Origin: Eledone cirrhosa
Lineage: Eukaryota
Direction: 5' to 3'
DNA: 64,000 nt
Assembly (NCBI GenBank): GCA_964016885.1
Contig: OZ024740.1
Coordinates: 102,796,001-102,860,000, forward strand
In this document: piece after piece, positions 1 to 64,000 of the stretch
Numbering within the stretch: position 1 is the first letter of the stretch
Layout of the letters: each line of letters begins with the position of its first letter
Translations under genes and position numbers: made by a program
The notes under the pieces: model-generated
Database searches by the model: none
The model's input: the letters and a program-made list of their open reading frames with translations, nothing else
What the model was told of the DNA's origin: nothing

Positions 1-85
1 ACAAACATTCAATACAGTTATTTTCTCTTTTACCTGTCTTCTCTTATCATCTGTTTACCCGGGCGAAGCTGGGTACGTCAGCTAG
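1..85 (+). mobile_element. 3' end of a Helitron copy (continues off the left edge)
   Basis: Near-identical to 864-948. GC hairpin ACCCGGGCGAAGCTGGGT followed by CTAG (82-85), the canonical Helitron 3' terminus. Confidence 0.8.
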
Positions 86-948
86 TCTATATATTAATTT
101 CAACAATGTCAGTATTCCGTGTGTCATAATTCTCGATTATCATTGGTTCATAGGTTTCAAACGACTCCGCCCACCTCAACGACGCCAAACTTAAATTAAT
201 ATGCATAATGCCAATGAGGGAGTGAGAGAGGAGAGTAAGAAACAGTGAAGCAAAGTGAACTCTGAGTTGGATACACTATGTATATATGTCAGTGTAGAGA
301 CATGTGTGTGTGTGATGTGTGTGGAAATAAGAGGGGAAGGAAAGCAATAACTATTAACATGTGTGCGTGTGTATGTACGTGCGCGTATGTTTATGTGTGC
401 GTGCGTGCAGCGTTCAACAGAAAGTAAAATCTATCAACATGTGTTAGTGTGTGTGTGTATGTAAGTGCACGGGTGCGTGTGTAATTTTGCGTTCGTGTGC
501 GCGTTTCCATGTGTGTATGTGTGTGTACGTGCGGCATCCCAAATCGCCACGCAGTTTATCTGTCTGTGTGCCTGTCTGTCAGTCTAACATACACAGAGTT
601 GTGAAGGGAGTAAATAGGAACCTTTTTTACATTGACGGACATCTTTTATATTAATTATCAATATCTACATATAATATAAAAGATTGGAACTTCCATCATC
701 CTTTTGAGAAACGTGGAACAACCATGTCTATGCAATGATACACGTTTTACAGTTAGGCAGAAGATGAACCATCTCAACGAAGAATCTGGTATATCTGGAA
801 GATTTTTTTTTACTGTTTTTTGTATCACACAGACACCACGGACTCGCCTCATACAGTAACCAGACAAACATCCAATACAGTCATTTTCTCTTTTACCTGT
901 CTTCTCTTATCATCTGTTTACCCGGGTGAAGCTGGGTACGTCAGCTAG
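86..948 (+). mobile_element. Non-autonomous Helitron, 863-bp unit, with Pif1-helicase remnant
   Basis: Starts TC (TCTATATATT) directly after the previous CTAG and ends hairpin + CTAG(945-948)|T. 680-781 translates KIGTSIILLRNVEQPCLCNDTRFTVRQKMNHLNE, matching the RepHel/Pif1 'LKxGxPxxLLRNxxPxxLCNGTRL' motif. Confidence 0.85.
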
Positions 949-960
949 TATATATATATT

Positions 961-2005
961 TAAGGGTCTCAAAGTCAACCTGACAAAGACTAAGGCCCTT
1001 GTAAGTAGACGAGAAAACAGAGCCCAGATACCCCCAGGGAAATGCCCTTGCTCAGTATGTAGGGAAGGTGTAGGTAGGAACATCATCCTCTGCCCCAAAT
1101 GCAAACAATGGGTACACAAGAGATGTAGCGGGATCTCAGGAAGCTTAGCAGCTGCACTGGGACTACAAGCAGCAAATGGCCACAGGAAACAAGCACCGCC
1201 AAACTCTGGGAGGGCTCTGTAGAAACAGTAGACAGCTTTTGCTACCTATGTGACCAAATTAGCAGCAGAGGTGGGTGTTCGGAAAGTACAGTAGCCAGGG
1301 TAAGAATGGGATGGAAGAAGTTCAGGGAGCTACTGCCACTGCTAGCTGCAATGTTACACGGTAGTGAGACCTGGGCGTTGTGTTTAGAAGACTTGCGTAG
1401 ATTAGAAAGAAACTCAGCTTGCATGCTCTGGTTCATTTGTAATACGCGAACGGCAAAGCAAAAACGAATTGAGAGAGAGACTGAGCATAAGAAGAATCAA
1501 ATGCTGTGAGAGGAGGTTACGTTGGTATGGACATGTGATGTGTATGAAGGATGACAGCTGCATAAAAAGATGCAGATCACTAGAAATCGATTGAAGCCGT
1601 GGAGCGGGGAAACACAAGAAGACTTGGGATGAGGTGATAAAAGCTGACCTTACCCAATTGCACTTCTCAAAGGCGATGACACTGTACCGTGACCTCTGGC
1701 GTCACGCAATAATACAGAAGACCCGACTCCCCACGGGTAGAAGCCAAAACCGAAGCATATAGTCAATATGCCCCCACCCCCTCCCACTGCAAAGTGGTCA
1801 TGGAGGACCCACAACAAAAAAGCACCCAGCACTCACTGTAAATGAGGTTGGTGTTAGGAAGGGCATCCAGCTGTAGAAATCAAGCCAGAATCAGTTCTCA
1901 TATGAGCAAGAGAAGGTTAGCCGACCGGGTACTGTCCATGACAAAACAACCCGTCTAACCCATGCTATCATGGAAGAATCGATGTAAAACGGTGATGATG
2001 ATGAT
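961..2005 (+). mobile_element. 5'-truncated, decayed RTE LINE (C-terminal ORF part, 3' UTR, (GAT)n tail)
   Basis: KGLKVNLTKTK...CSVC...[20 protein letters not shown] and RLRWYGHV, homologous to the intact ORF at 56486-59764. Carries stops and deletions. Confidence 0.92.
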
Positions 2006-2127
2006 AGTTTAGGGATTGTAACGTCAATTTACTGTAGGTTCACCAAAGGGAGCACTCGATGAGCAGTCTCCAGTATGTACTTTGGGGTTATACTAAGCAG
2101 AGTGTAAAAAACTAATAATAATATCAC

Positions 2128-2358
2128 GAGGTGTCAAATTTTCATTACATTTATTGGGGTGTGACTCGCATTTCATGATTGATCAGTTCAAGGTTCGCTC
2201 TGTATCGATCGGGCCCATCTCTGGAATCAGAAGCTCATCAGATTGCATTAACAGAAGTGTGATGAGTTTTTGATTCCAGAGCCCAATCGATACAGATCAA
2301 ACCTTCAGCTGATCAATCGCGAAACACGTGTCACACCTCAATAAATGTAATGCAAATT
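2128..2358. repeat. Fold-back (~100-bp arms) containing an interrupted type I hammerhead motif, probably Penelope pLTR-derived
   Basis: Arms 2137-2241 and ~2260-2358 are reverse complements. Joining GAGGTGTC (2128-2135) to TGATGA (2260-2265) restores GAGGTGT-CTGATGA-(55 nt)-GAAA-CACGTG-TC-ACACCTC, followed by AATAAA. Confidence 0.65.
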
Positions 2359-2386
2359 CATCCATATTATTATTATTATAATTAGT

Positions 2387-2586
2387 AGGGCGGTAGATTG
2401 GCAGTATCGGTAGAGGGTCGGACGCCATACTTTCCAGCATAGTTACGTCCCTTTACGATCTGAGTTCAAATCCCGCCGAGGTTGACTTTGCCTTTCATCC
2501 TTACGGGGTCGATAAAATAAAGTACCAGTAATGCACTGGGTCATTTGCTGGCCTTGTGCCTAAAGTAGAAACAATTATTATTATTA

Positions 2587-2590
<4 letters not shown>
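2387..2590 (+). mobile_element. tRNA-derived SINE, family A, (ATT)n tail
   Basis: A-box-like TGGCAGTATCGG, B-box GAGTTCAAATCC, central GCCTTTCATCCTTACGGGGTCGATAAAATAAAGTACCAG. At least 8 related copies in the window. Confidence 0.88.
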
Positions 2591-2627
<37 letters not shown>

Positions 2628-2628
2628 G

Positions 2629-2722
<94 letters not shown>

Positions 2723-2735
2723 CATATATATACAT

Positions 2736-2795
<60 letters not shown>
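2591..2795. repeat. (TA)n/(TC)n compound microsatellite
   Basis: Direct reading. Confidence 0.97.
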
Positions 2796-2797
<2 letters not shown>

Positions 2798-3512
2798 CTT
2801 ATTAAATGATTCTATGGACATACTTCATTGTATATTGCTCTGATTATTTAATTAATTAATTCGTCATTGAGCCACATCGTGAATGGTTGCCAAAAACATA
2901 TATATATCTATGACTTTGTCTAGTTTGTGTGTATGTAACTCTTTATATTTGATAATCTCCCATAAGGTTGAGATGCAATTTAGGCAATATTAGGCTGCGC
3001 CTTCTAGCAACCAGCCCACTCGCCGTAAGGCACCAATCACATTCTTTCTGACTTGACCACTGCCACGTCACAGTTCTTAGCCATTTTGAATTCGTTTCTG
3101 GCGGGGATCATTTAAGAAAATCTTCGTCCAAGGGAGTTTATTCCCTGATGATTTCGAAGCTCGAGAATTTATCCTTGATCGGATATTACCAAAAGCGAAT
3201 GAAACTCCAAAGGGTAGAAACGTAATCTTGGTATGTTTATATACATTTTTTCTTCTTACTTTAATTTTATACCTAATTGTGTATGGTTGACGATATATTT
3301 AATCGATTTCCACGTGATATTGAAATGCTGGGTAAATATTCTATAGCTGTTGATCGCGAATAGATGGCTGTCGTTTATTTATCTATTATTTCTTCATAGG
3401 TGCCTTTTAATCTTATAGCCTGGTTTAATTGGTTTTTTTGTGTGGTTGATTATGCTAATTGGGAGAGGAGATGGTGTATATATCTTATCAAATGATTCTA
3501 TGGACATACTTT

Positions 3513-3521
<9 letters not shown>
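2789..3521 (+). mobile_element. 686-bp unit bounded by 47-bp direct repeats, with a degenerate HHR-like motif (putative non-autonomous Penelope-like piece)
   Basis: 2789-2835 matches 3475-3521 with 2 mismatches. CTGATGA 3145-3151, GAAA 3201-3204, CTC-CAAA-GGG-TA. Flanked by (TA)n on both sides. Confidence 0.45.
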
Positions 3522-3591
<70 letters not shown>

Positions 3592-4024
3592 AACAATACA
3601 ATATAATTACCTCATTACCAGAGGTTTACCGAATAAGACGAATACAAGAAACGTCCTCATTCGTTGTATGTGTATATATTTCAATCCTTAGTCCCTGAGT
3701 CTGTATGTACACTAACTCTATTATCTTACAATTTCTTTTTTCAACATATATTATATACGTATTTGTGGTCACACATACACTGATATGCTTGTCCTCATGT
3801 ATGTACTTACGAACACATTTTTTCACTATACACATGCATTTGTACATACACACATATGTACATTTGTAGGTGCATATACACACATTTATACACATACCCT
3901 TACTATATTTCCTTATTTTATTTTTATATATCTCTTGCATTACTTTTATTTATAAATTTTTTTGCCCGTTAAACTTTTGCCTTTCTTGAGGAGATTTTTC
4001 AAATATTTCACTATGTTTTAAATT

Positions 4025-4100
4025 GGCTTGTCTGACGAACGAATGAGGACGTTTTTTGTATTCGTCTTATTCGGGAAACCTCTGGTAATGAGGTAATTAT
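4025..4100 (+). ncRNA. Type I hammerhead motif in the 5' pLTR (3' pLTR copy at ~7620-7695 has core CCGATGA)
   Basis: CTGACGA 4032-4038; ~11-bp stem II CGAATGAGGACG/CGTCTTATTCG; GAAA 4075-4078; stem III CCTC/GAGG; GUA triplet ending 4095. Stem I pairing is weak. Confidence 0.65.
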
Positions 4101-4144
4101 ATTGTATTGTTTATTATACATTAAATTTTTAACCAATACTGAAC

Positions 4145-6253
4145 ATGGATAGACATCATTTGGATTACTCCATCAAGAATATCCCAACACCTTCTAACAC
4201 TCCCTACACTAAAATGTTGATAGACAAAATAGAGGAAGTTGTTAAAAGAATGAGATCGAAAGCTTTGATTTTCTATGGACACTTTAACACGGACTCTACT
4301 GAATATTTTGATATCAAGTCTCATAAATACCCGCAAAGAGTAAAAGATATGACCGCTTTTGAACTAGACTTAGTTAATTTAATCAACCAAATCAAATTCC
4401 GTAAGTACTCTAATCCTTTTAAATCTAAACTATCTAACGATATTTCAATATTCAAATCTTCTAAAGATAAGTTCATTTTCTCTGACAAAACTAAAAACTT
4501 ATACGAAGTTAATAATAACTTACATGACCAACTCTTAATAGATAACATCACCTCTAAATACCAAATAGCTAATATAAACACCTATAATACTATTAATAAG
4601 GAAGTTAAAGAATTAGCTAGTTTTTTAAAAAATAGACAATAGAACAGAAAAACTTGCTAAACGTAATGCCTATATCACCCTCAAAGATCACAAACCTGAT
4701 TTTATTAATCGTCCTAGTTGTAGATTAATCAACCTTGCTAAGACTGAAATCGGTCTTGCTAGCCAAAAAATATTCAATAATATAAACAAACATATTATAA
4801 GTAAGTCTGAATTACTCCAATGGATAAATAGCTCTTCCGTAGTACATTGGTTTAATAATATTAAAGATAAAAATAGTTCTAGATTCACCCAATTTGACAT
4901 TGTAGACTTCTACCCGTCTATTACTCACCCTCTTTTAACGAAAGCATTACATTTCGCTAGAAAGTTTATCAATATTTCTGATATTGAAGAGAATGTCATT
5001 TTGCATGCTAGAAACACTTTACTATTTACTAATAATGACACTTGGGTAAAAAAATCTAACCCAGAGAACCCATTCGATGTCTCAATGGGTTCTTTTGACA
5101 GTGCTGGCGTGTGTGATTTAGTCGGCCTATTCCTCCTACACACACTTAAAGAGAAATTCCCTAACCATACCTTTGGGCTTTATCGCGACGATGGTCTAAT
5201 ACTTTCCCATACCACTATAGGCCATAACTTAGATAGATTCAGGAAAGACTTAATAAAAACCATCGCTAGTTTTAATCTTAAAATTACCATTGACACTAAC
5301 CTTTCTAATGTTAATTTTCTAGATATAAACCTAGATCTGCCTACTGCTTCTTATAAACCGTACCATAAACCTAATGAAAATTTAAAATATATAAATAAAG
5401 GCTCTTGCCATCCTCCTATAGTTTTTAAAAGTCTTATCCCTAATATTAGCCGTAGGATCTCCACGCTCTCTTCCTCAGAAGCTATTTTCAATAAGGCATC
5501 CCCCTACTATAATAAAGCCCTTCAAAATAGCGGATTTAGCGAACCGATTCAGTACATACCCAATAATACTAACTCCTTTAAACATAATAATAGGAAAAGA
5601 AAAATAATCTGGTTCACCCCCCCCCCCCCCCCTACTCTTTAGCAGTTAAAACTAATGTAGGCAAAAAATTCCTAGAGCTCTTAGATAAACATTTCCCTAG
5701 AACACATAGATACTATAAGATCTTCAATAGAAACTGTGTCAAAATCAGCTACTCCTGGTCCCCCTATTAAATCTTATATCCTCAATAAGAAAATACCCAG
5801 AGAACATCAAAATTGCTCCTGTAGAGTCAAAAGTGAATGCCCATTACAAGGTAAATGCAACACCAAAGCCATTGTACATGCGGTTAAAGTGACAACCACC
5901 AGCAACAACCTACCAGCCACCAGCGAACGATATGTGGGTATGACACAAGACAAATTCAAAACGCGTTATTACTCACATGTCGCATCTTTCCGACATCCTG
6001 AAAAAAAATTTACAACAGCTCTGGCTAGCAGAATATGGGATTTGAAAGACCAAGGTATCCAATATAAATTAGATTGGTCAATTTTGAACCAATCTAAAGA
6101 ATATGCAAAAGGAACAAGATGCGCACTCTACATAAGTGAAAAATATTGGATTTTACAGAACCTTAAATCACCAAAAACCTGCCTAAATGCAAAAAACAGA
6201 AATTTTCACTAGTTGCCCACACATGAAATCACACTTGCTTTCCAGCTCATATA
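4145..6253 (+). pseudogene. Disrupted Penelope-like RT + GIY-YIG endonuclease ORF
   Basis: YSIKNIP, QFDIVDFYPSI, MGSFDSAGVCDLVG, GLYRDDGL, FLD, CSCRVKSECPLQGKC and YVG motifs, spread over several frames (breaks near 4630, 5620-5640, 5750, 6200). Confidence 0.92.
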
Positions 6254-6749
6254 AACTTAACTCACTTTCAGATACTTATCCTCCATAAACTCTTGTTCTT
6301 CATTTTCCTTAACTTACCTTCTTTACAGACTTCTCTTTCTGATTTACTTTTATTTTTATTTTTAACTTTATTTTTACTTCACATCCAACAGTGACCCCCC
6401 CCCCCCCTGCTTTTTGATTCACTTACTTTATATCTTCACAATTTTACATATTTTACTTCTCCCTTTTCTTTCACTACCTGATATCAAATGTCACTTGCGT
6501 TTTCAACTCCAGATATATTCTGTTGTCCCTCAGCCGCTTTTAAGTATGTTTACTTGCGTATAATTTGTACTCATTTATTCATACGGCCGGTATGTATGCG
6601 TATAAGTGTGCATATGTGTGTATGCGTGTTTGTATATGTATACGAATGCATTTGTATGTGCGCGTGTATGTGTATATGTGTGTGTGTATGTGTGTTTTTA
6701 TATCTATGTTTTTTACATACTTATATATATATGTGTGTGTGTGTATATG

Positions 6750-6842
<93 letters not shown>

Positions 6843-7945
6843 GTATGTATATATATGGTCGCGTGGGTGCGTGTGATTAGATGTAGATGTATGTATATAT
6901 ATGTGCTTCGTGTGTATGTATGCGCGCTTTTGTATGTATGTACGCATGTATGTGCTTTTGTCTGTACGTTTTTATATATATATTTATATATATATGTGTG
7001 TGTACGAACCTCTGTATGTTTTCTATTTTTTCTAGTGTTACTTTATAATTGATAACCCCTCCCTCTTACTTTCTCTTTGATTTAATTTTTTTATTCTCAT
7101 ATATTTTTTCATTTTTCAATTTCATATTTTATATTTTTATATATGTATCGACCTTCAGCCTGACACTGCTTTGACTGATACACTCCCTTCCCTGTATATA
7201 TATCACATGCATGTATGTGGTTGCGCGTGTGTGTGTGTTTATACGCGTGCTTTCATACTTGTATGTGTATATGTTTCAATCCTTAGTCCCTGAGTCTGTA
7301 TGTACGCTAACTCTATTATCTTACAATTTCTTTTTTCAACATATATTATATACGTATTTGTGGTCACACATACACTGATATGCTTGCCCTCATGTATGTA
7401 CTTACGAACACATTTTTTCACTATACACATGCATTTGTACATACACACATATGTACATTTGTAGGTGCATATACACACATTTATACACATACCCTTACTA
7501 TATTTCCTTATTTTATTTTTATATATCTCTTGCATTACTTTTATTTATATAATTTTTTGCCCTTTAAACTTTTGCCTTTCTTGAGGAGATTTTTCAAATA
7601 TTTCACTATGTTTTAAATTGCCTTGTCCGATGAACGAATGAGGACGTTTTTTGTATTCGTCTTATTCGGGAAACCTCTGGTAATGAGGTAATTATATTGT
7701 TGTTTATTATACATTAAATTTAGCTCTGTAACTTACATAGAGCACTCTTCACTCCTATGACTTTTTCAATTTTCAACGGAAACTTCAATACTTTTATATA
7801 TACATATATATATGTAGAAGTTATATTTAATTTGTTGGGATACAACAAGCAAATATTTTTATAACTGATATAAAGCACTCAACAATTTTTTGGAGCAAAA
7901 ATACAATATATTAACAAATGTAAACTATGTTTATAAAACCATATT

Positions 7946-8010
7946 TATTTCATTATACATATTTCAAGGACACCAAAGCAAATTATGGTGCGCTTTCATC
8001 AGATAAAATA
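7946..8010 (-). ncRNA. Type I hammerhead motif (mirror copy)
   Basis: Reverse complement of 8022-8086, with one stem II change. Confidence 0.7.
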
Positions 8011-8021
8011 TATTTATATTA

Positions 8022-8086
8022 TATTTTATCTGATGAAAGCGCACCATAATTTGCTTTGGTGTTCTTGAAATATGTATAATGAAATA
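8022..8086 (+). ncRNA. Type I hammerhead motif with minimal stem III
   Basis: Stem I TATTTTAT/ATGAAATA; CTGATGA 8030-8036; stem II AAGCGCACCA/TGGTGTTCTT; GAAA 8067-8070; T-ATGT-A; AUA triplet. Confidence 0.7.
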
Positions 8087-8229
8087 AATATGGTTTTATA
8101 AATATAGTTTCCATTTGTTAATATACTGTATATATATATATATATATATATAAATGAAAAGTATAGAAATTGTTGTAGCGAGAAGCTAACAGTATTCTAT
8201 AACATATGGAATATATATATATATATATT

Positions 8230-8291
<62 letters not shown>

Positions 8292-8548
8292 TCCTGTAAT
8301 GGCTGATCCTGAAAAAGAAACAAATTACTTTATATAAGATATACACAAATATTACCATCAACATAACAAAATCATGTAGGAACCTTATTACTATATATTT
8401 ACAATTACATTTTCACGGTAAACACTATCTCACACAATATCGAATCTACGAGACTTTGATAATAAAAAGAAAATGTTCGTTCTACATGGCTGAATACAAT
8501 AAATGTCAGTAGAATGAACTCTTCATTCTTGCTCTTGTGTTGCCATGT

Positions 8549-8610
8549 GAACAGAACTGCAGACACTAATGTTTCTGGTTATTACCCTTCATCAGTACAG
8601 CTTACTGTTC
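8549..8610 (-). ncRNA. Type I hammerhead ribozyme with intact core and GUC site
   Basis: Minus strand reads GAACAG-TAA-GCTGTA-CTGATGA-AGGGTAATAACCA-GAAA-CATTAGT-GTC-TGCAGT-T-CTGTTC, giving a bipartite 6+6-bp stem I with an internal loop. Confidence 0.8.
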
Positions 8611-8665
8611 ATCTGCCAAACTCTCAGAGCTAGTGAAAATATATGCTATTTTCAAAAATACACAC

Positions 8666-11600
8666 ATCATTATCATCATCATCTTCGTTTAACGTCCATC
8701 TTCCACGCTAGCATGGGTTAGATGGGAGGTGTCCCACTTGAGGCAAGGTTGGTCGGGTGGCCGTGTCTCACTCATATAGGACTATCTGGCAGGTTTTCTA
8801 CGGCTGGATACCATTCCTAACACCAACCACATTTACAGTGTGGAACTGGGAACTTTTTACCGTGTTACCTACACGACCACATTACAGCGTGGACTGTGTG
8901 TTTTTTTGTCGTGACACCTACACGATATCGATCTCAATCTCATTATCTCATTTATTTGGACTGGATGTTGTGGTACCAATTTTACAGAGAGGTGGGAGTG
9001 GGAGGATAGGGTAGGGGTAGTAGATTGGGGTGTATATTTGGTTAAGAGGTGCCTACTGACTGTAGGTTTCAATTTGAACATAGGCAATGCGGGTCTTCTG
9101 TATTACTGCGTAGCGCCAAAGATCTCGGTCCAGTGACATTGTCTTAGAGAGGCGCAAGTGTGTAAGGTCGGAATTTATCAAATCGTCCCAGGTTTTTCTG
9201 GGTCTACCTACTCTGTAACTACCATCAATTTTGATTGCCCTGCACTTTTTTATACAGCTGTCCTCTTTCATGCGCATCACGTGACCATACCAACGTAGTC
9301 TTCTCTCAAGTAAACAGCCTCTGATCCCTCTTATTCCTAATTTCTCATTTAGTTCATTTATGCTTTGCCATTCACGCATATTACTATTACACATCCAACG
9401 GAGCATGCAAGCTTCATTCCTTTCCAGTCTGCGCAGGTCCTCTGCACACAATGCCCATGTCTCACTGCCATGTAGCATTGCTGTTCATATACAGGCATCA
9501 TACAATCTGCCTTTCATTTTTAGAGAGAAACCTTTAGTGGCCAATAGTGGTATAAGCTCTCTGAACTTTTTCCATCCCGTTCTGACTCTGGCTACTTTAC
9601 TTTCAGAGCACCCTCCACCACTGCTGATTTCGTTACCCAGGTAACGAAAAGTGTCCACTATTTCTATAGAACCATCTGGGCAATAGAAGGAGCTAGTATC
9701 CTGTGGGCACTTGCTACTTAGTGCACCTGAGCATCGGCCACATATAAAATCTACGTTCTTTACCTGTGATCCCACTACATCTTTTATAGTTTGCATTTGG
9801 GACATAAAATGGAATTTCTGCCTACCTTTCCTACACAGTGAACATGCCATTTCCCTGAGGGCACCTGTGCCCTATTTTCATTTCTACAAACCAGAACTTT
9901 AGTCTTAGACAAGTTAACTTTAAGGCCTTTTGATTCTAGGCCATTCTTCTATGTTTGGAATTTCTTCTCTAGTTCAGCCATTGATTCAGTTATGAGAGTT
10001 AGATCATCTGCGTATAGGAGTTCCCTTGGGCAGCCGGTCTTGAACTCCTCTGTTATAGCCTGAAGAGCAATAATAAATAGGAGGGAGCTAAGGACAGAGG
10101 CTTGATGAACACCAACTTTTACACTAAATTCTTCACAATATTCATTGTTAATTCTAACCTTACTGACTGTTTCATTATACATAGCTTGTATAGCTCTCAC
10201 AAGCCATTCATCTACACCTAGTTTTCTAAGAGCCCACCAGATCATGGAACGGGGCACTGTGTCAAAGGCTTTCTCCAGGTCTACAAAAGCTAAGTAGAGG
10301 GGTTTACTTTTAGCTAAGGACTTCTCCTGTAGTTGTCGTACAAGGAAAAGAGCGTCTGTAGTAGTTTCACCTGACACAAACCCAAACTGCATTTCATCTA
10401 TATCAATTCGCTCTCTTATTAGTTGTGCTATAACTCTTTCTGTGACCTTCATGACCTAGTCAACTAACTTAATGCCACTATAGTTTCCCCTATCTAGAGC
10501 ATCCCCTTTACCCTTGTAGCAGTTAATGATGATGCTGCTACACCAGTCTTTTGGTATGACCCCATTCTGTATTACTTGGTTAACTATACGGGCGACCATA
10601 GTATGTCCCGCCATTCCAGATGCCTTCAACATCTCAGCAACTATCGCCGAAGGCCCAGCTGCCTTGCCTGTCTTCATATCTTTGATTGCCTTACTTATTA
10701 TACTACCTTTAACTTGTACCGCTGGTCCTTCTGTTGGATCGATTTGGGGCAGACCATCTTTTTCCTATTTATTCTCCTCATTTAATAGTCTCTCGTAGTG
10801 ACACTTCCAAGCTACCTTCTTATCAGTATCAGTGAGGGCAAGTACACCATTATCATTATGGACACACTTCTCCCCGACAATATCACGGTTTTCCTTGACA
10901 CATTGTCTAGCAATCCTGAACACCTCACATTTTTGGTCGGTCCTCACGTTGTAGAAGATGTTTGAACTTTCTATCCTCTGCTTCCCTTTTTCCAAGGTAC
11001 ACTTGTCTCCTAGCTTCTCTCCTGGCCACTTGATAGTGTTCTCTACTTCCCCCATTCTGCCATACTTTCCAAGCCTGCTTTTTGGCCTTGATTGTCTCCT
11101 CCACCTTACTGTTCCACCACCAAGTTACTCTCCTCCTGCCAATAGGTCTGCTCCAGCCACAGATTTCATCCGTTGCTTTCAGCAAGTTCACTTTCAAGAA
11201 TTCCCACTGTTCCTCTATATTGCATGTCTCTAATTGCTCTTTCTTATTGTCAAAGGCATCAAGTAATAAGCTTTTAAATTTGTCACTGGCTATGGGGGTC
11301 CTTCAATTTCCATATTCTTCTCCTCAAGGTAGGCCTCCTCTGTCGTCGAGTACGTCTATTCTTGACTATGAGGTCACTAACTACTAGGCTATGTTGGGAG
11401 GTGCATTCTTCACGGGGAGAGGATTTAGTGTTTACAACAGACACTTTGTCACGTCTTCTAGTAAGAATATAATCTATCTGGCTGGCGTGTTCCCCTGATT
11501 TATAGGTGATCAAATGGTTTTCTCGTTTTTTGAAGTTTGTGTTACAGATAGTTAGGTTATTAGCGTCACAGAATTCCAGGATTCTGAAGCCCTCCTCATT

Positions 11601-14446
11601 TCTATTTCCAACCCCATTGCCTCCATGTATTTCATCATAGCCATCACTATGTTGTCCAACGTGACCGTTTAGGTCGCCAGCAATAATTAAGTAGTTGCTG
11701 TTGGTTATTTGGTAGGCAGTGTGCGTTAGAGTCTCATAGAACCTGTCCTTTATAACGTCAGGTAGACCAGATTAGGGTGCATAAGCGGATATTATTGTCA
11801 CAGTAGTTCTATTTAGAACTAGTCTTATTTTAATTATTCAACCATAGAATTTACACCTGCAATGCTGCGACGACACCTTAAAAATAAACGCAACCATGCC
11901 TCTCCTGGTCGGTCTTGATGGTGTTACGTACCTGCTTCTTAAATGTGGTGGGTATTTCCTTCTGCACCAGCTATCACGCTTCTTCCAATTCTGTCTGAAC
12001 AACGGTGCTACTCCAGAACAGTGGAAAACTGCCAGTGTCATTCCTCTGTTCAAAAAGAGTGACCGCACATCACCTGTGAACTATCGTCCAGTCAGTCTTA
12101 TTAGTTGCATTGCCAAACTGATGGAATCCTGTGTCAGAGAAACATTTTGGAACTTCTGGAACTCTCACAGTCTTATCCGGCCCTCACAATTTGGATTTAT
12201 CCCCAACACCAGCTGCTGTGATCCACTTATCGAGTTTCTTGAAGACATCACCCGGATCACTGATGGCGGCTCATGGGTGGATGTTGTTTACCTTGACTTT
12301 GCGAAAGCTTTCAATTCTGTGCCACACAAAAGGCTTACAGCAAAACTCTCTGCAATGGGTGTGAGGGATGATCCCTTTAACTGGTTGAAGTCCTTCATTC
12401 TCAGTCGAAGAGAGGTAGTCACGGTTCTGGGACAGCATTCCTCACCATATGAGATGTCATCTGGTGTACCACAGGGATCTGTCCTTGGCCCCCTTTTGTT
12501 TGTGGCATATATTAATGACATAGATGCCAACTTAAAGAATGCCACAGTACTGAAGTACGCAGATGACATCAAGCTGTACCTTGAGATAAAAAGGACAGAT
12601 CCTGAACACTATAGATCTTGCTTGCAGTCTGACCTGAACACAATGCAACAATGGATCTCAGACTGGCAACTCAAGCTAGCTGTGGACAAGTGCACCACCA
12701 TGCATTTTGGGAGTAAAAACCCAGCGTCCACATACTCCCTCCACAGCACTAATATCAAGAAGTTTTATTGTGAACGTGACCTGGGCATTACGGTCAGCAG
12801 CGATTTGCGTTGGACGAGGCAAGTCTCTAAAATTGTCAAGAGGGCTGAGGGTGTCTTAGCATCACTCAGCAAGACCTTTGTCAGCCGCTCTCCAGCTATC
12901 TATTTAAAGCTGTAAATGGCTATGGTGCGACCACACTTTGGTCACCAGTCTGGAACCCCTATCTTGCTCAGAACATTGACCGCCTAGAAACTGTTCAGAG
13001 ACGTGCCACCAAGTGAATACCCTCCACCAGGCATCTACCATACTCTGAACGCCTTGCTTCCTTCCCTGGGCATGGATACATTGAAGCTCCGACGCCTGGC
13101 AACTGACTTTGTAAACACCCACAAAATTATTAACCATCTTGCCAACAACAACCCTGAGTACCTTTTTGATTTCCATGTGTCTAACACACGTGGGCATGCC
13201 CACAAAATCAGAAAACAGCACAATTCCCATGACTTCCAGAAACATTTGTTCACGCTCAGAAGCATGGAACAAACTACCTGCATCAGTCGTTAGCTGTCGA
13301 GTCACTGCATCCTTTAAAACCTCCATGCTTCTCGAGATTCGCCAACACTACACCTAATGTTCCCCCTCCATACATACACACATGTATATCATGACCCATA
13401 CGCTATTCACTTCCCTGACATTTGTATATTATTCTATGTACTATACATGCACCTTTGACGAGTTGTAGTGCACCTGAGCACTTTACACAATAATTTCATT
13501 ATTATTATCGTTTTTTACCCACGATGAATCTGGCAGACCCACCTCTCCACCTAGTCTCTTGAACACAACAAACTTCAACTTCTTTACGTTCAAGCATCTC
13601 TACAACCTCATTTGAGCGACCTTTCAATGTGCCTACGTTCATGGTACCAACTCTGAAGCTGGGAGGGTGAGATGGATGGGTTGGAGGGGCAGGGAGGGGT
13701 GTGGGGGACGGAATTATGTTGGTCATCCGTGTCTGAAATAAAGAGGGGTCCTTGTATTCTCGTCCTGCAGCGGGAGGTGAATTTATCTTTATCTGTGACA
13801 TTGTCATTGAGTGTTTAGTCTTTCCAAATTCCGCAGCCCACCCATCAAACAGGTATAAACTTAAAGAATAGTAAACGAAGTGGTAGCTTTGCTATACTGA
13901 TTTGTAAGAGAACTTACTATAAGCCGTTGAGTTATGATTGGACCATATAGCAATGGTGGTGTGTGGAAATGGGTAACTTTAGGAGAAGGTTAGCTTTTAG
14001 GAAGGGTCCAACAGAATGAGACATATTATTAAAAACATGTAAAATATTAATTGAAAATCCAAGAGAAAAACGGAGAATTTGAATTCTAGACTGGCATAAA
14101 TAGAAGTTTAAAACACTGCTCATTGAGTGAACTACAGGTAAAAGGAAAGACAAGTGTTTTGCTTACATTCTCAAAATCGACAGATCGTCCGTAAGATAGA
14201 TTAGTTAGATAAATTCTGTGTTTGGAACCCAGCAAAGTTTATTTTATACTTGCGAGCAGACGAGGGTGGGGTACGAGAGAAGGAGCAACATTTTACAAAA
14301 TTAGCGAGCGAGATGAAGGAAGGTTCTAGAATAATTAATTAATAATAATACTAGAAGGTTAGTTTTTAGGAAGGGTCCAACAGAATGAGACATTTTATTA
14401 AAAACGTAAAATATTAATTGAAAATCCGAGAGAAAAACGGAGAAAT
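8666..14446 (-). mobile_element. Near full-length decayed RTE LINE interrupted by a CR1
   Basis: APE (RVGTMNVGTL, CVQETRW, AGDLNGHVG), RT (QFGF, FVDLEKAFD, LLYADDL) and C-terminal fragments from 13807 to 9053, with stops and frameshifts. (GAT)n tail at ~8666-8685. 5' region with direct repeats to ~14444. Confidence 0.93.
11840..13507 (+). mobile_element. 5'-truncated CR1-type LINE inserted in RTE
   Basis: NYRPVSL, YLDFAKAF, SGVPQGSVLGP, YADD, ERDLG, NTRGH; 3' UTR and (ATT)n tail. Confidence 0.94.
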
Positions 14447-15695
14447 TATATAGTGTGTGACCGATGACAGCGTTAGCGGCCTTAATAGCATGAACAACCG
14501 CAGTAGAAGGCGCCGTAGCATACAACGTATGCATGGTACCGCCCTGCATGTCCATAGCTATGGTAATGCCAACTACAATAATAGTAGCTGTGGTGCTGAT
14601 AATAGTAATAATAATAATATTACAGTGGATACTAACAACCACCACCTTAAAGGTAACCGTAGTAAGCACTGCAACTGTCGTGACCCTGTTAACTGTCCAC
14701 TCCGAGGTTACTGCTTAACTAAAAGTGTTATATATAGATGTACTGTTACTAGTCATAATAGTGTCAAGAATTACATAGGAGCCACCTCTGGGTCGTTCAA
14801 GACTAGATTTCGAGCGCATCTCCTCTCTTTTAGGAATAGGAAACTAAGATACTCTACATCCCTCGCCAATTACATCACCCAATTAAACGACTCTAGCATT
14901 AGCTTCTCCACTTATTGGGAAATTGTCAACCAGGCAACACCCTACAACTTCAAGAAAAAATGCCAGCTCTGTCTTATGGAACTGTATTATATAGTGCAAG
15001 CACCCCCTGGATCTCATTAACAGTCGGGCTGAAACCGTCATCAATTGCGGCCATAGACTACAGCAATCCTTCTACAGATGGACCCCGGATAATACTCAAA
15101 CACCATAACACCAGGGCCTCGTACACCACGCCCTGGCAGGACTTAAAACGGTGGGCTCAAAAGTAAGCATTTGTGAACAATACCATCATCCAATCCCCGT
15201 CGTCTCTCCGGAGTGTTGCACTACATATGTTCAGATGGATTACCCCGTTGTATTCTTCTACACTAATAGACTAAACTTTGAGTAACTTTGCAGAATTGAT
15301 GATTATACCCTTTAAACACTGTAGACGTATGATCATGTAATTATATAGGGTCCATTGTATATGCCTTTACTTTTCTCGGTGCTTAAGCCTACGTTGAAAC
15401 TGCAGCTTTATACTAACTAAAACTAGTGTATAGTCTTTAATGACCTTAATCATAATTAACACTCACATTCATACCTTAACAGTGCCTCATTAAATTGAAT
15501 TGACAAAGCATAATTAAATTAGCACTTTGTAACTAGAAGTAGGGAAAAAAAAGTTTGTAATAGCGGTCATTAATTTAACAGATAACTCTAACTAACACCG
15601 TAATTATTTCCCCTTGTTCATAAAGATAAACACTAGACTTGTAACACCGAGCTATGAATTTCGATGTTAAAATCTTACTCATACCTGTGCAGGGT

Positions 15696-15888
15696 TCAGG
15701 TGGATTGGCAGTATTGGTAGAGGGTCGGACGCCATGCTTTGACGCATAGAGTTACGGCCCTTGCCATTCTGAGTTCAAATCCCGCCGAGGTTAACTTTGC
15801 CTTTCATCCTTACGGGGTCGATAAAATAAAGTACCAGTAATACACTGGTTAATTGCTGGCCTTGTGCCAAAAAGTAGAAACAATTATT
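15696..15888 (+). mobile_element. SINE family A, inserted in the Penelope 3' region
   Basis: Closely similar to 2387-2590. Confidence 0.88.
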
Positions 15889-15905
15889 AAATTCTTTACT
15901 TTTTT

Positions 15906-15954
15906 AAAAGCCTCAGACGAGCCCCATTGGGTGAAACATGTGTAAGAGCTTTTT
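15906..15954 (+). ncRNA. Minimal type I hammerhead motif, core altered (CAGACGA)
   Basis: AAAAGCCT-CAGACGA-GCCC CATT GGGT-GAAA-CATGTG-TA-AGAGCTTTT. Palindromic stem III loop, typical of Penelope HHRs. Confidence 0.65.
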
Positions 15955-16139
15955 ATAAATGTATTTTAATGGCTTGCTTCTCTTTCATCAACTTCTTCAA
16001 TTATAATTGCTCTGCTTAACTTCGCGCACTAAATATTAATGCCTCTAATATTTAACCCTGCTTTTGGCAAATAATCATCTGTATCATTTCTCTCTATACC
16101 TCTTCTTTCCATCCCCTCCCACGATACTGTAACTTTATA

Positions 16140-16207
<68 letters not shown>

Positions 16208-16399
16208 ACTATTCTAATGTAGAGTTACTTTAACTTTGTAGATGATCACTAACTAATCAGGGCTGAAGTACTTCCTGATTATATAAGGAAGACTGACCTT
16301 TATGGTGCAATTCTGGCCATATTTTATATGGAGATTGTCATGAGAGATCGATTGAGAGTGGAAAATTTAGCAATGTGGATTTCTTTTTATAGATGGAGA

Positions 16400-16674
16400 C
16401 AGAGGCATAACTAGGGAAAATAGTGCCTATGGCAAGCAGTGAAATTTTGCCCCTCCCCAGCACTGTATTTTGGCATATGGGCCTAATAATTTGTATAAAT
16501 GGTTTACTGATCTAGCCACCCATGATAATCAAAGACATCTGAAAGAGTTTCTTTTTTCATTTTTCGACGAGGCTTAGTTGACTTTAATAGAATGTGCTCC
16601 ATGTCCAAGTGGTGCCCCCTTCATGTGGTGCCAGTGGCACTTGTCATGCTTGCCATACCCTAGTTATGCACCTG
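16400..16674. mobile_element. hAT-type MITE
   Basis: TIRs CAGAGGCATAACTAGGG / CCCTAGTTATGCACCTG. Perfect 8-bp TSD GATGGAGA (16392-16399, 16675-16682). Confidence 0.88.
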
Positions 16675-18332
16675 GATGGAGAGCAGGTCTAAATTGATTG
16701 TGTGTGTTTGATGTATGTGTTACAGAAAGTAAATGAGGAGTGAAGGATGGTATAATCTGTTTAGTTAATGTAGAAGAAGTGTTTGAGAGAGATTACAAAA
16801 CTTTGGAGTACACCAAATTTGATAGAGAGAGGTTGGACAGAGTTTCATTTGTGCATGTTACATAAGAGAACATTGATATGGAAGTCTTGATTGAAGAGGT
16901 GAGACTAACTTAGATTACAGGTTGTTGTACCTGACAATCAATGGTTTGGTTGTAGTATCAGAGAACCAGTGGTTTACCAGTTGGCTACTAGTAAGCAATG
17001 ATGCTATTATTCACTAATTGTGATATACAAAAAATAAAATATATATAGATGTGGAGCATATTGTTTCAGAGTGATAGAACAAATACTATTAAAGACCAGT
17101 CAACTTGTATTGGAGGAACCAGAGCATTTCTTTTACATTTGATGATAACTATTTGTGTACTGATAAGACATTTTGAATGGAGAAGAACAGATATGAAAGT
17201 GTTTAGTCATGTGTGTGCCGTTGATGGCAAAACAGGTTAATACTGTGATGGCTTTATCTATAGGAGTGTTTTACAGTCCCATATTGGTTGATAAGCAGTG
17301 TTTAGCAGGTTATAATAATGATCATAATATTTGTCACCAATATAGCAGACATTTAATAGTCACCAGTTTAGCTGTTAAATAATATTATGCCATGTAATAA
17401 TATAATAATGATGTATTTTGTTGAATTGAGGTTCAGCTGTAATTCTCAGGTACTGTTGCTGCTGTGATAATAACTCTGGAAGGGATCTTTCCATATCACA
17501 TTTAAAGGCTATGGCTGTGGTAATAGCCTCACAAGACTTTACAATGTTTTTACATATTTTATTTACAAACTGATTACAAAGGTTGAGCTGAGTTGAGCTG
17601 GCATGCCAAAACAAATGAATAAACAAATTAAGAGTTTAGACGGTATGGTCAACTGGCTGAAGTGCTGGCCAGGTTGCAGTTATGTTGTTATCGTTACATA
17701 TTGGCTAGTGATCAAAGTTGCAAGAGAAAGAGTTTATCGAAAGTAGTGGAAAAATCTCCGTTTGGGCGGAAGTTGAAAATACATATCCGTGCACGGCTCA
17801 CGATTGCCCCGACTAGGCCAAATCATGCACGAATAGCCTATCAATGCGCCAAAGGAAAGTAGCTTGCTACAAGTGGATATGAGATTCCAATATCATCATT
17901 TTTATGGGCTGGACGAGTTATCATGTTCTAAAACTCAACCAGTCAGGTGACCGTATCCTGGTCATACACTCCATATTTGGCATGGTTTCTATGGCTGGAA
18001 GCCCTTCTTAACACCAATAACCTTACAGGGTTTACTGGATGTATATTTTTGTAGCATCAGAACTACCACTTTACAGTGGACTGGGTACATTTTATCATGG
18101 CACCAACACTACAAAGTTTATAAAACCATAAAATACAGATGCAATTTTGGTGATAGAAGAGCTGGAAGACTGCAATGCATGAAGGCATTCTTTGATTTAT
18201 TGAGGTTCAACTGTTATAGTGTAGTTACAGGCTTTGATGAATAGTTTGTACTCTAATTATTTATTAAACATCAGTTCAATAAAGTTCACAAAACAGTACT
18301 AAGTAATTTCCTGGACTGTGTAAATGGTTGAA

Positions 18333-18678
18333 TCATCATCATCATCATCATCATTTTACGTCTGCTTTTCCCTGCTTGCAAGGGTGGGACGGGAACTGAT
18401 TCTGGCTTGATTTCTACAGCTGGATGCCCTTCCTAACACCAACCTCATTTACAGTGAGTGCTGGGTGCTTTTTTGCCGTGGCAGAATTGAACTCACAACT
18501 TTGCAGTGGAATGATAGGGACCCCAGTCCTATCATCTCATTTCTACAGCTGAGTAAACTGGAGCAATGTGAAATAAAGTGTCTTGCTCAAGGAAACAACA
18601 CATCACCCGGTCTAAGAATTGAACTCACAACCTTTCGATTGCAAGGCCAATGCTCTAACCACTAAGCCATGTGCCTCC
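18333..18678 (-). mobile_element. SINE family B: tRNA head + CORE-like domain + RTE-derived 3' tail
   Basis: Head GGAGGCACATGGCTTAGTGGTTAGAGC...GAGTTCAATTC; CORE-like CCTTGAGCAAGACACTT...; tail matches the RTE 3' UTR at ~1815-1898; (GAT)n end. Confidence 0.88.
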
Positions 18679-18709
18679 ATACATGTGTGTATATGTGTGA
18701 CATCTGAAT

Positions 18710-19280
18710 GAGTATCCTCCACCTATCTTACCGCTTGGTCCCGGCTGTCAAGAGAATACATTACCCCTGGAACAGCCACTCCACCTCACTGGGCTTGCAC
18801 CTGCAAGCAGCCAACTCCACTATGATAGTAGGAGCATGGATGTGGTCTGGGAGACCAAGAATGCTAAAAGTCTCCACTGCTACAGGCTCAACCACAAACC
18901 TATCAAATAGTAACCGATACTTGGACAGTTTACTCTCTTTGGCCTGGCGGCCAGCAGAAAGCTGGTAGCTGAATGCACCTGGTTGCCACAAGAAAAAGTG
19001 TCACAACATGTTGCATCACATGTTGCCTACCCCCATGAAACAGGAAGAATGTTATGCCATCTGGCTTTTTACCCTCCCCTCAGTCCAGCTCATGCTTTAT
19101 CATCTTGTTGAGAGCTGCATGGTGAGGGAGATAGCCAGCACTATAATAGCACAACAGTGGGTGGAAACTAAAAGGATCCACAGTGGTGCCACAGCAGCAT
19201 TTGTGAGGCTCACAGATGCAGAGGCAGAGTGAAAACCTGCCAGCCAGTGCTGGTCAAGCTGGTTCACCAGCCTATCTAAG
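18710..19280 (-). mobile_element. Decayed CRE-clade-like non-LTR element, restriction-like endonuclease region
   Basis: Minus-strand fragments KKPDGITFF, DATCCDTF, KLSKY...FVVEPVAVET and EWLFQ resemble the RPDG...WDxT...P.AVET...FQR motif series. Confidence 0.65.
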
Positions 19281-19713
19281 GTCATGTTATCAGTTTTCAG
19301 CTTAACTGTATCAGAGGGGTTAGAGGTGAAGCAGATTTGTTGGCTTAAAGTATTAGGAAGTTATTTGGGCTGTTATCTTAACTAGGCAGTTAACTTGCAG
19401 CTGTTATAGCAGTGCAGTTACAGGCTTGGATTATGTCGGAGATGTTATCAGTTACCAGCTTAGATGTCTTAGAAGGGAACAAGGTGAAGCAGATTTGTTG
19501 GCTTAAAGTGTTGGAAGGTTTGCTGGGCAAGGGTTCTTATGTATTAGGACAGATAAGTGTTATCTTAACTAAACAGTGATAAAGTGGCCAAGTTAGGAGA
19601 GATACACAAATGGCAGATTGCATTTGGAAGTGAGGGAAAAGTTAAGACTCCTTGAAGTGTCAATATGTTAGAGATATGAGAACATGAGCAAACTAACATG
19701 TGTAGTGAGTTTA

Positions 19714-20182
19714 AAATAAAATTAGTTAGAAAATAAAACATATAGTTACAGTAAATTGACAAATGATAATAGACCTTGTGGAATGCCTAGATATCAAGGT
19801 TCAGTTGACTGGGTTTACATAATGAACTTCTTAACCATTAATGTTGTGTCACTTTACTATACGTTTTGTATTAAATGTTTTGAAATACATTGATATTTAG
19901 CTGATCCTGTTCTGAATAGAACCTCCCTCCCTCTCTCCACACAACAAATAAAATTAGTTAGAAAATAAAACATATAGTTACAGTAAATTGACAAATGATA
20001 ATAGACCTTGTGGAATGCCTAGATATCAAGGTTCAGTTGACTGGGTTTACATAATGAACTTCTTAACCATTAATGTTGTGTCACTTTACTATACGTTTTG
20101 TATTAAATGTTTTGAAATACATTGATATTTAGCTGATCCTGTTCTGAATAGAACCTCCCTCCCTCTCTCCACACAACAAATA
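19714..20182. repeat. Apparently perfect 232-bp tandem duplication
   Basis: 19714-19945 equals 19946-20177; AAATA microhomology at the junction. Confidence 0.93.
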
Positions 20183-20438
20183 CTCCATATGATTATCTAC
20201 TTTCTATTGTTACATTGAAGACTTTTTAAAACTGTACCTGGTGGAATCTATTCAGGTGAGCATAGAAATGACCAATACTATTTAATGTAGTGAATCAATA
20301 AATTTTAATTGATTAACCCTTTTGATATGAACCTGCCTGAAACTGCCCTGGTTGTATGCAATAAAACTGCCAATTTTAAAATGTTTATACTTATATTAAG
20401 ACCTCCCATAATTTTATTTCACAAATTTTTGTTATGTA

Positions 20439-20586
20439 CAAGGTTGGGCTGAAAAGTTCATAGTGATGCTAGAGCTGTGAAATCATGCATGCATTAATTT
20501 CAACTCTGCATTGTTTCTTTCCTATGACTATATTGAAAAATAAACTTCATTTCGTCATTCCATATGAACTTTTCAGCTGACTCTCG
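20439..20586. mobile_element. Small mariner-type MITE
   Basis: TA|CAAGGTTGGGCTGAAAAGTTCATA ... TATGAACTTTTCAGCTGACTCTCG|TA. Confidence 0.75.
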
Positions 20587-21352
20587 TAATGTTACAAACG
20601 TTAGCTTACTAATGGAAAAGTTAGTTATTTTACTGAATTCTCCCAAACTTGATTATTTCCAAAATCAATTGACATAAATCAGCTGTATTTCATTGTAAAT
20701 ACAGTGCAAAAGTGTAAAAGTAAAGCCAACTGTAAAAATAAATAATTATTATCTTTATGACTAAATCTAGTCAAGAAAGGCAAAAGAAGCAGCCCACAGA
20801 ATTGTAATTTATTAAAATTCACTGAAAATAGAGTATATTATAAAACCCTATGTTTGGTATGATATTGTTATTTTCTAAAGATAATAAATTTGGTTATACA
20901 TTGGTAACTGTTATCAATGAGATAGATATATAAGTTCCAATAGGTCATCATTAACATCATCATCATTTAACATCCATTTTCCAGGCTTGTGTGGGTAAAT
21001 CTGTTGTCAAGTTCTGAGGCGAGACAAGTCAGGTGATTATGTCTTGCTCATATGTTCTGTTTTGGGTTTGATTTTCTATGGCTGGATGCCTATCCTAATG
21101 CCAACCACTTTATAGGGTGTACTGGGAGCATCTTATAGTGCTGACACTACTACCTTATAGGGTGGACTGGGAGCTTTTTGTTGTGGCACCAGCACTACCA
21201 CTTCACAGGGTGTTTGTATATACTGTATATACTCAAATATAAGCCAACCCCCACCCCATTTTATACCTGAGAAATGGCAAAAAATCCAAACCCTGCTTAT
21301 AAGCCAAGGCAGCTAATCAACATTTATGAAGTTTTAATATTTTGATGTTTAA

Positions 21353-21497
21353 CCCTTTAGCATTTATGTTACTCTATATTTACTATTATATTTTCACAGT
21401 AAAGGCTTTTTCTCACATACTTATCTCACATAATATCGAAGCTATGAAATTTTGGTATCATTTATGACAGGATACAGCCGGTTTAAATGCTATAGGG
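21353..21497. mobile_element. piggyBac-type MITE
   Basis: TTAA|CCCTTTAGCATTTA ... TAAATGCTATAGGG|TTAA. Confidence 0.82.
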
Positions 21498-21672
21498 TTA
21501 AGATGTTTTAAGTGTTATTTAAATAATAATGAAATTATTGTGTAAAGTGCTCAGGTGCACTACAACTCGTCAAAGGTGCATGTATAGTACATAGAATAAT
21601 ATACAAATGTCAGGGAAGTGAATAGTGTATGAGTCATGATATACATGTGTGTATGTGTATGAAGGGGAAACA

Positions 21673-24482
21673 TTAGGTGTAGTATTGGCGAATCTCAGGA
21701 AGCATGGAGGTTTTAAAGGATGCAGTGTTTCGACAGCTAACAACTAATGCAGGTAGTTTGTTCCATGCTTGAGCAACTCTGAGCATGAAAAAATGTTTCC
21801 GAAAGTCATGGGAACTGTGCTGTTTTCGGACTTTGTGGGCATGCCCACATGTGTGAAACACATGGAAATCAAAAAGGTACTCAGGGTTGTTGTTGGCAAG
21901 ATTGTTAATAATTTTGTGGGTGTTTACCAAGTCAGTTGCCAGGCGTCGGAGCTTCAATGTATCCATGCCCAGGGAAGTAAGGCGTTCAGAGTATGATAGA
22001 TGCCTGATGGAGGGTATTCGCTTGGTTGCACGTCTCTGAATAGTTTCCAGGCGGTCAATATTCTGAGTAAGATAGGGGTTCCAGACTGGTGATGCAAATT
22101 CTAAGTGTGGCCGCACCATAGCCATGTACAGCCTTAAATAGATAGCTGGAGAGCGGCTGACAAAGATCATGCTGAGTGATGCTAAGACACCCTCAGCCCT
22201 CTTGACAATTTTAGAGACGTGCTTCGTCCAACGCAAATCGCTGCTAACCGTAATGCCCAGGTCACGTTCACAAGAAGACTTCTTGATATCAGTGCTGTGG
22301 AGGGAGTATGTGGATGCTGGGTCTTACTCCCAAAATGCATGGTGGTGCACTTGTCCACAGCTAGCTTGAGTTGCCAGTCTGAGATCCATTGTTGCATTGT
22401 GTCCAGGTCAGACTGCAAGCAAGATCTACAGTGTTCAGGATCTGTCCTTTTTATCTCAAGGTACAGCTTGATGTCATCTGTGTACTTTAGTACTGTGGCA
22501 TTCTTTAAGTTGGCATCTATGTCATTAATATATGCCACAAACAAAAGGGGGCCAAGAACAGATCCCTGTGGTACACCAGATGACATCTCATATGGTGAGG
22601 AATGCTGTCCCAGAACCGTGACTACCTCTCTTTGACTGAGAATGAAGGACTTCAACCAGTTAAAAAGATCATCCTTCACACCCATTGCAGAGAGTTTTGC
22701 CATAAGCCTTTTGTGTGGCACAGAATTGAAAGCTTTCGCAAAGTCAAGGTAAACAACATCCACCCATGAGCCACCATCAGTGATCCGGGTGATGTCTTCA
22801 AGAAAATCGATAAGTTGGTCAAAGCAGCTGGAGTTGGGGATAAATCCAAATTGTGAGGGCCGGATAAGACTGAGAGTTCCAGAAGTTCCAAAGTGTTTCT
22901 CTGACACAGGATTCCATCAGTTTGGCAATGCAACTAGTAAGACTTACTGGACGATAGTTCACAGGTGATGTGCGGTCACCCTTTTTGAACAGAGGAATGA
23001 CACTGGCAGTTTTCCACTGCTCTGGAGTAGAACCGTTGTTCAGACAGAATTGGAAGAAGCGTGATAGCTGGTGCAGAAGGAAATACCCACCACATTTAAG
23101 AAGCAGGTACGTAACACCATCAAGACCGACCAGGAGAGGCATGGTTGCGTTTATTTTTTAGGTGACGTCGCAGCATTGCAGGTGTAAATTCCATGGTTGT
23201 AATAGAGTCCAGTGTCATAGGTGGTGGAGACGGTACACTCTGGTCTTCAATAGTGAAAATGCCTGCATAGCATTCAGCAATGAGCTCTGCGCATTCCTTG
23301 GGGTCGTCAGTAACCTGGCTTGTGTGGGGATTATGAAGAGGACCGACTGGAGAGTGAGGCCTCTGCTTTGAGTGAACATACTTCCAGAACACCTCACTGT
23401 CAGGGCTGGTTGCTATGCGCTGCTCAAATTGAAGCACTGCCTTTTTTGTCACCTGCTTGAGGTGGTTGGACGATTTATTTCGCCTCTTCCTATTGATGTC
23501 TGATTTGTGCAGTTTGTACTCACGTTCAGCATTGCAACGTTCTTTTCTGGCAAGACGGACTGCTGCAGTCTCCCAAATTGCACTTTTGGGATGTTTTTTC
23601 CGCTTACGTGGCACCGATGCTGCACATGCTGTCCATATTGAGCTCAGGATGTTCTGGAGTACAGTGTTGACATCTTCAGAGTCGTAGAACTCAAGCCAGT
23701 TTGGACGTTGCAGCTCGGTGCAGTAACAGTTCCAGTCTGCTTTATTCCAGTCAAAGTGAGCAGTTTGGAGATGGTTGTGGTTCTTGTTACTTCCCATGAT
23801 CAGAGTCACCTAAAGGTTCCTCAGCAGTAACACTAATGACCGTTTCAGGAGTAGTGGTGAAGAGTAGGTCCAAAGTGTTGTCACCTCTTGTTGGGAAGGT
23901 GACTACTTGGGACCAATTCGAGTCCAGCACTAGCTCAAAGAAGTCATTTGCACTTGGCGGCCAACGAAAGGTTTCCCAGTCAATCTCAGGGTTATTGAAG
24001 TCTCCTGCAATAAAAACATAAGTGGCTGTTTTCCTGGCAGCAGCTCTGAGGATATCACAAAGTTGAGTGTCCTGATGGTAATTTGGGGGACAGTAAACGA
24101 CTCCAAGTAGCAGTGTTGACATGGTCATACGTATATCGCAGAAAAAAACTTCCTGCTGTGATTGGTTCAAATCAACACAAGGAATTGCCGACAAATTTGA
24201 CCAAACGTAGACCATTACACCACCACCACCACGATTAATGCGGTCTTTACAAAACAGGTTGTAGCCAGTTATGCTGAAAACCCCATCACAGAGTAAGGGA
24301 TGTGCCCAAGTTTCCGTGACTGTAATGAAGTCAGGGTTGATACTTTTGACGTAGGAGTCAAAAAGATGAATCTTATTGCTTAGACTACGTGCATTCAAGG
24401 ACAACAATTTGTACCTTGATTCCAGTATATGATTATGTTCAGGGGATGGCAGGTTGTTCTGATTTAGTTTCCCAGAGTTTTT
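21673..24482 (-). pseudogene. CR1 ORF2 (APE endonuclease + RT), frameshifted
   Basis: LNARSL, VTETW, AGDFN, TLDL, SDH, NYRPVSL, QGSVLGP, YTDD; several frameshifts. Confidence 0.92.
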
Positions 24483-25701
24483 TCAGTTTTTTTTATTGTG
24501 AGTTGTTGTGGGTACAGTGTTTTCAGACCAGCTGGTATCTCTTTTCCACGTTTCACCAGCCTTAACAAACTTCCATATCTTCCCATCATCACGTAGGCTG
24601 AAGCTTTCATGTTCTGCCGAGCTGCGGTTTAAGGAAGCTGCAGCACGCAACTTTGGGCCGACATCAGGTGGAAGACCAGTGCGTGTTCGGAAAGCAATCC
24701 GACTTTCACGCCTAACTTTATCAGAGGCTAAAAGGTATGAACGTGCCTCAGTTGAGTTCGAAAAAGACAGTCTAATTAGCCTGGGTTTCGGGCCTGGTCG
24801 GCCAAGGCGTAGAGCACCCTTCGCGGGAGCGCAGCCCAAGTCTTTGGATGAACTGGCAACAAATGCCTGAAGATCAACTATGTCTTCTGGTACACCAATG
24901 GAAATCACTTCGTGGTTTGCAGATTCAGTGGCATTCTTAATGCGTCTAGGTTCAACATGAGGTACGCGGAGATTTTTTAACAAGGCAGTCCGGTAAGATC
25001 CCTCATTGTGAGGTTCTACACGAACACTTGATTTTATTCCCGCTATTTCTCGGTTTAAAGCGGAAATCATTTGCCGTATTTCCTCAAACTCCGTATTGAC
25101 AGTCGATTTTTGTTGCTGTTCTTCTTCTTCAGCAGGCATGGTAGGGGAAGACATAGTCGTCGGTTGATGTTGTTGAAAAGTAATGGGGGAGGAAGACATG
25201 GGTTGCTGTTGTTGATGAAGTCCTTCAACGGGGCTAGTAGCAGAAGCTACGGTCGTTGGTTTTTGCTGTTGTTCAGGAACAATGGTAGAGGAAGACACGA
25301 TCTTCGGTTTTTGTTGTTGTTGTTCAGGAACAATGGTAGAGGAAGACATGATCTTCGGTTTTTGTTGTTGTTGTTCAGCAGCAATGGTAGAGACAGACAT
25401 ACAGTCCAGGCACTGAAAGGACCAATTTGTTAGCTGGATCATCTCCCAGAGTCCATCCATCTTAGCAATATGATATTTCTTGCTTTGGCCTGGGATCTTC
25501 CGGAAGCCTGTGGCACATTGAAGGTAGACAGATGCAACAGGTTCCACATTCGACCCAACGATTACGGAACGAGTTTTCGGGTTCCGTACAGATATGGCAG
25601 GTGTGATTTTCTGGGCAATGTTCTATTTTGGAACATCGACCAGTTTTGTCGCATACTTCATCCATGGATATCACCATGGCAATTTTGTTATTTCTGCCCA
25701 T
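24483..25701 (-). pseudogene. CR1 ORF1 with N-terminal PHD-like finger (frameshift near 25530)
   Basis: ATG 25701 (MGRNNK). CHIC...WVECGTC / LQC...WSFQCLDC, SSSTIVPEQQQQKPKI repeats, RLG..PRLIRLSF. Confidence 0.8.
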
Positions 25702-26277
25702 CCGTAGAAAAACACAGAATGTAAACAATATAGGTTTAGCACACTTGATTACGATAGAAATAAAATGTTTGTTTTTTGTGTATTTTTGTATTTAGTGTAT
25801 AGTTTTCGTTTCACAACTCCATTACATGATGAGTTTCCATATGTTAAGTTTCAATTGAATAAGAGAACTTTGTATAGGGATCCATTGAGTAGAAGAGGGA
25901 GGGAGGGACAGCAAATGAGAGAGAGGGGAGACAGAGTGAGAAAGAGAGAGGTTGAAAGAAAAAATATTGTCAGAAAAAAACCCAAAAAAAACATGTATGT
26001 ATGTGGGCACATGTGCAAGTGTGTATGTATATGGGATATTTATGTATGAAAAAGTTCAATTATAAAAATATTGTTGGAAATATTTTCAAGGGAATGCATA
26101 AATAACACCAACAGTAGTAAATGTAGAAAAACTACTTCATTGTAAAATAAACACCTCAGAGTTTGAAGTTGGTCAAAATAGTCAAAATATTGACCCCGAA
26201 TAAAATCTGATCCCCCCCCGCCTCATGTTACCATCGATTTTTTTATCAATATTCCCCTGCTTATATTCGAGTATATA

Positions 26278-26783
26278 CAGGGCTGGATTTAATGAGGAGC
26301 AAAGGTGGCCCCACTAGTGATGGCCGTAGCAATGTATTTGTGCCCTCTGCTGGGCTTTTTAGTTTTATCCTTTTGACAATGAAAACTATATTTTTAACAG
26401 AAAGTATTTATTGTCCTTACTGTGGAAAAATTTATCAAATTATCTCAACTTTAGAGACATCAGGTTGTTATCAGAACAATAATTGATGTTGTTGTGTAAC
26501 GTGGTTGTGCTCTGATTGCAAAAAAGTGGTTATGTTAGGAGGCCATGCGGAATATGTAATGTATGAGCAAAATGAGGTAACTCTGATATATCTGGTTTTG
26601 GATGGTTAGATTTGTTTAATTTAATACTTGTATGTATAACTTTTCAATTACAATTACTTATGCCAACTGACATTTGGGGTTTGGTGTGTATTCTAATTTC
26701 TTGTGTATTCTAATTTCTTGTGTATTGGGGTCCCCAGCAAACCTGAAGTGCCCCAGGTTCTCCAAGGTCTAAATCCGGCACTG
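26278..26783. mobile_element. hAT-type MITE
   Basis: TIRs CAGGGCTGGATTTA / TAAATCCGGCACTG; 8-bp TSD AGTATATA / TGTATATA. Confidence 0.82.
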
Positions 26784-28822
26784 TGTATATACAGTCAATA
26801 GACCAAATTGAGGTATTCATCATAGTTTGAGATGAAGGGAGTACACAGCTTATAAGATATGTAACAAATTAAAGCAGTATAATGCTGTGTAATTTCATGA
26901 GTTTTTCTGAAAGGCAGGTGTTATTTATCCCTGAACTTTAACATACTCACTCACACCCCCCACACATGTGCATACACACACACACACACTGAAGCCCACA
27001 CACATGTGCGTGCACATACATAGTCTCAAATGCATACACACAAACTCAGACACACACACTCAAACACACACACACAGATACACAAATATATATTGTTATT
27101 TAGAAACAGCTGATGATTCATTGCCATTGCTATAAATAGTTCCTTGTCAGATGACAGAAAAATGAACAAACTCAGTAGTCTTTATTGTCTGGCTGAATGA
27201 TCACTTAGTTTGAGACAAGAAAATATATCACTGAGCATGAGACAAGAAAATCTATCGACAAAGTGAATCCTCAGCTGTTTTCCAATAAATATACTTTACT
27301 GTATGTATTGAGTGCTCCTTTTTCTCACTTGCAATACCAAATGTATATGAGTCTGTGTATGTATAAATTTATATTACAAACAGCTTGCACTGTGGGATAT
27401 TTTCTTCATGAGATGCAACTGAGTAACAGTTCAGACAGAGGTATAGTGTCTGTCTGTCTCTCTCTCTCTCTCTCTCCATTTCTTTCGTTTCTTGATCCTC
27501 ATTTCCTTTTCTTTTCTTATCATTTTCATTTTTTCTTCCCTTTCTGTTCCCTTTAATAGTGTGTTTTGTTTTTCTTCGATACTGCTCAATGCGTACCAAT
27601 AGATAATCAAATCAATAAAGAAAATACAATAAAATTTCAACATATTTTCTGGCAGCATGTCAAGATTTTTTGGTTCACATTCTAGCATGCCCCCCCCCCC
27701 CCTCTCCTACCCACCTTCTGTTGTTTTTTACTTGTTCAGGATTTGTTCTTCACTCTCAACTTTGTTCTTTTTCTATGACAGGAAGTACTGTATACAGCCA
27801 TTCTTATACTTCAAAGACTCTTCAAATCCCTTAAATTGTAGTCACTTTCTATCACATACTTACACCATATTGTATTACCAAAGCACCATCAACTCAACAA
27901 CCAACACTTTTTTTGGTCAATGTCATATGACCATTACATTTAATGAGTATGGCGATGTGAACTAGATACTATTGCAGGGCCTCTTCTTAGTTTGGGAGCA
28001 GTGGCATATTGCTGGGGGAGGGGGAGGGGGCAGCTGCACCTCCCAAAGTATTTTTGGAAAATTCTGAATTTTTAAAAAAACTTTTCTTGTCTATTTTAAT
28101 TACACAAAACATAAGATATGTACAATGCAATAATGAATAAAGATGTCATGATAATGATTGGCATGCATAAAAGTGACCCTTGACCTTTTATATTATATAC
28201 CTGTCATTCATTTTTTTTCCTTTTTACGTCCGCTTTTCACTGCTCTTATGTACATTTCTTGTCTTGTACAAATAACGCATCAAATAATGACATCAAGTCT
28301 GTAAAGTGGTTGAATTGTGTTGAAAAAAATGCACCCAGTATATTTTCTAAAATTAGTCATTTTTGTCAGAAAATTAGCCAGTGTTTGTAACTCCAAACAT
28401 GATAGGAGCAATGTTTATGTTTTGGAGAATTGAGTTTAGGAATACATTAACATTTTTTTCTTTGCTACCACCTAGATCCTGATCTCCCAGACCTTTCACA
28501 TATTTAATCAGACTTTCCTCACCTTAATGAGGATGTCTGCTTTGTTTTGCTTTTGGGGTACAAAAAATTTGTCAAAATCGTGGATCAATTCTCATAAAAA
28601 ATGTGTGGTTTCTTCTACTCTATTCCTCTTTCCTAGTGTAGTTTTTAGGATTGCTGCTATTACCTTGGGTGCTGAATTCACCCCAAACTTTATTTGAGCA
28701 AGACAGTTCTTACTCCAAAAGGTTTAGCTGCATGGAGCTGATTTCAGGTTGAAAATCATGTCTCCATGCTAACATAGTTTCTCTGCATACATCTGCTGTA
28801 TCACCTCCTGTGTGACATGTGG

Positions 28823-29402
28823 CATGACAATTCAACTTCTTGAAGTTCAACATTGATCGGACCTTGGTTTTTAATGACTGAGCTATCCTTTTCTCGCTCA
28901 CATCTCACCCATGTCGGATGGTCTGTATCTCTCGTCCATGAATTCACCAAGCTTAAGCTTACAGATATCATATACTTGTCTCTTCCTATCTTTCCGTTGC
29001 AATACCATCGTTGTTTGTTTACATGTCTCGCTCATTTCACCCTATTTCACTTGTCCCAATAACTTTATTTAGTTATTGCTCGCACCAACCAGAGGTATAT
29101 GATTTTTAAAGCGATGAAATACCAATGAAAGTTGGAAAATCACTGATGAAGGACTAATTTTCTTCATATGTAACCCATGTGCAACCACGCAGAACTCCAT
29201 TTTTCTTATATTTATATTTTTTCTTTAGCTGCGATTCTCTGTTTCTTTTTTTACTGCTTCCCCTCTCTCTCTATCTCTCACCTTCTTTTTACCCCCTCTG
29301 CCAGTCACACTCTCTCTCGGCTGGCCTCTTCCTCACACTTCTACTCACTGACATGACAATTCAACTTCTTGAAGTTCAACATTGATCGGACCTTGGTTTT
29401 TA
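28823..29402. repeat. Identical 51-bp direct repeats bounding a ~480-bp insert
   Basis: 28823-28873 equals 29352-29402. Confidence 0.85.
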
Positions 29403-30147
29403 CTCACGTTTTCATCTTATGGTACAAGAATGTCTTCTATTAATCTTTACACCTCTTTCTTAAACTCAGCTTTCACCACTCCCCCCTTTTACCACTTGTT
29501 TGTACCACTGTATGTGATCTTCTATCCATCTACTGCTCTTATTTTTCCCTTCTTACTCCACCCCTCAACTAATCCTAGAGTAATTAATGTAGTGGTACAA
29601 CCCAATGAGGGTCTTCGTTTTCTACCAACCAACACCTTCATTGTTGGCACCATGCATTGAGGTGCCTTTACTGGGGAGAAGGGGTAGCTACCAGCATGAC
29701 AGCTTCTGTTTGCCTATTTTCCTAGGTAACTTGATTACACTTATTAACAGATGATTTCAAGCCTCAATTCTTTGCAGTCTTTAATTATGAAACATTGTCA
29801 ATTAAATATTTACACTTGCCTCTGGATTTTTCTTGGCCTTATGCTAGTTGCTTTTCACTGCCTTCAGTCACTCTGAGGTACAACAGTTGCTGTACAAAGT
29901 CCTGTATCCTACGGACGATCACCACCTTAATACTTGATATTTCACTCATGGCCAAATTGTCTATGCCAGAAAACTGTTCAAGTGTTATTGTGATGTGGTT
30001 CGGGGAACTGGTTACAAATGCAAGATTCACCATCCTTCTCCCACAAATCCTGCCACGTAAGAGTCATCCTCTTAATTTAATCACCAGTCCACCACTCCCT
30101 CCCAGCTTTCCCTGCATTCTGCTGATCTTTATCGTACATATGTAGAC

Positions 30148-30560
30148 ACAACATGGCTGAATGGTTAAGAGGTTGACTTCACAATCATTAGGTCCCAGGT
30201 TCAATCCTACTGAGTGGCATCATGGGCAAATGTCATTGACCATAGTCTTTGTAAGTGAAACTTGGTAAATGGAAACTATTTGGAATTCCGTTGAGTGAAC
30301 TGAATCTGTAACTCAAAGGTCTGACCTTCTTTACATGCACGGTATTATGCTGAAGCCCCAAAAGTGAGTTGTATATGAATTTCAAAGGACCAGTCTTGTC
30401 ACTTACTATGACGTTGAATTTTCCTGGGAATTACTTTAAGGGGACACGTGTCTGTAGAATGTTCAGCCACTCACACGTTAATTTCACAAGCCTGCTGTTC
30501 TGTTGATAGAACAATTGGAACAGTCATCGTCGAAACTGATGGAAGTCCATTCCATTTCAT
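30148..30560 (+). mobile_element. Old tRNA/CORE-like SINE
   Basis: ATGGCTGAATGGTTAAG A-box, GGTTCAATCC B-box, TGGGCAAATGTC CORE-like stretch. Confidence 0.6.
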
Positions 30561-31067
30561 CATTCATCTACAAAGAATATTAACACGTCTCCTAACAACT
30601 GCATGATGCTAGCGAAGTCATCAATATCTTGAGGTTTTGCCTTCTTATGCCACGTGATCATACTCACTGAAGGCTTTCCTGCCAGCTTGTATATTTTCAC
30701 CGTCTATTACTTTGCAGGTAAATGTCAGTTATGTTTGCTATGCTTTTACTTTAATGTATGTTAGTCATGTTTATAATAATTTGAATTGTTTTAACATAAC
30801 CTTATTAATCCAACTTCACAAACATCCTTGTACGCTTCAATGGAAAATAACTATCTTAAAGGCTAAACCATATCCGGAGTTGTCTCCCTTACTGGGAAAA
30901 ACGTAAAAGCAAAGAATGAGTGATTGCCTTTTCGTTTCTATTTAGATTTTGAATGTTTCATGAATTAAAACTCATTTACGTGTCATAAATTAATTTCTGG
31001 TCTCTTTTAATTAAAACTAGTAGCGAAATAATCCTCAAATCCCACCCTAATGTGTTTTAAAAGGAAG

Positions 31068-31190
31068 AGTGGTGGATTGGCAGTAATCGATGGAGCGTCG
31101 GACAACATACTTTGCAGCATATCGTTACGTCCCTTTACGTTAGGCTTTGCCTTTCATTTTTACGGGGTCGATTTAATTGAACCATTAAGC
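31068..31190 (+). mobile_element. SINE family A, internally deleted
   Basis: GTGGTGGATTGGCAG...TTTGCCTTTCATTTTTACGGGGTCGAT. Confidence 0.75.
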
Positions 31191-31465
31191 CACACAGCAT
31201 CACTATGGTTCTTAGAAAATGTGCTTGAAAAACAGACATAATTTACTCCACCTAAGACATGCATGTCAGAATAGGCAGTGTGGTTCTCAACTGGGCAGGC
31301 TTGTGATATATCTGTCCCTAGTCATTTGGATATCTACTTGTATGATATAGGCCTGCTCAAGCATAGCTAACCTGGCATTACACAACAAAAATGCTTCAAC
31401 TATATCATACTCTCAACTACCAAAAAGGAACTTAGGGCTCCAGGGCTCCTGATCCTATTATTATT

Positions 31466-31668
31466 AGGGTGGTGGATTGGAAACTATGCATCGCAGGATA
31501 GAGTTATGTCCCTTTATGTTCTGAGTTCCAAATCTCGTCATGGTTAGCTTTGCCTTTCATCCATACGGAGTCGATAAAATAAAGCACCAGTAATGCAGTA
31601 GTCGATTTAATCGACTTACTCCCCCTCAAAATTGCTGGCCTTGTGCCTAAAGTAGAAACAATTATTAT
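31466..31668 (+). mobile_element. SINE family A
   Basis: Central domain and CTTGTGCCTAAAGTAGAAACAATTATT tail. Confidence 0.85.
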
Positions 31669-32559
31669 AATAGAGTAGTGTAGTTAATACAAAGCATTGT
31701 GAGATATGTAGTAAAAGACCGATAAGTTTCAAAAAGGTGGTACAATGCAGTCGAAAAATACAAAGGGTAAATGATGACAAATAAAACAAAAAGTAATGAT
31801 TTACCCAGTGTCTTTCGACATGATATTTCAGGGCTATTACCTTTTTTTTTTTTAAATATGGGGCTGAAACAGTTCAAAACTAAACAAAACGTGTCTTTAA
31901 TGTGCATATGCAGAGTTGCTACAGTAACTATTCAGCCTCATGCATTTCCAATCTATTATTCATCTTTGTTTTATTTTCTGGCTATGATAATTTCCTCTTT
32001 AATTCTTAAATTGCCTATATTCCAACTGTTTCTAGCAACACTGCATTCCATTAAGTTTTGACTACATTGACACTAAGGGTAGCTTCTAGAAGTATAAGGA
32101 TTAGGAATGGGGTTAACTATTTCATTAACCCATTTTTTTTTTCTCTTTTAAGTAGTATTGCAAAAAAGGAGGGAAAGGGCAAGGATATTTAGTAACGAAA
32201 GGTAGAAAGGGCAACAGACTACATCTAAGCCAGAGTGGTGTTTCGGTTACCACATTTCTAATGGAATACACTGCCTATGATTTTGAAAATAACAATTTGA
32301 AGGGATTTAGTAATATAACTTTCTTAATATGTATCTGCTGTTTAGAACGTAACTTAAAAAGTTCTTACATAGAAATATGACGGAAGGTGTTTACATTTAT
32401 GGTAGAGTATGGTCATATAACTCCTGATGGAGTCATAGGAGTGTATTTCTTGGGTATTTTAAGCCTGGCGGAGCCCATCCCTCTCCAGGTCTAAATACAG
32501 CAAATTTCTTCTAGAGAAAGATAGCGTGAGAGAATAGAAGGGAGAGAGAGAGATATAGA

Positions 32560-32665
32560 GGAAAAATCAACTCCAGTACCAGACTGGTACATTTGTTATC
32601 GACTTTGAAAGGATGAAAGGTAAAGTTGACCTCGGTGGGATTTGAACTGAGAGCTGGAGTTGGTA
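32560..32665 (-). mobile_element. SINE family A fragment abutting a CR1 tail
   Basis: Reverse complement of the B-box and central domain. Confidence 0.7.
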
Positions 32666-32666
32666 T

Positions 32667-35600
32667 AATAATGAAATTATTGTGTACAGTGCTCAGGTGC
32701 ACTACAACTCATCAAAGGTGCATGTATAGTACATAGAATAATGTACAAATGTCAGGAAAATGAACAGTGTATGAGTCATGATATAATAATAATAACAATA
32801 ACAATGAAATATTGTGTAGTGCCCAGGTGCACCACAACTCATCAAAAAGTGCATGTACAGTACATAGGGCAATGCACAAACATCAGGAAAATGAACAGTG
32901 CACGAGTCATGATACACATGTGTATGGAAGGGGTACATCAGGTGTAGTTTTGGCGTATTTCGGGAAGCATGAGTGTCTTAAAGGATGCAGTGTCTCGGCA
33001 GCAAACAACTGACGCAGGCAGTTTGTTCCATGCTTCAGCAACTCTGAGCATGAAAAAATGTCTACGAAAGTCATGGGAGCTGTGCTGTTTTCTGATTTTG
33101 TAGGCATGTCCACGTGTGTTAGACACATGGAGATCAAAAAGGTGCTCAGGGTTGCAATTGGTGAGATGGTTAATAACTTTGTGGGTATTCACCAAGTCCA
33201 TTGCCAGACGTCGGAGCTTCAATGAATCCATGCCCAGGGAAGCAAGACGTTCAGAGTATGGTAGGTGTCTGATGGAGAGTATGCGCTTGGTTGCACGTCT
33301 CTGAACAGTTTCCAGGAGGTCAATGTTCTGAGCAAGATAGGGGTTCCAGACTGATGATGCGAATTCCAACTGTGGTCGTACCATAGCTGTATACAGTTTT
33401 AAATAGATGGCTGGAGAGTGGCTAACAAAGGTCTTGCTGAGTGATGCCAAGACACCCTCGGCCTTCTTGACAATCTTAGAGACATGCTTTGTCCAACACA
33501 AATCGCTGCTGACAGTAATGCCTAAGTCACGTTCACAAGAGGACTTCTTGATATCAGTGTTGTGGCGGGAGTATGTGGACACTGGATTTTTCCTCCCAAA
33601 ATGCAAGGTGGTACACTTGTCCACAGCCAGCTTCAGTTGTCAGTCTGTCACCCATTGCTGCATTGTGTCCAGGTCTGATTGTAGGAAAGAGTTGTAGATT
33701 TCAGGATCAGCCCTTTTGATTTCAAGGTACAGCTTGATGTCATCTGCATATTTCAGTACCGTGGCATTCTGTAAGTTGGCATCTATGTCATTAATATATG
33801 CCACAAACAAAAGGGGACCAAGAACAGATCCCTATGGTACACCAGATGACATCTCATATGGTGAAGAATGCTGTCCTAGAACCGTGACTACTTCTTTTCG
33901 GCTGAGAATGAAGGATTTCAACCAGTCGAAAAGATCATCCCTCACACCCATTGCAGAGTTTTGCCATAAGTCTTTTGTGTGGCACAGAATTAAAAGCCTT
34001 AGCAAAGTCAAGGTAAACAACATCCACCCATGAGCCGCTGTCAGTGATCCGGGTGATGTCTTCAAGGAACTCGATAAGCTGATCACAGCAGCTGGAGTTA
34101 GGGATAAATCCAAACTGTGAGGGCCAGATGAGGCTGTGAGAGCTCCAGAAGTTCCAAAGTGTTTCTCTGACACAGGATTCCATCAGTTTGGCCATACAGC
34201 TAGTAAGACTGACTGGACGATAGTTGACAGGTGACATGCGGTTGCCCTTTTTGAACAGGGGAATGACACTGGCAGTTTTCCACTGCTCCGGAGTAGCACC
34301 ATTGTTGAGACAGTACTGAAAGAAAGAAAGAAAGCTGGCGCAAAAGGAAATACCCGCCACGTTTGAGAAGCAGGTATGTAACACCATCAAGACCAGGGGA
34401 GGCATAGTTGCGCTTATTCTTAAGGTGACGTCGCAACATTGCAGGTGTAAATTCCATAGTTGTTATGGAATTTGATGTTAGAGATGGTGGAGATGGTACA
34501 TTCTGGTTTTCTACAGTAAAAATACTTGCATAGCAATCAGCAATGAGTTCTACCACATTCTTTGGGATCGTCAGTGATCTGGCTTGTGTGGGGATTGCGA
34601 AGAGGACCAACTGGAGAGTGAGGTCTCTGCTTTGAATGAACATATTTTCAGAACACCTTACTGTCAGGATTGGTTGCTATGCACTGTTCAAATTCAAGCA
34701 CTGCCTTCTTTGTCACTTGCTTGAGATGGTTAGAAGATTTATTCCGCTTTTTTCTCTTGGCATCTGATTTATGCAGTTTATATTCCCGTTCAGCGTTCCG
34801 ACGTTCTCTCCCGGCAAGTCGGACCGCTGAAGTTTCCCAAATTGCACTTTTAGGGTGTTTTTTTTCTGCTTACGTGACACCGATGCTGCACACGCTATCC
34901 ATATTGAGTCCAGGATGCTCTGGAGTATAGTGTTCACATCTCCAGAGTTATACATCTCATGCCAGTTTGGGCGCTGTAGCTCAGTGCAGTACAAGTTCCA
35001 ATCTGCTTTCTTCCAATCAAAGCAAGCAGATTGGAGATGGTTCTGGTTTTTGTTGCTGCCCGCAAGAGCCAGATTGGCAATGATAAAAGCATGATCAGAG
35101 TCGCCTAGAGGTTCCTCAGTAGTACAACTGATAACCACTTCAGGAGTAGTGGTGAAGATCAGGTCCAAAGTGTTGTCACCTCTTGTTGGAGAGGTGACTA
35201 CTTGTGACCAGTTTGAGTCCAGCACTAGTTCAAGGAAATCGTTTGCACCTTGTGGCCAACGAAAGGTTTCCCAATCGATCTCAGGATGATTGAAGTCACC
35301 TGCAATAAACACATAAGTGGCTGTTTTCTTGGCAGCAACTCTGAGGATATCGCAAAGCTGTGTGTCCTGATGGTAGTTTTGGGAGGGGGGGGGGGGGGGG
35401 GGCGATAAACAACACCAAGCAGAAGTGTTGACATGGTCATACGTATGTCACAGATAAAACTTCTTCCTGTGATTCGTTCAAATCAACACAAGGAATTACC
35501 GAAAAGTTTGAACCAACGTAGACCATCACACCACCACCACGGCGATTAATGCGGTCCTTGCGGAAAATGTTGTACCCAGCTGGTATCTCTCTTCCACGTT

Positions 35601-36170
35601 TCACCAGTCTTAACAAACCTCCAGATCTGCCCATCATCACGCAGAGTAAAACTTTCATGTTGTGCTGAGTTCCGATTCAAGGAAGCTGCAGCATGGAGCT
35701 TTGGACGTACATGGGTGGTAGGCCTGGGCGTGTTCGGAAGGTAATCCGATTTTCACGCCCAGCTTTAACAGAGACCAGATGGTATGAGATTGCCTCAGTG
35801 GGGGTCCGAAAAAGACAGCCTGATGAGTCTGGGTTTTGGACCAGGTCGACCAAGGCGGAGACCACCCTTTGGGGGAACACAGCCTAGGTCTTTGGCTGAG
35901 CTGGCAGCAAATGCCTGAAGATCAGCCTTGTCCTCTGGTACCCCAATGACAATTACTTCATGGGTAGCAGATTCCGCAGTCTTCTCAGTGTGGCCAGATA
36001 CGGCAAGAGGTACAGGGAGATTCTTTAGCAAGGCATTCCGATAAGACCCCTCATTGTGGGGTCCTACCCGAATGCTTGCCTTTATTCCTGTTACTTCCCT
36101 TCTTAAAGCAGAAATCATTAGTTGCAATTCTGCAAAATCTGTACTGGTCGGTTGTTGTATCAAAATGATT
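32667..36170 (-). mobile_element. Decayed CR1-type LINE with doubled 3' UTR and an internal deletion
   Basis: Homologous to 21522-25760. Extra 3' UTR copy at 32667-~32795. ORF1/ORF2 junction deleted at ~35580. Confidence 0.92.
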
Positions 36171-39065
36171 AATTATTTTTTTTGCAGCGAGAATAGCAAG
36201 AGTGGTAAGATAACAAATAAAAAAACATATCAATAAGAAGACAAGAAAGAAAATGTTTAATATTGGAAATATGACTTTATTTTTTTGTGATTGTTGTCAG
36301 AATTATGGAAACTGATGATGACATTGACATTTGTGGCCACTGTTAACAGTGATTACTTCCAGAGTAACACACTAGGGAACAGCTGGCCTATTCAGTTAAC
36401 AAAACTACTACCCCAGGTAGGTGTCTATTTTGATGTACAACAGAGAGATAGAGAGAGAGACACACATACACACAGAGATGATGATATGAGAGAGAGAGAG
36501 AGAGAGAGAGAAAGGGAGAGAGAGAGAAAGAAAGGGAGAGAGAGAGAAAGGGAGAGAGAGAGAGAGAGAGAAAGGAAGAGAGAGAGAAATTGGTTGAACA
36601 ATAAACATAGAAAAAAAAAAGATGTTAAACTGCTGAAATGCTATTGACCAAAGTATCGCTGTAAGAGTTTATATAGCAGTCATTTTAACATAATATTTAT
36701 AATGTTGGGACAGAAACAAAAGACAAATATATATATACACACACACACTTTATATATATATTTATATATATATTACACACACATTGCGTATACAGAAATC
36801 TGAAGACAAAAATATATAAATGCAACATGTATGAATTTTTGGAAAATGCTGTTTTCCAAAATTGCTCTTTTCCTTTTTTGGATGGATTTCTTCCAAACAA
36901 TAGTTTAACTGAGAACTGTGTTGTCTTAAAAACTGACCTATTGTATGGCACTTGGCACTGGCTGCTTACAAAAAAAAAAGAAATAAAAAATAAACACCAA
37001 GTTTCACAAGGAACAGGCCACAAAAGTCAAAATTTCAAATCAATTCACATATATATGTCATAGTTGAAAATACCTCAATCACACTCCAAATTTCAATGAA
37101 GGTAACATCTCTCACTGAATGGTAATATTTTTGCCTGGAGGATTACGTAATGATACCACACACACACAATCAAGTTTCAACGCAGTCTGCTTAAACTTGT
37201 AGTGACAAGCAGGCATTGTATACCATTTTAATGAGATGACATGGATCCACACCCCTGACAAACTGTCAAGTGATTTAACGTCTTCACTTAGCAAGTTAAG
37301 TTCATGACACCCTAGAATGGGAATGATGATATATAAGCTGGGTAGCTGGCTGTATCTATCTATAATTGATACATTTCAGAACTCAAATTATTTGCTACCA
37401 GCAGACACATTATGTAAGCTTCATAAACATTGAACTCTGTTTAATGTGCTTATTTAATATTAGTTAAGCTCAGAATCTGTAGCATATAGATAGTTGTTTG
37501 TTTTACACACACACACACACATTCATACACATATATATATAAACACACATACATATATTATATATATATTTATCCACACACATATCTTGTACACTTTTCA
37601 TATTCTAATTACATCTACTGTGACATGCTTGTTAAAGAGAGAAGTTGGTGGGGAAAAATACTTCGCAAATGATTACCTATTGAAGTATTTTTTGGAGCTT
37701 CATATAAATGACAACTTTGAAATGTGTCTGGCACATAACAGTGATATCACTACAGTTGAAGAAACAATTCAACGAAAACACTTAGAAATAGTTTTGATGA
37801 CATGATGCATCTGCATGATGTCAGAGGTTAAAAGTGGCTTACATATATAGAGATAAAAATATTAATTACAAAGATAATAATAATCTGGAGTCTTATGATA
37901 TCATGATGGGAAATATTTGTGTATTTGAAGGAAGAAAAGCAAGTACTTAAGTCGATGTATAGAGGTAACATGTGAGTGAACTCAACAGAGATGAAGCACT
38001 AACCTTGTAATACTAGTGATGCACTAACCTTGTAACATTTCCTCTCCTTTTAATAGGCCTTGAGCAGCATTGCTTCCTACCAGAACTGGTATGTGTATGT
38101 ATGTGGAATATATTCTGATCAGATCTAAGCTACTTTATATATGGATCCCTGCCACATCAATTAAGTTGACAACATGAGATAGTCAACAGCATGAACCATG
38201 TGATCCTCCACTATGGAAACAATTGAGGCAGTCCAGAAATGAAGAAAAGCATTCATTTTCCAAAGCTAAACTGCCATGACCAAAGATGGTCAGACCCCTT
38301 ACGAAAGTCTAATTCAGTAAAGTTAAGGTCATTGAGTACACTGTCATGTCAGAGGAAAGCAATATAGAGTACAGCCACAAAAGGAAGCCCTTCAAATAAT
38401 GAAAACCTTAGGGAGCCTCTAGAAGAAGGGTAGCTGCAATAACTAGTTAGTGGAGGTTGTTGTTGCTTTTGTTTAGCTCCATATCAACTCTGAGCAGACA
38501 TACGATCAAACGAATCCTAGCCATGACCATCCCGTGTTTGAAGAGGTATCTAGGACTACATTATCTAATGTGTCGCTTTGATATTTTAAGATGGTGGAGT
38601 GTAATTTGGCTGCTATTTCTAATAGTTTGAGCTACCAAGTAAAGGCTCTCTTGTTGGTTCAAGTTAATGGAGATGGGTTTTAGTATTGTCATGAATTTGT
38701 GGTTAGATCCTAGCTGGCTGGAACTGGATTCAAGTAGAAAGATAGCAGAGGTGACGGAGGGAGGACATTCTAGAAGGAAGTAGAAACTGATTCACTATAC
38801 ATTTGTCACAGGTTATAACAAAGGAAAGATTAGTGTAAACTGAACATAGAATAAAATCTACCTTCAGTTAAAGTGAGATAGATGCTTATGTAACTTTGGT
38901 AGACTTTGTAAATGATGAAAAAGAGAGAGAGAGAATATTTGTCATGGGCATAAATCATTGTCATCTCCAGTTGAAAAGATTGTCTTACCACTTCAATCAT
39001 ACATAAACCATTCGGTTAAACTGTTTGAAATAACAAGGGTTTTCAAAACATGGAGCTAGCAGATT

Positions 39066-39335
39066 GATATTGCAGTAAAGGAGAAAGTGACATTAGAGTG
39101 AACAGATGGAGGAAAGAGTAACATTGCAGTGAACAGACACAGTAGAGAATATTATAGTGAACATACAAGGTAGAGAGTGATATTGCAGTGAACAGATGAA
39201 GGGTAGACTGACATTGCAGTGAACACACAATAACTGACCAATGACATAATTGCAGTGAACAGATGAAGGAGAAAGTGACATTGCAGTGAACAGACAATAA
39301 CAGACCAACGACCAATATTGCAATAAACAGATACA
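39066..39335. repeat. Diverged minisatellite, ~9 units of ~23-36 bp
   Basis: Recurring core ATTGCAGTGAACA with purine-rich variable tails. Confidence 0.88.
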
Positions 39336-41666
39336 GAACAGTTAAGTCGACAAAAAGGTTTGGACTGTTTTTAGTACTACATGACTGGAAGATGAGAATT
39401 TGTTTCATTTTTATGAGATTGTCGTAATGTTAGAAAAAAATATGTAGATTTGAAGAAAAACAGTTGTAAAGTGAACTTTTGCATATATAGGATATTCTGA
39501 TGTTATTGGTCAAAGTCAATGGAGTTTTATGGCAGATTAATGTCATAGCTAAGCCCTTATCATAATGCTATTATGCTATAACTGAACCAATGAACCAAGG
39601 GACAGGACTAATACTCAACTAAATTCATAACGTCACTTTTGAAATTTTGTATTTCTAAATGCTTCCATAATAAAATATATGTAGGAAGAATGTACAGGAG
39701 GGAGAAGAGAACACTTAAGAAATAAATTCCATTTGTTATTTACATGGTATCTAAAGATATTTTGTAGCATCTGAAAGACTTATTTCTCAAAGGTTAATCT
39801 TGCATCTCCTTGGTGCTGTCTTTCTTGCTCTTGCAAAGAAGCAGCCATTGTAGTAATTATATTAAAAGTAACTTGTTGAAGATTCAGATTCCAAAAATAA
39901 TGATTTAACAATTCCTGATTGGCATTTCAGAAAATTCTAGTAGAAAACATCTCTACTAGGTTTTAGTGTATGAAATATAATTTCTTACAGTGGCACAAAG
40001 CCCCAGTTTTATAAGAAAAGAGTGATGATGGGAGATGTGATGGTCCATATTTTTCATCGGGGTATTACTAGTGAAAATGGGATAACATGGCACCAATAGG
40101 GAATCAAAACTGGGTCTCACACTTGGCTCAGCAAGAGACTTTCCTCTACTTCTGTATGAAAAATATATAAACTAGAAAAGTTGAAAGAAGTGTCTGTTTG
40201 TGTGTGTGTGTGTGTATGTATATACATGTATATATATATATATACCATACAAACAACACAAGATATATAATTGAATGAAAAAAGCAAGGTGAGATGACAA
40301 GAGTGATTGTACTGAATAAACTGGCCAATCAGACAGAACAAACAGAACAATCATTGGATTGCATCAAACTGCAGCTGGAGAAGGCAATAGAAGATTGTTG
40401 ATATAATGTACACAAGAGAAGCTTCTAATCTATCTGCATTGATTGTGACAAAGTCTGACTACACAGTCCTGAATTAGATGCAGACACCGATTTCCATGTA
40501 ATGGAATAGAGCAGAAGGCAAGTTCTAGTTTTATCTAATATATATAAATTCTTATGCTCACCACCAGTTTTTCCGCATACACCTTTGGTTAAAATTACTG
40601 GCTTGGTAAAGGGTTTCACTGGTTAAAAGAATATATATATATATATATATTTACATACATACTCAGTTTGCAAAAAAAAAATATATAGCTTTTATGTTTT
40701 ATTCATTGTCTCAAAGTTGAAAAAAAAAATTTTTTTTTCATTTAATCATATTTTTGTACATGTGTAAATTTTCCTTTTGAGGCACCAAAGGCATGCAAGC
40801 TTGACAGGGACATGAAAAATAATGTAGACAGCCACATGGTGAAAAGAGTGAATTACATGAACAATCAGATGACTACAAGCCACACATACACACATCATGC
40901 AAATTTAGAGACTAATCTCATTGGAACAGATACAGATGAGGAAAAAATTAGCAATTTGTTGACAGACACAAACTCTAAACTAAATAGAGAATTATAATAA
41001 TAATAAATAATAGAAGTAGACTGTTTGGTGTGTTATTTTAAAATTCCCAAACTAGATGATGGGTTGGTGACACTGGTAACTATTCGTAAATTAGTACACT
41101 AACAAGTAGTCTAACAATCGATGTACTGTCAGATTACAACTATGTTCTCTAAACTAAATAAAAGGAGAAAACACAGGGAAAGATAACATCAACAGATGAG
41201 GGGATGGGGCTAAATTAAAACAGAAAAAGAAAAAATAATTAGGTCACATGAAATTGTTAGAACTTTTTCAGATAAACGTTTTCAATGGGAAAGGGGGTGG
41301 GAGTGCAACTGAGGTAAACAGTCGATCCCATAATGGTCTTGTTAGGTCCAAGGTAAGTCATGCAGTGATGCTTGGAAGTTGAAGTTGCTGCGGAATACTG
41401 GCCTAGAGTGTTCTCAGATTTGAAGCAACTGGTACACAAAATGAACAACAAAATACCAACATCAATAACAGTGATGCACACTGCCTAGTGTGAAGAGAAT
41501 ACAGCAAAGAGCCAACTGGTAACATTGCTAGTGGGGTTTCTTGTTTGGATCAACTGGCACCAAAAACTCTTTAACCTGTTCCAGGGAAGTTGGCAGCAGT
41601 TAGGAGTAGAAAGAAGCTTGCATTCATGGTTGTCCAATAATGATAATCATATTAATAATGATAATA

Positions 41667-41801
41667 TTAATAACAATCAATCATTCCAGTTTTGCATTTG
41701 CAAGCCACTCTAGCATGGATTTTGGCATGAACTTTCAGATATTCTGGACGATTTTCCAGTTCTTTGTCGACATGTTTTGATCTTTCATTTTCTTCTTCTT
41801 C
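41667..41801 (-). CDS. Possible terminal coding exon of an unidentified host gene
   Basis: Strong acceptor TTTTTTTTTGTCATTTTAG|G. Phase 0 gives EEEENERSKHVDKELENRPEYLKVHAKIHARVACKCKTGMIDCY*; phase 1 gives KKKKMKDQNMSTKNWKIVQNI*. Followed by non-repetitive UTR-like sequence. Confidence 0.4.
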   Translation of the reverse strand, partial: EEEENERSKHVDKELENRPEYLKVHAKIHARVACKCKTGMIDCY

Positions 41802-41860
41802 CTAAAATGACAAAAAAAAACATTATTATTGTTGTTGGTATTATCATTAATGTTATTATA

Positions 41861-42095
41861 AGGGTGGTGGATTGGTAGAATTGTTTAGAAATTTGGACAA
41901 AAAAATTTGCAGCATTTAGTTACAGCCATTTATGTTCTGAGTTCTAATTCGTTGAGTTCTAATTCCACAGAAGTCAATCTTGCTTTCCATACTTTCAGAG
42001 TCGATAAAATATAACGTCAGTAAACTACTGGGGTCGATATTAACATTTCACTCCCACCAAATTGCTGGCCTGTGCCAATGACAGAAATAATTATC
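41861..42095 (+). mobile_element. SINE family A
   Basis: AGGGTGGTGGATTGG head, locally duplicated B-box, central domain and tail. Confidence 0.82.
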
Positions 42096-42443
42096 ATCTA
42101 TATCATTAAAAAAATAAAACTATTTCTCTCTCTCTCTGTCCATCACAACATGAATGTAGGACGGGAAAGGAGGAGGAGTGTAAAGTTGTTGTTGAGGGAG
42201 AAATAGTGAGAGAGCAAATGTGCACGAAAAAGAGATGGATTTTTATGGTATGAGAATGAATATGATGACAACAAAACTTTAAAAAAAGAATTTCACTATA
42301 ATAACAGTTTGTTGTTGAAGAGAGAAATAGATCATGACATTTGTCTGTTACACTTATATGTATATAAATAATACATAGAATATTTACGTATTTTTCTGGT
42401 TGTTTTACTGGCAGCATAGCAACGGATTTTTACTAGTAATAAT

Positions 42444-42631
42444 TGTTTCTACATTTGGCACAAGGCCAGCAATTACCCAGTACATTACTGGTACTTTATT
42501 TTATCGACCCCGTAAGGATGAAAGAAAGTTAACCTCGGCGGGATTTGAACTCAGATCATAAAGGGGCGCGTAACTCTATGCTTCAAAGCATGGCATCCGA
42601 CTCTACCGATTACTGCCAATCCACCACCCTA
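42444..42631 (-). mobile_element. SINE family A with 18-bp target-site duplication
   Basis: ATTTTTACTAGTAATAAT at 42426-42443 and 42632-42649. Confidence 0.9.
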
Positions 42632-42664
42632 ATTTTTACTAGTAATAATAATAATTTAGTATTA

Positions 42665-43040
42665 AGGGCAGTGGATTAGCAGTATCAGTAGAATGCCAGA
42701 CACCATGCTTCGCGACATAGAGTTACGTCCCTTTACGCCCTGAGTTCAAATCTCCTTGTGGTGAACTTTGCTTTTCATCCTTACGTGATCAAATAAAATA
42801 ATAGTTATACCAGTAACACACTGGAATTCGATTTAATTAATTTTCCCTCTCCCACCAAATTGTTGACTTTGTGCCTAAACCAGAAAACCATTATTAAGAG
42901 CAGTGAGATGGCAGATTTAATGTAATGATGTATTAACTGTAATGCAGTATTTTGGCTAAATTAAAAATTGAAATCCTTCCAAAGACAATCTTACTTTTCC
43001 TTTATTTCTGGTTGATAAAACCGGTCAAGTACCGAGATCA
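42665..43040 (+). mobile_element. SINE family A copy followed by an older degenerate copy
   Basis: 42665-42895 is clear; 42897-43040 is weakly similar. Confidence 0.75.
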
Positions 43041-43550
43041 ACTTATCACCTATTATTCAGTACAATAAAATAAAATAAAATAAATCTCACTAAATCAGTT
43101 ATAATAAATAAAATAAAATAATTACTCCACAGCAATGGCCTCAGCCAGATGGTTGGAACAGATAAAGAATACTCAGCTACAATCCTGTCACAATATTTTG
43201 TGATCTTGATGCAAGTTAAAGTCAAGTATTTGACAAATGGAGAACAGTTAACTCTCCCTTGTATACAATTTAACAATTTAGAGATTATTGAGAATTGGAG
43301 CTTCACTGTTGTGACAACAGATTTGATTCATTTGTGAATAAAATGAAGTGATAGGAAAGATTCTCAGTCATAAAGCTTGCAATAAGGGATTGGGAGGTAC
43401 CTTCAGTTTTGTGTCAAAAGACATGACAACTTACTTTACCTGTGTATATAATAGACCAATACCATACTAAGTGAAGACAAAAGACCCTCACACTCCTAAC
43501 CCCAGCCAATTTCTGCCCAAAAGCACCTTAATATCTTATTACGATAGACT

Positions 43551-43750
43551 NNNNNNNNNNNNNNNNNNNNNNNNNNNNNNNNNNNNNNNNNNNNNNNNNN
43601 NNNNNNNNNNNNNNNNNNNNNNNNNNNNNNNNNNNNNNNNNNNNNNNNNNNNNNNNNNNNNNNNNNNNNNNNNNNNNNNNNNNNNNNNNNNNNNNNNNNN
43701 NNNNNNNNNNNNNNNNNNNNNNNNNNNNNNNNNNNNNNNNNNNNNNNNNN
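43551..43750. other. Assembly gap (200 N)
   Basis: N run. Confidence 1.
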
Positions 43751-44860
43751 CCTTCCTAACACCAACCACATTTACAGTGTGGGGCTGGGAGGTTTTTACC
43801 GTGTTGCCTACACGGCCACATTACAGCGTGGACTGTCTGGCGGGTTTTCTACAGTTGGATGCCCTTCCTAACACCAACCACATTTACAGTGTGGGTCTGG
43901 GAGGTTTTTACCGTGTTGCCTACACGGCCACATTTACAGCGTGGACTGTGTGTTTTTTGTCGTGACACCTACACGATCTCATTTGTTTCGGCCTGGATGT
44001 TGTGGGACCAACATAACTTTACATTGAAAGGGGCGGTGTGGGTGGGGTGGAGGTGGTGGGACGGGGGTGTGTTTTGATAGAGATGCCTACTGACTGTAGT
44101 AGGTTTTTACTTTGTATTTAGGTAAGGCGGGTCTTCTCTATTACTGAGTACCGCCAAAGGTCTCGGTCCAGTGACATTGTCTTGGAGAGGTGTAAGCGTG
44201 TGAGGTCGGAATTTATCAGCTCGTCCCATGTTTTTCTGGGTCTGCCTACTCCGTGGCTACCGTCTATCTTTATTGCCCTGCACTTTGTTATACAGCTGTC
44301 GTCTTTCATGCGCATCACGTGACCGTACCAACGTAGCCTTCTCTCGAGTAAACAACATCTGATCCCTCTTATTTCTAATTTTTTCCTTAGTTCGTTTATG
44401 CTTTGCCGTTCACGTATATTACTATTGCACATCCAGCGGAGCATGCAAGCTTCGTTCCTCTCTAGTCTGCGTATATCCTCTGCACACAATGCCCAGGTCT
44501 CACTGCCATGCAGCATTGCTGTTCGTATGCAGGCATCGTATTACCTGCCTTTCATTTTTAGGGAGAACCCTCTAGCGGCTAATAGTGGTATAAGCTCTCT
44601 GAACTTTTTCCATCCAGTTCTGACTCTAGCTACTGTACTTTCAGAGCACCCTCCCCCACTGCTGATTTTGTCACCCAGATAACGGAAGCTGTCCACTATT
44701 TCTATAGAACCCTCTGCGCAGTTGAAGGAGCTAGTATTTTGTGGGCACTTGCTGCTACTTATTGCACCAGAGCACCGGCCACATGTAAAATCTATGTTCT
44801 TAGTTAGCTTACCTGTGATCCCACTACATCTTTTATGCACCCATACTTTTATGCACCCAT
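43751..44860 (-). mobile_element. 5'-truncated young RTE copy with a 112-bp 3' UTR duplication
   Basis: VWVHKRC...MLHGSETW...EKTRLT*; nearly identical to 61037-62262. Confidence 0.94.
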
Positions 44861-44861
44861 A

Positions 44862-49367
<4,506 letters not shown>

Positions 49368-49532
49368 AAATGTGGTTGGTGTTAGGAAGGGCATCCAACT
49401 GTAGAAAACCTGCCAGACAGTCCTATGCGAGCAAGACAATCACTCTTGCCTCAAGTGGGACTACCCCCGTCCAAACCCATGCAAGCGTGGAACACGGACG
49501 TTAAACGTTGATGATGATGATGATGATGATGA
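49368..49532 (+). mobile_element. 165-bp RTE 3'-end insertion
   Basis: Reverse complement of 56132-56293, with a (GAT)n tail. Confidence 0.9.
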
Positions 49533-49609
49533 TATATACATACATATATATATATATATACATACATATATACATATATATACATATATATACATATATA
49601 TATATATAC

Positions 49610-49642
<33 letters not shown>

Positions 49643-49722
49643 CATATATATACATATATATACATATACATATATATACATATATATACATATATATACA
49701 TATATATATATATATACAGATA

Positions 49723-51607
49723 TATTTCTTTATTAGCCACAAGGGTGCACAAGAAAAGGGGACAATACAAAGACATGCCGGGAATTTTACATACAGTCGT
49801 GTAAAAAATATAAAAACAAACAATTACAACAATCAAAATCCTCAATTGGGGGGAGGCCCCACAAATGGGTTGTTTAATACCCCGTCGATAGAACAACCCT
49901 CAACTCCAGGAGTGTTTTGTGCAAGTGCTCCTTTCTTCCTTTTGCTCTCTTCCTTCAACCTACAGGCTTATATACAGAGAAGGCCCAATCACTCGGCCAT
50001 TTTTGCCACTTTCACCCACCTTCCAGTAAATTTACTGGGGTGCAGTGCCTCTCTCTCCACCCTGATTCTCCTTCTAAAGTGATACTTAAAGAAGGGAATC
50101 AATTGTTGTCCGGAAAGAAAGGCATCTGTACTCAGATAACCTCTTCCACCATATAACTTCTTTCACCATAGCCACCGTACAGAGGAAAACCACCTCCCTT
50201 TCGTTTTTGAAAGAGGCTGGCGGTTTGATCCTTACTATGGATTCGGCAGTCAACTGGATTTGTCCCATACGCGACTACAGTTGTTCTGCATAGTTCCACA
50301 GCTCGGTTACGCCCGGGCAGTGTACAATTGCGTGCAGGACTGTTTCAATGTCCTGCGCACATCTTGGACACGTCCTCTTGGAAGGATCCCTGCCAGGGCG
50401 TCCGTGCCTGTAGATCTTGTCCCGAACTGGTAGAGCACCTCGGTAGCACTTGCAGGCCAGGGACCTGGGTGGTCCATAGGTCCCGGGCGGAAAGTCCTAC
50501 CAAACTGACTGGTGAGCTCATCGTCTTCGACGCCCAGAGTCTCTCCGAGCACGTCGTCGCCCTTGTAACGTACAATCCCTCTATAGAATGTCGAAGTGGA
50601 GTCTCCACTGATTGCTGCGCCCGCTTGCCAGAGGACTGTGAGCGCCTGAGCGCATTCAATGTGCCAGGCGCCCATCGTTTTCGGTCTTTTCTTCACCCAG
50701 GACTGCAGCTCCGTCAGCGAGACGAGCTGTGGGAAAGCCTGTCTCACAAACGGTGCTCACACCGGTTGGGGGTCGGTGAGGAATACCTGGAGATGCCGCA
50801 GCCTCAGCGCATGTTTGCACATCATCAGCCACGGCATTCCCAGCTCTCCGTTGGAAGGGTGCTGACAGCAGACGGATCTCCTCACCAGCGGAGCCTGCTT
50901 CTTCCACAGAAACTGGAAGAGCATGCGTTCCATCTTGGCGAGGTGTTCACGGGGAGAAGACACGACAGTCAAGCGGTAGTAAATGACGGACGCTATGAAA
51001 GTGTTCGCCACCTCCGCTCGACCTTTCAAGGACAGTTTGCACTCTGCCCACTTCTGGGTGAGTGCAAACACCTTGGCCGTGACCTCGTTCCAGTTTTTCT
51101 ACACTTGGAGGTCTGGACCGAACCAGATCCCGAGCAATTTCACTGGTCCGTCCGTCCAGCGTCCAAAGACGCTGTCGGATGTCATCGGTTTGCCTCTCCA
51201 CGTACCGAGTTGCAAACCGACAGACTTGTCCGGGTTTAGTTTTGCTCCCGTCAGTGTTTCGTATTCTTTCAGTAAGTTGCCGATCACCCCGATTTCCGAG
51301 GTGCTCGACACCATTACCGTTACGTCGTCGGCATAAGCCGACGCCACTTTGCGCAGTCCCGGTTCTAGAGGGATGCCCTGCAACAGCTCCAATTTCCGCA
51401 GTAGTGGCTCTAGAGTCAATACATACAGAATGGAGGAGAGAGGGCACCCCTGTCGAATGGAACGCGTGATTGCGAACGGCTCCGATAGGTAGCCGTTCAC
51501 CTTGACCCTCGAGCAGATGCTGGTGTGCATCGCCTCGATCCATCCTCTGAACACGGGACCGAAACCGGCCGCCTTGAGAACCGCTTCCAAGTATCGATGG
51601 TCGACCC
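49723..51607 (-). mobile_element. 5'-truncated Tx1/L1-clade LINE
   Basis: VDHRYL, IRQGCPLS, YADDV, LLGIWF, LSLKGR, CPRC...H...HC zinc knuckle. AATAAA 3' end; TSD TATATATATATACAGATA. Confidence 0.9.
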
Positions 51608-51620
51608 TATATATATATAC

Positions 51621-51707
<87 letters not shown>

Positions 51708-51773
51708 ATGATAGATAGATAGATAGATAGATAGATAGAATGATAGATAGATAGATAGATAGATAGATAGAAT

Positions 51774-51805
<32 letters not shown>

Positions 51806-51830
51806 TATAGATAGAATGATAGAATGATGA
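51621..51830. repeat. (GATA)n microsatellite
   Basis: Direct reading. Confidence 0.97.
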
Positions 51831-52309
51831 GTGTGTGTGTGTGTGTACACACACACACATATATATATAACATATATATACATACACACACACGCATCCA
51901 TGTATGCACATACTTATCATCATCATCTATCGTTATTGGTGTGTTCATTAATTCAGCTAAATGTTTGGAACAAATACCAAATGTAGCAAAGTTATTTGAA
52001 GTAAGCCAGTGGTTTCTACCAGTGGGGAAATTTAACAACAAAACAACAGCCCAGTTAAGCCCTACTCATACAGATTCTAGAGATTTGTGAAAGAATTAAC
52101 AAAGAATTTCAACAGCTATGAGTGAATGGCAAATATAATCTGTCTTCTTGGAATCTACTCCTATTGTTTCTCAGTTTCTACAGAAGAAATCAATATTAAT
52201 TCATGAAATTCAAAGAGATGATTCTATGGCTGATAAATCTACATATTTTCACTTAATTCATTAAGATGGTCTACATTTCTATGTCTCATTGTCACTGTCT
52301 GGTATTCTT

Positions 52310-52487
52310 GATGATAATGATGATGATATGATGGTAGTGATGGTGATGATGATGGTGATGGAGGTCATGATAATAGTGATGGTAATGATGATGATGGTGG
52401 TGGTGATTATGATGATGGTAATGATGATGATGATGGTGGTGGTGATTATGATGATGGTAATGATGATAATGATGATGATAGTTGATG
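52310..52487. repeat. (GAT/GGT)n trinucleotide tract
   Basis: Direct reading. Confidence 0.93.
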
Positions 52488-52669
52488 GGTTAAAGAGTGT
52501 TTTGCAGCCAGTTGGTTCTGGGTTCAGTGCCAGTTGCATAGATTCATGGGCATGCATGATTTTTGACAAGCTTGCTAGATGCATCAGTCGCTGTCAGGCA
52601 ACCTGCATATGAGATGCTGTACTACTTATTCATCACATTTTTATTGAGCCTGATACAGCCAACAAGGAC

Positions 52670-53227
52670 CCTGAAGATGAAACATGGGTATATAGGTATG
52701 ACCTGGAAACCAAAGCTCAATCATCACAGTGGAAGTATCCAACATGCCAAGTTGCAAAAAAGTACATCAAGATGATGATGACTGTTTTCTTCCAGGGTGT
52801 TGTGCATCATGAATTTACAGCAGAAGGACAAACAGTTACAAAGACGTACTTGTTATTAGGAAGTCCTTGAATGTTTTTGTAATGAAATTCAGCACAAGAG
52901 ACCAGATCTGTGAAGCTCATAAAATTGGCAGCTGCATCATAACAACACCCTAGCTTATTTGTTACAGCTGATCCAAGGTAAAGAAAGATATTTCACTCAT
53001 TCACCAATCTCACTACTCTCCTGACATGGTTCCTTCTGATTTCTGGTTGTTCCCCAAAAATCAAGATGCCACAGAAAGGCTCCCATTTTAAGAGCTGAGA
53101 GGACATCATGAAAACAGCAGAGCTATGAGCCAATCCAGAAGAAGCATTCTAGATGTGTTTCAAACAGTGGAAGGATCACTGGGCTAAGTATGTGGAAGCA
53201 CTAGGGGCTTGCTTTGAAGGGGATTAA
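52670..53227 (+). pseudogene. Decayed mariner (DD34D-type) transposase
   Basis: DETWVYRYDLETKAQSSQW, GVVHHEF, WQLHHNN, YSPDMVPSDFWLFPK, FEGD*. Confidence 0.88.
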
Positions 53228-53247
53228 CAATTGCACTCCACCAAGTA

Positions 53248-53470
53248 CTGTATATACTCGAATATAAGCCACAAAATATTTGACCGGAAAAAAAAAAAGA
53301 AAAAAAAAAAAAAAAAAAAAATCAATGGTGGAAGGGGGAGTTAGCTTATATTCAGGGTCAATATTTTGACAATTTTCACCAACTTCAAATTCCTCATAAA
53401 TAAGGTTTGGATGGTTGCCAATTTCTCAGACATAAAATAGTGGGGTCAGCTTATAATCGAGTATATACAA
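53248..53470. mobile_element. Tc1/mariner-superfamily MITE (same family as 21223-26794)
   Basis: TA|CTGTATATACTCGAATATAAGC ... GCTTATAATCGAGTATATACAA. Confidence 0.8.
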
Positions 53471-54285
53471 TGATCTTTTTAACTGGTTGAAATTCTTCAT
53501 TCTCAGCCGAAAAGAGGTAGTCACGGTTCTGGGACAGTATTCTTCACCATATGAGATGTCATCTGGTGTACCACAAGGATCTGTTCTTGGTCCTCTTTTG
53601 TTTGAAGAAGACCGAGGGTGTCTTGGCATCACACAGCAAGACCTTTGTTAGCCGCTCTCCAGCCATCTATTTAAAGCTGTATACAACTATGGTACGACCA
53701 CACTTGGAATTCGCATCATCAGTCTGGAACCCCTATCTTGCTCAGAACATTGACCTCCTGGAAACTGTTCAGAGACATGCAACCAAGCACATACCCTCCA
53801 TCAGACACCTACCATACTCTGAATGCCTTGCTTCCCTGGGCATGGATTCATTGAAGCTCCGACCTCTGGCAACTGACTTGGTAAACACCCACAAAGTTAT
53901 TAACCATCTTGCCAACAACAACCCTGAGCACCTTTTTGATCTCCATGTGTCTAACACACGTGGACATGCCTACAAAATCAGAAAACAGCACAGCTCCCAT
54001 GACTTTCGGAAACATTTTTTCACGCTCAGAGTTGCTGAAGCATGGAACAAACTGCCTGCGTCAGTTGTTAGTTGCCGAGACACTGCATCCTTTAAAACCC
54101 TCATGCTTCCCGAAATTCGCCAAAACTACACCTGATGTACCCCTTCCATACACATGCACACGTGTATATCATGACTCATGTACTGTTCATTTTCCTGATG
54201 TTTGTACATTACCCTATGTACTATACATACACTTTTTGATGAGTTGTAGTGCGCCTAAGCACTGTACACAATATTTCATTATTAT
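53471..54285 (+). mobile_element. 5'-truncated CR1 with an internal deletion at ~53604
   Basis: QGSVLGPLLF joined directly to KKTEGVL; VRPHLEF, NTRGH; 3' UTR and ATT tail. Confidence 0.92.
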
Positions 54286-54579
54286 TTTTTTTTTTTTTTT
54301 CTATCCTAAGGTCAGCTAGTATTTCAACAAAGCTCATAGATTATGTCCTTGCATACCCTAATAATCTTTCCTTTTGAGTATTTTTATTTTGTTGAGTATG
54401 TAGTTTATGTGGTGGGGTATGTATACAATCTGTAATGTTGCAAGGTATACTTATTTGTGTTCTTTGTAGTTGTTTTGTTTTGAAGAGATGTAAACTTGGC
54501 AAAGAATATTAGATCTATGATAGATCTAATGTACTGAAAACACAAAAGTTGTCTCTGATGATATTATACATTGTTCAAA

Positions 54580-54735
54580 GATAATATTTTAAAGAGATAT
54601 CCTCTCATTACTTCTCTTTATCTTGTTATTTGTTCCCAGAAAAAATATCCTGCAGTTACATACCAGAGTCAACAACAACTAGGAATGTCAATATAAACCA
54701 TAATATATTTATTGATGACCTAAAAATCTATATTG
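54580..54735 (+). mobile_element. Very old RT fragment, R4/Dong-like
   Basis: IF*RDILSLLLFIL and INHNIFIDDLKIY resemble GIFQGDSLSPLLF / INHLLFMDDLKLY. Confidence 0.5.
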
Positions 54736-54944
54736 GAAATATCCCTAAATAATAAGAAGCAGTTAAACTTAATAAACAATACCTTTACACATACACACGC
54801 GCGCGTGTGTGTGTGTGTGTGTGTGTACCATCATCATTTGATGCCTGTTTACCCTGTTTAGCAAGGGTTGGTTAGGCCATCACAAACCTAATCAGAACAT
54901 ATACTTTACACAACACACAGATTATATATATATATATATTCATT

Positions 54945-55400
<456 letters not shown>

Positions 55401-56131
55401 ATGATGATGATGATGATATTATCATCGTTCATCACTGTTTAACGTTCATCTTCCACACTAACATGGGTCTATATATATAATTCCTCATCATTTTATATAT
55501 ATATTTATACACACAAACAAACACACACACACACACGCACACACGGGCACACACACACACACACAGGCACACACACACACACACATACATGATACTCTCA
55601 TCTGTAAAATATTGACAAAACATTTAATAAAATATCAAGTAAAGACAAAAAGTAAAATGTGTAGAGGATCAAGGATGTGTGTAGGTGGTGGTGGGGCAGT
55701 GTGTGGGGATAGTGCGTGGAGTGTATTGTGTTGTAGGTGATGTACTACTGTGTGTATGGTTGTAGTGTAGTGTGTGTATGTGCATATGTGTGTGTTGTGT
55801 AGTGTGTGTTTGTGTAGTGTGTGTTTGTGTAGCGTGTGTTTGTGTGGTGTAGTGTGTATGGTATAGTGTATATGTATGTGTGGTGTAGCATGTGTGTGTG
55901 AGTGTATGGTGTGTGTGTGGTGCAGTATGTGCATGTGGTGTTGTGTGGGTGTGTGTGGGGGGGGGGGGGGGGGGTTATATGTGTTGTGTGTGTGGGTTTA
56001 TAGTTTTTTGAAATGGATAAGTAGAAGTGATTTGTTTCAATCACTTTCAACATCACTTTCATCATCATAATCACTACTCTACCAATATCAAACATTAAGT
56101 ATACATACACACACATATATATATATATATA

Positions 56132-59100
56132 TCATCATCATCATCATCATCAACGTTTAACGTCCGTGTTCCACGCTTGCATGGGTTTGGACGGGGGTAG
56201 TCCCACTTGAGGCAAGAGTGATTGTCTTGCTCGCATAGGACTGTCTGGCAGGTTTTCTACAGTTGGATGCCCTTCCTAACACCAACCACATTTACAGTGT
56301 GGGTCTGGGAGGTTTTTACCGTGTTGCCTACACGGCCACATTACAGCGTGGACTGTGTGTTTTTTTGTCGTGACACCTACACGATCTCATTTGTTTCGGC
56401 CTGGATGGCGCGGCACCAACATAACTTTACATAGAACGGGGTGGTGTGGATGGGGTGGGGGTGGCGGCGGGAGGGGTGTATTTTGTTAGAGATGCCTACT
56501 GGCAAGGCGGGTCTTCTCTGTTACTGAGTACCGCCAAAGGTCACGGTCCAGTGACATTGTCTTGGAGAGGTGTAAGTGTGTGAGGTCGGAGTTTATCAGC
56601 TCATCCCATATTTTTCTAGGTCTGCCTATTCCGTGGCTACCGTCTATCTTTATTGCCCTGCACTTTGTAATACAGCTATCGACTTTCATGCGCATCACGT
56701 GTCCATACCAACGCAGCCTTCTCTCAAGTAAACAACATCTGATCCCTCTTATCTCTAATTTTTTCCTTAGTTCGTTTATGCTTTGCCGTTCACGTATATT
56801 ACTGTTACACATCCAGCGGAGCATGCAAGCTTCGTTCCTCTCTAGTCTGCGTATATCCTCTGCACACAATGCCCAGGTCTCACTACCATGCAACATTGCT
56901 GTTCGTATGCAGGCATCGTACAACCTGCCTTTCATTTTTAGGGAGAACCCTTTAGCAGCTAATAGTGGTATAAGCTCTCTGAACTTTTTCCAACCAGTTC
57001 TGACTCTAGCTACAGTACTTTCAGAGCACCCTCCCCCACTGCTGATTTTATCGCCCAGGTAACGGAAGCTGTCCACTATTTCTATAGAACCCTCTGCGCA
57101 ATTGAAAGAGCTAGTATTTTGTGGGCACTTGCTGCTACTTATTGCACCAGAACACCGGCCACATGTAAAGTCTATGTTCTTAGTTAGCTTACCTGTGATC
57201 CCACTACATCTTTTATGCACCCATACTTTGCATTTAGGACATAAGATGGAGTTTCTACCTACGCCTTTCCTACATACCGAGCACGACCATTTCCCAGAAG
57301 GGACCGCCGCCTTGTTTTCTTTCCTACAAACTAGAACTTTGGTCTTAGCCAGGTTAATTTTAAGTCCTTTTGACTCTAGGCCGTGCTTCCATGTTTGGAA
57401 TTTCTTCTCTAGCTCGGCCATTGATTCCGCTATGAGTGTCAGGTCGTCTGCGTATAGGAGTTCCCATGGGCAGCCTGTCTTGAACTCCTCTGTTATAGCC
57501 TGAAGGGCAATAATAAATAGTAGGGGGCTGAGAACAGAGCCCTGATGGACGCCAACTTTTACGCTAAACTCTTCACTATATTCGTTGTTAATTCTAACCT
57601 TGCTGACTGTTTCTTTATACATGGCTTGTATAGCCCTCACAAGCCATTCGTCAACGCCTAGTTTTCTAAGAGCCCACCAGATAATGGAGCGGGGGACTCT
57701 GTCGAAGGCTTTCTCCAGGTCGACAAAAGCTAAGTAGAGGGGTTTACCTTTAGCTAGGTACTTCTCCTGTAGTTGTCGTACTATGAAAAGAGCGTCTGTG
57801 GTGCTTTTGCCTGACACAAACCCGAACTGCATTTCATCTAGATCAATTCTCTCTCTGATTAGTTGCGCTATTACTTTTTCCGTGACCTTCATGACCTGGT
57901 CGATTAATTTAATGCCTCTATAGTTACTCCTATCTAGGGCGTCTCCTTTACCCTTATAACAGTTAACGATGATGCTGCTATGCCAGTCCTTCGGAACAAC
58001 CCCATTCTGTACGACTTGGTTAACTATGCGGGTGACCATGGTGTGTCCCACCGTGCCAGATGCCTTCAGCATCTCAGCAACTATTTCCGAAGGCCCAGCC
58101 GCCTTACCAGTCTTCATATCCTTGATTGCCTTACTTATTATACTCCCCTCGACTAACACTGCTGGTCCCTCTATCGGGTCGATAAGGGGGAGACTGTCTT
58201 TCTCCCATTTATTCTCCTCATTTAGTAGCCTTTCATAGTGACACTTCCAAGCTACCTTCTTATCAGTGTCGGTGATGGCAAGTATGCCATCATCGTTAAG
58301 TACACACTTCTCCCCGACAATATCACGGTTTTCCTTGACGCATTGCCTGGCAATCCTGAACACCTCACGTTTTTGGTCATCGCGTTGTAGAACATGCTTG
58401 AACTTTCTTTCCTCAGCTTCCCTTCTTGCTAAGTACACTTCTCTCCTAGCTTCCCTCCTGGCCACTTGATAGTCTACTCTACTTCCCCCATCCCGCCATA
58501 CTTTCCAAGCCTGCTTTTTGGCCTTAATTGACCCCTCCACCCTATTGTTCCACCACCATGTTACTCTCCTCCTGCCTACAGGCCTGCTCCAGCCACAGAC
58601 TTCGTCTGTCGCCAACAGCAGGTTTGCTTTCAGAAATTTCCACTGTCCCTCTATATTGTCCGATTCTAGATGCTCTTCCTTACTGTCGAAAGCATCAAGT
58701 AATATGCTTTGAAATTTATTTCTGGCTGTGGGGTCCTTTAGTTTCCATATTTTCCTCCTGAGGATAGTCCTCTTCTGCTGTCGGGTGCGTCTCGTCCTGA
58801 CTATGAGGTCGCTAATTATCAGTCTATGTTGGGAGGTGCATTCTTCATGGGGGAGGGATTTAGTGTTTACAACAGACACTCTGTCACGTCTTCTGGTAAG
58901 GATATAATCTACCTGGCTTGTGTGTTCCCCGGATCTATAGGTAATCAGGTGATTGTCACGTTTTTTGAAGTTAGTGTTACAGATAGTTAGGTTATTTGCA
59001 TCACAGTATTCCAGAATTCTGGAGCCTTCCTCATTTCTAGTACCAAACCCATAGCCTCCATGGATTTCGTCATAGCCGTCACAATGTTGTCCAACGTGAC

Positions 59101-60251
59101 CATTTAGGTCGCCTGCAATAATTATATAGTCACTGTCAGATATTTGGGAGGTAGTTAGCAACAGTGTCTCATAGAATCTGTCTTTTATAGTGCCGGGCAG
59201 TCCGGATTGGGGTGCGTACGCAGATATTACTGTCACCGTAGTTCTATTGAGGACAAGTCTTATTTTAATTATTCTGTCGTTCACTCTATTTACGTCTATT
59301 ATCTTATCTGCCCACTTTTCTGCTACCATGATTCCTACTCCACCCAGCCCATCGTCGTTTCCCACCCAGAAAAGCTTATAACATCGTTTTTTACCCTCAA
59401 TGAATCTAGCAGACCCACCCCTCCACCTGGTCTCTTGAATACAACAAACATCGACCTCCTTACGTTCAAGCATTTCTACAACCTCGTTAGCGCGACCCTT
59501 TAGGGTGCCTACATTTATGGTACCAACTCTGAAGTTTTGGGTTGCGTTTGGAGGGTGGGGGTGGTGGGGGGCGGGAGGAGATAGGGTTATGTTAGCCATC
59601 CGCGGACGAAACAAAGAGGAGTGCTCGCATTCTCGTCCACGAGGTGAATTTGACTTTAACTTTGGCATTTTCGCTCTGGGCGTCCAGATTTTTCTCTCCC
59701 TTCCACTCTCCAGGATTCCGCAGTCCGTCCGTCCATCCATCCATCCATCATATATCGAAGGCAACCGGGCAAGCGATAGTATAGGCCTCTGGCTTATGAT
59801 TTGGTCCGCGTAATAATAATAATGGTGATGCGTGGGGGTGGGGGTGGGGGGCTCTGGCTTATAATAATGGTGGTGATGCGGGGGGGGGGGGGGCTCTGGC
59901 TTATGATTGGTCCACGTATTAAGTATGGTGGCGTGTGGGGGCGGGAGGGAGGGGTGTGGGGTAGCTAGCTGGAAGGTTATGAATGTTTAACAAGCGATTT
60001 AACAAAAAGCAAAACTGCAAGATTTGTTCTGTTCAATACGACAAAAACACCGTATTTAAACCTTAAATAGATAACAAAAAAATACAGATTTCGGATTTTG
60101 CGAGATTGGATGTTTGTTTGGACTATGTACGGAATTGAGCGTGGAAATGGAGAGAAGAATTGTACTTTACGATTTACATGAGTCCATCATAGAAATAATT
60201 GAAGCAGCGGTGGATTGGCGAAAGTGGATAAACATGAAGGAGAACTTATCT

Positions 60252-60294
<43 letters not shown>

Positions 60295-60565
60295 CTAAGC
60301 GAGAGATAGAGGGGAAGAAAGAGAGGGGGGGGGGAGAGATATTGTGGCTGACCGCAGCCCCCTCGTGGAGAAGCAAGGAGGGTGAAGGGGTGGATCGGAT
60401 TTTTGACTTTCAAGTAGCATACTATATATATTTAAAGTAATTTATAAGTAGAATGGGGAGGATTTTGTTTTTTTGTTTGAGAATACGATAGAATTAAGGA
60501 ATTGGACGAATACGATAGAATTAAGATAGAAGGTTATGAATGTTTAACAAGCGATTTAACAAAAA
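56132..60565 (-). mobile_element. Apparently full-length RTE LINE in a (TA)n tract
   Basis: (GAT)n tail, 3' UTR, intact ORF, and a 5' region with 37-bp direct repeats (59972-60008, 60529-60565). Confidence 0.92.
56486..59668 (-). CDS. Intact RTE polyprotein: APE endonuclease + RT + PHD-like finger (~1060 aa from the first ATG; frame open to 59764)
   Basis: GTINVGTL, IQETRW, SAYAPQ, AGDLNGHVG, QVDYIL, SQHRL, NYRGIKL, DLEKAFD, HQGSVLSP, YADD, FRYLG, RLRWYGHV, GRPRK; no stops. Confidence 0.95.
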   Translation of the reverse strand: MPKLKSNSPRGRECEHSSLFRPRMANITLSPPAPHHPHPPNATQNFRVGTINVGTLKGRANEVVEMLERKEVDVCCIQETRWRGGSARFIEGKKRCYKLFWVGNDDGLGGVGIMVAEKWADKIIDVNRVNDRIIKIRLVLNRTTVTVISAYAPQSGLPGTIKDRFYETLLLTTSQISDSDYIIIAGDLNGHVGQHCDGYDEIHGGYGFGTRNEEGSRILEYCDANNLTICNTNFKKRDNHLITYRSGEHTSQVDYILTRRRDRVSVVNTKSLPHEECTSQHRLIISDLIVRTRRTRQQKRTILRRKIWKLKDPTARNKFQSILLDAFDSKEEHLESDNIEGQWKFLKANLLLATDEVCGWSRPVGRRRVTWWWNNRVEGSIKAKKQAWKVWRDGGSRVDYQVARREARREVYLARREAEERKFKHVLQRDDQKREVFRIARQCVKENRDIVGEKCVLNDDGILAITDTDKKVAWKCHYERLLNEENKWEKDSLPLIDPIEGPAVLVEGSIISKAIKDMKTGKAAGPSEIVAEMLKASGTVGHTMVTRIVNQVVQNGVVPKDWHSSIIVNCYKGKGDALDRSNYRGIKLIDQVMKVTEKVIAQLIRERIDLDEMQFGFVSGKSTTDALFIVRQLQEKYLAKGKPLYLAFVDLEKAFDRVPRSIIWWALRKLGVDEWLVRAIQAMYKETVSKVRINNEYSEEFSVKVGVHQGSVLSPLLFIIALQAITEEFKTGCPWELLYADDLTLIAESMAELEKKFQTWKHGLESKGLKINLAKTKVLVCRKENKAAVPSGKWSCSVCRKGVGRNSILCPKCKVWVHKRCSGITGKLTKNIDFTCGRCSGAISSSKCPQNTSSFNCAEGSIEIVDSFRYLGDKISSGGGCSESTVARVRTGWKKFRELIPLLAAKGFSLKMKGRLYDACIRTAMLHGSETWALCAEDIRRLERNEACMLRWMCNSNIRERQSINELRKKLEIRGIRCCLLERRLRWYGHVMRMKVDSCITKCRAIKIDGSHGIGRPRKIWDELINSDLTHLHLSKTMSLDRDLWRYSVTEKTRLASRHL

Positions 60566-60697
60566 TATATATATATATATATATATATATACATGTCCAT
60601 ATACATATATATGTCTATATATATATATATATATGTCTATATATATATATATATATGTCTATATATATATATATATAGACATATATATATATATATA

Positions 60698-60743
<46 letters not shown>

Positions 60744-60844
60744 TATATATATATATATATATAGACATACATATATATATATATAGACATATATATATAT
60801 ATATAGACACATATATATTTATATATAGACATATATATATAGAC

Positions 60845-60877
<33 letters not shown>

Positions 60878-60990
60878 AATATATACATATATATATACAT
60901 ATATATAAATATATACATATATATAAATATATACATATATATAAATATAAATATATACATATATAAATATATACATATATAAATATATAC

Positions 60991-61023
<33 letters not shown>

Positions 61024-61036
61024 CATATATATATAT

Positions 61037-62262
61037 ATCATCATCATCATCATCAGGTTTAGCGTCCGTGTTCCACGCTTGCATGGGTTTGGACGGGGGT
61101 TTTCCCACTTGAGGCAAGAGTGATTGTCTTGCTCGCATAGGACTGTGTGGCAGGTTTTCTACAGTTGGATGCCCTTCCTAACACCAACCACATTTACAGT
61201 GTGGGGCTGGGAGGTTTTTACCGTGTTGCCTACACGGCCACATTACAGCGTGGACTGTCTGGCGGGTTTTCTACAGCTGGATGCCCTTCCTAACCAACCA
61301 CATTTACAGTGTGGGGCTGGGAGGTTTTTACCGTGTTGCCTACACGACCACATTTACAGCGTGGACTGTGTGTTTTTTTGTCGTGACACCTACACGATCT
61401 CATTTGTTTCGGCCTGGATGTTGTGGGACCAACATAACTTTACATTGAAAGGGGCGGTGTGGATGGGGTGGAGGTGGTGGGACGGGGGTGTGTTTTGATA
61501 GGGATGCCTCCTGACTGTAGTAGGTTTTTACTTTGTATTTAGGTAAGGCGGGTCTTCTCTATTACTGACTACCGCCAAAGGTCTTGGTTCAGTGACATTG
61601 TCTTGGAGAGGTGTAAGCGTGTGAGGTCGGAATTTATCAGCTCGTCCCAGGTTTTTCTGGGTCTGCCTACTCCGTGGCTACCGTCTATCTTTATTGCCCT
61701 GCACTTTGTTATACAGCTGTCGTCTTTCATGCGCATCACGTGACCGTACCAACGTCGCCTTCTCTCGAGTAAACAACATCTGATCCCTCTTATTTCTAAT
61801 TTTTTCCTTAGTTCGTTTATGCTTTGCCGTTCACGTATATTACTATTGCACATCCAGCGGAGCATGCAAGCTTCGTTCCTCTCTAGTCTGCGTATATCCT
61901 CTGCACACAATGCCCAGGTCTCACTGCCATGCAGCATTGCTGTTCGTATGCAAGCATCGTATAACCTGCCTTTCATTTTTAGGGAGAACCCTCTAGCGGC
62001 TAATAGTGGTATAAGCTCTCTGAACTTTTTCCATCCAGTTCTGACTCTAGCTACTGTACTTTCAGAGCACCCTCCCCCACTGCTGATTTTGTCACCCAGA
62101 TAACGGAAGCTGTCCACTATTTCTATAGAACCCTCTGCGCAGTTGAAGGAGCTAGTATTTTGTGGGCACTTGCTGCTACTTATTGCACCAGAGCACCGGC
62201 CACATGTAAAATCTATGTTCTTAGTTAGCTTACCTGTGATCCCACTACATCTTTTATGCACA
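61037..62262 (-). mobile_element. 5'-truncated young RTE copy with a 112-bp 3' UTR duplication
   Basis: VHKRC...DLWR*; (GAT)n tail; (TA)n on both sides. Confidence 0.94.
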
Positions 62263-62271
62263 TATATATAC

Positions 62272-62302
<31 letters not shown>

Positions 62303-62309
62303 GATATAC

Positions 62310-62340
<31 letters not shown>

Positions 62341-62347
62341 GATATAC

Positions 62348-62400
<53 letters not shown>

Positions 62401-62795
62401 CATATAAATATATATATACATATATATACATATATATACATATATATATATATACTTATATATATGCATGCATATAAATATATATATACATATATATACT
62501 TATATATATGCATGCATATAAATATATATATACATATATATATGCATATATATATGCATGCATATAAATATATATATATAAATATATATATATACATATA
62601 TATATATTGGTAAACGGAATAGAAAATGCTGACAAATTGTTCACAGTGAAAAATAGTTTAATTAGGAATAAGTGAGAATTAGTAATAGTATTGGTTAGTA
62701 TTAAGTTTTGGTTTTAAGTTTTACCGGTTGCGCATTTCTAATGCTTTTCAAAAATAATTTTGAGATGGAGCGTCCGTGATGTTTGCTCTAATCTG

Positions 62796-62871
<76 letters not shown>

Positions 62872-63460
62872 CATCATCATCATCATTATATATATATATA
62901 TGTATGCATACATATACATATATATATATATATATGCATACATATACATACATATATATATATGCATACATATACATACATATATATATATGCATACATA
63001 TATATATATGCATACATATATATATATGCATATGCATACATATACATACATATATATATGCATACATATATATATATGCATACATATATATATATATATA
63101 TATATGCATATATATATATGCATATTCATACATATATATATGCATATGCATACATATATATATATATGCATACATATATATATATATGCATACATATACA
63201 TATATATATGCATACATATACATATATATATGCATACATATACATATATACATACATATGCATATACATACATATGCATATATATACATATACATACATA
63301 TATGGATATATATACATATACATACATGTTTATATATATATATGTATATACATATACATATACATACATGTATATATATGTTTATAAACATATACATGTG
63401 TGTGTGTATGTATGTATGGATATATGTGTGTGTGCATAAATATAATTATACACTTATATA
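62262..63460. repeat. Interrupted (TA)n/(TACA)/(TGCA) microsatellites around a ~190-bp unique spacer
   Basis: Direct reading. Confidence 0.93.
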
Positions 63461-64000
63461 GATACTATCACCATAACACTGCCACAGCCATCACCACCCA
63501 CCTCATTCCCACTGCAAAGTCCCTCATCCATCCACACTGATAACACCACCACCACCACCACCACCACTGCCGTTGTCAAGTGAAAAGATTTTTTTACAGA
63601 AAAAGGTTTTCTTTACTGACAGGAAGATGTTAAAACACCTGAACTGTCAAATAACAACAGCAACAACAACAATAGTATGGATAATGGTGGGTGGTACTTG
63701 TGGTGGTGGTGGTGGTGTGATGATGGAAGGGATGGGTGTGTTTTCCTTTCATCATACTCTGGTGCAGTGTGTATGAAACAGTGTGAATAAAACATGATGA
63801 CGATGGTGGTGGTTAGGTGACGGCAGTGATGGTGGTGTTGGTGGTGATAGTGATGGTGCTGGTGATGTTGCTGGTGGTAGTGGTGATGGTGGTAGTGATG
63901 GTGGTAGTGATGGTGGTGCTGCTGGTGGCAGTGTTTCTTTCTATTACACAGTGGTGCACTGTGCACAGCACCAAATGGTGCAATGTGCAATTCACAGTGT

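Follow-up and report, generated by a model that had tools for sequence, protein, structure and literature searches.

Family-specific 5' ends of head-to-head Penelope-like element copies in Eledone cirrhosa and their probable relation to predicted transcription starts

The three inverted duplications in the window, the 64,000-nucleotide stretch of Eledone cirrhosa DNA analysed here, are all real and belong to three families, A, B and C, of Penelope-like elements (PLEs). They are head-to-head pairs of 5'-truncated copies of PLE pLTRs, and the family-specific edge at which such copies begin is probably the start of the element mRNA, reached by run-off of the reverse transcriptase (RT). The 5' ends of copies are strongly clustered in four families, each at its own distance from C3 of the hammerhead core (-1 to -14 in B, -6 to -25 in A, -55 to -74 in D and -71 to -90 in C); clustering is weak in a fifth family, H, and absent in a sixth, E. 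The head-to-head architecture of PLEs is already known; the present addition is that the ends are uncoupled from the ribozyme, and the family-specific end rule was absent from the literature searched.

Fold-backs in the window

The features are as follows, with positions counted from the first letter of the window.

2006 to 2241, minus strand: family A inverted arm, running from the hammerhead C3 (2241) to the pLTR 3' end and then a tail of about 105 nt (2006 to 2110)
2242 to 2378, plus strand: family A direct arm, beginning at C3-17; tail absent; core C3 position (2259) is G
3582 to 3665, minus strand: family B inverted arm, from A9 (C3+6); tail absent; closes in (TA)n
3666 to 4131, plus strand: family B 5' pLTR copy, from C3-366/-368; hammerhead-like motif with C3 at 4032
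4020 and 4047 to 4051, plus strand: promoter motifs of the B 5' pLTR from a motif scan, a predicted start A (4020) and a DPE-like GGACG (4047 to 4051)
4133 to 6250, plus strand: family B ORF, putative RT and GIY-YIG-type endonuclease; frameshifted; Hydra-clade motifs DKT and CxCX5C
7259 to 7721, plus strand: family B 3' pLTR; hammerhead-like motif with C3 at 7627; predicted cut after 7682; initiator-like A at 7615
7722 to 7792, plus strand: family B tail, at this end only; the same sequence follows the 5' pLTR in a longer copy, L056
7812 to 8012, minus strand: family C inverted arm, from C3-10; full hammerhead-like motif with C3 at 8002; tail of about 90 nt (7812 to 7900)
8013 to 8131, plus strand: family C junction (8013 to 8019) and direct arm, from C3-10/-15; full hammerhead-like motif with C3 at 8030; no tail; closes in (TA)n

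An earlier sequence-only reading of this DNA was correct in recognising inverted PLE pLTRs that carry hammerhead-like motifs, and its turning points stand in part. For family A it had given breakpoints at 2135 and 2241, both at C3. The second holds: the junction lies between 2241 and 2242, the left arm stopping at C3 (with 1 nt of ambiguity) and the right arm starting from C3-17, and a contig of 145-152 nt crosses it in each of the three runs used from one sample; it was the sole junction that these runs confirmed. Position 2135 is not a junction, as 2128-2135 holds gaggtgtc, the usual 3' end of family A in reverse complement, and the arm continues via the tail to about 2006. The core of the right arm reads GTGATGA, with C3 altered; in the left arm the 5' strand of stem I is missing.

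For family B a turn at 3665/4038, at the last A of CTGACGA, had been proposed. The arm ending at 3665 does stop at A9 (C3+6, or up to +8 given 2 nt of shared TT), but the partner starts from C3-366/-368, and 372 nt separate the two arms. CUGANG is absent from the inverted one. Both belong to an element of 4.2 kb with direct pLTRs and an adjacent inverted 5'-truncated copy, as in EN+ Penelope-like elements. The family C turn, placed at 8013-8019 about 10 nt before C3, was borne out by arm ends at C3-10 and C3-10/-15. Its arms span 7812-8012 and about 8015/8020-8131, the left one extending through the tail (7812-7900) past the limits first assigned to it, and both retain the full motif. The proposed hairpins of about 230 bp with a ribozyme on both strands do not describe B, at 4.2 kb; C is the one fold-back with a complete hammerhead motif on each strand.

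The tail is confined to one end in all three units. Of 47 inverted pairs, 41 carry a tail on exactly one arm and none on two. In pairs made up of two short arms, one or both of these end between C3-15 and C3+10 (the core window) in 6/13 cases for A, 2/5 for B and 3/22 for C, which makes A and B of the window typical of their own families and C a minority case.

The B ORF matches Pfam RVT_1 at E=5.9e-4, which is under the curated cut-off. The endonuclease motif was recognised by eye in the frameshifted ORF, and that part has no Pfam match. According to the available text of PMC8557442, the Hydra clade shares with B a short ORF, the DKT motif and CxCX5C linker (SDKT and CSCRVKSEC in B), a C-terminal endonuclease (putative in B), a hammerhead motif and (TA)n insertion. 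The RWK motif of that clade is RSK in the broken copy of the window, the one copy considered, and the likeness is one of motifs.

Hammerhead-like motifs

The minimal type I hammerhead core of PLEs (CUGANGA, GAAA and a U-H site) is present in the three families; in the right arm of A in the window, C3 is changed. The C(U/C)GANGA core is present in 84/90 copies of B, 71/87 of C and 17/31 of A. In B, stems I-III fold, and a covariation check showed mostly one-sided sequence changes. The inner stem II of C is fully paired in 58 of the 61 copies (of 87) that could be parsed, with a C-G to U-A exchange between subfamilies; stem I of A has only about 2 bp. The check by Rfam hammerhead models that had been proposed came out negative: no hammerhead family matches any of the three motif regions, even at E up to 10, and there is no hammerhead among the matches listed in an Rfam scan of the whole window.

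Mapping of 5' ends

We mapped 5' ends for 428 copies of six hammerhead-bearing families (A, B, C, D, E and H), calling ends by best-score panel mapping. Mapping to a single reference was dropped because it produced spurious maxima where subfamilies meet (B -262, C -47), and longest-extension mapping for over-extension into (TA)n. Tail presence was scored by tail markers, since alignment-based 3'-end calls were too noisy. End calls carry a microhomology error of a few nt; 11 ends of C and 4 of A were corrected after visual inspection, and 2 duplicated rows were removed, before counting. It should be noted that for B to E and H we took the copies that were listed first, which come almost entirely from contig C1 and are not a random sample of the genome.

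Breakpoints had been expected to depart from a uniform distribution along the pLTR, and they do so in A, B, C and D (scan test, p=0.0002 in each). The best 20-nt windows hold 17/27 short ends at -16 to +3 in B, 27/55 at -25 to -6 in A, 15/29 at -74 to -55 in D and 32/60 at -90 to -71 in C, relative to C3. The A peak is broad, and A copies are about 85% alike. Family E has no peak (best window 4/14, p=0.78) and that of H is marginal (6/13, p=0.06). For D, a window of -64 to -85 was predicted before the search; it holds 9/29 ends (p=0.004), or 7/26 without copies already seen (p=0.02), and the observed peak (-55 to -74) overlaps it only in part. Ends of E fall in its predicted window in 3/14 cases (p=0.23). 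Where both arms of a pair are short, at least one lies at the edge in 18/22 pairs of C and 8/8 of D.

The ribozyme core and the position of ends

The sequence-only reading had the ribozyme core fix the turn, the hammerhead fold stalling RT or prompting a template switch at the CUGANGA strand. Families A and B seem to agree with this: the core window holds 17/27 short and 8/15 inversion-joined ends of B and 15/55 short ends of A, and 4 ends of D lie at +1 to -10. The inversion-joined ends of A do not stand out (3/18, 2.2 expected), and the ends of B fall on or past the final strand that RT would copy, rather than on the fold's 3' side, which it would encounter first. In family C, 3/45 inversion-joined ends are in the core window (6.4 expected), as against 21 at C3-91 to -77. 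Short ends in the core window number 3/60 in C, 5/29 in D (3.9 expected), 2/14 in E and 1/13 in H, pooled 11/116 against 16 expected; for inversion-joined ends the pooled figure is 9/77 against 10.7. Taken together, C, D, E and H have no excess at the core, so the turn is not set by the ribozyme. Its ribozyme-centred look in A and B probably reflects a predicted start that is only 12-25 nt before C3. In addition, Naiad PLEs without canonical hammerheads also have inverted 5' copies (PMC8557442), and the product size of PAc is unaffected by ribozyme mutants (PMC11167929), as far as the available text of both papers goes. Stalling at the hammerhead is largely refuted by families C and D, and we regard it as very unlikely.

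Ends set by ribozyme cutting were also considered for family C. Of its TA-flanked copies genome-wide, 95 end at -80 to -90, at the edge, 12 at 0 to -10 and 39 at the predicted cut, despite a commoner k-mer at the cut. As C ends do not accumulate at the cut, this candidate was rejected for that family. The excess of edge over core is about 12-14 fold once k-mer retention is considered.

Promoter motifs at the edge

Core-promoter motifs lie at the sharp upstream edges: an initiator with a DPE in both B and C, a TATA with an initiator in A. As Pol II promoter we took an initiator with a DPE at +28 or a TATA at -30; the motifs for A, B and C were chosen after their ends were known. A scan of 201 positions for YYA(+1) with RGWYV at +27/28 found the pair in B solely at -12, in 60/62 long copies. 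In C it is found at -88/-89 in 18/25 long copies, and also at -108 in 5. A GTAYGT donor lies 43-45 nt downstream of the predicted start A of C in 37/39 cases. No spliced copy was seen among 87 local matches of C. In A, TCATTY with its A at C3-25 occurs in 4/5 long copies and TATATA 30-31 nt upstream in 2 (both motifs in 2/5). The motif scan found no initiator-DPE or TATA pair at the edge of D or E; D has an initiator-like site at -5, beside its 5 core-window ends, and H one at -49, one of four such sites.

Ends are one-sided about the +1 position that the motifs define. Within 15 nt, 16 lie downstream and 0 upstream in B, 26 and 1 in C, 16 and 6 in A, and 5 and 0 in H; for inversion-joined ends only, the counts are 8 and 0 in B and 21 and 0 in C. 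The latter bear on the proposal that clustering arises solely from microhomology between AT-rich positions and the (TA)n target. Many non-inverted ends do adjoin (TA)n and the B edge is AT-rich, but the inversion-joined arms have the same edge with a partner that is not (TA)n, the most TA-rich stretch of C (-1 to -35) is depleted in ends, and the D edge is CA-rich. We consider this explanation highly improbable.

An edge set by some other RNA 5' end or by an RT block, such as RNA processing at a site peculiar to the family, protein binding or a local structure lying 5' of the ribozyme, would be identically one-sided, and the start sites are motif predictions. A small palindrome lies just inside the C edge; C ends are however on its far side, and in B, C and A the edge coincides with promoter motifs at canonical spacing. 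Such a cause is unlikely in our judgement.

Proposed origin of the fold-backs

Returning to the preferred explanation, run-off at the mRNA start, we propose the following. In brief, the edge would be the transcription start of the element mRNA. The endonuclease would cut both strands of an AT-rich target, each end priming its own cDNA, one beginning at the start site at the pLTR end and the other at the start site at the tail end. Priming in the 5' pLTR would give run-off cDNAs of 100-280 nt, like retroviral strong-stop DNA, and priming in the 3' pLTR would give long copies. The two cDNA 3' ends would then be joined with little or no homology. The single tail per pair fits the two RT start sites at tail ends and the double-strand cutting seen in vitro (PMC11167929, available text).

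The tail arm is not consistently the shorter one (18 vs 18). A lagging second RT, which would shorten it, is therefore not supported; counting 13 downstream-starting partners gives 31 vs 18 (p=0.085). Snap-back of one cDNA, related to the self-priming model in the available text of PMC3846280, was rejected, since it should not yield the 18/41 pairs with the tail on the 5'-shorter arm; the other pairs are compatible with it.

As an alternative to the 5' pLTR of full mRNAs, the source of the short copies might be short non-autonomous, SINE-like RNAs of solo pLTRs that use the same internal promoter. Edge-starting short copies retain the initiator-DPE region, and family A is almost without long copies (2/55 beyond -41). 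Short arms are, against this, often joined to long or ORF-bearing ones (B of the window, L051, L142 and L244), and we think such a source quite unlikely. It shares with the full-mRNA explanation an edge at the transcription start; the source RNA alone differs.

In retroviruses, minus-strand strong-stop DNA results from priming near the RNA 5' end followed by run-off, and in L1 twin priming two cDNAs from two target ends produce an inversion. Unlike the retroviral case, PLEs have no tRNA primer or true LTR, and both arms would begin at start sites that the element itself carries at its 3' end. More tentatively, we speculate that PLEs may make a strong-stop-like cDNA, primed in the 5' pLTR and run off at the cap, that is then joined head-to-head, inserted alone as a solo pLTR, or moved to the 3' pLTR, regenerating the promoter-bearing partial tandem. 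If so, the 5' ends of genomic copies would reveal the transcription start of each family from DNA alone, and PLE replication would have a step in common with LTR elements.

Relation to known elements

Statements on cited papers here refer to their available text. The origin of inverted pLTRs and of the rebuilt, promoter-bearing partial tandem is stated as open (PMC2377424, PMC3846280), and the Drosophila virilis Penelope study saw no obvious mechanism for pLTR regeneration (PMC2377424). A rule that ends lie at the transcript start, with one arm per known RT start site, makes the pLTR question directly testable and takes the causal role away from the hammerhead. Breakpoints in other genomes that seem centred on a ribozyme may likewise be a by-product of a nearby promoter.

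In D. virilis Penelope the start was mapped within the pLTR, at position 371, upstream of the hammerhead (PMC4209133), with a DPE RGACGTGY and an intron donor 46 nt past the start (PMC2377424); B and C have matching motifs, and their starts are motif-predicted. Chlamys-3_cRei also has a mapped start, and it lacks a hammerhead. PAc, a Poseidon element of anole, has one RT start site at each end of its tail and cuts and extends both strands, which fits the window pairs; ribozyme cleavage is dispensable and the template 5' end sets product length (PMC11167929). That text holds no genomic 5'-end map and no tie of such ends to transcription start; the map is given here and the tie proposed. Very short Chlamys insertions are reported without an end map (PMC9977147), and PMC8969392 has nothing on PLE ends. 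Our literature searches, which covered papers outside subscription, found none on preferred PLE 5' ends.

Non-LTR retrozymes are likewise pLTR-derived with a type I hammerhead, but form head-to-tail arrays (10.64898/2026.07.22.740005) of tandem units each with a hammerhead, whereas the window units are head-to-head and do not run from cut to cut. They resemble the EN+ PLE insertion unit in the head-to-head inverted copy, partial tandem, one-end tail, (TA)n targets and solo pLTRs (PMC8557442, PMC3846280). In those papers 5' truncation is variable, with no preferred end, whereas ends here are family-specific, and known EN+ PLE tails are 30-40 nt as compared with 70-105 nt here.

Fold-backs in the window

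The three inverted duplications reported in the sequence-only reading all exist in the window, where the surrounding genome is 3.0 Gb and the SINEs appear octopus-like, and represent three Penelope-like element (PLE) pLTR families, here called A, B and C. Positions in a pLTR are counted from the hammerhead core base C3 (0), with negative values upstream, and the extra sequence past the pLTR 3' end is termed the tail.

Family A: 2006-2241 (minus) and 2242-2378, sole junction 2241/2242, ends at 0 and -17
Family B: 84-nt inverted arm from +6 and a pLTR copy from -366/-368, followed by a putative RT-endonuclease ORF and a 3' pLTR with tail
Family C: fold-back whose arms end at -10 and -10/-15

Two details of that reading did not hold. 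Comparison with related copies identified 2128-2135 as the ordinary 3' end of family A, reversed, so 2135 is no breakpoint; and a complete hammerhead motif is found on both strands only in the C unit, not in A and B. The A junction was bridged by a contig in 3/3 runs of one sample. In each of the three units the tail is confined to one arm. The ORF of the B unit is broken and carries Hydra-clade motifs. Compared with the copy at locus L056 elsewhere in the genome, this B copy lacks approximately 165 nt (tail and linker) between 5' pLTR and ORF at 4131/4132, and a short T-rich stretch is common to both sides at the joint. The right end of A carries an insertion of a SINE-like repeat of very high copy number (2384-2575; depth >1,000,000).

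Hammerhead motifs

The Rfam hammerhead models gave no match to the three window regions. The A, B and C motifs seem to agree with the minimal PLE hammerhead of PMC4209133, and their cores are conserved; one compensatory change was found in stem II of the family C motif. A motif scan of 1.04 Mb of fetched sequence turned up further hammerhead families, of which we use D, E and H.

At least 10 repeat families with a hammerhead occur in about 1 Mb (loci L066, L086, L096, L099, L104, L129, L191 and L273); several have a stem II of 40-90 nt and some look canonical. A fourth hammerhead-like motif in the window (3145-3212) lies inside an older repeat (~2800-3520) with a ~33-nt direct repeat at its limits (2800-2832, 3487-3519); the upstream part of the older repeat is similar to the family found in L129 and L178. 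Among fold-backs of other families, in the upstream flank of L275 and the flanks of L237 and L273, one turns 1 nt before a CTGATGA core and others inside stem II.

Distribution of 5' ends

As anchors we used exact stretches from the 3' portion of each pLTR, which matched at 2,959 places for B, 15,746 for C and 55 for A. Every A match was fetched, and for B and C the first 100 on the list; this gave 98 B (the window's own two omitted), 99 C and 55 A copies. D, E and H served as an outside test (14,651, 6,628 and 2,256 matches), with 62, 54 and 62 copies comprising the first listed and chance finds in other loci; end positions for D and E were predicted before sampling. Each 5' end was read from an anchored alignment against the best-scoring long natural copy. 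Subfamily or divergence artefacts in 11 C and 4 A ends were put right by visual inspection before counting. After removal of one duplicate each from C and E, 428 copies remained; 198 of these count as short, with an end no further upstream than -140.

Short 5' ends in the best 20-nt window and in the core window (-15..+10)
B: 17/27 at -16..+3 (p=0.0002); core 17/27
A: 27/55 at -25..-6 (p=0.0002); core 15/55
C: 32/60 at -90..-71 (p=0.0002); core 3/60
D: 15/29 at -74..-55 (p=0.0002); core 5/29
H: 6/13 at -54..-35 (p=0.06); core 1/13
E: 4/14, no significant cluster (p=0.78); core 2/14

The core window is enriched in B and A and in none of C, D, E and H, which together place 11/116 ends there against 16 expected. 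Their inversion-joined arms behave likewise (9/77 against 10.7 expected), and inversion-joined A arms by themselves show no core excess (3/18). The proposal that the ribozyme fold fixes where reverse transcriptase turns is thus not supported. All three window units do turn near the core. The A and B units end where copies of their families typically do, the C unit does not; the three-for-three agreement therefore reflects partly a family rule and partly chance and selection.

In a genome-wide count at reverse-strand loci, C copies with (TA)6 immediately adjacent end at -80..-90 in 95 cases, at 0..-10 in 12 and at the predicted cut in 39. The k-mers of this count are kept in 11/64 and 24/88 sampled copies, which gives corrected ratios of ~12 and ~14.

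Four D ends (L302, L310, L322, L399) lie at +1..-10, two of them joined to long arms, and adjoin an initiator-like site at -5 (28/30 long copies); either an additional start or a slight effect of the ribozyme might explain them. The E anchors at L345-L348 (contig OZ024740.1, 14.38-14.39 Mb) recur head-to-tail at 4,147-nt intervals as a tandem array of full-length units.

Putative transcript starts

Judged from sequence, the family-specific end rule is real and most likely marks the transcript start. A scan of 201 positions sought the combination of an initiator-like YYA and RGWYV at +27/28. In B only -12 scored (60/62 long copies); C scored at -88/-89 (18/25), and at -108 in 5. D has motifs at -98 and -57, presumably NRF1-like and YY1-like, with the edge (the sharp upstream limit of 5' ends) in between. 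In the 15 nt following the motif-defined +1 there were 16 ends in B, 26 in C, 16 in A and 5 in H, against 0, 1, 6 and 0 in the 15 nt preceding it. It should be noted that the A, B and C motifs were picked after the ends were known, so these start sites are predictions. The pre-stated window held 9/29 D ends (p=0.004; unseen copies 7/26, p=0.02); for E the prediction failed (3/14, p=0.23).

A PLE mRNA is described as starting within the pLTR, upstream of the hammerhead (PMC2377424, PMC4209133). In A, 4/5 long copies have TCATTY at -25, and in 2 it is preceded at 30-31 nt by TATATA, an arrangement resembling Pen2a_Av (PMC3846280). C carries a GTAYGT donor 43-45 nt beyond the predicted start in 37/39, similar to the Penelope intron of D. 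virilis, 46 nt past the mapped start (PMC2377424). The conserved donor begins at C3-46. The first AG falls in the region of the ribozyme core and another lies past the ribozyme; all or part of the C hammerhead may accordingly be intronic. The 87 local matches included no spliced C copy.

Inverted pairs and a possible mechanism

We listed 79 inverted pairs, 32 of which were not fully readable. The 47 with both ends read had one tail (41), no tail (6) or two tails (0). Where both arms are short, at least one lies at the edge in 18/22 C and 8/8 D pairs. In 18/41 one-tail pairs the tail is on the arm with the shorter 5' end; a single cDNA folding back on itself should be unable to yield these. For 13 further partners no upstream position could be assigned; the 11 of these that were checked begin on the downstream side of the ribozyme, where a ribozyme-centred reading would miss them.

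According to PMC11167929, the PAc protein cuts both strands and starts reverse transcription at two internal sites, one at either end of the tail; ribozyme cleavage is unnecessary, and 5'-shortened templates give shorter products. We suggest, as a fairly probable account, that reverse transcription primed within the 5' pLTR copy would give run-off cDNAs reaching the cap or a few bases short of it, that two such priming events, one per target end, would be joined head-to-head, and that long copies would derive from priming in the 3' pLTR. A SINE-like source, with short copies made from RNAs of solo pLTRs, also takes the edge as the start; we consider it improbable.

The head-to-head pLTR architecture is itself textbook for PLEs (PMC8557442, PMC3846280), and Naiads without canonical hammerheads are described as sharing it (PMC8557442). 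A literature search, with subscription papers and figure supplements outside its scope, found no preferred PLE 5' end. What the present locus contributes is that edge and ribozyme are separate in C and D, together with the match to motifs.

Other repeats in the window

At 56486-59986 (minus) lies an open reading frame of 1166 aa combining endonuclease and RT-like segments, which we take to be an RTE-like LINE; fragments of its family are found at ~1000-1730 and ~9090-9740. Fragments of a two-ORF LINE family, presumably CR1/L2-like, occur at 21673-25622 (minus), 11848-12915, 32938-35447 and 53521-54135.
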